Origin: Cyanophora paradoxa CCMP329
Taxonomy: Eukaryota > Plantae > Glaucophyta
Direction of reading: 5' to 3'
Assembly: GCA_004431415.1 (NCBI GenBank)
Contig: QPMI01000056.1
Coordinates: forward strand, 62,001-126,000
Length of the DNA stretch: 64,000 nucleotides
Shown: piece by piece, positions 1-64,000 of the stretch
How the letters are laid out: the number at the start of each line of letters is the position of its first letter
How positions within the stretch are numbered: position 1 is the stretch's first letter
Notes under the pieces: model-generated
What the model was told of the DNA's origin: nothing
The model's input: only the letters and a program-made list of their open reading frames with translations
Databases searched by the model: none
Translations under genes and position numbers: made by a program

Positions 1-2284
1 CCTGGAAGAAGATCTGGATGCATGTGCGGATGACGCGGTTCGTGCACGAAGCGTTCTTTCTGCGTGAACGTGCGTCTTTGACGCTGTCGGGGCAGGCGGG
101 CGCCGTGGGCCGCGAGGTGACGGCCCCGGGGCCGCCCGGCACCGCGGCCGGAGGCCTAGGCCGCGAGAGGGCCAAGCTTAAGGGCGCGGAGGAGGCCGAG
201 GAGGAACGCGGGGGGAAGCGGGTGCGGAAGCGCGATCGCGAGCGGACAGCACGCGCGCCGGCGAGCTCGCACGGGGCGCCGCCCGAGGCGCGCCGCATGC
301 TGGAGCTCGAGGTGCCCGTCTCCCCTCCCTTCGCCGCCCGCGCGCGCCGGCACCGCCGGCGCCAGCGCCGGCTCCCGAGGCCGCGCTCAAGCCCGAGGCG
401 CGCGCGCGCAGGCGGCGCAGGCGATGCAGGCGGCGGCCGCGCGCGGGAGCCCGACCGTGGACGAGCGGGGGGAGCGCCTGCCGTCCTCCCTCTTCTGCAG
501 GGGGTGTCAGTACTTCTTCCAGCACAAGTGGTGGGGCCTCGGCGTGCGCACCGCCCCGCCCCGCCCCGCCCCGCCCTCCCCCGCATCGCGCACCCCGCCC
601 GTCCCGACTGCGCCCCGCCCCGCCCCGCCCCTCCCTCCGCGCGCATCGCGCACCGCGCCCGACCCGACTGCGCAGTTCACCGTCAAGCTCGAGTGCACAG
701 CAGAGGCACGCGCCGCGCCGCGCCGCGCCGCGCCGCGCCGCGCCGCGCCGCGCGGGCGGGCCGTGACGAGGCGGGCGGCCCGCGCCGCACCGCAGGGCGC
801 GCGGCGGGAGCGGGATCGACTCCTCCTCAGCCTCCACGGCCCCGACGGGGCGGCCGGCGAGCTCGCCCACCCCCAAAACGGTCCGCCCCGCTCCCAAGGA
901 GGTTCTAGAGCTCTTGCATTGCATTTAGAAACGATATCCACCAAGCATGCATAACCGCTCGCCGATCCGATCCGATCCGATCCGATCCGATCCGATTCGA
1001 TCCGATTCGATCTGATTTGATCCGCGCCGGGCCGGGCCGGTCCGGCCCGCGCAGAGTACGCGGCCGAGCGGTTCTACCAGGAGCTATTCGCCTCGGCGGA
1101 CCCGCCAAAGGTGCGCGCGCCCGCCCGCCCGGGGCCGGGCCGGGCAGGGCCGGCCCGCCCGCCCGCTCCAGATCCGAGTGGGGCCGCACGCGCGCGCGCA
1201 GGTCGGAGTACACGACCTCTGTCCGGGGACGGCCCCAGCGTGCGGGCGGCTGGTGGGGTACCTCCGCCTCGCGGGCGCCCTCGGCGCCGGGGCCGAGCTC
1301 GAGCTCTGGTCTTCGAGCCCTGAGCCGCGGCCGATCCCGGAGGCCTCGAGATCTGGATCGGGATCGGAGGGGGAGGGCGCGGAGGGCTGGCGGCGGGGGC
1401 CCCAGCCCTACTGGGCGGTCTCGCCCGCCGGCGTCGACCTCCTGGACCTCGAGTGGGGCGGCGCGCCCTTCCGCGCCGCCCTCGGCTGCGGCACCGAACC
1501 GGAGGTCCGTCCGTCCGTCCGCGCGCCAAGCCTAGGCCCAGGCCTAGCTAGGCCCAGGCCTCCCCTCCGCCTCTGACGCTCGCTTGCTTACGTTCACGCC
1601 ATCCCTCCCCGCGCGCGCCGCAGGTCATCATGCGGTGCCGGGATCGAGCGCTGCTGGCCATGCACGGCGTGACCGCCGCGCAGCGGCTCGGCCTCTCGTT
1701 CCCGTTCCCGGAGTACGTCAACGAGCCTTTCTTCCGCGCCCTCTTCGGCTCCGCCTCGCGCCCCCGGGTCGGCTTGCTCGATCCGGAGCCGGGCAGCCCC
1801 GCCGCCCGCCGCCTCCTCCGCGCCTTCCTCCGATCCTCCGGCGCCCTCCCGCCCCTCGCCCGCCCGGGGGCGCCGGCGCCGCCACGACGCGAGGCGGCGG
1901 CGGCCGCGGCCGCGGCGGCGCCGCCCCCGCCACCGCCGCCCCCGGCCGGCGCATCGACGTCAGCAGCGGCCCCCCCGACGCGAGGCAGCGGCTGCGACCG
2001 CGGCACCGCCGCCGCCGTTGCCGAAGCAGCGCCGGCTGCCCCTGGAGACGAGGCGGCGGCCGCGGCCGCTGCGCCCCCGCCCGTCGCGTCGACGTCGGTA
2101 GCGGCCGCCCCGGCGCGAGGCAACGGCCGCAGCCGCGGCACCGCCATCGCCGCTGCCGCCGCCGCCGCGCCGGCGGCCCCTGGAGACGAGGCGGCGGCCG
2201 CGGCCGCTGCGCCCCCGCCCGTCGCGTCGACGTCGGTAGCGGCCGCCCCGACGCGAGGCAGCGGCCGTGGCCGCAGCGCCGCCT

Positions 2285-2315
<31 letters not shown>

Positions 2316-4728
2316 GCCGGCGGCCCCTGGAGACGAGGCGGCGGCCGCGGCCGCTGCGCCCCGCCCGTCGCGTCGACGTCGGTAGCGGCCGCCCCGGCGC
2401 GAGGCAACGGCCGCAGCCGCGGCACCGCCATCGCCGCTGCCGCCGCCGCCGCGCCGGCGGCCCTCGGGACAAGGTGGCGGCGCTCCTACGGGGCGAGGCC
2501 CCACCGCCCCCGCCCCCGCCCCCGCCCAGCGCATCGACGTCGACGTCGACGTCGACGTCGGATCCGGATCCGGAGTGGCCGGCGCCCATTCAGGCGCCGG
2601 CGATCCAAATCCGCGCCCGGTGCCGATCGCGCCGGCCGCGCCGGGGCAGAGCTGCAGCGGCGCCGTCAGCTTCCCGTGGGGCGACCTCGAGGCGTGCCCC
2701 CCCCCCCCTCCCCCCCCCCAACCCCCCCCCCCCCCAACCCCCCCCCCCCCCCCCCGCGCCCCCGAGCCGAGCCGAGCCGAGCCGAGCCGACCGACGCGTG
2801 CGCAGATCAGCGTACCCTGCGGGAGGGCCTGCAGCTGGGCGGGGCGGGGGCGGGGGCGGGGCGGGGCGGGGCGGGGGCGGGTCGGCCGTCGCGCGGGCCC
2901 GCGACCGGCTCGCCCTCGCCCTCTTCGGGCCAGCCGCCGCCTCCCAGCCCGGCCTCAGCCGCCCCCGCAACGGTGCGTCGGTGCCCCCGAGATCTTGATC
3001 AGCCCGCCTTCCCATCCCTTGCCTCAGCTGAGGCTAACGACGGCGTCTCATCCCCGCAGAGTACGTCGGAGAGTTCTTCTACAGGGAGCTCTTCGTGAGC
3101 GGGGCCGCGCCGCGCGTCGGCGTGCACGATCCCGAGCCCGGCACGCCGGCGGCCTGCAGGCGGCTCGTCCGGTGGCTCTTTGCCAGCTGCGACTGCTTCG
3201 GGCCGCCCCGCCTCGCCAAGTACCGGTGGCGGGCGGGCGCGGGGGCGGACGTGGAAGTCGACCCGGCCCCGGCTCCGGCTCCGGCCCCGGCCTCCTCGGC
3301 GCGGGCGTGGCCGGATCTGACTTCTTCTTCTTCGGCCCCGGCGACCGCTCGGGCGCCCTCGACCGCTCGGCTCGACCTGCCGCCAGACGTGTACGCGCTG
3401 CCCCCGCAGGGCAAGGGCCGCGAGCCGCGGCTCGGCGTCCGCATCACGTGGGGGGCCGCAGACGTGCGCCCGCCCGCCCCCTCCGCCCCGCCCCGCCCCG
3501 CCCACCGACTCTGCCGCAGCTGACGGTCCTCCTCAAGTGCGGCGGGGCGCACCGCTTCGCCCTCCGCCGCGCGCGCGACGCGGTCTTCATCGCCGGTGCG
3601 CCCGCCCGCCCGCCCGCCCGCCCACCAGCCGCCCCATCTTAGTCGGGCCGGGCCGGGCCGCAGCGCTCGGGCCGGAGCAGGCGAGCCGCCACGGCCTCTG
3701 CAACCCGCTCGAAGGTAGCACCCCGCCGGGGCCCGCCGCCGGCGCCCCTCTCACTCACTCGCCTCCGCCGCCCCCTGATCGCCGCCGCCGCCGCCGCGCA
3801 GAGTACCGTGGCGAGCCGTTCTTCCGCGCCCTCTTCGGGGCGGCCCCGGCCCCCGTCGGGTTCCGGGACCCGGCCCGGGGAGCCCCGAGGCGCGCGGCCG
3901 CCTGTGCGAGTTCCTCGCCCGCTGCGGCGTCGCCGTCGCCGCCGCCGCCGCGGAGCCGAAGGCGGACAGGCCGCGACCGCGCTCGAAGGCCGGCGCCGGC
4001 GCCCCCGCCGGCCGCAGCCTCCAGCGCGCCCCGGCCCCGACCAAGGCGAAGCGGGGGGAGGTTCCCTCGGCCCGGGCGGCCTCGTACGAGGGCTCGGCCC
4101 CGCCCCCCCTCCTCCCCCTCCACCAAGGCACGCCCCCGCCCCCGCACGCGTACGCCCCTCCTCCTTCAGCTTCGGCCGCGGCCGCCCGGCTCCAGCTCCA
4201 GCAGCAGCAGCTGCTGCAGGCGGACCTCGCGATCCCCGCCGGCTTCGGGGGCGCCGCCTCCGCCTCCGCCGCCTCCGCCGCCGCCGCCGCCGCGTCGGTG
4301 CCGAGCCCGTGGGCACCGCCGCCTTCCCAGCTGCCCCGCGCGCATGCGCACATGCAGCGAAATCCGGAGGCGAAGGCAGAGACGGAGGCGGAGGCGGGGG
4401 CGGGGTCGGACGGGGCGGGCCGGCTGCTGTTGCTGCTGAACGTGCGGCGGCTGCCGCAGTGCGGTGACGGGCGGGCGCGGGGCTTCCATTTCGGGGGCGA
4501 CCTGGCGTCCCTTCTCCTGGAGGCCTCCGGCCACTTCGGCGCCCACTTTGTCGAGGCGCGCCCGCGCCCGCCCCGCCCCTCCCGCCCAGCGTTCATGTGG
4601 CTGACTGACCGGCTGGCTGCCCTCAGCTCTGGGACAGGGATTTCAACCGCGTGGGGACGGCGGCGGAGGTGGCGGCGGCGGCGCGCGCCAGCCCCGTCTT
4701 CTACGCCATCGACGCCAGCGGCCGGTAG
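1..4728 (+). CDS. Multi-exon protein (5' end outside window) with four divergent AP2/ERF-like repeats, each with a conserved C-terminal extension, and a possible C-terminal KHA/DCX-like ubiquitin-fold domain
   Basis: Manual splicing gives four repeats: ...ECTAEGARRERDRLLLSLHGPDGAAGELAHPQNEYAAERFYQELF; ...IMRCRDRALLAMHGVTAAQRLGLSFPFPEYVNEPFFRALF; ...SAVARARDRLALALFGPAAASQPGLSRPRNEYVGEFFYRELF; ...ALRRARDAVFIAALGPEQASRHGLCNPLEEYRGEPFFRALF. These resemble the AP2 helix AARAYDxAAxxxxGxxAxxNFPxxxY. Last exon reads LWDRDFNRV...FYAIDASGR with TAG at 4726-4728. Apparent 1-nt frameshifts occur in C/G runs (e.g. ~2360). Confidence 0.6.
962..1023. repeat. (CCGAT)n pentanucleotide microsatellite in an intron
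   Basis: ccgatccgatccgat... decaying to tcgat/ctgat/ttgat. Confidence 0.9.
1888..2465 (+). repeat. Coding minisatellite, about 4 copies of ~138-147 bp (Ala/Pro-rich linker)
   Basis: cctggagacgaggcggcggccgcggccgctgcgcccc...gtcgacgtcggtagcggccgcccc recurs near 2041, 2179 and 2326; encodes PGDEAAAAAAAPPPVASTSVAAAP. Confidence 0.9.
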
Positions 4729-5886
4729 CGGGCGTCAGACGTCGACGCCGACGCCGGTCGCTCGGCATCGGCGGCGCCGGCCCTCCGGCCCGGGCCCCTC
4801 CACTGCGCCCCGCTCCCGCCAACCCCGCCCCGCTCCCGCCAACGGACGGACGGCGTGGGAATCGCTGCAGATCGAACGGGGCGCATCTCCCGGAGCCGCA
4901 TGCGCCGTAGTGGTGTACGTGGGCCGTTATGAGGCCCGACATCTTGATCGAAATTGGAGCGGGAGGGGGAGGGGGAGGGGGAAGGGGGGAGGGGGGGGGG
5001 GGAGGGGGGGAGGGGGGGCGGAACTCCCCTGCCTGAGCAATTGCAGATGTAGAATATTATATTGGCAGTATACGTCCCCCTTCTTCGTCTTCCGCTGTGG
5101 CAGAATTCCCGTACGTTGGAGCGGCTTTACGTGTGCAGGATGTAATACAGGTAGAGACCGTACTACGGTAGAGGCGGTAGAGCAGAGCCTCGGAGAGCAG
5201 GGCCCTGCAGCCGCCCCGCCATGGCGAGGATCTGCTCTTTCCCGTCGTCCGACGTCAACGGTCCGACGGTCCCCCTTCAAGGCTTACATTTAATTTTATA
5301 TAACAAAGCTTCCGATCGCGAAGCTCGCCTCCAGCAGAGTCCAGCTCCGTCCCCTCAGCTGCAGTCTCCTATTTCAGTCAGCAGCTGCAGCTAGATCTAG
5401 CCTAGCTATATAGTAGAGTCGCAGCTGCGTATGCGTGCGGCACTGGCCATGGCATATGCTTGCATGCATATGCGCAAGGCCATTAAATTTTGCAGGCTCG
5501 CAGGACTCGCGGCAGGAGTCGCAGACGTCGCAGGCTCGCAGCCGACGCAGCTGCGCATGCACTGCGGCAGGCCGGCGGCGGTTGCAATTGGGTTCGAGAG
5601 GAAACTTGTTGAAATTTGGAACCGTTGAACAAGCGAGTCCCTGCGGAGCGGGAGTGGCCTTAAGTTTGGGGTCTTGGGGCTTCAAGGCGTGAGGTTGACC
5701 GCTCGTCGTTTTTAAAACGGGCGTGCGGTTAATTGCAATTGGGGGAGGGGCAAGGAGAAAAAGGGGAGAATAGGGGCAAGGGAAGGGGCAAGGGGAGAGG
5801 GAGATCGGGCTAGAACAGCGGGGATACACGTGAACAGTGGGGGAACAGTGGGGGCCACTCGGCAAGGGTACACGCTCAAGTGACAA

Positions 5887-5946
5887 ATGTCTAATTATAA
5901 GACTTGGGATTCCACGATGTCTAATTATAAGACTTGGGATTCCACG
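5887..5946. repeat. Perfect 30-bp tandem duplication
   Basis: atgtctaattataagacttgggattccacg x2. Confidence 0.95.
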
Positions 5947-6060
5947 ACAGAGGTTACAACGAAAGGGCTTGCTGGTACGAGGTGCGACACAGTCGCGAAC
6001 ACAGAGCCTTCGGCGAGATGATTAAATAAGAAGTTGAAATGTCACGATATCGATCCTGCG

Positions 6061-6930
6061 CAGGGGGTGATCCTGATACGCAAGTCGGCCATCGTGCTGC
6101 TTCACGTCTTCCTCGCCTCTCGTCCTCTCTCGCAGGTCCGGCGCCTGTGCGGATCAAAATATTTAATATTCGCATGCGCACCCCGCCTCCGATCCGGGCC
6201 CCGCGGCTGGCGCCGCCCCGCCGCACGGCACCAACGTTTTTCACGCCGGCGCAGCTTGTCTTGGGGCTCTCGTCCTGGTTCTATCCCTCCAGTTCAGGTG
6301 AGCTGGCGCCCGCCTGCTCGAACCGGCGTTGGTTTCAAAGAGCGCTGTCGACGTTGACGTCGACGTCGACGTCGCGATCGCTGACGCTGACGCTGGGCCG
6401 CGCCGAGCAGCACGGCCGTGCGGCCGTATCGGGAGGCCCACCTGAACGTCCTCGAATCGTTCTCGCTCTTTGTGTGCTTCGCCACAATCACCCTCGGCGC
6501 CCTAACGCAAGAGAGCGGTCCGTCCGCGCGCCGGCGCCGTCGCTTGAGTTTAATTTGCGTTAGCATCGCAATCCAAGCTGATCTAGGTAGCTGATCATGA
6601 TCGTGCATGCGCGCCTGCTGATTGATGCTATGAGCAACGTTGACCGTCGGACCGCAGGCTCGGCTCTGGTTGCTGCGCTGATCATCGTGCTCAATGCCAT
6701 CCTCTTCCTGCTCCTCGCCTACCAACTCTTTCACTCGCGCGCCCCCACCTCCCGCCCCGCCCCGGCCCGGGCCTCGGCCCGAGGCGCGCGCGCGCGCCTT
6801 TATTTCTCCATCTGAGAAGCGCGCGCGCCGCCCCGCGCGCAGAATTCGACGCCGAGTGCAGGCCGACGCCCTTTCCGGTCTGGAGCTGCGTCTCGTCGGC
6901 CTCGCAAATTACCTGCAGCTGCGCTTCCTC
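6061..6930 (+). pseudogene. Orphan exons of a multi-pass membrane protein C-terminus (TRP-like/Flc-type TM region), probably a decayed fragment
   Basis: AG/GT-bounded exons encode GVILIRKSAIVLLHVFLASRPLSQ, LVLGLSSWFYPSSS and ...SALVAALIIVLNAILFLLLAYQLFH. No 5' portion was recognised, and the exons sit in palindrome-scarred DNA. Confidence 0.35.
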
Positions 6931-7338
6931 TCTAAGCCTAGCCCGGTCCACCCCGCTGAGGGGGCGCATTCGAATTCCCAGCTCGACAGGCCCCCCCCGC
7001 AGCGGGTCCCGCATGCGCATGATGTATAGCTCCTTCGAGATTCTTTGGCCGGTATACATATCGGTGCCATTTTATAAAATTATCTGTATACAATTCAAGA
7101 TTGCAAGCATGGGAGGCCCGGCCCCTTCAACCCCCCCCCCCCCCCCCCCGCCCCCTCCCCTCCCCCCCCCCGCCCCGCCCCCTCCCCCTCCCCCCCCCCC
7201 CCCCCGCCCAAGCCTTCGTCCCCCCCCTCCCCCCTCCCCTCCCCCCTCCCCTTCCCGTCTGCGATCCGGGCTCGCGGAGCGGAGCCATTCTACATGTATA
7301 CAATTCAAGATTGGAATTGCGAGCATGCATGCGCATTT

Positions 7339-7552
7339 GGGAGTCCCGGGGGGGCCCCCATTCCCCCCCTTTCCCGCCCGCGACTGCGTTCGATATCGAT
7401 ATCCGGATCCGGGCTCGCAAGGCGAGACTTCTGAGCATACATACCGGGAGGCCCGGGGGAGCCCCCATTCCCCCCTTTCCCGCCCGCGACTGCGTGCGAT
7501 ATCGATATCCGGATCCGGGCTCGCAAGGCGAGACTTCTGAGCATACATACCC
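7339..7552. repeat. ~107-bp tandem duplication, with a more diverged upstream partial copy from ~7084
   Basis: ccccattccccccctttcccgcccgcgactgcgt..gatatcgatatccggatccgggctcgcaaggcgagacttctgagcatacatacc x2. Confidence 0.9.
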
Positions 7553-7768
7553 AAGGCATCCGCAGATGCGCCATGCACATTATATGGCCACGTGCACTGG
7601 GGGTATAATTAAGCACAATTAATAATTTAATATTGTTTGCAATTTTTTTTTTAAAGATCTACGGTGGGCGTGCCCACTCGTAGTACACAACGAGGATACA
7701 AGTCACGGTATCGGGAATCACAGGGATTCGAAGTACAACGTAGCGGAAACAGCAGGAACCGAACCCGG

Positions 7769-7821
7769 GAATCTGGCCATGGAATCTGCGCATGGAATCT
7801 GCGCATGGAATCTGCGCATGC
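7769..7821. repeat. 13-bp tandem repeat, about 4 copies
   Basis: (g)gaatctgcgcatg units. Confidence 0.85.
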
Positions 7822-8053
7822 GCCATTCAGATTATATGGCCGCGTGCACTGGGAACCAGGCGCGCGGGCGTATTCCTGTCTCAACGCCCTTCTCATTAAT
7901 ATTTCCGTATCCAATTCTCTTCGAATTCTCCAATTCTCACAGCAAGGCTCTTTGGCTCAAAAGTGCACGACCATGGCCAGCGCTTCCGCAAAAGCTTCGA
8001 GGCACGACACATAGCTGCAAAGCTTCGAGCCGGCGCCGCGACACATATTCAGC

Positions 8054-11000
8054 TCAGGCTACAGCCCCGAGGCTACAGCTAAGCCCGCGGGAAGGCCCCC
8101 GGGACCTCCTCCCCCATGCCTTGCGCGGGGGTACCGACCGCCCCGTACTCTGCGAGATCCGAACTTCAGCGCCCGCCGCGCCGGCCCGCCGGCCCTGGAC
8201 GGGCGAGAAAGGACGGGACGGACCGGCGGCGCCGGGGCCGTAGGGGTCGGACTCGGCGCGGGCGGCCTGCTCCAGCAGCATCTGCCGGTACTTCCTCCTG
8301 CGCTTCCGGTACCTGCGGGGGGTAAGACGACCGCGCGCGTGAGTCACGCCGGGCGGGTGCGGCCCGAGCGGATTCCTTCCGAGCCCGATTCGAGGCTCGG
8401 AGGCGCCGAGCCGCGCACCTCCGGTACATGATGAGGGTACCCCCGACCACGAGGAGGACGGCACCCCCCGAGATCGCGATCGACGCGATCTCGCCCCCCG
8501 TCAGCTGCCGCTTCTGCTCGATGACGTACCCCTGGGGGTACGCCGGCTGCAGCGAGTTCGGATCTGCCGGGAGGGGTACGCCGCTCAGAGGCGCGGAAGG
8601 GATCCGGGCGCCGCGCCGCGCCGCACTCGAGACGTTCGTGATGCGGATCGATGTGAAGCCTTTGTTCTGGATGATGAACCCCAGGCCCGTCTCGATCTGC
8701 GAGCCGGGAGCGGCTCAGCGGCCCGTCGGGGCGGGCGGGACGGGGCGGGGCCTCGCTCGCCTCGGGCTGAGTCAGGGCGCCCATCCGGCTCACAATGCTG
8801 CCCGGCGTGTCGCTGGGCCCCGGAACGACGTACATCTGTGGAGAGGGCGTCAAGAGGCGGAAAAGGGCCCCGGGCGGAATCGACCCGGCACCTGGACGTC
8901 GACGGAGCCGGGGGAGAGGAGAACGTTCACCAGGGCGTTGCGGGCGACGCGCAGCACCAGGGAGAGCTGCGGGGGGAGGGAATCGGAAAGGGGTACGGCG
9001 CGCGGGAGGGTGGAAGGGGGTACGCGGGAGATGAAGTTGGCGCGGAAGCCCTCGTTCGTCCGGTAGCTGACGTCGAAGGGCGCGAAGTCATTGTTCAGGC
9101 GAAGGTTCGCCTGCACGACTGGGGGAGGAATCAGGGGGTACAGGAAGACGGGAGTCGGAGGGCGTACCCAGGATTGAGACGACGCAGACGGCGATTTGGG
9201 AGGAAGTCTTGTTGAGGGCGTCGACCACAGTCAGCTGGAACTGGTAGTACCCTGCGGGCCCGCGCTCCGAACAAGCGGTCGAGGGCCGGGAGGAGTGGCG
9301 TACCCGGCTCGGACAGGAGGCCGATGCGGGCTGTTGGCATCGTCGCGTTGAACAGGTCGACAACGGGCGTGAGGAATACCTGCCGCCCGTCAGAGGCGCG
9401 GCGCGGGTTAGGGGCGAGCGTCGTGCGACGAGACGCGCACGTTGACTTGGCTCCAGCGGTACGAGACGATGGGCGCGTCGACGCCCTGCGACGCGGCGCC
9501 TGCGACGCGCCTCGGCGGAAGAGAGGGGCCCACCGGGGGTACGCGCACCGAGCAGGCGGAGGCCCCGGAGGGGTGCGGTGGCGTAGTACACGCTGGCGCC
9601 CTCGACCGTCGCCGAGGCGATGGGCGGCCGTCCGTCTGCGGCGCCCCAGTCGGCACGGGCATCTGACCTCGCTCTCGGGGGGTACGGCCGCACCGGCGAC
9701 GGAGATGGTGGCAGGGAGGGGTACGCTGGCGCTGCCCTCAGCGTCCGTCGTGACGAGGATGACCGTGGAGACCTGCACGGGGCCTGGGGGGGCGCGTTAG
9801 GGGGGGACGAGGGGGTGCGGCGAGGGAGGGGGGTACCCGGCCCCAGGCAGAAGTTGTCCACCACGAACGATACCGTCGCCGTGGCCCCGGGCTGCGGGGG
9901 TACGGTTGAAAGAGAGCCGGGAAGATAGTGCGAGGGCGGGGAGAAGGGGACAGGGGGGTACCGCGACGGTCTGATTGGTGACGTTGAGGCCCCTGATCCA
10001 GCAGACCGACGAGCCGAGGCTGAACTTGAGCGGTCGCGTCCGCTGCCTGTTCGTAACTGCGGCGGAAGTGAGGGGTACGCGGTGCTCGGAGGGTACGGCG
10101 CCTCCGGACCCTGCAGGGCGCCGTTCGTCCGCGTGTTCATCGTCACGTTGAAGAAGAGGGAGGCGGGGAAGAACTCGGCGCCTGGGGGGTACGCGTTAGC
10201 CGTGGCGTGGGGGGGGGGGGAGGTCGCTCAGGCAAGAGCGCATACCCCGGACGCGGACAGAGACGGGGAACGAGCGGACGACGGCGGGGGAAATCCCGTC
10301 GCCGGGGAACTCCACGTCCTGGGGTACAGGATTCTCAGTACAGCGGGGATGGCGGGAGGGCAGAGCGGGGATACCAGAGTGCCGTTGCGAAGGAGGCTGT
10401 CGCCGGTGCCGGCGAACGAAACGGTGACGTTCTGCGCCTGGCCGTCGCCGAGGGTGAGGGACTGGGGCGCCACGCCGAGCTGCAGCGTCGACGCGAGGCT
10501 CTGGGGGTACGCGGTTAGGGCGGGGGTGGGGGAGGGGGGGAGGAGGCGGGAGTGGGGGTACGGGCGCACGGAGGAGAGGCGGGCGACGAGGCCGAGCGGT
10601 GCCAGGGTACCCGTGTTGGACACGGCGAGGACGCGGGACGCAGAGGTGCCGGGCAGCAGGTCGAAGGCTGCCGGAAGGCCCTCTATCGAGAAGGAGGGTA
10701 CGACGACTGCGCGGCGGGAGCGGAAAAGCGTCGGGGCGGGCGCGGGGCGGGGCGCAGCGGAGACTGGCCCAGCCCGCGCACCTTTGATGCTGGCCTGCAC
10801 TAGGCGCCGCAGCTCGGGGGCATCAATCTGGAGCCCGGTTCAGATGCAAAGGCGCGCCGAAGGCGGGGCGACAAGCGGGCGGGCGGGCGGGCGGGCCTTG
10901 GAGAAGTACACAAAGACCTGCTGAGTGAGCGGCTCGAGGCCGCCGGTGAGCGTCAGGGAGACGGTCACGCTGGCGCCGACGGGAAGCGGGAAGTCCGCGG

Positions 11001-11290
11001 GGCTTCGCTGCAGCACGAGCGGCGCGGGGTCCAGCAAAACGTAGACGCGGCTGATGTCGGCCGTGCCCGTGTTGGTCACCGTCACGTTGCGGACCATCTG
11101 CCGTCCGCCACGCGCCTCCAGCTGCACACTCAGCGGGCTGACAGTGAAGTCCGTCGTCTGCGCATCGCCTGCGGGGCCGCGGCCGTCAGGCGGGCCGAGC
11201 GGCCGGCAGAGCGGGATAGCTGCGGAGCGCACCGCGACTCCAGCCGGCAGCTGCAACGAGCAGCACCAGCGCGAGAAAGGCGCGCCTCAT
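8054..11290 (-). CDS. Type-I membrane / cell-surface protein with tandem Ig-like beta-sandwich domains
   Basis: Signal peptide MRRAFLALVLLVAAAGWSRG. Beta-strand-rich exons: FTVSPLSVQLE..RNVTVTNTGTADI..LPVGASVTVSLTL; GYYQFQLTVVDALNKTSS. TM GGEIASIAISGGAVLLVVGGTLIMY is followed by the basic stop-transfer RYRKRRRKYR. About 18 introns; 3' end approximate. Confidence 0.75.
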
Positions 11291-11480
11291 CGCTGCGCGC
11301 TCAGCGCTCGATCCGATGCATCGGCTGCTAGTTTGAATCGGTCCGGCGGGCTGGGCCTCCGGCTGCTCGAACGGCTTTTGTGGATGGCTCCAGGCGTGTT
11401 CCTCGACGTTCGGGAGCGCGGGCGGCCTGGTTTGGCTAGCGCTTCTCGAACCCGGGTACAACGCACACGCTGCGAAAAAA
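11291..11480. promoter_or_regulatory. Compact bidirectional promoter/5'UTR region
   Basis: Only 190 bp separate the divergent ATGs at 11290 (-) and 11481 (+). Confidence 0.6.
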
Positions 11481-12600
11481 ATGCGACGCGGCTGGATCCT
11501 CGCGGTGGCTCTCCTCGCCCTGTCGGCGGCAGCGTTCGCACAGGACGAGGACGATGAGTACGGTTCGTCGCCCGCCGACCCGGCGCTCGCAATAGGATGG
11601 CCGTGGAAGGTTCCGCCGCGCGCGTCGCGCACCGCACCGTTCGGCCGACGCAGGGCGGTCGGTAGAGCGATGCGAACCTCGAATCCTATGCGCCGCTGGG
11701 CTGCGGCTTCGCAGATGGTGCTGACGCGTCCGGTGTCCGCAGACCCCAGCACGGCGAACAGCCAGAAGGAGAATTTCTCCTTTATCACCTGCAGGAGCGT
11801 GGTGAAGCTCGTGCACAAGTCGAGCAACGCGCGGTTGCACAGCCACGAGATCCCCTACGGCTCGGGCTCGCGGCAGCAGAGCGTGACCGGGTTCCCGGAC
11901 GGCGGCGACAGCAACAGCTACTGGGTGGTCAAGGGTTCGCCCGCCTCGCGACCGCGGGCGCCGCGCCGCTCGCGCCGACCCGGCCGCCCCGTGCGCAGGC
12001 GCCCACGGCGGCAAGAGCTGCAAGTCGGGGCAGCCGATCAAGCTGGGGACCAAGATCCGGCTGGAGCACCTGAACACGAAGAAGAACCTGCACAGCCACG
12101 ACTACCAGTCGCCCATCTCGCGCAACTACGAGTGCTCCGCCTTCGGCGACAGCGGCGTGGGCGACCAGAGTGCGTCCCCTTCGCCCCGCGACCGCTTCGA
12201 CCGCTCCGCGCTCGCCGCGTACGCAGCCGTTCACGAGCCGCGCCCGCAGACGACGACTGGATCGTCGAGGCGGCCGACCGCTCCAGCGATCAATTCTGGA
12301 AGCGCGGCGCGAGCATCCGCCTGCGCCACGTCGTCACGTGCGCCCCCCGCTCCTGAGACAGCACCGCATCTGTCTCACACTCGCCTCCGCGCCCCGCAGG
12401 AACTACTACCTCATGACCTCCTCCAACAACAAGTACGGCAACCCGGTACCCCCCCATCCCTCCTCTTCCCCCCTTCCCTCCACTTCCCACCCACCCCCCC
12501 TCTTCAGATCGCCGGGCAGCAGGAGATCGCGGCCGTGCCGCGGGCCACCGGCGACACGGTCTGGTCTGCCACCGAGGGGATCTTCATCCCCCACGCTTAG
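11481..12600 (+). CDS. SDF2: Stromal cell-derived factor 2-like ER protein (3 MIR domains), 6 exons
   Basis: Signal peptide, then ITCRSVVKLVHKSSNARLHSHEIPYGSGSRQQSVTGFPDGGDSNSYWVVK; CKSGQPIKLGTKIRLEHLNTKKNLHSHDYQSPISRNYECSAFGDSGVGD; DDWIVE...IRLRHVVT; KYGNPIAGQQEIAAV...WSATEGIFI. TAG ends at 12600. Confidence 0.95.
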
Positions 12601-12892
12601 GCTTGAGCCTTTCCCCCCTCTTTAATTTGAAGAAGAACGGAACCGGATATCGACCTCGTAGACGTTACTAGTATGAACGAGCTGGGGGATGTTTGGGGGG
12701 GGGGGGGGGGGGGGGGGGATGGATGGATGGATGGACGTCGACGCGGGGTTCGAATTCGAGCCGCCGGGTACGCCGTAGTACGGGCGCCGTGACTCTCGCG
12801 ACAACGACCTGCACAAAGACATCGAAGGCTGTTGCCGCTCTTGCATCGGGCAGTTGTCGTAATATTACATCCCTATCACATCGCTATCCTTC

Positions 12893-15800
12893 TCAGCTCT
12901 CCCTACTCGGAGGAGACGGAGATGGAGATGAGCGGCGCCTGCGAAGGCGCCAGCGAGGCCCGCCGCTCCTGCAGCTGCGCCAGGGAGGCCCGCCGCGATG
13001 CCGCCCCGGCCCCGGCCCCGGCCCCGGCCCCGGCCCCGCCGCCGGGCTCCGCGGGGTCCTGGGAGGAGGAGGAGGAGGAGGAGCCGGGGGGGCCTCCTCA
13101 GCGGCGGTGGCGCTGGCCGCGCGGCCGCCGGCGCCGCCTGTCGCCGCGCCCGTCGTCGCGCCCGTACCCGGCCGCGACGGCGACGGCGACTTCTCCCCCC
13201 CTTCCGCCCCGGCCCCGGCCCCCGCCTCCGCCTCCTTCTCCCCCGCCTCTCCCTCCGTCTCTTCTTCCTCTTCCTCCTCCTCCTCCTCCTCTTCCTCGTC
13301 CTCGAGGAGGGCCGGGGTACCGGCGAGGTTCGCCTCCGTGATGACGGGCGGGCGGGACGGGAGCCTTGCGCCCTTCCCGAACTGCACGTCGATCCTGCGC
13401 GAAGAGTCAGCTTTCATTCACTCATTCGTTCATTCAGTCTTTCTTTGCTTTAGATGATTCCTGTCTTCAACTCAATTCAAGCACTCGCCTGGTCTTCCGC
13501 TTGAGAGCCCGCGTGTAGTTACGCTGTGGAAGGGCCGGAGGGTCAGGCGGGGGTACGTCGAGCGCAAAGGGGGTACAGCGACGCCGACCTGGACGGAGAG
13601 GAAGCGGGGATTCGCCTCCCCCCCAAGGCCCGCCTCCCGGAGCGCCCGGAGCGCCACGCTGTACACTGGGGGTACCGAACGTCAGGCGGGGAAGGGGGGT
13701 ACCGTGTTCTCGGGACGAGGGGGGTACGCCGAACCGTCGCAGGCGTCGGAGACGCGGTCGAGGCGCTCCATGCAGCACCCGACGTTGTTGTACGAGCCGG
13801 CCGTCTCCGGGTGACCGTTCCCCAGGACCTGGCGGACGAACGAACGGGCGAACGTTCGCCTCAGAACGGTCCATCTTTCAAAAAAAGAAAGAAAAGAAGA
13901 TAGGCGTACCCGGTCGCGGACGATGCAGGCGCGCGTGAAGTACCGCAGCGCACGCCCAAAGTCACCCATGGCGTAGTGCAGCTGCCCCAGCGCCCCGAAC
14001 GGCACTGCAGGGGGGGTACGGTTTACTAGGGAAGCGGAAGAACAAAAAGAGGTGGAAAGGGGTACCGGCGACGTCGGGGTGGCCCCAGCGGTGGGGGCGC
14101 ACGGCCCGGACCGCCTCCTTATAGGCTACCCCCGCGAGCCGCTGGAGCCGCCTGCGCTCCCGCTCCAGCCCCTCGTCCGAGCGACCCCTGGGGGTACAGA
14201 GAAATTAGGAACGACCTAAAATAGAAGAGGGCGGGGTACGGACTCGGCGTCGGGGTACACGGCCATCGATTCGTACACGGCGCCGATCGAGAGCGCGAAA
14301 AAGGCGTGCACGAGGCCGGGGAGGGGGCCCCTGGGGGTACGACATTAACAAGGGAAGTCTCTTCGTGCGTCAAGGAGGAAACATGCGTACCCGTCCGCGT
14401 GCCGGATGCAGATTCGCCGCGCCCGCTCGAACGTCTCCATGGCCTCCTGCGGCGAAAGACGGTTCGAGTGGGGTACGGGGTGGGAGCCGGGTCGAGGGGT
14501 ACAGCGCGCCTCGAGATCGCCGTCGTTGTGCAAAGCGGCTGCCTCGTCCGCGAGCGCAGCGGCCTCGCGGGGTACGGCGTTTCCGGAGGGAAGGCGAACC
14601 GCCTGCGGCGAAAGGTGCGATCAGCCCCTTTCCTCCCCAACCCCGGGACGCTAGCACCTCTCTCACGAGGAGGGGTACACCCTTCGCTTCCTCCGCGGCC
14701 TCCGCTTTCCACTGCCGGGAAGGGGAGAAAAGGCTCAGATCGGATCTGACCTGAGCCGCGCCGGGCCCGCGAGACGCACGTGGGGCCGGGGGGAGACGAG
14801 CGCCTCGGGTACGGTGATCCTGCTCCACGTCTCCTCCCGCGGCCCCGAGTAGGGTACGGAGTTCTTGAAGGTCGAGCGGAACGCAGCGGCCGCGCGGGGC
14901 GAGAGCTGCGCCGCCCGATTCGTCGGAAAAGCGGCCCCGCCCCGATTCGAACCGGCGGGTACCTGCTCCTCGAGCTGCCGGAGGGGGTTCAGGTCCTCCG
15001 GATCGATCTGCTCCCCCCTGCACAACCGCTGAGCGGGGGTACCCGGGAAGGGAAGGGGCGGTACCCTCACCTCTGGTCCATGGCGCGTAGCGCGGCCCCG
15101 GAGGCCAGGCCCCGGGCCCGGGGGGCCTGCGCCTTGCCCCGGGTACCCGCAGTGCTCGGCGGGAAGGCCCCTTTGCCCTTCGGGGGGCCCAGAACTCCGT
15201 ACCCCCCGGCGCCGCCGGCGCCGGGCGACGCCGGGTCTCCAGGGGGGCCCGCGGGGCCGGGGAAGACCTCCCGGGTGGGGGGTACGCTGTCCCTCCGGAC
15301 GCGAGGCTCCTTCTTGAAGTGAAGGTCGCACACTGAGGGAAGGGGGGGGGGTACGTGGAATCAGGCGAATCAGGGCTTCGAAGGGGAAAAAGAGGGGCCG
15401 CCAACCGCGGGTGAGGAAGGCCCGAACTTTCTCCACCGCCGTCCTGCGTCCACCGATGTCAGGATGGAGTGTTGCACTGCTACGGGGAGGGGTACAGCGT
15501 TGCGGACCGGTATAGGTCGCGGTAGGGGGGCTTGCTGTACGCGATGATCGCCAGGCGCCCCAGCGAGAGCTGCGGGGGGTACTCAGTTTGGGTCGGGGTG
15601 GGGGGGGAAGAAGCCGGGAGGGGGTACGGGCCTCGAACTCGTCGTAGGACATGTCGTCGATGTACTCGTCGCTGCCGGCGCTCACGTTCGCCAGCTTGAA
15701 GAGCGCTGGGCGGAGGGGAGGGGCGGGGTGAGACGGGGAGAGCGCTGGGGGAGGGGAGGGGAAGAGCGCTGGGCGGGGGGGGGAGGTGAGACGGAGAGGC

Positions 15801-18800
15801 TGGGTGAGACCGGGGAGGCTCCCTTCTAGATCAAATCTCGAAGCGGGGCGCGAAGGGGCGGGACGAGACGGGAAGGGAGAAAAAGGAAGAAAGGAAGGAT
15901 TATGTGGCACAAAGGAAGGAAACAGGAAAAAGAAAAGAGGTTAGAACAGCATCGCTCTGAGGGCACTGGCAAGGTCGCCGAGGGCACCGGAGAAAGGCAG
16001 AAGGACGAGTTTAAAACAGTAAGCTTAAAACAGTAAGCTTAAAACAGTGAGCTTAGTTAGCTTAAAATAGTACTCTAGAGACAGTATCTCTCTGATCGTG
16101 AATGAGGGCACCGGTGAGGTCGCCGAGGGAGACGTGGTCGGGGAAGAGCTTATAATAGAAGGAAGAGCGAAGGGGAGTAGCGGATCTTATATTTACACAT
16201 AAGGGAGGGAGAAGGAGGAGGACAGAAGGAAGAAATTAAATAGTGCTCTAGAAACAGCATCTATCTAATTCTCTGAGGGCGCTGTTTGGCACCGGTGAGG
16301 TCGCCGAGGGAGAGGAGGTCGGGGAAGAGCTTATAATAGAAGGACGAGATTATAATAGCTTATGACAAAAACAAGCTTAGAAAGGCGTCTCTTTCTACGA
16401 GGGCACCGGTGAGGTCGCCGAGGGAGAGGAGGTCGGGGAAGAGCTTATAATAAGAGGACGAGCTTATAATAATAAAACCAAGTTTAGAAAAGCGTCTAGA
16501 CAGTGTATCTCAAAATAATCTAGAAACAGCATCTGTCTGTCTTTCTGAACGAGGGCACCGGTGAGGTCGCCGAGGGAGAGGAGGTCGGGGAAGAGCTTAT
16601 AATAAGAGGACGAGCTTATAGAAAAACAAGCTTAGAAAAGCGTCTCTATCTGGGGACACCGGTGAAGTCACTAGAAGGCACCGGTGAAGCTTGAAACAGT
16701 TATCTAGAAGCAGCATCTATGTGTCTCTCTAGATCTGAGGGCGCTGTTTGGCACCGGTGAGGTCGCCGAGGGAGAGGAGGTCGGGGAAGACGCCGGCGGC
16801 CGCCGCGAAGAGGCGGAACTCCGCGAACTGCGCGCGAGGGGCGGGGGCGGGGGATGAGGCGGGGACTCGACCTGGCATGGCCTGCACGGCCTGGCACGGA
16901 CCTGCATGGAGGCCTGGATGCGGTGGAGCTCGGCGAAGCTCAGCGCCCCCACGTGGGGGCTCTCCTGCTGCTCGCGCCCCCGGGGCCCCCGCATCAGACG
17001 GTGCCGCCAGGCAGACGCGCACGGGCCGCCCCGCGTCAGACGCCGCATTAGGAGCTATGACTGTGACGGGGGCCGCCCCCGAGAGAAGGCCCGCCTTAGC
17101 AGAGTGAGTCTCGCGGGCCGCCCCGCCCCGCCCCGCCCCGCCTTACCTTAAGCTTTCTTAGTTTTTCTATCCATATCTATCCCACCGCCGCTATCTTCAT
17201 CCCGGAGGGCCCTGCGCGCACGGCGGAGAAGTAGAGGTAGGTCTTGCGGAGGCGGCGCTCGCAGAGCACGAAGAGCTGCTGGATCTGAAGCCCCCGAGAG
17301 TCGGAGGTCAGAGGGGGGCGCAGGCGGCCGTATTGGAGGGGGAGGCGGGAGGGGTGCGAAGGAGGGAGGGGCGCCGCCACGAGGCAGAGGTCCGGATCCC
17401 GCTCTAGAAAGGCGGGGCGCCGCACTCGAAGGCCTCCAGCTTTCGAAGCTCTAAGGCTTTCTTTAGAAAGACCCAGAAAGGCCCAGAGGCAATCCCGCCC
17501 TTGCCCTGCCCGCCCCTATCGCACCTCCTGTATCTCCTTTTCCCGTATCGCACCCAGGCCAGGCTAGCCCGCCCTTGCCCTGCCCGCCCCTATCGCACCT
17601 GGAGCTGCTCGTCGGCGCTGCCGTCGTCGCCCTCGAGCCGCATCGCGTTCGGGAACACGTGCACCGCCAGCAGCCGCTGCGAACGAAGGCGGCTCAGGCG
17701 GATGGCTCAGACGGCTCAGACGACGGCTCAGGTGACCTGGAGGGGCGCCTCCTGCTGCGGGAGCCGGCGGAGGGCCACCTGAGAGGAGGGGAAGAGGAAG
17801 TTCAGGTGAGAAGAAGAAGAAGCACGGGCGCGCTTAGAAGGTGCTTAGAAGGTGCGGAGCACGAGGAAGTGACATGGGAGGTGCGGCGACATGGGAAGAA
17901 GAGGAAGTTCAGGTGAGAAGAAGCACGGTACGCTTAGAGGGTGCGGTCCTAGAAGGTGCGGAGCACGAGGGAGTGACACCCCCCCCCCCTTTCTAGGCGA
18001 GCGCGAGCGGAGCGCGGGGGGTTGGAAGAATGGGAGGCGGCACACACCTGCTGCAGAAGCTCGACGAACTGGGGGTACGGCACCCGCTGCACCGCTTTCT
18101 TCCGCTCCTCTGCTCGCCCGCCTGTCGGGCGGGGCAGGGGATGCGAAGGGTGGTAGCGACTCACGCTTGGTGGGGGTACCGATTCCGTTGGAGCTGGGAG
18201 GCTGCGGCGTGCGCCGCCCCTCGCCCGCGGTGGCCGGTACCTGAGAGCCGAGGCGGGGTACGAGATCAGGGCGGAATCGGATCGGAAAGGGAGGACAGGG
18301 GTACGCACGCGGTGCGCGACGGACGACCACATGACGTCGACAACGCTTCGCGGCATCTTCGCGTCCACGATCCTGCAAAAAAAGAAGAGAAAGAGGATTG
18401 AGGAGGGGTACGGATATCGGCGGACAATAGGTCGGGGGTACCGGCAGTCGCGGAGGAGGCGGAAGAACTGGGCCGAAGTGAGGGAGGAGGGGGACAGGGC
18501 CTCCCCGACGACGCAGTAGAACAGGAATATCGAACGAAGGAGCGCTGCGTACCCCCGCCCTCGAGGTCAGACCCCGCCCATTTTGAAGGGGAGTACTGAA
18601 ATAATTCCGCGCACCGTCCTCTTCGAGCGAGAGGCCGTACTGGTCGCGGAGGCCTTTGGGGGGGAGGGGGGGGGAAGGGTTTAGAATTCTCGCGCGGGGG
18701 GGGCGGTACGGAAACTACGGTGCGCACGCTGGGAGGCGAGGAGGAATCGGGAGGCGCGGGCGCGGGCCGCGGCGGTCGCCGCCAGGTCCGCCTCCGCCTC

Positions 18801-21800
18801 CTCGTCCGAATCCACCTGTAACCCCCTGATTCAGGACCGGGGGGAAGAAGAGGGGGGTAGAGAAACGTGTACCTTTGCGGCGTCGGCGGACTGGATGGCG
18901 GCGGGGGGTAGGGCCTGCCCGGGGGACGAGGGGGCGGGCGGGAGGGCGGGGGGAGGGCCGCTGGGCGATTTGGATGGGGATGGAGGGGGGAACGGGTCGT
19001 CGGAGGGGGGGTACGGGGAGGGCACCCCCATGTCCCGCGAGCCTCGGCTGCGGCGCCGGAAGCGGGCGGAGTACCCCGCTCGGCCCAGGGGGCCCGGGGT
19101 AGAGGGGGAGAGGAGGAGCGCGCCGGTACCCCCCCCGGAGGGCGTCGGGGGCGGGCGGGGCGAGAAGGGGAACAGGCCGCCGGGCCCCTCGTGGACGGAG
19201 ACGCTGAGGGGGCCGCCAAGCCCCCCGAAGCGGGGCGAGCGGCCGCCTGGGGACGCTGCGAACGCAGCCGCCAGGAAGCCGCCGGCTCCAAGCCCGGCGA
19301 TCCCGCCGCCCCCGCCGGCCGGGCTCTTGGGCGGGTGCTCCTCGGGGTACATGGTTCCGAGCCAGGGGCGGAGCCGCTCTGCAAGGAGCTCGTCGACCAT
19401 GAGGGCCTGTCGGGGGGGTACAGGTGAATCGGGGGTACAGGTTAATGAAAGGAAAGGGCGCGGCCAGCGGGTCCCACCTCGTGCTCCGAGGCGTGCCCGG
19501 CGCCCTGCGAGAATACGGCGATCGCCACGCGGCACACCGCCTCCACGAATTCCTGTATCCCCGTCCTCGCGTTAGCTTGGGGGGAGACGGGAGCGGGGGG
19601 GTACGCGGACGGGGAAGGTGGCCTCGCCGGGCAGCTCGGGGGGGTCGGCGAGGGGTACGGAGACGATCGAGCGGCGCCGCGGGAGCGACCCGCTGCGCGG
19701 AACGGGCGGCTTGCGGCTGATCGAGTCGCTCCGCGGGAGGCCCCGGCTGATGGACCCGCTGCGGGGAGGGCCTGGGCGGGGCTGGCCATGGCATGTGTCG
19801 CCCTCGGGCGGCTGGGACGGCGGCCGGGACGACGCCGCCGACTGCGGGTCAGGGTCGGGGCCGGCGACGTTCAGGGGTACGATGAGCGCAGGCGACTTTG
19901 GCTCTTCGACCGAGATCGTGAGGGCGGGCGGCGCCTTCAGGCGATTGCGCCGGAGCGGCGAGGGCGGCGCTGACTTGGACTGGCCCGGCGGCTGCGGGTG
20001 CGGCCGCGCCGGGCTCGGCGGCTCGGAGCCGAGCAGCGAGCCTCGCCGCGACGGCTTGGCCGGGCTCGACGGCTTGCTTCCGCTGCTCGAGGGCGTGGGC
20101 GGCTTGCCGGCCGGGCTGGCCAGCGGCGACTCGTGCAGCGTGGCGAGCGGAAGGGGGGGTACGGGCACTCCAGGCGCCCCTGATGACATGGAGGCGCTCC
20201 GCCGGACGGGCGAGCGCGTGGGACTGGCGCTCCGAGAGGCGGCCGGGGAGGCCGAGGGGGACGCCTCTGCGGACCCGGGGGGTGCGGATTGCCCGCCGGG
20301 CGCGTCCACAGAGACCCGGGGTACCAGCATCGACTTGGAGCGCATGGGGAACGCGGTACCCCCCGCGCCGCCGCGGGAGGAGGAGCGCGGGAGGCTCGCG
20401 GGGGCGTCCGGCGCCGGGGGCGGCGGGGGCGGAGGGGGCGGCGGGGGCCCCGCCAGTCGCGAGCAGCTCTCGTCAAAGGCCTTACGGAAAGGGGCGGCGA
20501 CGTCAGCGCGGCGCGAACGGAAGAGGGGTAAGATAACAAGAGGGGGTACCAGAATCGCGCCCTGGAGGGGCATGAGGTCGGGTACGAGAGCGAGATGTGA
20601 CGTCACGAGCTCAGCAAAGCTGCGCCGAAATCATCAAAGGGGGTGGGGGGTAAAGAAGTGGGAAAGGGGGGTACCGCTCGCGGGTGACGCGGGCCTGGGG
20701 GGGTAGGCGCTTGAGGTGGGCGGCGCTGATCTCGGGAGGGAGGCGGCCGGAGGTTTGGCCGGCGCCCGCACCCCCGGGGGTACTGGGCCGTGGGGAGAAA
20801 AGGGAGCCCCCGGGGGAGGGCAGGCCCCGGGGGGTTACAGGCGGTAGCCGGAGTAGGGCACCCCCCTCCTTCTTCTCCCCCCCCTCCTTGGCCTCCGGCC
20901 CCTCCCGCGTCGGGGACGGCGGCCTTGCGAGGTATAGGAACGCCTGCGCCGAAAGTGAGGGGGTACCGGAGCGAGCGGGGGGTACGACCGCGCCTTGCGG
21001 AGGGCCGTTGAGTGCGCGGCCACGCTGATCAGCATTGGCTCCGCGACAAGCTCCCTGGGGGGATACGAGGTCAGGGGAAAGAAGGGTACGGAAAAAGAGG
21101 GGGAAGTGGGAGTGGGTGTTACCGGACGTCGGCTTCCATCGCGGGGGTGAAGTGGGGTGGCGCCGCAGGGGGGGCGGGCGCGCCGGGGGTAGGCGGCTCG
21201 CCCGCGGCGGCCGAGGGCGTCGGCGGCGGGGGCCCTTGGCCCGGTCCGTGCCGGTGTACCCCAGGATTCAGGGAGCCCCGCCTCTGGAGGGTACGCCGCT
21301 TCCTCCGCTCGTGCAGCTCGACCACGTGCAGGCGCGCCACGCGCTGCGGGGTGGGGTCAGGAAGGAGGGGGTACGGCTTTTACGGGGAGAGGGGGACGGG
21401 AGCGGGGACGGCACGCCTCGAGTGCGGCGGCGGGCTCCAGGCGGGGGTACCGATCCACGGAGAGGGCGAAGAGGGCGTGGCAGAACTGAGCGGGGGTACC
21501 GCAATCGGAAACGAGAGGAAGAAAAAAGCAAGGGGGCGGGTACCTGGTCGAAAGTCATCGTGCTGCCGTCGTCGGCGGGTTTTTCGGGTACGGGGGGCGG
21601 GGCCGGGGGGCGAGGGCCGTCGGAACCCCCCTCTCCCTCCTCTTCCTCCCCCCCGGGGGGCGAGGCGGCTTGCGGGGGCTGCTGCTGCTGCTGCTGCGGC
21701 AGCGGCGGCTGGCGCCCCGGCGGGCGGCGGCGGGGCCCCGCCGGCGGGCGCGTCGCCTGAAGGAACGCGTCCGCGATTCGCTCGTGCGTCACTGCGGATC

Positions 21801-22195
21801 GAATCCTCACCGACCCGACGGACGGACGCTCGGATCAAATCTTGTGGAGGAGGGGGGGTACCGGAGTTGTTGAAGAGGGCGGAGGCGCGGAGTAGGGCGA
21901 GGAACTCGGGGGCGCTCATGCGGTCCTCGCGCTCGCAGCTCGCGCGGAAGACGGCCTTCAGGTCGTCTGCGGCGGGCGGAGGGAGCGGGGCGGCTCAGCG
22001 AGCGAGCGAGCTTCAAACAGCTCTAAAGACGCTTCGTAAGCATCTAGCGAAGGTGTGATAGGCTCTTCTTCAATCTGAAGCAGCTCGAGCGCTGTGAAAG
22101 CGGGGGCGGAGGCGCGGCCAACCTTCGAGGGAGACGAAGGGCGGGGCGGCCGGGCCCGCGTCCTCGTCGCCGACCCGCTTCCGCCGCTTGGACAT
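12893..22195 (-). CDS. Large multi-exon protein with repeated p25-alpha/EF-hand-like helical modules, Pro/Ser-rich linkers and C-terminal TPR (kinesin-light-chain type) repeats; possibly cytoskeletal/flagellar
   Basis: Starts MSKRRKRVGDED at 22195. Modules: DLKAVFRASCEREDRMSAPEFLALLRASALF; IVDAKMPRSVVDVMWSSV..RVPYPQFVELLQQV; FAEFRLFAAAAGVFPDLLS..LFKLAN..MSYDEFE. TPR: LGQLHYAMGDFGRALRYFTRACIVRDRVLGNGHPETAGSYNNVGCCMERL. Acidic tail. Could be two genes. Confidence 0.65.
15955..16790 (-). repeat. Intronic tandem repeat containing 4 extra copies of an exon 3' end plus its 5' splice site
   Basis: ggcaccggtgaggtcgccgagggagaggaggtcggggaaga at ~16107 (slightly diverged), 16288, 16402, 16554 and at the true exon (16750); the intervening sequences are mutually homologous. 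Confidence 0.9.
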
Positions 22196-22729
22196 CGGCA
22201 CGAGCTTCGATCCATGCGGATTCGTCGCGAAGCTGCGGGCGAGCGGTTCGGAAAACCTCGGGCCGAGCACGGAGGCTCGTTCGGAGGGCACCGCTTCACG
22301 TCGTAGAGTGCGGGCGCCGCCACGAGGTGCGGGGCGTAGGGTGGCCTGTGGAGCACGCCGGTCAGGTGCGTTCGCGCGTCTCGGCTCTGGGTGCAGAGAG
22401 CGCCGCCGCACCTCGGCCGCCACTCGTCGTCCTCGCGGTAGATGCCGCGCATCTCCGGAGGGTGAATGTCCTTTAGCTAGGCTCTTCTGTGCTTGCAGAG
22501 CCTCTCGGGACGCGCGCCGGGCCGCCCTCAGCGAACTCGGCAGGCGGTCTCCGCCAGCGCTCGAGGCTGACACTCTTGCATTATAGAAGTCGCTAGCAAG
22601 GCGCTGCACGCTGTTACCTGGTCCGCCAAGCCCGGGCTCGAGTCGGCCGCGGTTGCGGCGATTACTGTACCCCCGCCGAAAGGTTTCAAGGAAAAAGCTC
22701 GCAGGGACCAGCAGTAGCCAGCAACTTTG
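22196..22729. promoter_or_regulatory. Divergent intergenic/promoter region between the TPR gene and bestrophin
   Basis: Head-to-head ATGs at 22195 (-) and 22730 (+). Confidence 0.45.
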
Positions 22730-25700
22730 ATGCAGAGGAGGCGGCAGCGCACGCTTGCGCCGTGCGAGCTGTTCGTGCTGGTCGCTCCGGCCGCCAGCGC
22801 TGCGGGACTCAAGCCCCGGGCGGCGTGCAGCCTGCAATCGGCCAAGTCCGTACAGTTCAACGGCTTCTATGGCCAGAGGAAGGCGGCGTACGGCAATCGC
22901 CGGGCGGCCGCCGCGCCCCGATTCCGCGCTGGATCGACGCACGGCTACAGGCGTTTCGGTACGCGGGCGGCGCGCGCGCGGCTGGGCGGCCGATCTGACC
23001 TCTGCTTTCCTCAGTCGTAGCGTGCGAGGCGGAGGACGCGCCCGCAACATTCGAGGGCCGGACCTTCGACGCGGTTCGAGAAGCGGAGAGATGCGGGGCC
23101 CCGCCGGCGCCGCTGGGAGCCTGATCTCCCTCGCGCAGGACGCGGCCGTTGCTGCGGAGCGGCCGGCGACGCCGCCGCTGTCGAATGACGCCAAGTTCAG
23201 CAAGGAGGAGCTGGAGTCTCCGGCGCCGCCGGGCGAGCCGGGGGCCGACGAGGGCTCGCCGTCTCCCGACCCGAGCGGCAGCGGCGAGGAGAAGAGTGGG
23301 GGTAGTAGCGACGCCGACGACGGGGTCATCTACAGCCCCTGGTCCATCGGCTACGCGTTCGGATACCGGCCCGCCCCTTCGTGCGCACTTTTCGGGTTTC
23401 GGGTCGACGCGATTCGATCCAAGCGCGCCGCTGCGCCTGACGCGCGCGCCGGCCCGCCCAGGAGCGTGCGTACCCGCGGCAGCCTCCGCAAGGACAACGT
23501 CGTACCCCGCACGAACACGGAAGAGTGGCTCAAGGCGCGTGCCCCGTGCCCGCCGTACCGCGCGCCCCGAGCTCACCGTACCCCCTGCAGAACATTCTCG
23601 ACATACCCAAGAGCAGCGTCCTGAAACGAATCCAAGGACAGGTCCTCTCAATCACGGGGGTACGCGCGCGCAGGCCCCCGAGGCCCCGGGAGCCCGACGG
23701 GGGGTACGCCAGGTCGCGGTGGTCGTGTACCTCGTGCACGCCTTCGTCCGGCCCTGGCGCGCATTCTCCGCCGTACCCCACTCCCTCCTCGCCACCGCAC
23801 TGGGCCTCTTGCTCGGTACCCCCTCCCCCCCCCCCCCCCTCGCGCGCCGACCCGCTCCTGTACCCCCGTCCGATCCCCTCAACGCCAGTCTTCCGCACAA
23901 ACTCGGCCTGGTCGCACGTGCGCCCCTTCCCACCCCCTCTGGAAGTTTACGCCCCCGGCGTTAAGCATCGTACCCCCGGGCGCAGTACACGGAGGCCCGC
24001 AAGAGCGTCGGGCAGGTCGTGAACACGTGCAGGAACCTCGCCCGGCAGGTAGGGCGTACCCCCCTTCCGTCCCCCCGTACCCGTCCCGCTGATGGGGCTA
24101 CAGGCTGTGTGGTACATGCGCACCGCCAACAGCAAGCGTGAGGCTCGTACCCTCCGTTCCTTTGTAACCGTACCCCCGTCTCATGTCATTCCCTTCATCC
24201 CGCAGATGCGATACGTCCGCGACCGAATCGGTGCGCGGAGCCAAGGAACGAACGCGCCCCGCCCCGATTCGAACCCCCGCGCGCAGTCAAGTACAGCATC
24301 GCCTTCATCGTGGCGCTGAAGGTACGCCCCGCCCTCATTCCCTCTACCCCCGGCTCCATCCCCCCTAATCTGCACCTTCTTCCTCCCAGGAGCACCTGCT
24401 GGAGAGGCGGAACCTGGACCGGCTGCGCCGAATCCTCCTCAACCGCGTACGTGTACCCCGACCTCCCGACTAGAAGCCAGAGAGGGGCCCCCAGCCCGTT
24501 AAGCTCGCCCGGCGACCCTCAGCCCTAGCTCTGCTCTAGCTCTAGGCGCACGCGCCTCACCTTGCTTCTCACCTTCTAGCGAGGCTCACCAAGCGCGTCT
24601 TAGCTGGCCCGCTCTAGCTTGTATCCAGGCTGACCTTCAAGCATCGCTCCTCGCTCGCTCTAACTTAGCCCGCTCTAGCTTAGCCCGCGCTAGCTTAGCT
24701 TTAGCCTGACCTCGAAGCCTCGCCCCGCCCTCGCCCCGGGCGCACCTGAAAGCCGTGGCTGAGCCCTATCTTAGCTCGCTCTAGCTTAGCTCCAGCCTCC
24801 TAGCTCGACGGGCCGTGGCTGAGCTCTGCTCTGCTACTCCGGCTAAGCTCTAGCCTCGCTCTAGCTTGTCTCCAGCCTCACCTCGAAGCCCTCTAGCTCG
24901 ACGGTCCTCGGCTCTGAGCCCTGCCCTGCTCTGCTCCGCTTGCGCAGGAGGTGGACGACATCGTGGCGGCGGGGCACATGCCCCTCTTCGTCGCCGAGCA
25001 GCTCTCCGCCTGCCTCGCACGGTGGGCCCGGGCAGCCCCCGCCCCGCCCTCCCGGGGTGAAGCCCAGCTGGGGGCCCAGCTTAGAAGCTCAGCTGAGCTC
25101 AGCTGAGCTGAGGGAGGCCGCCTCGAGCATCGCCCCGCCCCGCCTGCTCGGCGGGCGCAGGGCGTCGGAGCTAGTTGAGCCTAGCTGAGCCTAGATGGGA
25201 AGCCTAGCTCAAGAGCGCGTCACGTCTCATGCGCGCGCTCGCTCGTTCGCTCACCGGCCCCGCCCTGCCTCGCAGGGCGTCGGAGCTGGGGCTGCCGCAC
25301 CACGTGCACGAGTCGATGGACCACCTCATCGACGGCCTCCTCAACGAGGTCCGCCTCTAGGCCTGCCCGGCTCCTGGCCCGCCCGGCCCCTGGCCCGCCC
25401 CGCCCCGCCCCGCCCCGCCCCGGCTCCAGGCCTCGCCTCGGCGAGGTGAGGCCGGGCCAGAGAGACTAGAGAGAAGCTAGAGACTAGCCGCGGGCGGGCC
25501 GAGCTGGGACCCAGCCAGCTCCGGCAAAGCCGAGTCGGGCTAGACGACCTCCAGCGAGGCTAGCCGGCTCTGCCCAGCTAGGCATGCCCAGCCCCCGCCC
25601 CCGCCCCCGCCCCCGCCCCGAACCCGACCCGCCCGGCCCTTCTCGCTAGCTAGCCCCGGGGGGGCTACCTGGCGCCGGCCCAGCCTGCCCGACCTCGGTC

Positions 25701-27255
25701 CCGGCCAGCCGGGCCCTGGGATAGCGCCGCCTGACTCCGTACCCCCCGCCCGCCCGCCTGACCGGGGGCGCAGTGCGGGGCCTGCGAGCGGATCATCAAG
25801 ACGCCCATCCCCCTCTCCTACAGGTACCCCCCTCCCCCTCCCTCCCCCCGCCTCCCCCCCCCCCTTTTCACCTGAGGCGGGCGGCAGCCGCCACTGCTCG
25901 CGCTTCCTGACCCTCTGGTGCGCCACGCTGCCCTTCGTTCTGGTACCCCCCGCCACTCTCCCCCCCCCCCTCGCCTTTTCTTGTTCATCTCGCCCACTCG
26001 CCATCTCGCAGGTGCGGGACCTCGGATGGGCGATCATCCCCGTGGTGCGTTGTACCCCGCCCCGCCCCGCCCGCCTCCCCCTGTCTAGCCAAGCTCTAGG
26101 CCCAGGCACAGCGTCACTCTCCCCGCCCCGCCCCGCCCCGCCCCGCCCCGCCCCGCCCCGCCCTGTGTAGCCAAGCTCTAGCCCTAGCCCTTCCCTCCAC
26201 CTTCCCCCTGCCCCCGCCCTCACCCCCCTCCCCTCCCTCAGACGGCGATGCTTACGTACGCCGTCGTCGGCATCGAGGTCCGTTCGTTCCGTCGGGTCTG
26301 GGCCGCTTAGGCCCTTCTTTTCTTTCGGCTGTGGCTCCGTTCCGTCCGTTCCGTTCCGTCGGGGCCGGTGGTCCCGGGCCGCTTGGGCCCTTCCTTTCTT
26401 TCGGCCAAGTCCTAGGATCGGCCCGGGCTCCGAGGAGCCTGGGATCGGCTTTCGGCTTTCTGGCCGCTTTCGGTCCTAGCAGGGATTCCCTTGTTCCCTT
26501 TTTCACTTAGAGCCGCCCCCGCCTCCTTCCTTCCCTTCCTTCCCCGGCCGAGCGGCCCGCCCTTCCTTTGGTGGGTGAGCTGGCCTCGTTTCCCTTGACA
26601 CGGGGCGGCCGTTTCCGGGTGCGCAGGAGATCGGTCACCAGGTCGAGGAACCGTTCACCACCCCGGTGCGCCCGCCCGCCCGCCCGCCCGCCCCGCATCC
26701 ACGTAGCCTAGCGCTAGTAGCGCTCTTGGGCCGGCGCCCGCTTTGGTCGTCCCCGTGTCTTGAGGCCCGCTGCGCGCCCGCCCGCCCGCCCCGCATCCGC
26801 GTAGCCTAGCCCTAGTAGCGCTCTTGGGCCGGCCCCGGCGCCCGCACTCGTCGTCCTCCCCGGTCTAGATACTAGTACCCATAATCTACAATCCGCCGGC
26901 GCCTGCCCATCCGCCGGACTAACGGCGGCCTCCGTCCCCCCACCTATCTAACTACCCAACTAACTAACTCCGCCCCCCGCAGTTCTCGCGGATCCCGATG
27001 CCTGCACTGGCCGACACGGTGGAGACGGACCTCATGGAGATGCTCGCCCACCACCGCCAGGTCCGAGGGGGGGGGGGGGGGGGGGGGGGGTCGGATCCAG
27101 GGGGGTAGGAGGATAGGGATAGGATGCCGCGTCTCCCTGAGATCTCGTCGCCTTGCGCGGCCGGGCTGACGCGGTGCGAGCAGCTGGAGGAGTCGGCGGC
27201 GCCGGACAGCCCCGGGAACCTGCACGAGAGCTACATCGTCGGCGGCGGCGCCTAG
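22730..27255 (+). CDS. Bestrophin-like (UPF0187/YneE; VCCN/BST-type) anion channel with probable plastid transit peptide, ~19 exons
   Basis: Motifs after splicing: EEWLKNILDIPKSSVLKRI; PHSLLATALGLLLVFRTNSAWSHYTEARK; CGACERIIKTPIPLSYSRHCSRFLTLWCATLPFVL; GIEEIGHQVEEPF; IPMPALADTVETDL. N-terminus is basic and Ser/Ala-rich. TAG at 27253-27255. Confidence 0.92.
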
Positions 27256-28214
27256 CCCGCCGGACTCGGGCGCTTGGCTTAGCTGCAGCCGAGCGCAGCT
27301 GCAGCGTAGCTATAGCTCGCCTTGTTTCACTTCGAATTTCTGACTTAAGCTTCCTGCAGGGAGCTCGTTGATAGGCTAGAAACCTTTCTCCCGTAGATGT
27401 AAAGATTATGTCGAAGCTTAACTCAGTTAAGACTAATTTCAGGCAATGCAAACTCGAATTCTGCTGTTCAATTGCTATTGCCGTATCGAAGGCAGCTTCA
27501 TGTCGCAGTACTACGGTAAACTATAGCTGCTTAATGTGCCTGGGGAAGGGGAAAGATAGGGGGGGGGGGGGGGGGGGGGGGGGGTCGGCGCAGCGGCGGG
27601 AGGAAGGAGTCGTCATCACCCGGGATCCGGAGCTCGATCGCGAGCCTCGGAGTGGCGACAGCTACGACAGGCGGCTGCGACGCCTATATATAGCCACACT
27701 GACGCCTCTAATATACCCCCTCGAGCTGGATAGGCTATTATATATATAATTAGACAAGAGGCCGCTCGGACCGTGCATGACATGCAAGACGTCGACTCTG
27801 CAGAGCTGCAAACCGTACATTCGCATCTGCTACCGTATGTGCGGCCGCCACGGGCGGGCCGGGGCGGTAGGAAATTGTTGTGAGCACAGTCGCTGCATCA
27901 GCCACGCTTTTAAGCGACGTTCTGCCTTCCAGCCTACCACTTCTCCCTCAGTTTAGAGTGTGCTGAATGAGCCCTGGCAGGAGTTGGACAGATGGGCCTG
28001 TACATGTGTGTGAATGCGACCACAGTATCCTGCAAATGACCTTTAAATTTATTCTCGTATGCGTACATGTACATATATATGCATATGTATGTATGATCAA
28101 AGCCTGAATGTCGAAAACGAAAAGTTGCACACCATAGCTAATATCTAATGGCGAGCTCCGGAATTCTCGTACGTATACAGAGCTCGAGCTTGGGGGTTTA
28201 ATTTATAATCGAAG

Positions 28215-31200
28215 TTAGAGGCTGACGTTGTGGGCGTCGCCGTCGAGGTAGGCGGAGGACGCCTCCGCTTTGTAGCCGTCGCGCGTGTAAATGTATGGGT
28301 GCGAGGCCTCGCCGGCCGCGCCGCCGGGCCAGATCGGCACCACGACGAGCTGGTTCAGCCCGTCTCGCGACAGGCCCGACACCGCCAGCGACGTCCGCCC
28401 GCCCTTCACTGTGGCGATCGCCTTGCCGTCCTTCACGACCTGGTAGGCCTCGGGGGTGCCAAGGCCAGCAGTCGGGGCGTTCCATGAGAGGGTGCCCGAG
28501 GTGCCGCCAAGCAGGCCGGTTGAGACGCCGGTGAGCCGAAGGTTGGACGGGGCGTTGCGGGAACCCCGTGCATTGCCGATCGCGACGGTGCCCATCAACA
28601 ATCCGGTCACGGCCGGTCCGAAACCGAGCACAAGGGGCACGGCGTTGCTCGATGCTTCACCAGAGTGACCGCTTGACGTAAGAGGCGCCACCGTGAACAC
28701 AGAGCGCGCTCCAGCTCGCAGGCCACGCGCTGTGTAACGCGTGACGCCAGCGCCCGCGCCCGTTGCTGGCACGGTGGCGATCTGCTGCCCGTTGAGCATC
28801 ACAACGTATCTGCGCATCGAGAAACGTTAACGTTACGTATATACCGCTGCAGATTGCGATTGAGCGTGACGACAGTAGGCTCGCAAAACCCCGGTAATGC
28901 GCACCCCGTAATGGCGCCGGCGCTTGCAGCTGCCGCGGCTGCTGGGGCGGTCCACGCCAGCTGCGCGGCCGATCCGTCCGCCGCAGCGGGGGCGACGGTG
29001 AGGGTGATGCCTGAATCGCTCCCGGCGCTGCCAGCCACCAGCGGGTACGAGGGCGGTCCGGCGACGCCATTGTCGCCGACGGGTACGACCTGGAAGACTG
29101 TGGCACGGTCGCGGGGCAGGCCGGAGACCTCGAATTGAGTCTGGCCGTCCGCTGCCGCGGTGGTGCCGATTGCACGGCCGCCCATGAAAATTATGAAAGC
29201 GCTCAGAGCTCCGGATCCGGACGCGGGCGAGCTCCAGTTCAGCGTGCCGGACGCCCCTCCAAAGAGGCCAGACGAAATGGCCGTGAGTTGCAGGTTGCCT
29301 GGGGCGCTCGGGCTGGGAGCGTTGATGGTTGCGCCGAAATCCGCGGACGTGCCGTTCGGGGCAACAAACAGAGGGATGGTGTTGCTCGACATCTCGAGCT
29401 CAGGAGTTCCATATGCATTCTTCGAGTACAGCGGCGCCACTGAGAACACCGAGCGTGCTCCCGTTCGCAGGCCACGCGCTGCGTAACGGGAGACGCCAGC
29501 GCCCGTTGCTGGCACGGTGGCGATCTGCTGCCCGTTGAGCATCACAACGTATCTGCGCATCGAGAAACGTTACAGATTGCAATTGAGCGTTGCGAATATT
29601 AATTAAGCTCGCAAAACCCCGGTAATGCGCACCCCGTAATGGCGCCGGCGCTTGCAGCTGCCGCGGCTGCTGGCGCGGTCCACGCCAGCTGCGCGGCCGA
29701 TCCGTCCGCCGCAGCGGGGGCGACGGTGAGGGTGATGCCTGAATCGCTCCCGGCGCTGCCAGCCACCAGCGGGTACGAGGGCGGTCCGGCGACGCCATTG
29801 TCGCCGACGGGTATGACCTGGAAGACGGCGGCGCGGTCGCGGGGCAGGCCGGAGACCTCGAACTGCGTCTGGCCGGGTGCGGTGGTGCCAAGAAGCTCGC
29901 CATCTTTCATTACCACGTACGAGTTCGCTGGGCCGGCGGCGGGGCGATTCCACGACAGGACGCCGGAACGTCCGCCGAGAAGTCCGAACGAAATGGATGA
30001 AAGCTGCAGGTTGCTCGGGGCGTCACGATGTGGTGCGGCAGACATGCCAGGCACTGCAGGCTGGCCCGCCACGGGGGCACTGTCGCCGGCCTGCGAGTTT
30101 TGGTCGACGGCCCGGACGACAAAGAACGAGCCGGCCGCGGTAGCCGAGCTCATAGTTGAAGCTAGAAGTAGATAGGAGTACGTGTCCCCAGGCACGGCTC
30201 CCACGAGCACGGATGGGCGTCCAGCTGCAGCACGGTCGGCCGCCCAGACCTGAGTTCGCGAGTTCAACGGAAGCCGCAGCCCGAGTCCTGATCGATATCA
30301 CGAGGGCCGCAATCGCGATCGCGAGCACCTGGTATGTGGCGACGGAAGAGCCGCCAGCAGCAGCGGCCTCGGGGGCGTCCCACGCGACGATGAAACCAGC
30401 GCCGGCGCCGGCACTCGTAGCACCGTCGCCTCTTGCCACGTTCGAATTCGCGATCGGATCGTACGCAAGCATGGTCCGCACGTTCCGAGGGGCAAACGGA
30501 GAAGAGCCGAGGCCCGAACCAGCGCCTGGGCCGCCAGGCCCGGCGGCTACTGGCGGGCTGCTGCCGGCCTGACCGTTGCGACCGACTGCGCGGACGAGGA
30601 GCAGGCCGCCCGCCGCGGCGCCCGCCAGACCGGCCGGCAGCACGGACGAGGTCGCATCCGGCGAGGCAGTGCCGAGCAGGCGCCCCGGAGAGCCGTCAGG
30701 TCCAGCAGACCAGATCTGTAGAGCGCGCGCGTTCAAGATACGACTCCATCGTTGTCGAGAGGTGTACATATGCGAACCTCGAATTTCGAAATGGGAGATC
30801 CGGATCCAGCTCCGGATCCGGAGGAGCCCGCAGCATCTGGCCGGTCCCACGTGACAACTGTCGAACCAGGATTGCTCGGGGACGAGAACGCTTGCACGTT
30901 GCGCGGCGCAAACGCTGGGTTGCCGGATCCGGAGCCAGCGCCGCCGCCGGGAGTAGCAACGGGCGGGGTGCTGCCCGCCTGGCCGTTGCGGGCGACAGCG
31001 CGGACAAGGACAAGCCCGCCGGCAGCCGCCGCGCCAGCGGGAAGGGCGTAAGAGGTCGCGTCCGGCGAGGCAGCGCCAAGCAGGCGCCCCGGGGAGCCGT
31101 CAGGTCCAGCAGACCAGATCTGTCATGATCAGATCTCGAGACTCAGCGGACCGTATACTCAGAGCAGCGGCCGAGAGGCACGCGAACCTCGAACTTTGCG

Positions 31201-34200
31201 ACAGGGGATCCGGAACTCGATCCCAGTTCGGGACCCGCGACGTCAGGTGGGCCCCAGGCAACAACAGTAGACCCGGGTTGATTCGGTGACGGGAAGGTCC
31301 GCACGCTGCTCGGCACGTACGCCGGATTGCCGGTGCCGGCGCCTGCTCCGAAGCCGGCACCGGGTGCGGGCCGAGTCCACGACAAGTTGGCGGAGCCGGG
31401 GCCCTGGTTGTACGGTGCACTCGTGAGACCGAGGCCCTGGTTGGGGTACGGCTGGTTGGCTGCGCCAGAGTACGGCTGATACCCAGGGGTCGTGCCGGGG
31501 CCGCTGCTACCCCACCTCGGCAGAATTCCGCCGGAGCTTGCCTTGAGCTTAGAGAGAACAAGGCCGCCAATCAGGAGAGCGACGCCGCCAATGCCAAAAG
31601 CGATGGGCAAAATGAACGCGAGCTGCGTGCGCAAATTCCAGTCAACATTACGATCGCGATGCTCGAATTAAAGCAAAGCGCTATCTAGATCCTATTGAAT
31701 ATATAAGATTGCCGATCGTGAACATATATAGCGAACCTGGCTGTCGTTGCTCTTGGAGGTCTGGTGGTCGGGTGGGGCGGCGTAGCCGAGCTCTGATGAC
31801 AGGATCGGCACAGGCATACTCGTGTCCGGAGGAATGAGGGCGCCGGTGGTGAACGTGGTCAAGTGAGTGCATCGTCCGCGGAGGTACCACGTCGTCTGCG
31901 TGCCTCCCATCAGCCGCAGCCGCAGCGCCGCAAGCTAGCAATTGAAGGGAAGGGTCTGGAGTGACGTACGCCGATCTGGAAGATGTCCCCGGGCTTGCTG
32001 GGGTCGTTTGCATCACCTGCTATATATAATTAGGTGCCGTAATGAGAATATACATTATTAAGGGTCGATGCGCAGATCAGATAAAATGATAACTCGCGAG
32101 CGTGCACCGAGTTCCATGTTGGCCGGAGGGCCGCACGCCTCCCAGGACTCGGAGGTGATATTCCAGAAGAGGAGGGAGAGCGCGGGGAACATCGGCGGCC
32201 GCTCGACCACAGTCGCGGGGAAAGGAATCTCTGCATATGTAAACCGTAAGATGATAAAGCGAAGCTCATGCGGGAGCGCTATCGTGGGTGATCTAGACAG
32301 TAATTATATATCACGAACCCATAATAATTGGGGCGCTTGCACTGAGGCCTTCGATAGTCTGTCCGAGAACTGCGAACGAAAATCATGTCAATTATATTCA
32401 CCAACTCGAGCTCCATGTCAAGCATGCCGAGCAACTCGAGCTCCAATATTCTGGATAATGTGGGACAAACCGGAAATATCGAGGAAACTGCAAAGAGCGT
32501 GGCCACGAACGCGTAAGAGATTAAAGTATTCAAAAGCTTCTAATTCAGACAAAAAATCTGACAGCCTCACCCCCCAATAATCTTGGCGACGCCAACGCCA
32601 CCAGAACGTGGGCGGTACACGAGCGCGTACGGCGACGTCTCCATGTTCACCACTGCAACAGCGAACCCGTCCGTCCCCTCTGTTGAAAGCATAAGCTTTT
32701 ATAATACATATTTTATACAGCTTCGATACTGCTTGGATAAAGCGATGGCTTTCTATTGACGTGATGAGCATCGCGATAAGAGTTTACCTCTCGGTACGAA
32801 ATCGCGGATTTCTGAGATACATATAAATTGGGCACTTGCGTAAGAACCAGCTGAGGGTGCAAATGTTTGGGTTTGGGAAGTGAGCGCACGGAACGGTAGC
32901 AAAACTCTCGACTGGGCAACGCCCGTTGTTTTGTCCTGGTCAACCTGAATATTTGCAAGCGAGGACGATGATCAGTTCACATACAATACGACTAGAAAGG
33001 ACCGAGACGCGCACCGGGTAGTAGGGTCTCTCGTCGGTGAAGCAAACTGAAAATCGGGAGCAGCCTTCAGCAATATTTGCAGGTCGGGTACACGAGAAGC
33101 TTGCGCACTCTTTCCAGTCGTTATGCTGGCCTCCTTCACGCCGCGCTTTTTGAAGCCTTGAGAGCACAGGGTGCAGGCTGCGTTGCTTGCCGCGGGTTTC
33201 TGATGCCAGAAAATTTAAATTTCCGAACCTAGCTTCCACCTGACTTATATATATAATAATTAGAAGCCCGGACCTTGATGAGCTGGTCGAGTAGGCCCAC
33301 CAGAGGGCTCGTGAACTTCCCGTTCGACGTCCTAACCTCTGCCCTGTTGAGATAGGTAACGTCGGGGCTCCACTTGTCCGATGACTGCGGGGCACGCAAT
33401 TGCAACCGGTGTAAATTACAGATAATTCCGAAACAAAGCGTGGAGTTTCCAATGCGTACGATGGCCGCGCCGAGCGCCTTCGCGACTGCCGCATCCTTCT
33501 CTTCGACGATGTCGTCGGGCAGTTGGCACGGATCGATCTCCGGGGCGCATGCGTAGAGCCTCGCTATGTCGAGCTCGTCCGAAACCCTGAATTGCGATAA
33601 GCATGATTTCACGACCGCGAAGGTATCGGTATTGATAGCTGGTGGGACTAGCAAACCTCACAGCAATCGCGCCCACATTGGAGAGGGCAGTAATAGCGAG
33701 GACTTTGTCCTGAATCGACTGAGCCGAGGGAGATGACGCGCATGTGTCATTGATAAGGCTCTGGGTGCAGTTCTTGACAAGTGCGTCCGCTGAACGTTTT
33801 TGAATTGAACAATAAGTACGTAGACATTGATAAGAAATGGTGATGACGATGTGGACGCACGAAGCGAGCTCGATTGTAGTTGCTGCGCCGCAGCGCTGAT
33901 CGCTTGCAAGACTCGCGTGTCGTAAGCGAGGCGGGATAGCTTGCTCTTCAGGAGATCCAGCTGGGCCATACGTGACTGGTAGGAGGCGCAGGGGTCGCTC
34001 CGAGCCTTGACGATGGCTGTAAGGGGGACATCTGCAGTCGCACGGAGAAGGTCAAATACACAGAGCCTATTCAACGCTTCAATAGCTAGATTATAATTAA
34101 TATTCGTTATGCACGCGCACCCGTCCAGCCACCGTTTGCGTCGACGACCTGATATTCATTTAATTAGTCACATTACTCAGTACTATATATAGCTATAGCT

Positions 34201-37200
34201 AGTTGCAGAGTGCAGGGTTTAGTAGAAATCGACTTGGGAACGCACTGTCGCGATGAGATTGATCGGATTTCCGACAGGCAGAACTACAGGAGGAGGATAC
34301 GTACGTGTTAATATGCGAGCCCGGAATGATGAATGAATCGCGAGAAGCGAAAATCGTGTCGCACCGAGATCAGGCATCACGACGCCCGCTTGCGAAGGAA
34401 CCAGTAACGCGCGCCCAATCGGGGTCACGATCTGTCGTTCGCGTTATCGGCTCAGCGACTTCGAAATTGCAGATATATCTAGAGACTCGACGAGAACTAC
34501 AAAATAAATGCATTGAATGGGGTCGCACGCGGAGAGAGTAGGTGAGCGGGTTCCCGCTCGGCTCCTTTCCGCCAGGAATCCAGTCCGAGCACGTGACCGT
34601 GAACGTGTCTTCCAGCAGCCAGCCCTCGGGCGGCGTGATCACGCACTTGCCTCCCTCCGGGGGCCCCAGGAGCCGGACGCGGATTTCGTCAAAGACGACC
34701 TCGCCGGGCGGCGCGCCGGGATAGCTCGCGTAGCAGCGCAGAATGTACTCCTTGTCTGTACGTATACGTTTATGTAAGAACTCTCGGTTTGGATAGAATT
34801 CGAAGCTGGATAAGAGGGCGCCGCACTTGGCACGAGAACGGGACGCTTGTCAGGAGTGAAGTTGAGGATGTTTTCCGCTTTCGTCGTCCCGCTATTAAGA
34901 TAGCTGAACCAGAGGATTAGAAAGAGACCATTTACACATTGTACGGCGTTTGGTAAACGAGTGTGCGCACTCCAGAAGACCCGCGAGCTCAGGCTCGTTG
35001 TTGGGCGCGACCCACCCTTGCACGGCGACGCTTGGGTACTCCGGGTCCGAATCGACGCGTGAGCGACAGCGCAGCGCAAGCGAGCTTCTCGGGAGAAGGT
35101 TCATCGGGTTTTTTGTAGGCGAAATCTCGGTCTAGGGATTTTGACGCGGTCAGAGTTTGAATTGTGAATGCATGTGCTGTGGATACGACGCTTATTCGAG
35201 CATTCAGCGTACATCAATCTTGACGACGGGAAGTGGCTTGTCGAGAACGGAGATCGTGACAGATGTCATGTCCTCGGCCTTTGTTCCATCGGGGCACGTG
35301 GCAACCGTCTTCAAGTGCAGGGTGTAGGAGATTCCGGGGTTGAAGTTTGCTTCGCGGGGGCAGTGGTGAGCAATTATGAAGAGCGCGAACAATATTCAAA
35401 TCGCCTGATGCAGCAACAGAGCTCACCGATCGGGTTGGGAGTGGCGGAGCTGGGCGACAGTGAGACGGTCTTCAGCTCAGCACTGGGCCCCGCCTTGAAT
35501 AGGGCGTTGGGGCTCTCGAAGGCCTCGCCCTGGGGCACCAGGCGCCACTCGTGGACGAGAACCGCCGCCGCCGGGCACTTCCCGCGCGGGACCGAGCTGC
35601 GCGAAATACGTCTCAACTCGCCTGTCGTTTACGTTTACAGTGTAGTGTAGAGCCGGAGCCAAGACTATAGTTTATAGTGTAGTTATAAACGAAATCTCTC
35701 TCAGTTTATAGTGTGGATTCGGGTGGATAGTTATAGTCAGTTATAGTTATAGTTATATAGTTTTCTCAGTCAGTTATAGTGTGGATTTGCGAATTTGACG
35801 CACGCGGCGGTGGCGAGGAACGGGACATCCTTCCCCACAGTGCGGTCGCCGCCGCTGATGAGGGCCTGGACGATGGCGACGTCCGCGGGGGCTGCCAAAA
35901 TTAAAGGTTATAATTAGCCGCGTACAGCACATGTACAAATAGTAATATTGTAATTGCTCACGAGCACAAGCAGGCGACGGGAAATCCTTGGATGCTTCCT
36001 GAGGTAAACGTTGGCAGCTGTGAAGGTAGCTAAAGAAGTGGAACCTCCATACACAGCACTCACCGTCCAGCCTCCGAACTTGTTCATAGCACGCAGGAGA
36101 ACGCGGTGTACGCGGCCGCAAGTTGGCGAGAAGCTCATGCTGGTGGCAAGGTCCCAGGAAGTGGCGGCGCTGCCGACACCGTCCACGCGCCCGATCACTT
36201 TGTCGTGGTCCACGATCCCTGTGATTCCCTTCATCGTGGGCGCCGGGCTCGACTTGAGCTGCGTTCAGATGCATATTAATTCCGGGCGTGCTAAATCCGA
36301 TCCAAGTTCCGGGGCTCACCACGAGCACTAAGATAGTATATCTGATCAAAAGAGCGACAAGTTAGACGCGTATAAAAAGAGCGGATCAGTCTCTTCAGGA
36401 AAGCTTTCTCATGATCACCCGTACGGGGTTGCGTTTGCGGTCGGCGTGACCCAAGAGACAACGGATCCGGCCACGCTCGGCTGAGGAGCTGGCGGTACGA
36501 ATTTTGCGAAGCTTCAGTCTCAGGCACTTGTGTAGCGCAAGAATTGCATGGCACAGACCTACGAATCGCTGGGGATCCTTGAATGTAGTTGCGAGTTCGG
36601 GATTAAAAATATATGACATCTGATCGATCGCAAATGCGTTACATCAATAACAACTAACAGTAACGTGCGCTTTAAAAGCTTTACGCAGAACAAATCTGAA
36701 TCCACCTGGATGGAAACGCCGTCACCGGGGACAAGCACGCCGTTGTGACGAGGCTTGAAGTCAAACCAGAGCCCTGCGCGATGTCGCGTTCGTTGGATCA
36801 GAACAGCGAATCTCGGCGAGGATGGAGGGTCAAGCTCACCCATGAGATGGTCGGCGGTTGTCGTCGCGTCCTTCGCGATGGTCCCGTACGCATTAACGAA
36901 CGGGCTCGTCAGCTTGACACCGAATGATCTGCATCGCGATCGTCAAAACAACAGGAAATGAAGACGTTTGAGTGGTACTCTATAAGATCCATATGTGCTT
37001 GATTTGTACCGCCTACCTGCTTATTCCAGCGCGTGCGATAGGATTCTCCGCGATCATACCGATAAAGCAACTGAGTTCGAAACAAGAATCATTAGCAGAG
37101 CAGTTCCGCATGAAATACATATGAAATTAAAACAGTCTTGCAGCTGGCGCGGACCGATCTGTAAAAGCATTAATGTCTGCATGTGTGCTGCATTTATATA

Positions 37201-40200
37201 GAAGGAGCAGCAATGCACCAAGAATTATTCCGGAGGCGCCCACGCTAGCGGTGATGGATCCTGTCGCCCCACTGCCGTATCCCGCTGGCTGCGAGTAAAT
37301 CTTGTTCAAGGTATCTAAGAGCGCGCGGTTAGTAAAATTTGTACTAGTTTACATGTATACAACTACTTGTACGGCTACATAGGGAAAATTCTTATACCAA
37401 AGAAATCTGCAGTGTTGCCTTGATCGTATTCTTTATCGTGTTCTTGACGTGATGGGCCCTACAGAGGATCTTACTCATCGTGTCGTAATGCATGAACGTA
37501 CGTGAAAATGTATACCCAGTAATCCGCATTGATATTTCCGGCCTGAATCGCGCGTTGCTGGTCGTTATCTGCACAAATCAAAGCTCAGCGAAGCACACGC
37601 AGCACGCATATATAGGACGGGTGCGACGCGCCAGGGTCGATCTCCCTGTTTTGAGAAAGCGTATGTTAGTAATTTATATGTATACGTACGCGAATGCATA
37701 TATCGTGAAGAAATCCATGCCTTACCTGATATAGTACGGGACGTCCGCGTTGGCCGGCCCGTTGTTCACAATCGTGACATCCATGTAGAGCTGCAACTTG
37801 TTCAAGTCCTCCTTGATCCAGTACGTATGGGTGACCGTCACGTTCAAGTTTGTCGTGTCCGTCGCGCGGTGCACTGCGCGCCACAGATTATCGCACGGAA
37901 TTAATTTGCAGCTTTTGCGATCGTGATCATGGTGGAATCGTCTCAAGCTCAGAGGTACTACGGTACCCGACACACCAATGAAAACGCCATCAGTGTCGAC
38001 AGCCTTGCTCAGAATGCTGCCCTTCATGTGCGTGGGCACGAACTGATTGGGGTCCTGCGGAAGGCATTATAATTACAGCTAATCGCGAACTAGGAGTAAC
38101 CTCAGATATATATATGTGGCTTACCAGCTCGCGAGATGCGCCAGCGTTCTCGTACACGACGCCGTTGATCATCGTACCCTGTTCATACATGTAAGTTGAA
38201 TGCGGCGCCGCTGACAAGCGAAACAAGAAGTCTCTAGAATACGAATTCCGGGCAACTGCACACCCAGCCTTCGAAGGGCGCGCCTGTGAGGCGATGTATG
38301 GATCAGCACTCGAATAATTTGCAAAGAGCACGTCGAATTGTAAAATTGATGACGCATGCGCACCCGGAACAAAGAAGTCCTACACGCCAGAAGTGGCCAT
38401 GGATTGAACGCGCATATGAAAGTCAGTTACGGGTACGCATTCAGAGAGATAACTTGACGTACGCCGCAGTACGCGAGTTGCCTGCGGACGCATCGCGATC
38501 GGATATTAAAGAATATCCACATGCGTGGCCAGCGGATCGGATTAATATTACGCGGGCCCGTACGCACTTCCCCTGGCGCCATCCGGTCGGGCTCGGGGCC
38601 TCTTGGTTTTGGACGTAGTCATCCGAGGCTGGCCATTCGTTCCAGCCGCTGCAAAATTTCATCCGCATCAGTTGGTGCATCGTTAAACGAAGATTTAGAA
38701 GGTGCGCACTCGCAGTCCACATCGACGAAGAGACCGAGGGCGACGCGCCGGTTCCTCTCATAAGCCAGTGGCCCTAAAACAAATGTCTCATGAGACGATT
38801 TCGTTTCTGCCGATGCTCGAATTTTAATAAGTTAAACAGATATGTTTCACATGATGGGGGAGGTGTGTTGAAAGTCCCGAGTGTGCCTTCGACGCCGTGA
38901 ATGGCTGTAAGCAGGCACTTTCCTGAAATGCAGAGTATCAAAGAAGGTCCTTTCCGAACTGCTAATTATATAAAAGAGACGCGCCTACGACGAAGTGGTC
39001 TCCAGTGCCAGGGTCAGCGAGGTAGGCCCCCTTTTCGGGCAGCGAGACGGCTGCACGCGCGGTAGCCAATCAGCGACAAATGGGTTTCGCAGATAATTGT
39101 ATAATATTAGGACTGATAGACGCACCCAAATGACCGCGAATCTCAAAGATCTAGCAGAATGTCCAAGAGGAACAGGAGTAAGTGAAAATGAAACCAAGCA
39201 ATCAATCGGAGATGAATTCGAAATGCAACCCTCTCACCGGCCAGTAGTCTGCATAATCGAGAGAAGGGGCGTGATCATTGAGGTAGAGTTGATTCAGCTC
39301 GTCGATGAAAGACGCACCAATGAGCGTCTGGTGGATTACCTCCGTTGGATAATCTTGCCACTGCCCCTCGGTTCCGCAGTACTTGTAGCTCGTAAAGATT
39401 TCACCAATGTGCCTGGCAACCGTGGCATATGCGCAAGTCGGCATCTTCGAACGAACTATATTTATATTTTGCTTTGAAATAGGACTCACCTGCCCAGCCA
39501 GCGAGGGAACGTTCCACCTTCAGTGCAGTAATTAGATATTGAGCGCTGAATCGCTCAAAACCGCGGATAAAGCTCTAGGGCGCATTTACTCGTTTTCGCA
39601 CCGTTTGCAAGTGCGTCTGGAGTCCCCTGGAGCCTCTTGCGCAGTCTAATTATATAAGGCCGTGCAAAGCTCAAGGTCCGCAAAAGAGGACTCATCACAA
39701 AAAACTATTTCGGACCCGAGCCAACCAGCCTCTCTCACAAAGGTGCCGTAGTCAGGATCGGTGTTCACAGCCCTGCGGAAGTTGGCTGATGTATGCATAG
39801 CCATGCTCCATCTCCCACCAACTTCGTCCGTCCTGTGAGCTATTTTAGAACATCCAAAACGATCGAATAACGCCCGAGGCGCGAATTCGATGATCGTGCG
39901 CGCACCGGTGGATTTCGAGACAATACTGTGCACCCTCTAGTCTGTTAGCAAAAAGCGACAAAAATTGCAATGCGTTAGACGTACGCACCGCGTCGGAAAG
40001 GAGGACGGGGCTCTGTATCAATTTACGCAAAAAGTTCTAATGTCAGCGAAACATCGGATGATAGCAAGTGCGAAGAGAGAAAGGCAAATTAAAGTGAGAT
40101 TGCGTTTGACGCGCCTTGCAAGGAATGTGCACGTCAATCTACAACGCACACATGCGCACAAAAATGTCAGTAAAACAACATGAGGAACCTGCAATTCATG

Positions 40201-43200
40201 CTAAAAAAGCACAGCGACTGACCGTCTTCGAAATCGGATCCCGCATCCGGGTATCTATGGTCACGCTTCCACACTCGCCAAGCACCTGAGAGTCCGCCAT
40301 CTTTTTCGTCAACGGCTGCCATGTATCAGATGGCCCCGCTCGCTCAAACTTGACGAATGACGCCTACATTGGAGCACGCAACAGGTCAAGCTCGATACAG
40401 AAAGGATTAGATTGTGTACTCACCATGAACGTCATATTGCTTTCGCCAGTAAATCCGGGCGCGGTAACCGTTGTGCCAAGAGGGTTCGTCGTTTTCGGGT
40501 AGCTCTCTTTGCCCGCTTCGTGGTAAGTTCTGCAATGTGCAGGATCCGGAGGAAATTAAATCCAAGGTCAGCAGTCAAAATCACATTTGTTGTTTGGAAT
40601 TGAATTTGCGGTTGACACTAGTACTCAAGTGTGTAATCGCAATATATATAGTTCTGACACACGCACGTGAAATAAACGCTCGTTGCGTTCACTGGGGTGT
40701 TTCTGCATGCGCAGGTTTGCGTCCGACGGTCATACAAAAAGCGGCAGACGCTGTGTTCCAAGAGGGGAAGAGCGCACGAGAACTTCATGCACCAGTACCA
40801 CGAATCTGCCGTTCGGTATTTCATTTGTTGTAAGACCTTCACAAATCAACTCTGAGCGGAGAAGAGAAACACTGAACGCACCATAGGGTCCACGCCTGCA
40901 GGTGTCAGCGGTTTGCTTGATCGTCCGCGCGGAATCGATGTACTGCACACCACCAAAGTTCGTCGTCCCGTACATATGGGAATCTGGATTGAGAGACGCA
41001 GGCGTTTGCGTCCGCATTGAGAGAAGCAAGCGTTTGCGTTCTCATGTCAAGACCTAGGGGCCGGATACAGCTGGCGCATTTGCGTGTATAATTATATATG
41101 GAACACGGCGCATGCTAGCTATAGCAGGTAGATGGGCAGGCATATATATGCATATGCATATTGAACGGTGCTTACACGTGTATCCACCGCCTTGCTGCGG
41201 GGATGTCGTTCCGTTCGTTCTGTGAACGTCAAACATCGTTACGGCTGCAAAGCCGTCTAGATCTGCTTTTTGGGAGGAAAAGATCTAGATGTACCCTGTC
41301 GGCTTAATGTATGTTGTCCAACTGCGCGCGTTTTATCAGATAGTTTTCAGTGGGGTCCCTTCGAGGCCCCTCAGCGCACATTGCCTTGTCGCCGGACACT
41401 CCGTCCACAAAACGTCGCCTCGGGCGCCCTTGAACGCCGTTCAGGCCTGCGGCCGTTTAAATTGAGATCTAGAAAATAGGTAATTATTTCTGTCAACCAA
41501 TGAGACGCACCCAGGTCACCGGCGTCGAGCTCGGGCCGAGGCCAAGGCCACTTAAGAGCAACGGGAGGCTCGGGCAGCGGTGCCGCTGGCGGTGCAGCAT
41601 AGCACGGGGGGGTGCCACAGACGAGCCATTCCTGCTCAGTGGCGCCTGCTCTCCGTAGTCAATATCGATATCGAAATCGACGACGCGCATACGCATACGT
41701 ATTATTTTTATACACCGGCACCGGATGTAAATTAAAGGGACGGTACTCACTTTGGTTGTCCGCCTGAAACCACACCCGAAAAATTCCAGACGTCCGCGAA
41801 CGAAGTTTAGAGTATGCACCCAGAGGGGCCGTTAGCGCAGTTGCCGGGTCCGATCTCGGGTACAATCTCAACGTTCCCTGCACGAAAACGCATGTGCGCA
41901 TGTTACATATACATTGAAACCAGAAGAAAGACCTGTGAACCCCGGACGCACACGAGTTTCATTAAACACAAACCGAATAAGCTGGTCCCAGCCGTTGTCG
42001 AAATACCAGCTGTTCACCTAAAGCGCGAGTTATTGAAAAATAAGCTGCCGACTGCTGCATGACCATGAACTGCAAGCTGCAATTTGCACTCACGAGATTG
42101 TCGCGGGCGTTTTCCAACCCCATCGGTTGAGTGGCTCTGTATACGCACAAATCAACTCAGCCGCGGATTTGAAATTCGAGGTACTTTAATCGCAATTGCG
42201 ATCGGATTCAGAGTTGGGAGCTGAAGCATTTGTGCTATTTCACTATTTAACGCCGGCGCCCACGCACGCAATGTCGAGCACATAGCCTGCCCCGATATCG
42301 ATGTCCACAATTAGAGTTGCGCATGCAAACAAGCTCCAATCACGTGTATGTTCGGGCACCGTAGTTGGTGTAAAATATTGAGTAGGTGCCGTTCCTAAAC
42401 TCAGCTGGCATGTTGTCCCATCGATCACACACGCAATAATCGCGAATGCTGCAAAAACGATGTTACGCTGACCGCGGCATTTTGACTTCCAGCTGCAGAT
42501 GACAAAAACAGAATCAAACCTGGAACCACCAGAGCATCCGCCCTGGTTACCGCAATTTTGGAGCTGGTAACCATCAACGCATTGGCCCCTGTTGATGTTC
42601 GCGCCACCTGACGTCTTGTTGTGGGGGCACTTTCTCGAGAACAGCTGTTCCACATTCGCTGGGACGCCAACCGCTGCGCGCGCGAGGACAAGGTCAATTC
42701 GCAAGTCCATTTGAGCCATATATATACCAACATTGATACTAGTTGAGTGCTTTAAGGAATATTAATCACTCACTGTCGTTGCATTTCCTGACATACCTGC
42801 GAGCCGATATCGATAAGCAGTGAGTATTGCGGTTGTTTACACGCTGCATATCCAACAAGCTTAAGTTGAAGTGTCAAATGAACTTGGCGGACCATTTCTC
42901 GTCGTCCCCAAACGGGGCTGCCAAACAATACGTGGGGTCATACACGTTGACAAGCTTGAACTGGACGCCTTCCGGAGGGAGGACATTCGTCAGGTTGACG
43001 ACATTATCCTGCAGCAGGTGGCGCTGCGCATGCGCGACTCCTGCGACAAATCCCGATCTCACGTTAGCAGGATTAAGAAAGCCTCGCCGCCGAGCTCCGA
43101 GCTCGAGGCCACACGCGCGCAGGTGGCATGAACCGCCCGACGCACCGGACTCGACTGCAGCTGCTGATGCGGGGACAGCGCTGGAAAGGAGGGAGCATGC

Positions 43201-43293
43201 AACTAGCAAGGCTGCCGCTACGAACAGCGACGTTGGAGCTGCTTTTGCAGCTGTTGTGCGGACGCGCGACCGCGCGCCCCTTGGCCCGGTCAT
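28215..43293 (-). CDS. Giant single-pass polycystin-1-like receptor: signal peptide, ricin-B-like lectin, bacterial-adhesin-like domain, REJ, GAIN/GPS, TM, 8 FN3 repeats
   Basis: SP: ..SLFVAAALLVACSLLSSAVPASA. Lectin-like: FKLVNVYDPTYCLAAP..KWYVRKCND..EQLF. REJ: ALISGGDRTVG...PPEGGKCVITPPEGWLLEDTFTVTCSDW..PLTYS. GPS: LLFWNITSESWEACG...GRCTHLTTF (31851-31871). TM: LAFILPIAFGIGGVALLIGGLVLS-KLK. FN3: APSNLQLSSIS..VLSWNRP..SYVVMKDGELLGTT..QFEVSGL. Not every intron in 32-43 kb was phased. Confidence 0.72.
28770..29865 (-). repeat. Recent internal duplication of an FN3 pair including its intron
   Basis: ~28770-29140 is nearly identical to ~29500-29865 (QFEVSGLPRDRA..GPPSYPLVAGSAGSDSGITLTVAPAAADGSAAQLAWTAP + intron + YVVMLNGQQIATVPATGAG). 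Confidence 0.93.
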
Positions 43294-43411
43294 TGCGTCT
43301 CAGACTGCTTGATCTCCCTTAGGGAGAACTGAAGCTGGAGTTCGAAGAAACCTACGGCTAGCTACTTTAGTATAGCCTAAGGATGTCGGACTCTGCTAAT
43401 TTAAGTGAGTT

Positions 43412-43434
43412 CAGTATTCAAGTGTTACACGGTA
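43412..43434. mobile_element. Solo right-hand terminus of the CCGTGTAA MITE family
   Basis: cagtattcaagtgttacacgg|TA matches the MITE end at 56298-56320 (cagtaaataagtgttacacgg|TA); no partner end was found. Confidence 0.5.
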
Positions 43435-44293
43435 CAGTAAACTGCTCTGATCACGAGGCTCACGGCGCGCACGCCGCCTGCGGCGCTGCCTCACAGCTCT
43501 GGACTCCGGGACTCGACCTACCATAGTACCCTTTTTTGTTATGAATTTCGACCTGCGATCGCGAGTGGCCCACTGGCCCGGCCCCAGAATCTCAGAGTCT
43601 CAGCCGGCGCCTCCGGCCGCGGGCACGGGAGATTTGACACTGTCACAGACCGTCGGACTCAAAGTGTGACAGTCGGAGTCCCATCATGGCATTAATATTG
43701 TCCAACGACTCCCAATTGCAAGCTTAAGATATCGATCATGATCATCATATGCATGGCATCGGATTTCGCTCGCGATCGGAGCTCGAGCTTCGAGATCCAA
43801 ATGTCAGTGCACTGCGGAAAGCCCGAGTCGGTATGGTATATACAATGATAGTATAGCAAAAAAAGCAGTCTTACTGACCGACCGCAACTCCCATTGGTGG
43901 ATTTTGGTCAATGCAGCAAGGGAGCGCAAGGGCCGCCGCGGCGCAACTCCCGAGTCCGCCGCGCAAGGCAAAAACTTTAGAGATTGCTCTGTGCACATGA
44001 GTCTGTGAGTTCGCCGTCGTTTGAAAAGTTTGGCGTACTGCGAGTCTGCGACTCACAGTGAGTTTAAAATCTATAGCTAGATCTAGATCTGTTATGCTGC
44101 ACATGCATGCTGTGACAGTACTAGTAATAGTCTAGTATATTCCATGAATTTCGATAGATCATGCCCTACCTTAGCCTAGTAGCTATCCCTGCACATGCCC
44201 CCACAATGCTGGAGTAGACTAGAGGCTGTGGCCGACAATTCAGCAAAACAAATAGTACATTCCATGATTAATATTTAGACTCGGATTTTAGGT

Positions 44294-45297
44294 TGTATAT
44301 ATATCGTAAGAAGTGGGCCAACACTGGCCCAAGAGCGGCAAGCTCGAGACTGGGATTGGGGCTCGAAACCGCTTTACACGATTGGACCGGCAGTTCTTTT
44401 TCCGATCCGAAGTTCGGTTTTTTTTCGGTCTACCCGACAGAGCCCGTCAATTGGGGCTTTACACGATTGGACAGGCAGTTTTCTGGTTTTTTTCTGATGC
44501 ATATGGCAAAAAAGCTTAGTGAGCGGCTTATCGTCAGTAATAATTATTCGTCACAGGCTCCGCGGCTCATCATTATCATGACAGGGATGTGTGGGTACGG
44601 ACCCGTACGGTGCGCTTCATGATCATTCACAACATGAGGTGCGAACGCAGGCTTGGGTACGCTAGGCGATCTTAAACAACCAATGACCCAAGCTCGGCTA
44701 GTTGAGCGCCGACGAGTTAGGGGGGGTGGGGATAAGCCCGAAGCTTGCTAGTCGGCTAGTCATAGTTATCGGCTAGTCATAAATTGTCATAATCAGGCGC
44801 CAAAGGCGCCTCCGCCAGCAGCTGCGGCGTTCCAAATTAGCCTAGGCCCTAGGCCTTCCGAATCATGGGAATCAAAACCGGCGTTCGGCGTAACGACGGC
44901 GTGACGTCGGCGCTCCGAATTTGTTTTTTTGAAGTTCGGCGTTCCGAATCAAAACCAGGACGAAAGTGATTGGCAGATGAATTGCGAATTTGCAATTGGT
45001 GGATCAAATTGCAGCTTGGTAATTGCTGGCAATGTGCTGCTAGTCCGGAATTCGCAGAAATTCGGAAATTCGGAATTGGGGGCGCAGAATTCGGATTTCG
45101 CGCCGCCGAAATTCGCGAATTTCGAAATTGACGGGCGCCAGCACTGGCCCAGCAGACGGAAAAAAAACCGAACTTCGGATCGGAAAAAGAACTGCCGGTC
45201 CAATCGTGTAAAGCGGTTTCGAGCCCCAATCCCAGTCTCAAGCTTGCCGCTGTTGGGCCAGTGTTGGCCCACTTCTTAAGTATACGATATATATACA
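44294..45297. mobile_element. Non-autonomous DNA transposon (~1 kb) with long (~130-160 bp) terminal inverted repeats
   Basis: tgtatatatatcgta..agaagtgggccaacactggccc...ccgatccgaagttcggttttttt (44294-44425) is the reverse complement of ~45160-45297. An inner IR pair gcccgtcaatt/aattgacgggc lies at ~44442/~45127. No ORF and no clear TSD. Confidence 0.85.
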
Positions 45298-45567
45298 GGC
45301 CAGGTGGGGGCCGTGGGGCCCCGATCGGGGTCCACCTACCGGCGATCAGCCTCAGGATCAGGGCGGATTCAGGCCCATTTCAAGGGGTACTACGGTAGGG
45401 CTCAGCCGCTTAGGCCCCGGGTGCGGGCACTGCGGGCCGGTGCCTATAGCTAGGCGGCGCGGCGCGCGGCGGCCGCCCCTGGCGGTAGCCCACCGCCGAG
45501 AGGTGCGCTACATGTACAGCCTACAGGGCGCGGCGCATGCCTCCTGCGCGCAGCCGGCGCCCTGCGC

Positions 45568-46312
45568 GCCGCGCCGCCGCCCGCCGCGCCTCGAGCTCCG
45601 CCCGCCCGATCGCGACGAGCCGCGCCGCCGCCCGCCGCGCCTCGAGCTCCGCCCGCCCGATCGCGACGAGCCGCGCCGCCGCCCGCCGCGCTTCGAGCTC
45701 CGCCCGCCCGATCGCGACGAGCCGCGCCGCCGCCCGCCGCGCTTCGAGCTCCGCCCGCCCGATCGCGACGAGCCGCGCCGCCGCCCGCCGCGCTTCGAGC
45801 TCCGCCCGCCCGATCGCGACGAGCCGCGCCGCCGCCCGCCGCGCTTCGAGCTCCGCCCGCCCGATCGCGACGAGCCGCGCCGCCGCCCGCCGCGCTTCGA
45901 GCTCCGCCCGCCCGATCGCGACGAGCCGCGCCGCCGCCCGCCGCGCTTCGAGCTCCGCCCGCCCGATCGCGACGAGCCGCGCCGCCGCCCGCCGCGCTTC
46001 GAGCTCCGCCCGCCCGATCGCGACGAGCCGCGCCGTCGCCCGCCGCGCCTCTGCCCCGCCCGTCGAGGCGCGCCGCCGCCCGCCGCGCCTCCACCCGCCC
46101 GACAAGCCGCACGCGCCGCCGCCCGCCGCGCCTCGAGCTCCACCCGCCCGATCGCGACGAGCCGCGCCGCCGCCCGCCGCGCCTCTGCCCCGCCCGTCGA
46201 GGCGCGCCGCCGCCCGCCGCGCCTCCACCCGCCCGACAAGCCGCACGCGCCGCCGCCCGCCGCGCCTCTGCCCCGCCCGTCGAGCCGCGCCGCCGCCCGC
46301 CGCGCCTCTGCC
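45568..46312. repeat. 51-bp GC-rich minisatellite (~9 near-perfect units, then variant units)
   Basis: gccgcgccgccgcccgccgcgcttcgagctccgcccgcccgatcgcgacga repeated head-to-tail. Confidence 0.97.
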
Positions 46313-47047
46313 CTCAGGCCTAGCCTAGTAGGCCTGTCTGTCTGCAGCTGTCGGCGGCGGCGGCGGCCGGGCGGCCGCGGCGATCGGGGGCCCGGCGGCC
46401 CCTTCCAGGCGGCCGGGCCTAGGCTGTATGGCGTGCGCGGGCCGCCCCAAGGCGTAAAGCGGGTCAAGCGCAGCCCCCCGGCCCCGGCCCCCGGGCGGCA
46501 GGGAAGGGGGCGCAGCTCAAACCCTCTGCGCGCAGCCGGCGGCCGCGGCCGGCGGCGACTCGGTGATCGGGTCGCCCCCTGCAGGTGCGCTGCTGGCCCA
46601 GCTGCCGCAATGCAGGCCGCCGGGCGGCCGCGCGCGGGGCCCGGGGGCGGGCCAAGGCGGTGCGGCGTTGCAACCCCCCTGGGCGGGGGGCAGCCTCAGA
46701 GCACATGGCGTTGCAGCGCAGCTCATGATCATGATCACGATTCCGGTTTATGTAGTCGGGCCAAGCTTTAGTTTGAGCCCCGGGAGTCAGTGAGCGATCA
46801 CTCGGTCGTGATCATGATCAGCAGCGCCTCTGAGCGTCCGACGGTCATGTCATCACCTGCAATTGCAATTGTCCGATTTTGCAGCTACAGCTGCGGCTGC
46901 GGCATCCTTTTCACGGGAACTTTTTGGAAGTGTAACCCCAACTCCGAGGCTCCCCTTTATATCCCAAAAAGCCCTTTATTTCAGCGTTGTAAAACCGCGC
47001 TAAGAACGTGAGCCAGATATCGATGCATGCGCATATGTTAAGCCTCG

Positions 47048-47600
47048 TCCTAGTATAGGCGCTCTTGGGCCCGCGCCCGCTTTTGTCGTCTCCGGTCTAG
47101 AGGCCTTTCACGTGCACTGAGTCATCTACAAACCGCCGGCGCCGGCGCCTGCCCATCCAAACATACACCTAACCGGATCCCTCTCTCATTCCGGAAACAA
47201 GAAAGCCCCCTCTCGATCTGGGAATTGGCTAGCGCTCGGGCTCCGGGTCCTAGCGATGCGACCGTCGGACCCGACCCTTATATTTTTGCCACTGGGCCAG
47301 CCGCCCGCTCTCGGCCCTTGGTCCCCGGTCTGGAGACCTTTCGTCTGCATGCGCAAATCAAACCGCCAGACTCTGAGAGCACCCCGCCCGCCCCCTATCA
47401 GAAAGAATAATTAACTAGCTATCGGCGTCCCTCTGCGCGAGCTTCAGGGGGAGCCAGGTCTAGAGACCTTTCATCTACAACCCGCGATGGCCTCCGCCCC
47501 CATCGGTTCGCGAACTCCCGCAGATCCCGATGCAGGCGCTGGTCGACACGGCGGAGACGGACCTCATGGAGATGCTCGGCCACCACTGCCGGCTCCGACG
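47048..47600 (+). pseudogene. Decayed duplicate of the bestrophin penultimate intron/exon
   Basis: gatcccgatgcaggcgctggtcgacacggcggagacggacctcatggagatgctcggccaccac matches 26991-27055; intron match cctagta..gcgctcttgggcc...ccggtctaga..atctaca..ccgccggcgcctgcccatcc (26811-26912). Confidence 0.88.
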
Positions 47601-47754
47601 GGGGGGGGGGGGGGGGGGGAGGGGGGGTGGGGCTGGGGGGTGGGGGTGGGGGGGGGGGAGGGTTAGGGAAGGAGAAAATTTTAAAGCTAATTAAGGAGGC
47701 CTCGCGCCTGCTTAAAGCCCACGGTGCCGCAGTGCCACGGTGAGGCGTTGCGGG

Positions 47755-48408
47755 ACGGGGCGCGCAGCGACGGACGGCGGCGGACGGCGGCGAGTGGGGC
47801 GAGAGGGGCGCGGCGCAGCGGGGTGGGAGCCCGCGGCAGCGGACGGCGGCGAGAGGGGCGAGAGGGGCGCGGCGCGGCGGGGCGAGAGCCCGCGGCGGCG
47901 GACGGCGGCGAGAGGGGCGCGGCGCGGCGGGATGGGGCCCCTCTGCAGCGGACGGCGGCGAGAGGGGCGGGGCGCGGCGGGGCGAGAGCCCGCGGTGGCG
48001 GACGGCGGCGAGAGGGGAGAGAGGGGCGGGGCGCGGCGGGAAGGGAGCCTGTGGCGGCAGACAGTGGCGAGAGGGGCGAGGCGCGGCGGGAAGGGAGCCT
48101 GTGGTGGCGGACGGCGGCGAGAGGGGAGAGAGGGGCGGGGCGCGGCGGGATGGGGCCCCTCTGAAGCGGACGGCGGCGAGAGGGGTAGGAGGGGCGGGGC
48201 GCGGCGGGATGGGGGCCCGCGGCAGCGGACGGCGGCGAGAGGGGAAGGAGGGGCGGGGCGCGGCGGGATGGGGCCCCTCTGCAGCGGACGGCGGCGAGAG
48301 GGGTAGGAGGGGCGGGGCGCGGCGGGACGGGGGCCCGCTGCGGCAGACGGCGTCGAGAGGGGAAGGAGGGGCGGGGCGCGGCGGGATGGGGCCCGCGGCA
48401 GCGGACGG
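47755..48408. repeat. ~60-bp GC/purine-rich minisatellite within a ~1.6-kb insertion that splits the bestrophin pseudo-copy
   Basis: gcggacggcggcgagagggg(n)aggggcggggcgcggcggga...ccc repeated about 11 times. Confidence 0.9.
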
Positions 48409-49284
48409 TCAGCAGTGCATTCTGCGGATGATGCTGGCCTCCACGCCGCATGCGCAGGCCCCCGCCCCGCCTCCTGATGCAGCTGGAGGTCAGCTCCATG
48501 AGGGCCAGCATCACCAGCGTGGAGATGAGGCGGCCGCGGAAGGCCCGCGATCAAGGAGGCTGTGTGTGGTGGGGGGGAGGGGGGATGAGAGAGGAGGGGG
48601 GGGGGGAGAGGGCGGGCGGAGGCGGGGCGCGCGGCGGGTCCGCTCGCGGGCGAGGTCAGCCGCTGAGCTGCAGGTCGGACGGCGCCTGCAAGTCGCGCAA
48701 CCACGACGTGACCACGCGCAAGATTCGATCCAATGCATGCAAAACCGCGCGTGAGGAGCGGGGTGTGGGGGGGGGGGGGGGGGGGGGTGAGGGGGCGGGG
48801 GCCGGGGGGCCGGGGGGGGGGGGGAGGGGGAGGGGGGCGCGGATCGCGGACGAGGCCCGGCGGCCCCTCTTAGGATGGGGGGCCGCCGCCCGGCCCGGAT
48901 CAGAGCTAGAGCCAGGGAGGCGGGAGGGAGGAAGGAAGAGGGGGAGGGGCCGGGGGGCGGGGCTGCAGCTGGCCGGGGGCTGGCCGGGGTTGGCCGGGGT
49001 TGGCCGGGGTTGGCCGGGGCTGGCCGGGGCGGGGCGCACCGCGGGGAGGATCGCACCATGGCCACCAGGAGACCGGGAGGGGGATATATATAGAGGCGGA
49101 AGGTCCTACGGCGCTCGTGTACGGGGGCGCCCTAGGGTGCACGTGGGTAGGGGCTGGGAAAGTCGAGGGCGGCCCGGCCGCCCCCGGCCCCGCACCCTCG
49201 GGGCGTGCCCACGCCTAGGCCCTCAGGGCCTCGCAATCGTCGCCGCGGCCGCACGGACGCGGGGCGGGGCGGGGCGATCCGGGA

Positions 49285-49580
49285 ATGCGCAGCTGGAGGA
49301 GCTGGCGCCGGACAGCCCCGGGAATCGAACCTGCACGCGTACGAGAGCTACGTCGTTGGCGGCGGCGCGTATCGCAAACGGGGCCGCGCGCGCGCAGCGG
49401 GCCGGCCTGGGCGTCAGAAGGATCGGACGTGGGGTATACGTATATACGTACCCAAGGGTGTCTCATCATCATTTCGAACTCGAGCTCGGGTTTGTAGCTC
49501 ACTTCCTGCAGGGAGCTCGATAGTTAGCTAATTATCCTTCTTCCGTGCGGGAGTCGTAAAGATTATTGTGTCGAAGACAA
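49285..49580 (+). pseudogene. Decayed duplicate of the bestrophin last exon and 3' UTR
   Basis: gcagctggaggag..ggcgccggacagccccgggaa..cctgcacg..agagctac.tcgt.ggcggcggcgc and cttcctgcagggagctcg...gtaaagattat..gtcgaag match 27180-27417. Confidence 0.88.
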
Positions 49581-50883
49581 TTGCTAACAAAGCAAACACG
49601 TGAACTAAAGCTAGAGCTGCCTAGTGAGCCGGAATAAAAACTGCAAGCACGCAACTGTGTACATTCAGGCTAATTAAAGGATTGATATCGATATTCGAAT
49701 CCAAGATAAGATAAGATATAGCGCACAGAACCAAAATAAACACTGATCATGATTTACCTATGAGCCTCAGAAGTGAAAAGCAAGTAACGCGGGTTCGGAC
49801 GGGTCCGTACACGCATCCGATGATCCGCAGCTAGAGCTATATAAAGCTACATCTCAGAGTCTAGACTATTAATTATAATGCGGGACCTATCGCTATAGCT
49901 AGATCACTGTCTGCGAAGACGCAGAGAAGCCAATGTCCGACGGTCCCAGGGCGCAATGAAGACGGAGAGAAGCCGAAAGAAGGAGAAAGCTGAAGGTCCA
50001 GAAAGGAGAGAAAGAAGAAGACAAGAGGTCCGTTCCATGGAAGGTGGAATACCAAACCGCCCGCGCGCCTTTGCCCCGTCCTTAAGAAGAGGAAAGCAAA
50101 GAATAAGACGAAGAAGAAGCACAGAAGCGATCGAAAGTCCCACGGTCCACTTCCTACGGAAGGGAAGAAAGGAAGAGGAGGAAAAGAAAGCAAATCGGTC
50201 TCCGACGCTCCCGCAAGAGCTTCGGAATTCGAAGCGGCGCGGCGCCAGGCACCGACTCGGCGAGCCGGGGCCGGGGCCCGGGCCAGACGGGCAAGGGAAG
50301 GAGGGCCGGGGCCGGGGCCGGGCGGGCGGGCAGCGAGCCGGGGCGGGGGCCGGGTCCGGGGCGGGGCGGGGCAAGGGATTAGAAGCTTAAGGAAGGCAGG
50401 AAGAAGAGGAAAAGAAAGCGAGCTGGCCTCCGACGCTCCGGGGCCAGGGGCCGAGGCCGGGGCCGGGGCCGGCGCCGGGACCCGGCGGGGCAAGGCAAGG
50501 GATGGATGGATGGAGGGAGGGCCGGGGCGGGTGACGGAGGCCTGGCCCTCCATCCGCAGGGGAGGGGGGGGGGGGGGATGGAGGCCTGCCTGGGGAGAGA
50601 AGGTGGCCGCCATCAGCCAAGGTGCACGTGGGGCCACAGCACGGGGGGGGGGGGGGGGGGGGGGGGAAGGGAGGGCGCACGCGGACGATGGGAATGAGGG
50701 GGGAGGATCACCGGATCCGGGGGGGGGGGGGGGGGGATGGAACAGGAGGCCCGGAGGTTGGAACAGGAGAGGAGATCTAGGGCTCCGAGCGGGCCCGCCG
50801 GGCCGGACCGGGCCGGCCGCGATCGGCCAATGCCCCAGCGCGCGCGCGCTGCCATGGCTCTGGGTCTGGCCTCGGGATGGGCG

Positions 50884-53774
50884 TCAGCCGCTGGTCGAGC
50901 TCCGGCGAGCAGCCGCGCCGGGCCGGGCCGGCGCTGCGGCTGGCGCCGGCATCGGAGCCTCCGGGGCCCGCGCCGACGACTTGCCCCCAGTTGCGATTGG
51001 AGCGCTAGCCCCGGATCCGGACCCGAGTCCGGATCCGGAGGAAGCGCTAGCGCCGGCGCCTCCGGATCCGGACCCAAACCCATGCACATGTGATCCTCCT
51101 GATCCGGATCCGGGCGTCGGTGTGGGCGCCGCCGCGGCCGCTGCCGAGCTCGAGACCCACCTGTGCGACGTTTTATTTCGAAGGCGAAAAAGGAAGCGGA
51201 GGCGACAGGCGTCTTCTCTAGGACCGCCGGCCAGGCCTAGGTGATCATAAAAAGGAAAGGCGACAACACTGACATGGTGGAGAGCATTTAAGAGGGTTTA
51301 AGAGAATTTGAAAGACATATCTAAAGGGGCCCTCCATCTAGATCTGGCCCGGGATCGATATCCTAAGCAGCTATATTGCTAGTCGTAGCGCGCCCGGTCC
51401 CCGGATCCGGGGGAAACGAAACCGGTACCCACCTGTGGAGGCGTGCCTCCGGGGGCGATGGGGGGACGATCACCGTACCCAGCTGGACGGAGGCCATCGC
51501 CGGCTGCAGGGGGGCGAACCCGGAGGAGGAGCCCTCGCCCCGCGCCGCCCGCCGCGAGCTCCGGCCCCGGTACCGCCGCCGGCAGTAGCACGAGACGGCG
51601 GCCACTGCGCGAGCAACAGCGTCAGTCGACGTCTCACGATCGATATCGATGTCAGAGCTCCGCCTAAAAGCTGTTTGATCTCATCACAAACAAATCTGTC
51701 GGCCACAAAGAAAGAGCTAAGGTGCTCGTGGTGGTACGGAAGCAGTTATCGTTTGCGGTCGCGTAACGGTTTGTAGCAAGATGCATGACGTTGGGCTATA
51801 TATAGCTATAGCTTTAGTTTGCGTTTCTTCTTAGTTTATAATTAGCTTAGTTTAGCTTTGATTCGTTTCTTTTTAGTTAGAGCTAGGCGCGCGAGCGCTA
51901 GCGCACCGACGAGGACGAGGAGCGCCGCGCCGAGGGCCATGCCGACTGCCGTCCAGAGGGCCGCCCGCGAGGTCGCCTCGCGATCGTACACTGTCTTCGG
52001 GTTCGAATTCGATCCCGAGCCGGAGCCGTTGACGCCGGCGCCGCGCCAGCCTTCCCAGCGGAGGCCGCGGCCGCCAGCGGCCAGTGAACGGGTATCCGGA
52101 GGCTCGCCCGGGCCCGGGCCCTGCAGCTGCGGCTGGGCCGCCCCCGGATCCGCCCCCGGATCCGGACCCGAATCCACCTCGGTCGACGTGCGCGTCTCGC
52201 TCGTGTCGCCGCCGCCGCCGCTGTTCTCGAGTCCAGACGCCCCGCCGGCAATCCCCCGATCCGGATCCGCCGCTGCCTCGAGCTCCTTATCATGAGCCAG
52301 AGGCGCCGTTGCCGCCCCGTGCTGGCCGGCGTCGTCGTCGTCGTCGTCGCCGTCGTCGCCGCCGCCGCCGCTGCCATTGTCGGATCCAGATGCCCCACCG
52401 ACGTCGACGCTGGCCGCCTCGCCCTCGATCTGCGCCGGCGCCTCCAGCGACCGGCGCCGCCTCGAGCTTGCGATCGTTGCCCGCCCGACGGGGGCCGCAT
52501 GCGCAGCGGCCGCTGCCGGGGCGACGTCAATACCGACGGCAGCGGACCGGACCGGAGGGCAAGCGGCGCCAGCTTACCGCGATCGCGACTGCGAGCGCCG
52601 AACCGATCCGAGGGAAACCGCACAGAGAGGTGCGAGCGCGCTGCCGGCACGTGCACCGGATCCGGAGGCGCATGCGCAGCGGGCGGCCCCGGACCCGAGG
52701 GCAAAGCCGCGTCGCGCTCCGGCCACGTCCACGTTGACGGCTGCACGTTGCTGGCCACGAGTCCGGCGACGCGATGCGCTTGCGCAGCTGCAGACGACGT
52801 CGACAACCGCATCGCCTCCTCCTCCGGCGTCGACTCTGCTGGCGCCGTTTCAGGTTCAGCTTCGTGCGCACCTGTCAACAGCATAAGCAGCTCGCACCTC
52901 GCGCTCGCTGCCGATACGCTCTGATCCACAGGTTAACGTTGCGCCCGAGCTGGTCGCGGCCGATCACGAGTCCGCCCATGCGCATGGAGAGCTGCAGCTG
53001 AAGCAGCAGCGCGAGGGTCACCAGTGCGCCCGTCGCCAGCGCTGCGAGCCGGATCCAGCTCGCGGCTGCTGGGCTGGATCCGGAGGCTGGAGCTACAGCT
53101 GGTTGAGCCCGCGGCCACGGCCCCCGTTTCCTTCGGTCCCGACGCATAAACTGGCATCGCCGGACGAACAACGGCACCTCCGGGTCCTCTTGGCTCCAAG
53201 CCCACGGCCAGTTGACGTTGCGCATGCAGCGGACGTTGCGCATGCCGGCGCCGGCTTCGACGTCGACATCGTCGACTACGGTGTAGGGCCGCACGTGCAC
53301 GTGCACGTGCACGGCGTCGCCGCATACAGCTGCGCATGTCGGACAACAACTGAACGTGCGCGTTCTCTCGCCCCTGCAGCTGTGCGAAAGTCTGCGCCGA
53401 AAGACAGGGTCATACGGGCGCATGTCACCATGAGAAAAGGTCTCATCGGTGCGCAAATGCCGCGCCCAGATATCGATTTAAAGGCAAACGCTGCTTCCGC
53501 GAGCGCACCTGGGGTCTCCGGCCGCGGATGCTCGACAGGCAATGGTGTCCTCGATCACTTCGCAGTCGACGTTGGCGTTAGCGAGCACGTCCCGCCATCC
53601 TCGGCCGCGGCCCTCGAGCTCGAGCTCGAACCCCCGACATCGATCCGCCTCGAGTTCGCCCCAGCCGCGGGCTTCGTCGCGGTCGCCGCGATCGATATCG
53701 GCGCCGGCCACGCGTGCGGCCGCGGCCGGATGCAGGGCGGTCCTCCGATCGGTTGCTAGCGGCAACGACTCCAT
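50884..53774 (-). pseudogene. Degenerate or fast-evolving low-complexity single-pass membrane protein gene
   Basis: Spliced TM AALWTAVGMALGAALLVLV|VAAVSCYC-RRRYR, then a Gly/Ser-rich tail ending at 50884. The upstream frame has a stop near 52574 and many palindromic insertions. 5' end uncertain. Confidence 0.4.
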
Positions 53775-56066
53775 TTGAGCGCCTGCGAACGCTGCAGCTG
53801 CGCGGAGTCAGTACCGTACGGTGCGCGGATCGATATCCGGATCCGGAGTCAGTTATCATCAAGCTCAAGCCGGTATGTTACTTGAAAGAGATCTAGACAG
53901 CGACACCGAAATGATGATGATGTGGAGAGCGCAATTGGCAACGCACGATGGCAACGTTAATCGCACTAGTCTCCCTGATCATGATAAACATATATCGATT
54001 TAAAAACGTCAACGTCGGGGCCGCGGGCGCGCCTCACGACCACGTGCACGTCGACGTCGACGTCTAGATTTCGAATTCGGGCTTAAGCTTCGCCGAGTCG
54101 CGCGCAATCGATTGCAGGACCGTGTGATATCGATACATGTACATATGCTTATGCAATTGTTTCGCACCTTGAACGGCATGCGTAGATCTTGAAATTGTAT
54201 TACTTATAAGGCCCACGCGCGTCGCGCAGGCGCCCGATTGGAAGAAAGACACCAGCTCTCGATCTGAAGTACCCTGCGCATGATCATGAGCAAACGAGTA
54301 ACTATAAGCTTTAGCGCCAAAGAGCATATTTATATCACACTGTGACAGTCCGACTCGCGACAATCGCGTATCACAGGTATTAAAGGAATGGATCTCCACA
54401 ATCAGTTAAACGTCAAAGCTCATGATTGCAAGAACACGCATAAATTAAAGTGTACGAACGTTAACATGGGGCATTCGCAAATCTAGATGCAGACCTAGCA
54501 TATAGACATAGACAGTGCGTCCCGGTTGAGCACATCACACTTAGACGAGTGCTGGCAGAAAGGGGATATCATGATCAAGATCGAGCTAAGAAGCCACAAT
54601 GTTTAGATTGAAGGCCGTGCGGATAAGTATCTGGCCAATTGCTGTACATGTACGACTGGCGCACCGCTGTCATTGCCGAGTCGCAATCGCAAATGCCCAC
54701 TGCTGTATGCAGCAGGCAGCAGGCCTAGGTTTGCCGGCCTGCGCAACAGCCTCCCCCCCAGATTCACGATCTACGCCAGTTCCTGCTGCGCGCGCAGAGG
54801 ATCGGGGCACGTTAGCGAAACTCGGAAAGCGTTAAACCTGCGAGTGATTTGTGGATGGGATCCATTTAACGAACCTTCCTCCGCAAGCATACTTTAATTT
54901 GATATGGAGAGCACGGTGCTGCGAAGAGCTCGAGGGCTGTTTAATTTGTGGTTGGAACTTGCAACTTGCAAGTCCCGGACTCCGGGATGAATTTCGAACC
55001 TGCCAGCGATCATACGCATCATGATCATGAGTGTTAGCGTGAACAGCCTGGCAGTGTGAATGTCGCGATCATCGGATAGCGTTCCATGCATATACATATG
55101 GCCAGCGGCAGCAGTGGCCACTGCGCACCTTCTGAAGGTTGCAAATGCTTGCGTAGGCACATATATAGGCCTGTCGCCACCTCCGCGGCCGAAAATGACT
55201 TATAGCGATGCCCCTGGCACAGCTGCAGGCTGCAGCTGCAGCTGCAGCTGGCAGCTCCTACTGATCATATGCATGACCCGCGGCGTGTACATGTCCTGCA
55301 GCTGGCAGCTCCTACTGATCGTGACCCGCGGCGCTGAAGCGTTGCATGCATATGAACCTTGACCGTCGGACGCTGCAGACGGCCGGCCTGCAGCTGGGGA
55401 CTCGGCTGAGTTTACGCATGCGCAGCTGCAGCTGCTGCGCTCATGATCACCGTACGCGTGGCACGGTCAGCGTGCGGCAGCGGACACCGCAGCTGTAACG
55501 TTAACACCGGCCGCGGCCATGCACATGGGAATTCGAAGCCGGCCGATCGCGAATGGAGCGCGCCGCGCGGCCCGCGCCCCGCCGGCGCCTTACGCGTGCA
55601 TGGGCGGCGTGGCAAGGCGGCACTGCGGCAGGCCGGGCGACTCTGACTGTGTCTGACTCAGTGATATCGATGGGGCGAACGGCCGCGAACCCCTCTGATC
55701 CCCTCATCATGCATATATGGCATGACTCGGCAGTGAGTCGGCACTGAGTCGGCACTGACTCGGCAGGCGATCGCGAGAGATTCGCGACTCGGCGGCCGCC
55801 GGGCGAGCTCGAGCTCGAGCTCGACTCGAGCCGCGCCGCCCGGCCACCGTCACGCATGGCACTGCGGCACCGTATACGTACGCGTGGACCGCGGCGTGGT
55901 CCGTCACTCACCGTCCGTGGGATCGACGTGGCCCGTGGCACGCGTGACGCGCGCTCGCGCTCGGCCCCGGCCCGGGCCGGCGCCGGCGGCCCGGCCCGCC
56001 AGCAGGCTGCCACTGGCCGGCGTGGTACTACCGTACTACTAGGTTGCCACTACCGGTACTAGACTA

Positions 56067-56318
56067 CCGTGTAATACTTATAATTAATTACCGCGCTGAC
56101 ATAACTACTGCGCTACCATGCATATTACTGCGCTCAAAAGTTTTAGAACGCAGTAATTTGGTAGCGCAGTATTACCCCCTTAAGCTTTGCTAACAAATAA
56201 TAGATTTTCGAGGCCGATGGAACGCAGTAATTTGGTAGCGCAGTAAAGCGCCTACCGGCGCAGATCTAGAAAATTTGGAACGCAGTATTTTGTGGCGCAG
56301 TAAATAAGTGTTACACGG
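56067..56318. mobile_element. MITE (Tc1/mariner-pogo type), 252 bp, TA target duplication
   Basis: TA|ccgtgtaatacttat ... ataagtgttacacgg|TA; subterminal motifs ttactgcgc / gcgcagtaa in inverted orientation. Confidence 0.85.
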
Positions 56319-57574
56319 TAGTACTGGACTCACTGGAGACTAGAGCTTTCCGAGTCCGGACCGTCGGACTCCGGTCCCCGGATCCGACTCACCATCCGAG
56401 GACCGAATTGCGCGACTCGGAGTATGCATGCGCATGGCATTATATTGTATGCATATGGAGTAGTAGCGGGCCTACGTATACCGCCGCCAGGCTACCGGCG
56501 CGGTTTTATATATATACCAGTACCGTACGCGTAGTACATGCATGATGGATAATGCGTAATGGATTCGACCGGGACGTCCGACGTCGACGGTCATATTTCG
56601 CATCATCATGGCATAGCTAGAGATCGAAGCCTTGAAGGGTCGGTTTTTATTATTATAACGACATATAATTGACCGTCATATTGTTGTGTTTTACGGTATA
56701 CGTATGCATCATGCATGATGCCGCAGCTGCAGCTGCATGCAGACATACTAGTACGCAATATCGTGAGTCCGACGTATATATATATACGTACGCGCCGCGC
56801 GAACTTCCGAAGTTCCGATCGCGAAGTTCGAATTCGAATTCGGAACTCGGAGCTTCCGAAGTTCGGAAGTTCAAAGTTGGGCATTCAACGCGTACTGCGG
56901 CAAGTTACCCGCCGGGCCGGTGACCCGTGACGGCGTGTCCACATTAATATATTGTAATTTGTAAGCAAACTAGTACTTGTGATTCAAGAAGTAAATCAAT
57001 GAATTGTGAATTGTGCCACGGTCACCGTGGCACGGTGCACGCGTGATGCGTCACGCACTATTTACCGCCGAATTACGTATCATAGATTCATAGTATACCG
57101 GTACGGTGATACCGTAGATCTACGACGTCCGTACGGTCGACGGGGGGGACGCGACAGATTCTAAAAGAAATAAATTACATATATGTGTAAATATGCATCA
57201 CATATTTGCTCAAATATATACACGGCCGCGGACTCTCAGGAGTCAGTCCTGACTCACGGTAGTCAGGACTCAGGAGTCAGGATCCGGAGTCAGGACTCAG
57301 GAGTCATGACTCATGATCATGATCAGCCTCAGATCAGGCCCTGGGGCCCCTGACTGAGGCTGACTCACGGTGAGGCCCGTGAGGGGCGCGGTCCGGCTGC
57401 CTGGCAGTGCCTGGCAGTGGCTGGCAGCCTGGCACTGCCTGCTGCCTTTCTGCCTATTTCACTGAGTCAAGTCTGCCTCTCAGAGTCTAGCCTACCGGTA
57501 GTGGATCTGCGGCGAGGCTCTGCCCCGGCCCCCGGATGCAGCCTTCCGAAGTTCGCATGCAGTGCTTCGAAATA

Positions 57575-57835
57575 CCGTGTAACAGGAAAATACTGGACGC
57601 TGAAAATTAGTGGAGCCGGAAATTAGTGGACCAAAATCTTGACTCAGTCCACTAATTTCCGGCTCCAGTATTTCTTTGCTGCTAAGCTGCCCCGTACAGT
57701 ACCCCCCAAAACTACCGCCCCATACAAGCCTGAACAGGTTTTGGTCCACTAATTTCGGGCTCCAGTATTTCGCCTATGGGACGGCCAAGTTTTACGATCC
57801 ACTAATTTCCGATCTGGTATTTTCCTGTTACAAGG
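57575..57835. mobile_element. MITE (Tc1/mariner-pogo type), 261 bp, TA target duplication
   Basis: TA|ccgtgtaacaggaaaatac ... gtattttcctgttacaagg|TA; subterminal motifs gaaattagtgga / tccactaatttc. Confidence 0.88.
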
Positions 57836-57923
57836 TAATAGACTATTAATAGTAAAATAGACAGCTGCGAGCTAATCGAGATTCTAACTTGAAAGCTTGC
57901 AAGCACTAAGTACTACGGTAGTA

Positions 57924-60741
57924 CTAGGAGAGCACGACAGAGGCGCCGCCCTCGACCAGGAGCGAGCCGCCGCGCAGGAGCAGCCGCGAGACGCGGGGCG
58001 CCAGCGACGCGCCCTGCACGCGCACTCGAAAGTCAGGCGCGGCTTAATTGTATACGAGAAAGGAAGTAATCTAAAGGAGCCTACTTAATTGAGGACGGCC
58101 CTGGTGAAATTGGCATTTGTAGATGTTATCAAGTTATCATAGTATAGCCGAAGAGGCGCGGGCGTAGATTAGACGCGGGGCGCCAAGGACGCGCCCTGTA
58201 TGCGCACGCGCACGCCGCACTCGCGAGTCAGCCTGGCAGGCTGGCAGGCCGGCAGGCACGGCTTCGACAGCGAGAGCTTAGTTTTAGATGAAAGGGGTTT
58301 AAAATTGCATGTATCGGAGCATATATATTTAAGATGCGGGGGTCGCGCGAGATATGTTAAAAAGCTAATATAAATTGAACGTATCAAAGCCAGGTATATA
58401 CCGGCATATATATAGGACGCCAATAACGCGCCCTGCATGCGCTCGCCGCGCTATAGGAGAAAGGAGATAGTCTAAAGGAGCTTATGAAAGGGAGACCCCG
58501 GTGAAAATTGTATCAGTGGATATTCAATGATTTATCAAAGCTTAAGAGGCGCGGGCGTAGATTATATATCAACATCAACGAGCGCACGGTCGCGATACGG
58601 AGGAGGCGCCCGGCGGTGGGCGCGGCCACCGGCTTGGTCGATACGAAGAGGTCGCCCGTGCCCTCGTCCCATGCCGCGCTCTCTGCCAGGTGCGCGCACG
58701 CGCGGGTCAGCTCGCGATCGTGTCGATAAGTCTAACGTGGCTTTGTCTGATTATTAGCTTGCTTGCAATCGCTCGCTTAGCTTGCTAAAATACATGATCG
58801 CTTTTAGTTAGTTAGTTAATTAGTTAGTTAGCTAGCTAGAACACGTCGGCCTAGTCTCATTATAGTTACTGCTCCCATTCGGCGCACGGGGCGTGTTCAG
58901 GCAGGCGTCGGTCCCCGTCCCGACGAGCAGCGAGGCGTTCAGGCACCCCGCGACCGTCACGACCTCCAGCCTCTGCGGAATGAAATTTCAGAGAGTTTCG
59001 GAAGTGAAATTTCAGATGTAGGGGGGGGGGTTGGAGCCTTGGGGGGTACCTTGAGGTCGAGCGCGCGCAGAGACGGCACCCCGCTACCCCCGTCCGTCAC
59101 GAGCTGTACCCCCCTGGTTCGGCGAGGTCGGGGGTCGGGACGAGGGCGGGGTACCAGGTAATCGACCCCCGGGAGGTACTTGATGAACTGAACGCGGGGC
59201 GGGGTCAGGGGTACACGTATGTTGAGGGGTACGCGAAAGCGCCCACCATGGGAAGCTCGAACAAAGCGGAGGCGCAGGGGCCGTCGACGTACCCGTACGA
59301 CGTGACGGTCCCGCTCAGCGCCCTGCGGAACGATGGCTGCTCAGCGCCCTGTACCCCCCCGCCCGGCATTCAAATTTCAATTCCGTACCCGCAGAGGTGG
59401 AAGGGCCCGGCGCGCGTCGCCAAATCGATGTACCGGACCACGTTCCGATTCCCCGCCGCGTCCCCAGACTGTCGCCGGGAGGAGGAAAGGGGGCGGGGGG
59501 TGAGCAGGGGTACCCGGGGTGGGAGGGCGGGGTACCGCGATGTAGAGCCGGTCGCGGGAGGTGTCGACGGCGATACCCGTCCAGTCGTGGGACTGGGGTA
59601 GGACCTTCACGGCGGGCCCGCCCGCCATGGGGGCCTGCGCGGCGGCACTTCTGGGCGACTGGATGGATGAAGGGGAGAAACTTGGGGGGGTACCACGAAC
59701 AGGCCCGCATCGGCGCCGACCCACAGCTGCCTGCACGGCTTGGGCTCGGAAGGGTAGGGGGAGAAGGCAGGTGGGCAGGCAGGGGGGGGGGGGGGGGGGG
59801 GAGTGTTCTTGGGGGTACCGCACCCGCGGGACTCGTCCAATGCGATGGCGAAGACCGAGGTTCCGTTCACGGCCGCCACCTGAGAGGGAGGGGGGTACGT
59901 CGGCGCTCGGGGCCGGCGGGAATCGCAAGGGGGGGTACCTCGAAGATGGAGGAGGGATCGTGGAGGGAGACCCGCAGGACCTAAGGACGGGCGGCGCGGC
60001 TCGGGCGCGGGGGGGCGGGGGGGGGGGGGGGGGCGGGAGGGGGGGGGAGGGGGCGGGGGGTAAAGGATCATAGAACGGACCTTGTACCCCGAGTTGGTGG
60101 TGACGTACCTATCCCCGGGGCGTGGGCGGGGATTGGGGGGCGGGGAACCGCAGCAGGGGCGCCCGGGTACGGGAAAACAGCGCACAGGTTGTTGCAGGCG
60201 GAGTCTACGGCCAGCCCGAGGTTGTAGTAGTACGTCAGGGGCCAGGCGCCGAGATCCACGACGAGGGAAACGGTGTACGGGGGGCTCGTCGTCACCCTCC
60301 GCACCGTGTTGAGCGAGTCCTGCGTGAAGTAGACGTACCCGTCGCAGTACGCCATGTCCTGCGCGAGCGGGCGGCCGCGGGGCGCGCGGCCGCGGTCGCC
60401 GTCAGACATCGATCGGGGCCACGCGGCGGGCGCGGGCGCGGGCGCCGCGGCCGCGGCCGCGGGACGCACGAAGAGACCGGAGAAGCTGGAGGCGGTCCCT
60501 ACGGCAGCGAAAGGCGACGCCACTCAGCGAGATCCGACGCGAAGCAGCGATATCGATCGCAGCGGCCGGGGGCCCACGTGCCTACGCCGTCCTGATCAAG
60601 TGGCGTCCCGGCATCGCTGCCGGCGATGACTTCGACGGGCGGCGGGGGCAGGAACGGGACGACTGTAGCCGCCGCGCTAAGCTGCACGAGCACGAGCAGC
60701 AGCAGCAGCGCCGCCGCGCTCGCGCTCGCGCTCCGCGCCAT
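57924..60741 (-). CDS. Secreted NHL-repeat (six-bladed beta-propeller) protein
   Basis: SP MARSASASAAALLLLLVLVQLSAAA. Blades: VEVIAGSDAGTPLDQDGVGTASSF; DMAYCDGYVYFTQDSLNTVRRV; LGLAVDSACNNLYVT; WTGIAVDTSRDRLYIA; TVAGCLNASLLVGTGTDACLNTPQSAAWDEGTGDLFVS. Last exon GASLAPRVSRLLLRGGSLLVEGGASVVLS*. Confidence 0.8.
57990..58565 (-). repeat. Tandem partial triplication of the NHL gene's final acceptor/terminal exon
   Basis: cag|ggcgcg acceptor copies at 58432, 58195 and 58013. The block gagaaagga..tctaaaggagc...aagaggcgcgggcgtagatta is duplicated (~58056-58171 and ~58458-58564). Confidence 0.75.
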
Positions 60742-61095
60742 GGGCGACGTCAGCTCGCCAGCTGGCGGCCGGGCTCAGTTGCCAGAGTTGCTGACAGGAC
60801 GGCAACTCCCTTCGTACGCTGGAAACTCAAGCCGGAAACGCCGGAAACCCAAGCCGGCGCGGCGCCGCTCAAAAACGGCCGCTGGTAGCCGCGGGGCGGC
60901 TGCGGTTGCGCGTCCGTTCCACTGCTCAAGTCTTATACGCGGCGAACGAGCTGCAAAGAGGCCTGCGGAGGCTTTCGATACCGAGCCGAACTGGAGGACG
61001 GAGTTGGGGTACAAGCTTAAGGCAGGTCAAATGGGTACAGCTTTGGCGCGGTGTGCGCATGGGCTTACGAAGTTCTAAACAGTACTGGAGTAACG

Positions 61096-64000
61096 TTAAC
61101 TGGACCAGGCTTCGCATTCATCATGGGATTCATGGCATGCCACTGAGCCCGGCTGGCAGGCTGTGCGCGTGCGCGGCGGGCCCGCGGAGCTGGAAGATCT
61201 CCATGCTGCAGAAGAGCTCGAGAAGGGCGAGGATCGTCGGATTTGCAATTGCCAGTCGACGTCGACGTCGACGTCGCTATTGCAAGTGCTAGTGAGGCGA
61301 GGGCTCACAGCCGGTGGGGGGCGGGCGAGGGGAGTGGGGGAGCCGGCGGGGCGCCTGTACCCCCGGCGGGCCGCGGAAGGCTGCCTGCTGGGGCCACCCC
61401 GGGGGCGGCGAGGGGCGCGGGCCCGGCGGGCCCGGCGGGCCAGGGGCGCTGCCCAGAAGGCCCGGGCCCGGGCTGGGGCGCGGCGCGGGGGCGGGCGCAG
61501 GGGCGGTGGCGGGGGCGGGGGCGGGGCGGGCCGGGGGCCGGAGGCGGAGTAGGCGGAGGGGAGGGGCCGGGCCCGGTAGCCCCCGCCGGGCCGGTGGGCG
61601 GGGCGCGCGCCGGCCCGCCGGGCGGCCGCGTTCGACTCCAGGAGCCCCGCCAACGCCTCGCGCAGGTGCGGCTCCTGCGGGGCCACAAGTAAGCTGGAGA
61701 AACTAAGCTCGGAGGGGAGTAAGTAAAAGGCCGCATAGAAGGGACTGGAGTCAGATGCCTTCCAAAAACCCTAGATCTAGAGCTAGAGGCTCAGAGCAGG
61801 TCATTCTCGAGTATCACTAGTACCTCGATGGAATCATCAAGAGCGGCCGCTTCTGAGCCCTTCTGAAGGCTTTAAAGCTCGAGATATCAACAAATCGAAG
61901 CTGAAAGAAGGACCCCGATATGTTCCTAGAGTTTCCAGCTTCTTAAGCCTGCTGAAAGCCCTAGAAGCTTGAAGGCCTAATTAAACAAATCGAAGCTAAA
62001 AGAAGGACCTCGATGTGGTCGTCCTCGAGCTGGTTCCCGAGGGTGAGCCACCCCGGCCGCACGTTGTGCGCCCTCCCAAAGATCTCTGTGAAGGAGTACC
62101 CCCCTCAGAAGAGGAGAAGAGGAGAAGAGGGGGTACGCGCCGATCTTGGGGCAGTCGGGGTAGATGCGTTCGATCATGCTGTAGATCTCGTCGGGCTTGC
62201 GGCTCGTCTCCCGCACCTGTGTGCACGTGTACCCCCCTCGCGGCCTCAGAGAAGGCGGGACGGGGCTTGGGGGAGTGGGGGAGGGGGGGGTACGGCGCGC
62301 CTCAGCGACAATGACGTCGCAGTCGATGTTCCGGTGAATGGGCGGGTTGCCCTGCAGCCCAAATCGGATTGGCAGGGAAAAGGCAGGGGGATTTTCTTTA
62401 GTGTCCCGATTTTTAAACCCCACAATTCGAATTCTTAACGACCTGCACCTTTATGCCGACGAGGCAGTGCTCCTTGGAGTGGTTTAGCCAGTGGCCGGTG
62501 CGCCCCGTGCGGATGATCCGCTGCAGCTGGTTCGTCTTCACCTGCGCAGAACGGAGTACACCCCGTCACGAAGACCGAACGGAGTACCCCTCCCTCCGTT
62601 TTTTGTCCGGCGCACCCAGATGATCTCGTCGACGCGCCTGTACCCCCAGATGGACATGCACTCCCGGGCCAGCTCCATAGCCCGGCCCGTGACCCACCTG
62701 CAGAGAGGGGTACGCGTCGCTGCGGGGTTACGAGGTGCGCGCAGGGAGGGGGGTAAAGGCGCACAGAAAGAGCAGGCCATGCTCTGCGAGGCATTGGAGC
62801 TTGATACCCCGCATCTCGTCGTCCGTGAGGGTACCGTAAGGCAGCTGGGGGTACACGAAATGAGAAGAGAGTGGAAAAATGCGGGATCGCTGTACCCCAC
62901 CTCCATGTGGATGTCCCAGGGAGGGTCCGCCATAATCACCCCGAACTGGCCCACCGACTCCCAGGGGAAGCTCCGGACCTGTGGCGGGGGGTATGCGTCC
63001 TTCCGGGGCCGGCGGGGGTACGGGAAACGAACGTCGGCGTTGATCCACTGGGCGGGGCGGGCGCCCGCGAGGTGCCTCCCGACGACGGGGGCGGAAGGGG
63101 GGGACGAGGAGGAACCCGAGGGGCCCGTACCCCCGTCGCCGTTGTCCGGGTCCGGATCGACTTCGTAGTGCACGAACTGAATCGCTTCGTTCGCAGCCAA
63201 ATTCGGGACCGGGGAGGGGCGTACACGATCGCACTTTGCACGTCTTGACGTGGCGGCACGTGTCGAGGTACGAGCAGTCGCCTAGCGTCACCTGGGTACG
63301 AAATTCAGGGGCGGAGGGGGAGGGGAGGCTCTCGAACCGCGCACCTCGGTGTGGGAGTACAGGAGTTGCCGAAAATGGATCTGAGACGTGCGAAGGTCTC
63401 GCGAGGAGTGGGAAGGGGTACGCAAAAAGAAGGAAGGGCGCGCCTTCGGACAAGCCGAGTACGCGGCGCCCGAGGGGCCAGCCCCCGGCCCGTCCTCCTG
63501 CTAGACCTCAGGGGTACCGCCGGAGGCGCATTCGAAGGGGGAAGGGGGGTACGGCACCTGCCGCTGGCGCCGGACGCACTCCTGACGCGTGAGGTGGTGG
63601 CAGTACTCCTTCACGATACCCCCCGCGCTCCGCGAGCGCAGCTGCGCACCGGTCGGCGCGATCGGAACCGGCGAACGAAGTCACCTGAGTCCGGGAATCG
63701 GCGTACCCGGGCCAGGGCCTCCCTCTCTTTCACAGAGCGGGCGTTGAGGAGCTCGGCGATCTCCGCCCCGACGCGCCCCGCCTCCCGCGCCTGTTTCGAC
63801 CCCAATTTAAGTCAGGGGGGTACGCGATTTCTTTCCGTTCGGGAAGGGTACAGTGGACGCTCGCCTTGAAGGTGGAGTGCCCGAGCAGGCGCTGCAGCTC
63901 GGACGCAGGCTCGGCTGCGGGGGTACTCGGATTCGGAGCTGGGAGGAGGTCGAGGGGGGTACGCACCCTCCCGGGCGGTGGAGGAGGAGGCAAAGAGAGC
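61096..64000 (-). CDS. METTL3: mRNA m6A methyltransferase catalytic subunit (MT-A70 family); 5' end outside window
   Basis: CCCH fingers [44 protein letters not shown]; AQWINADVR; [27 protein letters not shown]; [13 protein letters not shown]; [33 protein letters not shown]; [20 protein letters not shown]; [20 protein letters not shown]. 3' end approximate. Confidence 0.97.

Follow-up and report, generated by a model that had tools for sequence, protein, structure and literature searches.

Within the stretch of DNA analysed here (the window, 64,000 nucleotides of contig QPMI01000056.1 of Cyanophora paradoxa CCMP329), the minus strand between 43293 and 28215 most likely holds one many-exon gene that, judging from its sequence, would encode a membrane protein. 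This gene is one member of a multi-copy family in the Cyanophora paradoxa genome and not a unique locus. Two of its paralogs, P0001 and P0024 (public models tig00000131_g7474.t1 and tig00021532_g22184.t1, of 1,531 and 1,228 residues, respectively), join a GPS-type motif, a membrane helix and FN3 domains in one protein. The paralog models are gene predictions and not cDNAs, and the public Cyanophora models of this family are either fragments or run on through introns. The features that could be assigned to the locus are as follows, with Kyte-Doolittle hydropathy given as KD.

42893..43293 (-): exon 1, which contains the ATG and encodes a signal-peptide-like leader together with some 90 residues of a Cys-containing domain; donor GTCCGC at 42892
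39051..42892 (-): 5' part, with ab initio mini-exons only and few GC-rich blocks
35804..39050 (-): exons of an N-terminal ectodomain module without a Pfam name, placed by paralog alignments
33955..35349 (-): REJ domain exons, placed by a Pfam REJ match on exon 34529-34755 and by alignment with P0001
31851..33954 (-): GAIN-like region of about 13 short exons, helix-rich at first, then strand-rich up to the GPS motif at its end
32108..32230 (-): GPS exon a, with the LLFWN...W.AC part at 32133-32174; LLFWN and SWE.C do not vary among three paralogs
31970..32019 (-): middle one of the three GPS exons over which the motif is split
31737..31895 (-): GPS exon c, with RGRC-T-HL/TTF at 31851-31880 and then a 37-residue linker to the helix, from translation and paralog comparison
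31623..31736 (-): in-phase intron of 114 nt, GTTCGC...GCAG, 41% GC, with in-frame stops
31554..31622 (-): single predicted transmembrane helix LAFILPIAFGIGGVALLIGGLVL (KD 2.38), then SKLK
31314..31553 (-): juxtamembrane segment of low complexity, enriched in G, P, Q, Y and N and expanded in P0001
28218..31313 (-): eight FN3 domains, identified by profile and fold, on six long exons (31622-31188, 31119-30778, 30715-30329, 30249-29633, 29552-28905 and 28809-28215)
28575..28640 (-): moderately hydrophobic linker between FN3 units 7 and 8, VPLVLGFGPAVTGLLMGTVAIG (KD 1.89)
28260..28559 (-): FN3 unit 8, the unit folded with AF2 and searched with Foldseek
28215..28217 (-): stop codon that follows ...NVSL; P0001 has a similar C-terminal tail

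An earlier note on this DNA had read a start with a leader at 43293, an intron at 31736-31623, one helix followed by KLK, eight FN3 domains and a stop after NVSL, and all of these recurred in our analysis at the same minus-strand coordinates. The note had also assigned the REJ domain, the GPS-type motif, the helix and the eight FN3 domains to one gene, which was borne out by canonical splice junctions and by the two paralog models, where the order is the same. We regard the domain content and the domain order of the window gene as established. In its narrower form, our reading is that this gene encodes a type I single-pass membrane protein of a Cyanophora paradoxa family, built of a leader, an ectodomain module, a REJ domain, a GAIN-like region with its GPS motif, one helix and eight FN3 domains, and we would give this reading a probability of roughly 0.6.

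REJ domain and GPS-type motif

[quoted passage not shown] P0001 matches the REJ profile over its residues 298-543 (E 1.3e-21; profile positions 189-435 of 452), and this segment maps onto 33955-35349. Likeness to known REJ proteins is visible via the Pfam profile only, as direct sequence search returned no match. Past the REJ exons, the GAIN-like region is collinear with residues 544-935 of P0001, at 60-80% identity and with no frameshift.

The GPS-type motif reads LLFWN-ITSES-W-EAC ... RGRC-T-HL-TTF, and its putative scissile bond lies between the codon ending at 31860 and the codon starting at 31859. When this site was described as an intact GPS consensus, the description was right as to the pattern FWN..W..C...CTHL/TTF, which is present where it was placed; it went too far, however, in that the motif lacks one of its two canonical disulfides and has no HMM match. 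The canonical GPS consensus that we used for comparison has the cleavage triad H-L-(T/S), conserved Trp residues and four Cys that form two disulfides. In the window gene, HL/T, both Trp, Cys 2 and Cys 4 are kept, and Cys 1 and Cys 3 are replaced; that the latter two were lost together, with the other two retained, is the pattern expected from loss of one disulfide pair. Pfam GPS and GAIN gave no match, even with the full-length paralog P0001 and at E up to 10, and neither P0001 nor the two GPS exons used as queries matched a solved GAIN chain among the PDB sequences. Language-model look-alikes of the GAIN-like region of P0001 were GPS clusters (nine of the ten best named matches fell in the GPS family, with scores of 0.84-0.86), a result to be read as a lead only. 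We recognise the GPS, then, by its motif, its context and these look-alikes. A GAIN fold takes up about 320 residues, with a helical subdomain A and a beta-sandwich subdomain B to which the GPS strands belong, and for the GAIN-like region of the window gene this fold is a candidate.

It is possible, although we hold it to be somewhat unlikely, that the GPS-like motif is a relic, that the region is no active GAIN and that the protein stays uncleaved, as a plain one-pass adhesion or scaffold protein. The blank GPS and GAIN profiles, the searches against solved GAIN sequences and the absent disulfide would all fit such a case, as would the TTGALI that follows TTF in the window sequence, given that the usual consensus after the cleavage site is a hydrophobic TxFAVLM (PMC12716839). 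Weighing against a relic, RGRCTHLTTFT is invariant in the window gene, P0001 and P0024 and is, with the helix, the most conserved segment among three paralogs whose overall identity is 42-67%, which leaves between one third and over half of all positions different. Such invariance of HLT and of the flanking RGRC and TTFT in otherwise divergent copies argues for selection on the GPS site itself. The spacing of 37 residues between motif and helix is, in addition, as in known GPS proteins (PMC3321182). We prefer to see here a putative GPS site, at which autoproteolysis may take place between HL and T.

Gene intactness and the 5' end

Throughout the part of the gene supported by paralogs, all 32 introns are GT-AG, with a length of 61-207 nt and a GC content of 45%, versus 65% in the exons. 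The window gene and P0001 are 60.6% identical in a single BLASTP alignment of 1,500 residues that contains no frameshift and no stop. At its N-terminal side, P0001 residues 1-218 align to 37057-35797, and a further paralog model, P0003, aligns with its residues 77-149 over the splice junction 37976/37873 (E 9e-8) and with its residues 11-33 to 39000-38873. The gene is unbroken between 39050 and 28215, with about 2,000 open codons, and we regard its intactness as established. As for the exon model, the gene finder over-predicts tiny exons in the 5' part and three junctions were set by hand against the paralogs; a homology-free gene finder missed most of the short exons.

The leader that starts from the ATG at 43293 has a long charged n-region, a hydrophobic core (KD 2.25-2.7; encoded by 43162-43230) and then PASA/AA, and it is the top signal-peptide candidate of all minus-strand ATGs between 37000 and 44500. 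Across the 3.8 kb between exon 1 and 39050 there is no independent coding support and the coding signal is weak: in 39051-42892, 8% of 45-nt windows exceed 0.62 GC, versus 26% in the paralog-supported part, and donor and acceptor motifs are somewhat enriched on the minus strand. The placement of the leader exon on the same transcript as the helix is a candidate link. Pfam searches of ten further stop-free 5' stretches and of ten long ORFs of the GC-rich flanks yielded nothing beyond the REJ match, and Ricin_B, which the earlier note had listed for a Pfam check, had no match in the helix exon or in the stop-free 5' stretches.

A word-based protein search with the helix exon (length windows, at most 8,000 candidates) matched no gene call or transcript-derived protein, and searches seeded with P0001 regions under the same settings found no transcript or gene model of the window locus and returned only P0001 and P0024. 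Metagenome scans found no relatives of the window protein. The blanks in the protein searches weigh little because of the length windows and the candidate limit. They could nonetheless be taken, along with the poverty of 39051-42892 in exon-like GC blocks, to mean that the architecture is right but that the window copy is a silent or decaying paralog, which would either have lost its proper 5' end or not be transcribed. We think this unlikely, as the open codons and canonical introns from 39050 to 28215 speak against it, and so does the full conservation of the GPS and the helix. A repeat with a period of 728 nt was seen, moreover, and the cassette duplication of 97% identity keeps the frame. 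On our reading, the window gene would be an expressed member of its family.

Membrane helix, FN3 array and topology

The intron at 31736-31623 joins ...SNDSQ to the helix and its SKLK, and the first 17 residues of the helix are nearly invariant in the three paralogs. Besides the leader, this is the one hydrophobic segment of the window gene that reaches helix strength. We found no Pfam match to PLAT/LH2, PKD_channel, 7TM or HRM in the helix exon or in P0001, and the FN3 units start about 100 residues past the helix. The statement that neither a PLAT-channel body nor a 7TM follows the helix has, in short, held up, both by the blank Pfam searches and by the count of one strong helix. The stretch at 28575-28640 was considered as a second membrane helix and is unlikely to be one, as its KD falls within the range of the FN3 strands in the Ala/Gly-rich tails of the paralogs (up to 1.96) and the stretch is absent from the paralog linkers; AF2 shows no helix there, at low confidence.

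In five of the eight FN3 units an intron interrupts the coding sequence, always at the same place. Pfam fn3 matched the array with E-values of 4e-4 and 7.6e-3, individual matches being below the curated cut-off, and a profile made of three units retrieved from the PDB titin FN3 (E 4.1e-7), DCC FN3 (1e-3) and titin 1BPV (3.8e-3). When unit 8 (100 residues) was folded with AF2 from a three-row alignment, seven strands, the number in an FN3-type beta sandwich, were obtained with a pLDDT of 85.9 and a pTM of 0.80, and Foldseek returned 12 matches at E <= 1e-3, of which the single-domain ones were all FN3 (TM 0.65-0.77). Integrin beta-4 FN3 domains 3 and 4 and the RIM-BP FN3 array are among these matches, a likeness in fold only that implies no specific kinship; Pfam Ig_RIMBP2 matches P0001. 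The whole last exon, modelled as a single sequence, reached a pLDDT of 51.7, and its fold search was without significance. On the strength of the unit 8 model and the profiles, the predicted FN3 fold of the tail units can be considered confirmed.

Titin, myomesin and RIM-BP are cytosolic FN3 chains, and very long chains of FN3 often occur in the extracellular space. The FN3 tail of the window protein is most likely cytoplasmic, as the leader, the known extracellular position of REJ and GPS and the charges around the helix all suggest. In the three paralogs these charges are -1/-1/-2 before the helix versus +3/+1/+3 after it (-1 and +3 in the window copy), which fits the positive-inside rule. 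Alternatively, the chain could lie outside the cell or in a lumen, with the helix acting as a signal anchor in a protein without the leader exon, or with a further membrane segment. Such an orientation would be in keeping with the want of coding support across 39051-42892, on which the leader link depends, with the hydrophobic stretch between units 7 and 8, and with the tail itself, which contains 0 Cys in 1,016 residues and has low complexity, like many surface proteins, and fits these at least as well as cytosolic ones. It seems to us, however, distinctly improbable, because REJ and GPS are extracellular and stand just before the first helix in every studied protein (PMC3321182, PMC1934368), the ectodomain of P0001 holds 18 Cys, and positive charges follow the helix in all three paralogs. 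The second hydrophobic stretch has, for its part, the hydrophobicity of a paralog FN3 strand and is missing from the paralog linkers, and a Cys-free tail would also be explained by tandem duplication of a Cys-free unit. Finally, the idea of two adjacent genes taken for a single one, the first for a secreted REJ/GPS protein and the second for an FN3 protein beginning with the helix exon, could find some encouragement in the fragmentary annotation of the family and in the models P0003, P0005 and P0009, which stop inside the ectodomain, but it is highly improbable, as the GPS exon runs without a stop to a good donor, no ATG precedes the helix within its exon, the intron is in phase, the same join appears in two paralog models on other contigs and a GPS motif with no helix after it would be, to our knowledge, without precedent. 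The protein that we favour would most likely be polycystin-1-like on one side of its sole membrane helix and carry eight FN3 domains on the other.

Known relatives and possible role

The layout of REJ, GPS, one helix and an FN3 tail had been put forward as undescribed, and in the literature searched we found, in fact, no description of it. That claim must be narrowed, however, since a single-helix REJ-GPS arrangement is known in sea urchin and the locus belongs to a gene family: the new part of the architecture is the FN3 tail, and REJ-GPS with one helix already exists in SpREJ1, SpREJ8 and SpREJ9. These proteins share with the window gene a large ectodomain, a REJ domain, a GPS (in the window gene a GPS-type motif) before one predicted TM and the absence of a channel, and they show that the PKD1/REJ family tolerates the loss of the multi-pass body (PMC1934368). 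They differ from it by C-type lectin, EGF or PKD repeats outside and by having no FN3 array behind the helix. Polycystin-1 and PKD1-like proteins have the order of REJ, GAIN/GPS and first helix, with an HL/T site (PMC3321182), to which the REJ domain, the GAIN-like region with its GPS-type motif and the helix of the window gene correspond, whereas their PLAT domain, 11-TM body, channel-like domain and PKD repeats were not found in the window gene. Adhesion GPCRs, in turn, also have a long ectodomain that closes with a GPS-type motif, and share the TxF start of the would-be tethered peptide, but the 7TM is theirs only, and no HRM or GAIN HMM match was found. If the topology proposed here holds, integrin beta-4 would share FN3 domains on the cytoplasmic side of one helix, with four of them versus eight in the window copy and with an unrelated ectodomain. 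SEA-domain mucins such as MUC1 are one-pass proteins with a self-cleaving ectodomain, cut immediately outside the membrane; the two halves stay together non-covalently, and this junction may be a force-sensitive breaking point; their fold is unrelated (SEA and not GAIN) and their cytoplasmic tail is short.

As to how the protein might work, the leader would take the N-terminal part, consisting of a module of unassigned kind, the REJ domain and the GAIN-like region, over the membrane, where it would bind a ligand or matrix, perhaps a glycan, in the manner of REJ proteins. At the HL/T of the GPS the chain may be cleaved, and the outer fragment would stay bound non-covalently and come off under force, by analogy with the cutting and holding seen in adhesion GPCRs, polycystin-1 and, through their SEA domain, one-pass mucins. 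The very conserved, Gly-rich helix is probably in contact with another helix, either one of its own kind or that of a partner, and the FN3 chain would serve as an inner tether or scaffold. In its wider and decidedly more tentative form, our reading is that of a glaucophyte family of GAIN-cleaved one-pass receptors, whose membrane-bound fragment would carry a cytoplasmic chain of titin-like FN3 domains (eight in the window copy) and would link an outer ligand or matrix mechanically to the cell cortex; the GAIN junction would be the point that breaks under force, and the invariant Gly-rich helix would make contact with a partner.

The GAIN/GPS module is known as an activating switch of adhesion GPCRs and polycystin-1, and its role before fusion with a 7TM or a channel is open (PMC3321182, PMC12716839). 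If the above is true, the module would work without a multi-pass body in an alga of the plant lineage, which would offer a simple system for the study of GPS cleavage as a mechanical fuse. The family would represent a third use of GAIN/GPS, beside 7TM receptors and polycystin channels, in Archaeplastida, and it would also be a second, and much larger, case of cytoplasmic FN3 arrays on a one-pass receptor, beside integrin beta-4.

Gene model and the junction ahead of the helix

On the minus strand, the gene as modelled runs from 43293 to 28215. The model was built with our own exon-chaining script, in which codon log-odds and splice motifs were scored and tblastn matches to P0001 (tig00000131_g7474.t1, a paralog among the public C. 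paradoxa gene models) earned a bonus, and three junctions were then adjusted by eye against the paralogs. It comprises 2,581 codons in 59 exons, and includes the following features:

43293 (ATG), minus strand: leader exon of 133 codons with a signal-peptide-like leader
32230-32108, 32019-31970 and 31895-31737, minus strand: GPS-type motif, as read from the DNA, distributed among three small exons
31736-31623, minus strand: intron of 114 nt, GTTCGC...GCAG, 41% GC, with in-frame stops
Behind the helix to 28215, minus strand: FN3 array, eight FN3-like units counted, ending NVSL-stop

Collinearity with P0001 begins at 37070 and continues to the stop codon, across 1,500 residues (60.6% identity in a single BLASTP alignment), with zero frameshifts and zero stops over the aligned residues. 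Alignments to a second paralog, P0003 (tig00021108_g18346.t1), carry paralog support further upstream, as its residues 77-149 align over the splice junction 37976/37873 (E 9e-8) and its residues 11-33 to positions 39000-38873. In the paralog-supported part, all 32 introns are GT-AG, with lengths of 61-207 nt and a GC content of 45%, against 65% in the exons. Across the gene (28215-43293, minus strand), donors are mostly GTNCGY (GTGCGC, GTTCGC, GTACGT) and acceptors mostly end in CAG. Upstream of 39050 there is no paralog guide, GC exceeds 0.62 in 8% of 45-nt windows versus 26% in the supported part, and splice motifs show a mild strand bias. Of all ATGs on the minus strand between 37000 and 44500, the one at 43293 has the best signal-peptide-like leader, in agreement with the signal peptide that the earlier note had described; given the thin coding signal and the missing paralog guide, however, its link to the rest of the gene is plausible but unproven, at somewhat better than even odds.

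That receptor part and FN3 tail belong to one gene had been proposed on the basis of an in-phase intron, and this intron is exact; its removal joins ...SNDSQ to a helix of 23 residues with SKLK behind it. The GPS exon meets no stop codon before its good donor, and the helix exon has no ATG upstream of the helix. The same parts are joined in public models on other contigs, namely REJ, GPS motif, helix and FN3 in P0001, and GPS motif, helix and about ten FN3 in P0024 (tig00021532_g22184.t1), both being gene predictions with differences in detail. In P0024, 23 residues (approximately 148-170) stand in place of the window's intron, probably through intron read-through, and P0001 skips, near residue 948, 23 linker residues that the window gene and P0024 keep; this disagreement in the GPS-helix linker is likely due to annotation error or alternative splicing. 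The junction and the paralog models support a single gene.

The window is 60-80% GC and rich in short introns. At 32-44 kb (32000-44000), within DNA of 65-80% GC, the value drops to about 50%; where the gene model is supported by paralogs, this island is due to the 32 short AT-rich introns lying between short exons. The exons of the FN3 half, in contrast, are long and GC-rich, with few introns between them. Ten long ORFs (330-504 codons) in the GC-rich flanks (1-24000 and 45000-53000) gave zero Pfam matches at E 0.001, and many of them overlap on both strands, which chance alone would produce at so high a GC content.

REJ domain and GPS-type motif

The REJ assignment is secure, as the stop-free stretch 34373-34849 (minus strand) matches Pfam REJ at E 4.6e-12 and REJ is also present in P0001. 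A direct HMMER search with the REJ exon against 1.84 billion representatives returned only 19 proteins, with Cyanophora paralogs the best, and the closest database proteins were five paralogs in EukProt EP00741_Cyanophora_paradoxa (P0001, P0003, P0024, and P0005 and P0009, both modelled on tig00000180), which independently confirms the source species; no part of the window appeared to be human. Two metagenome scans for relatives were blank.

The GPS/GAIN assignment is weaker than those of REJ and FN3. The earlier note had reported an intact GPS consensus, and a motif is indeed found where it was placed (LLFWN-ITSES-W-EAC ... RGRC-T-HL-TTF), but Pfam GPS/GAIN models had zero matches in P0001 even at E 10. 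Similarly, a sequence search against solved GAIN sequences gave no match. In favour of the assignment, canonical cysteines one and three are missing as a pair, the second and fourth being kept. By our own estimate from residue frequencies, the pattern C.HL[ST].F is expected by chance about 3e-4 times per protein of such size, and RGRCTHLTTFT is invariant in three paralogs (window gene, P0001 and P0024) that are otherwise 42-67% identical. The motif lies 37 residues ahead of the sole helix and about 380 residues behind REJ, a placement that matches PKD1 proteins (PMC3321182). The GAIN-like region is distributed over about 13 exons. When P0001 residues 700-975 were compared with the ESM-Atlas, nine of the top ten look-alikes with a name were GPS clusters (scores 0.84-0.86), which is a lead only.

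The helix and the FN3 tail

Leaving the leader aside, a single segment is a strong helix (Kyte-Doolittle hydrophobicity, KD, 2.38), as the earlier note had it. A second candidate, 28575-28640, reaches only 1.89, while FN3 strands of Ala/Gly-rich paralog tails reach 1.96, and is also missing from the paralog linkers; it was therefore not counted. The helix (31554-31622, minus strand) is among the most conserved protein segments, with LAFILP.AFGIGGVALL invariant across paralogs, and the presence in it of a proline and paired glycines seven apart suggests that it may pack against another helix and be more than a mere anchor. The juxtamembrane segment behind it (31314-31553, minus strand) is enriched in G, P, Q, Y and N, and its counterpart in P0001 (residues 985-1050) has repeated NQPYP-like units; we take it to resemble Pro/Tyr-rich cytosolic adaptor-binding regions.

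The tail holds eight FN3 units up to the stop at 28215, as previously described. Pfam fn3 alone gave sub-threshold matches only, but a profile from an alignment of three single-exon units matched titin FN3 at E 4.1e-7; FN3 domains of DCC, titin 1BPV and NagJ followed at 1e-3 to 9e-3. AlphaFold2, run on unit 8 with the same alignment, gave seven strands (pLDDT 85.9, pTM 0.80), and the top Foldseek matches of this model were FN3 domains (probability 1.00, TM up to 0.77), among them the RIM-BP array and the third and fourth FN3 domains of integrin beta-4. A 272-nt direct repeat, intron included (28876-29147 and 29604-29875, 728 nt apart, 97% identity), shows that a cassette of two FN3 units was duplicated or converted very recently; with this repeat, and with an intron at a fixed place in five of the eight units, the array is seen to grow by cassette duplication. 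More segments of the array lie 743-749 nt apart and are 87-99% identical.

The tail is predicted to lie on the inner side of the membrane, based on the leader, on flank charges in the three paralogs (net -1, -1 and -2 over the 15 residues that precede the helix, and +3, +1 and +3 after it) and on the rule that REJ and GPS are extracellular and directly precede the first helix (PMC3321182, PMC1934368). Alternatively, the tail could be extracellular, a location that would predict its lack of cysteines: none in the 1,016 residues behind the helix (28218-31622, minus strand), none in 583 in P0001, whose ectodomain has 18, and one in 1,057 in P0024. Recent duplication of a cysteine-free unit, however, also explains this.

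Relation to known receptors

GAIN domains are older than animals, occurring in Dictyostelium and Tetrahymena, and always stand before the first helix (PMC3321182), while the GAIN-7TM union is of holozoan origin (PMC12716839) and brown algae have REJ-GPS proteins with 6-7 helices (PMC4700764). Our literature search found no paper tying Cyanophora to REJ, GPS, polycystin or FN3. The protein had been proposed as a candidate for an undescribed system; this holds for the combination with an FN3 tail, as no paper was found describing such a tail on a one-helix REJ/GAIN protein, but not for the single helix, which is already known from sea urchin SpREJ1, 8 and 9 (PMC1934368).

The earlier note's observation is correct, with every listed item on the minus strand. 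Cleavage, orientation and expression of the protein are putative, as is the 5' end of the gene, while the architecture itself, as far as genomic sequence can tell, is real and common to the paralogs. Within the PKD1/REJ kind its closest known kin are SpREJ1, 8 and 9, likewise with one helix, and in comparison with these the FN3 tail is the new element.
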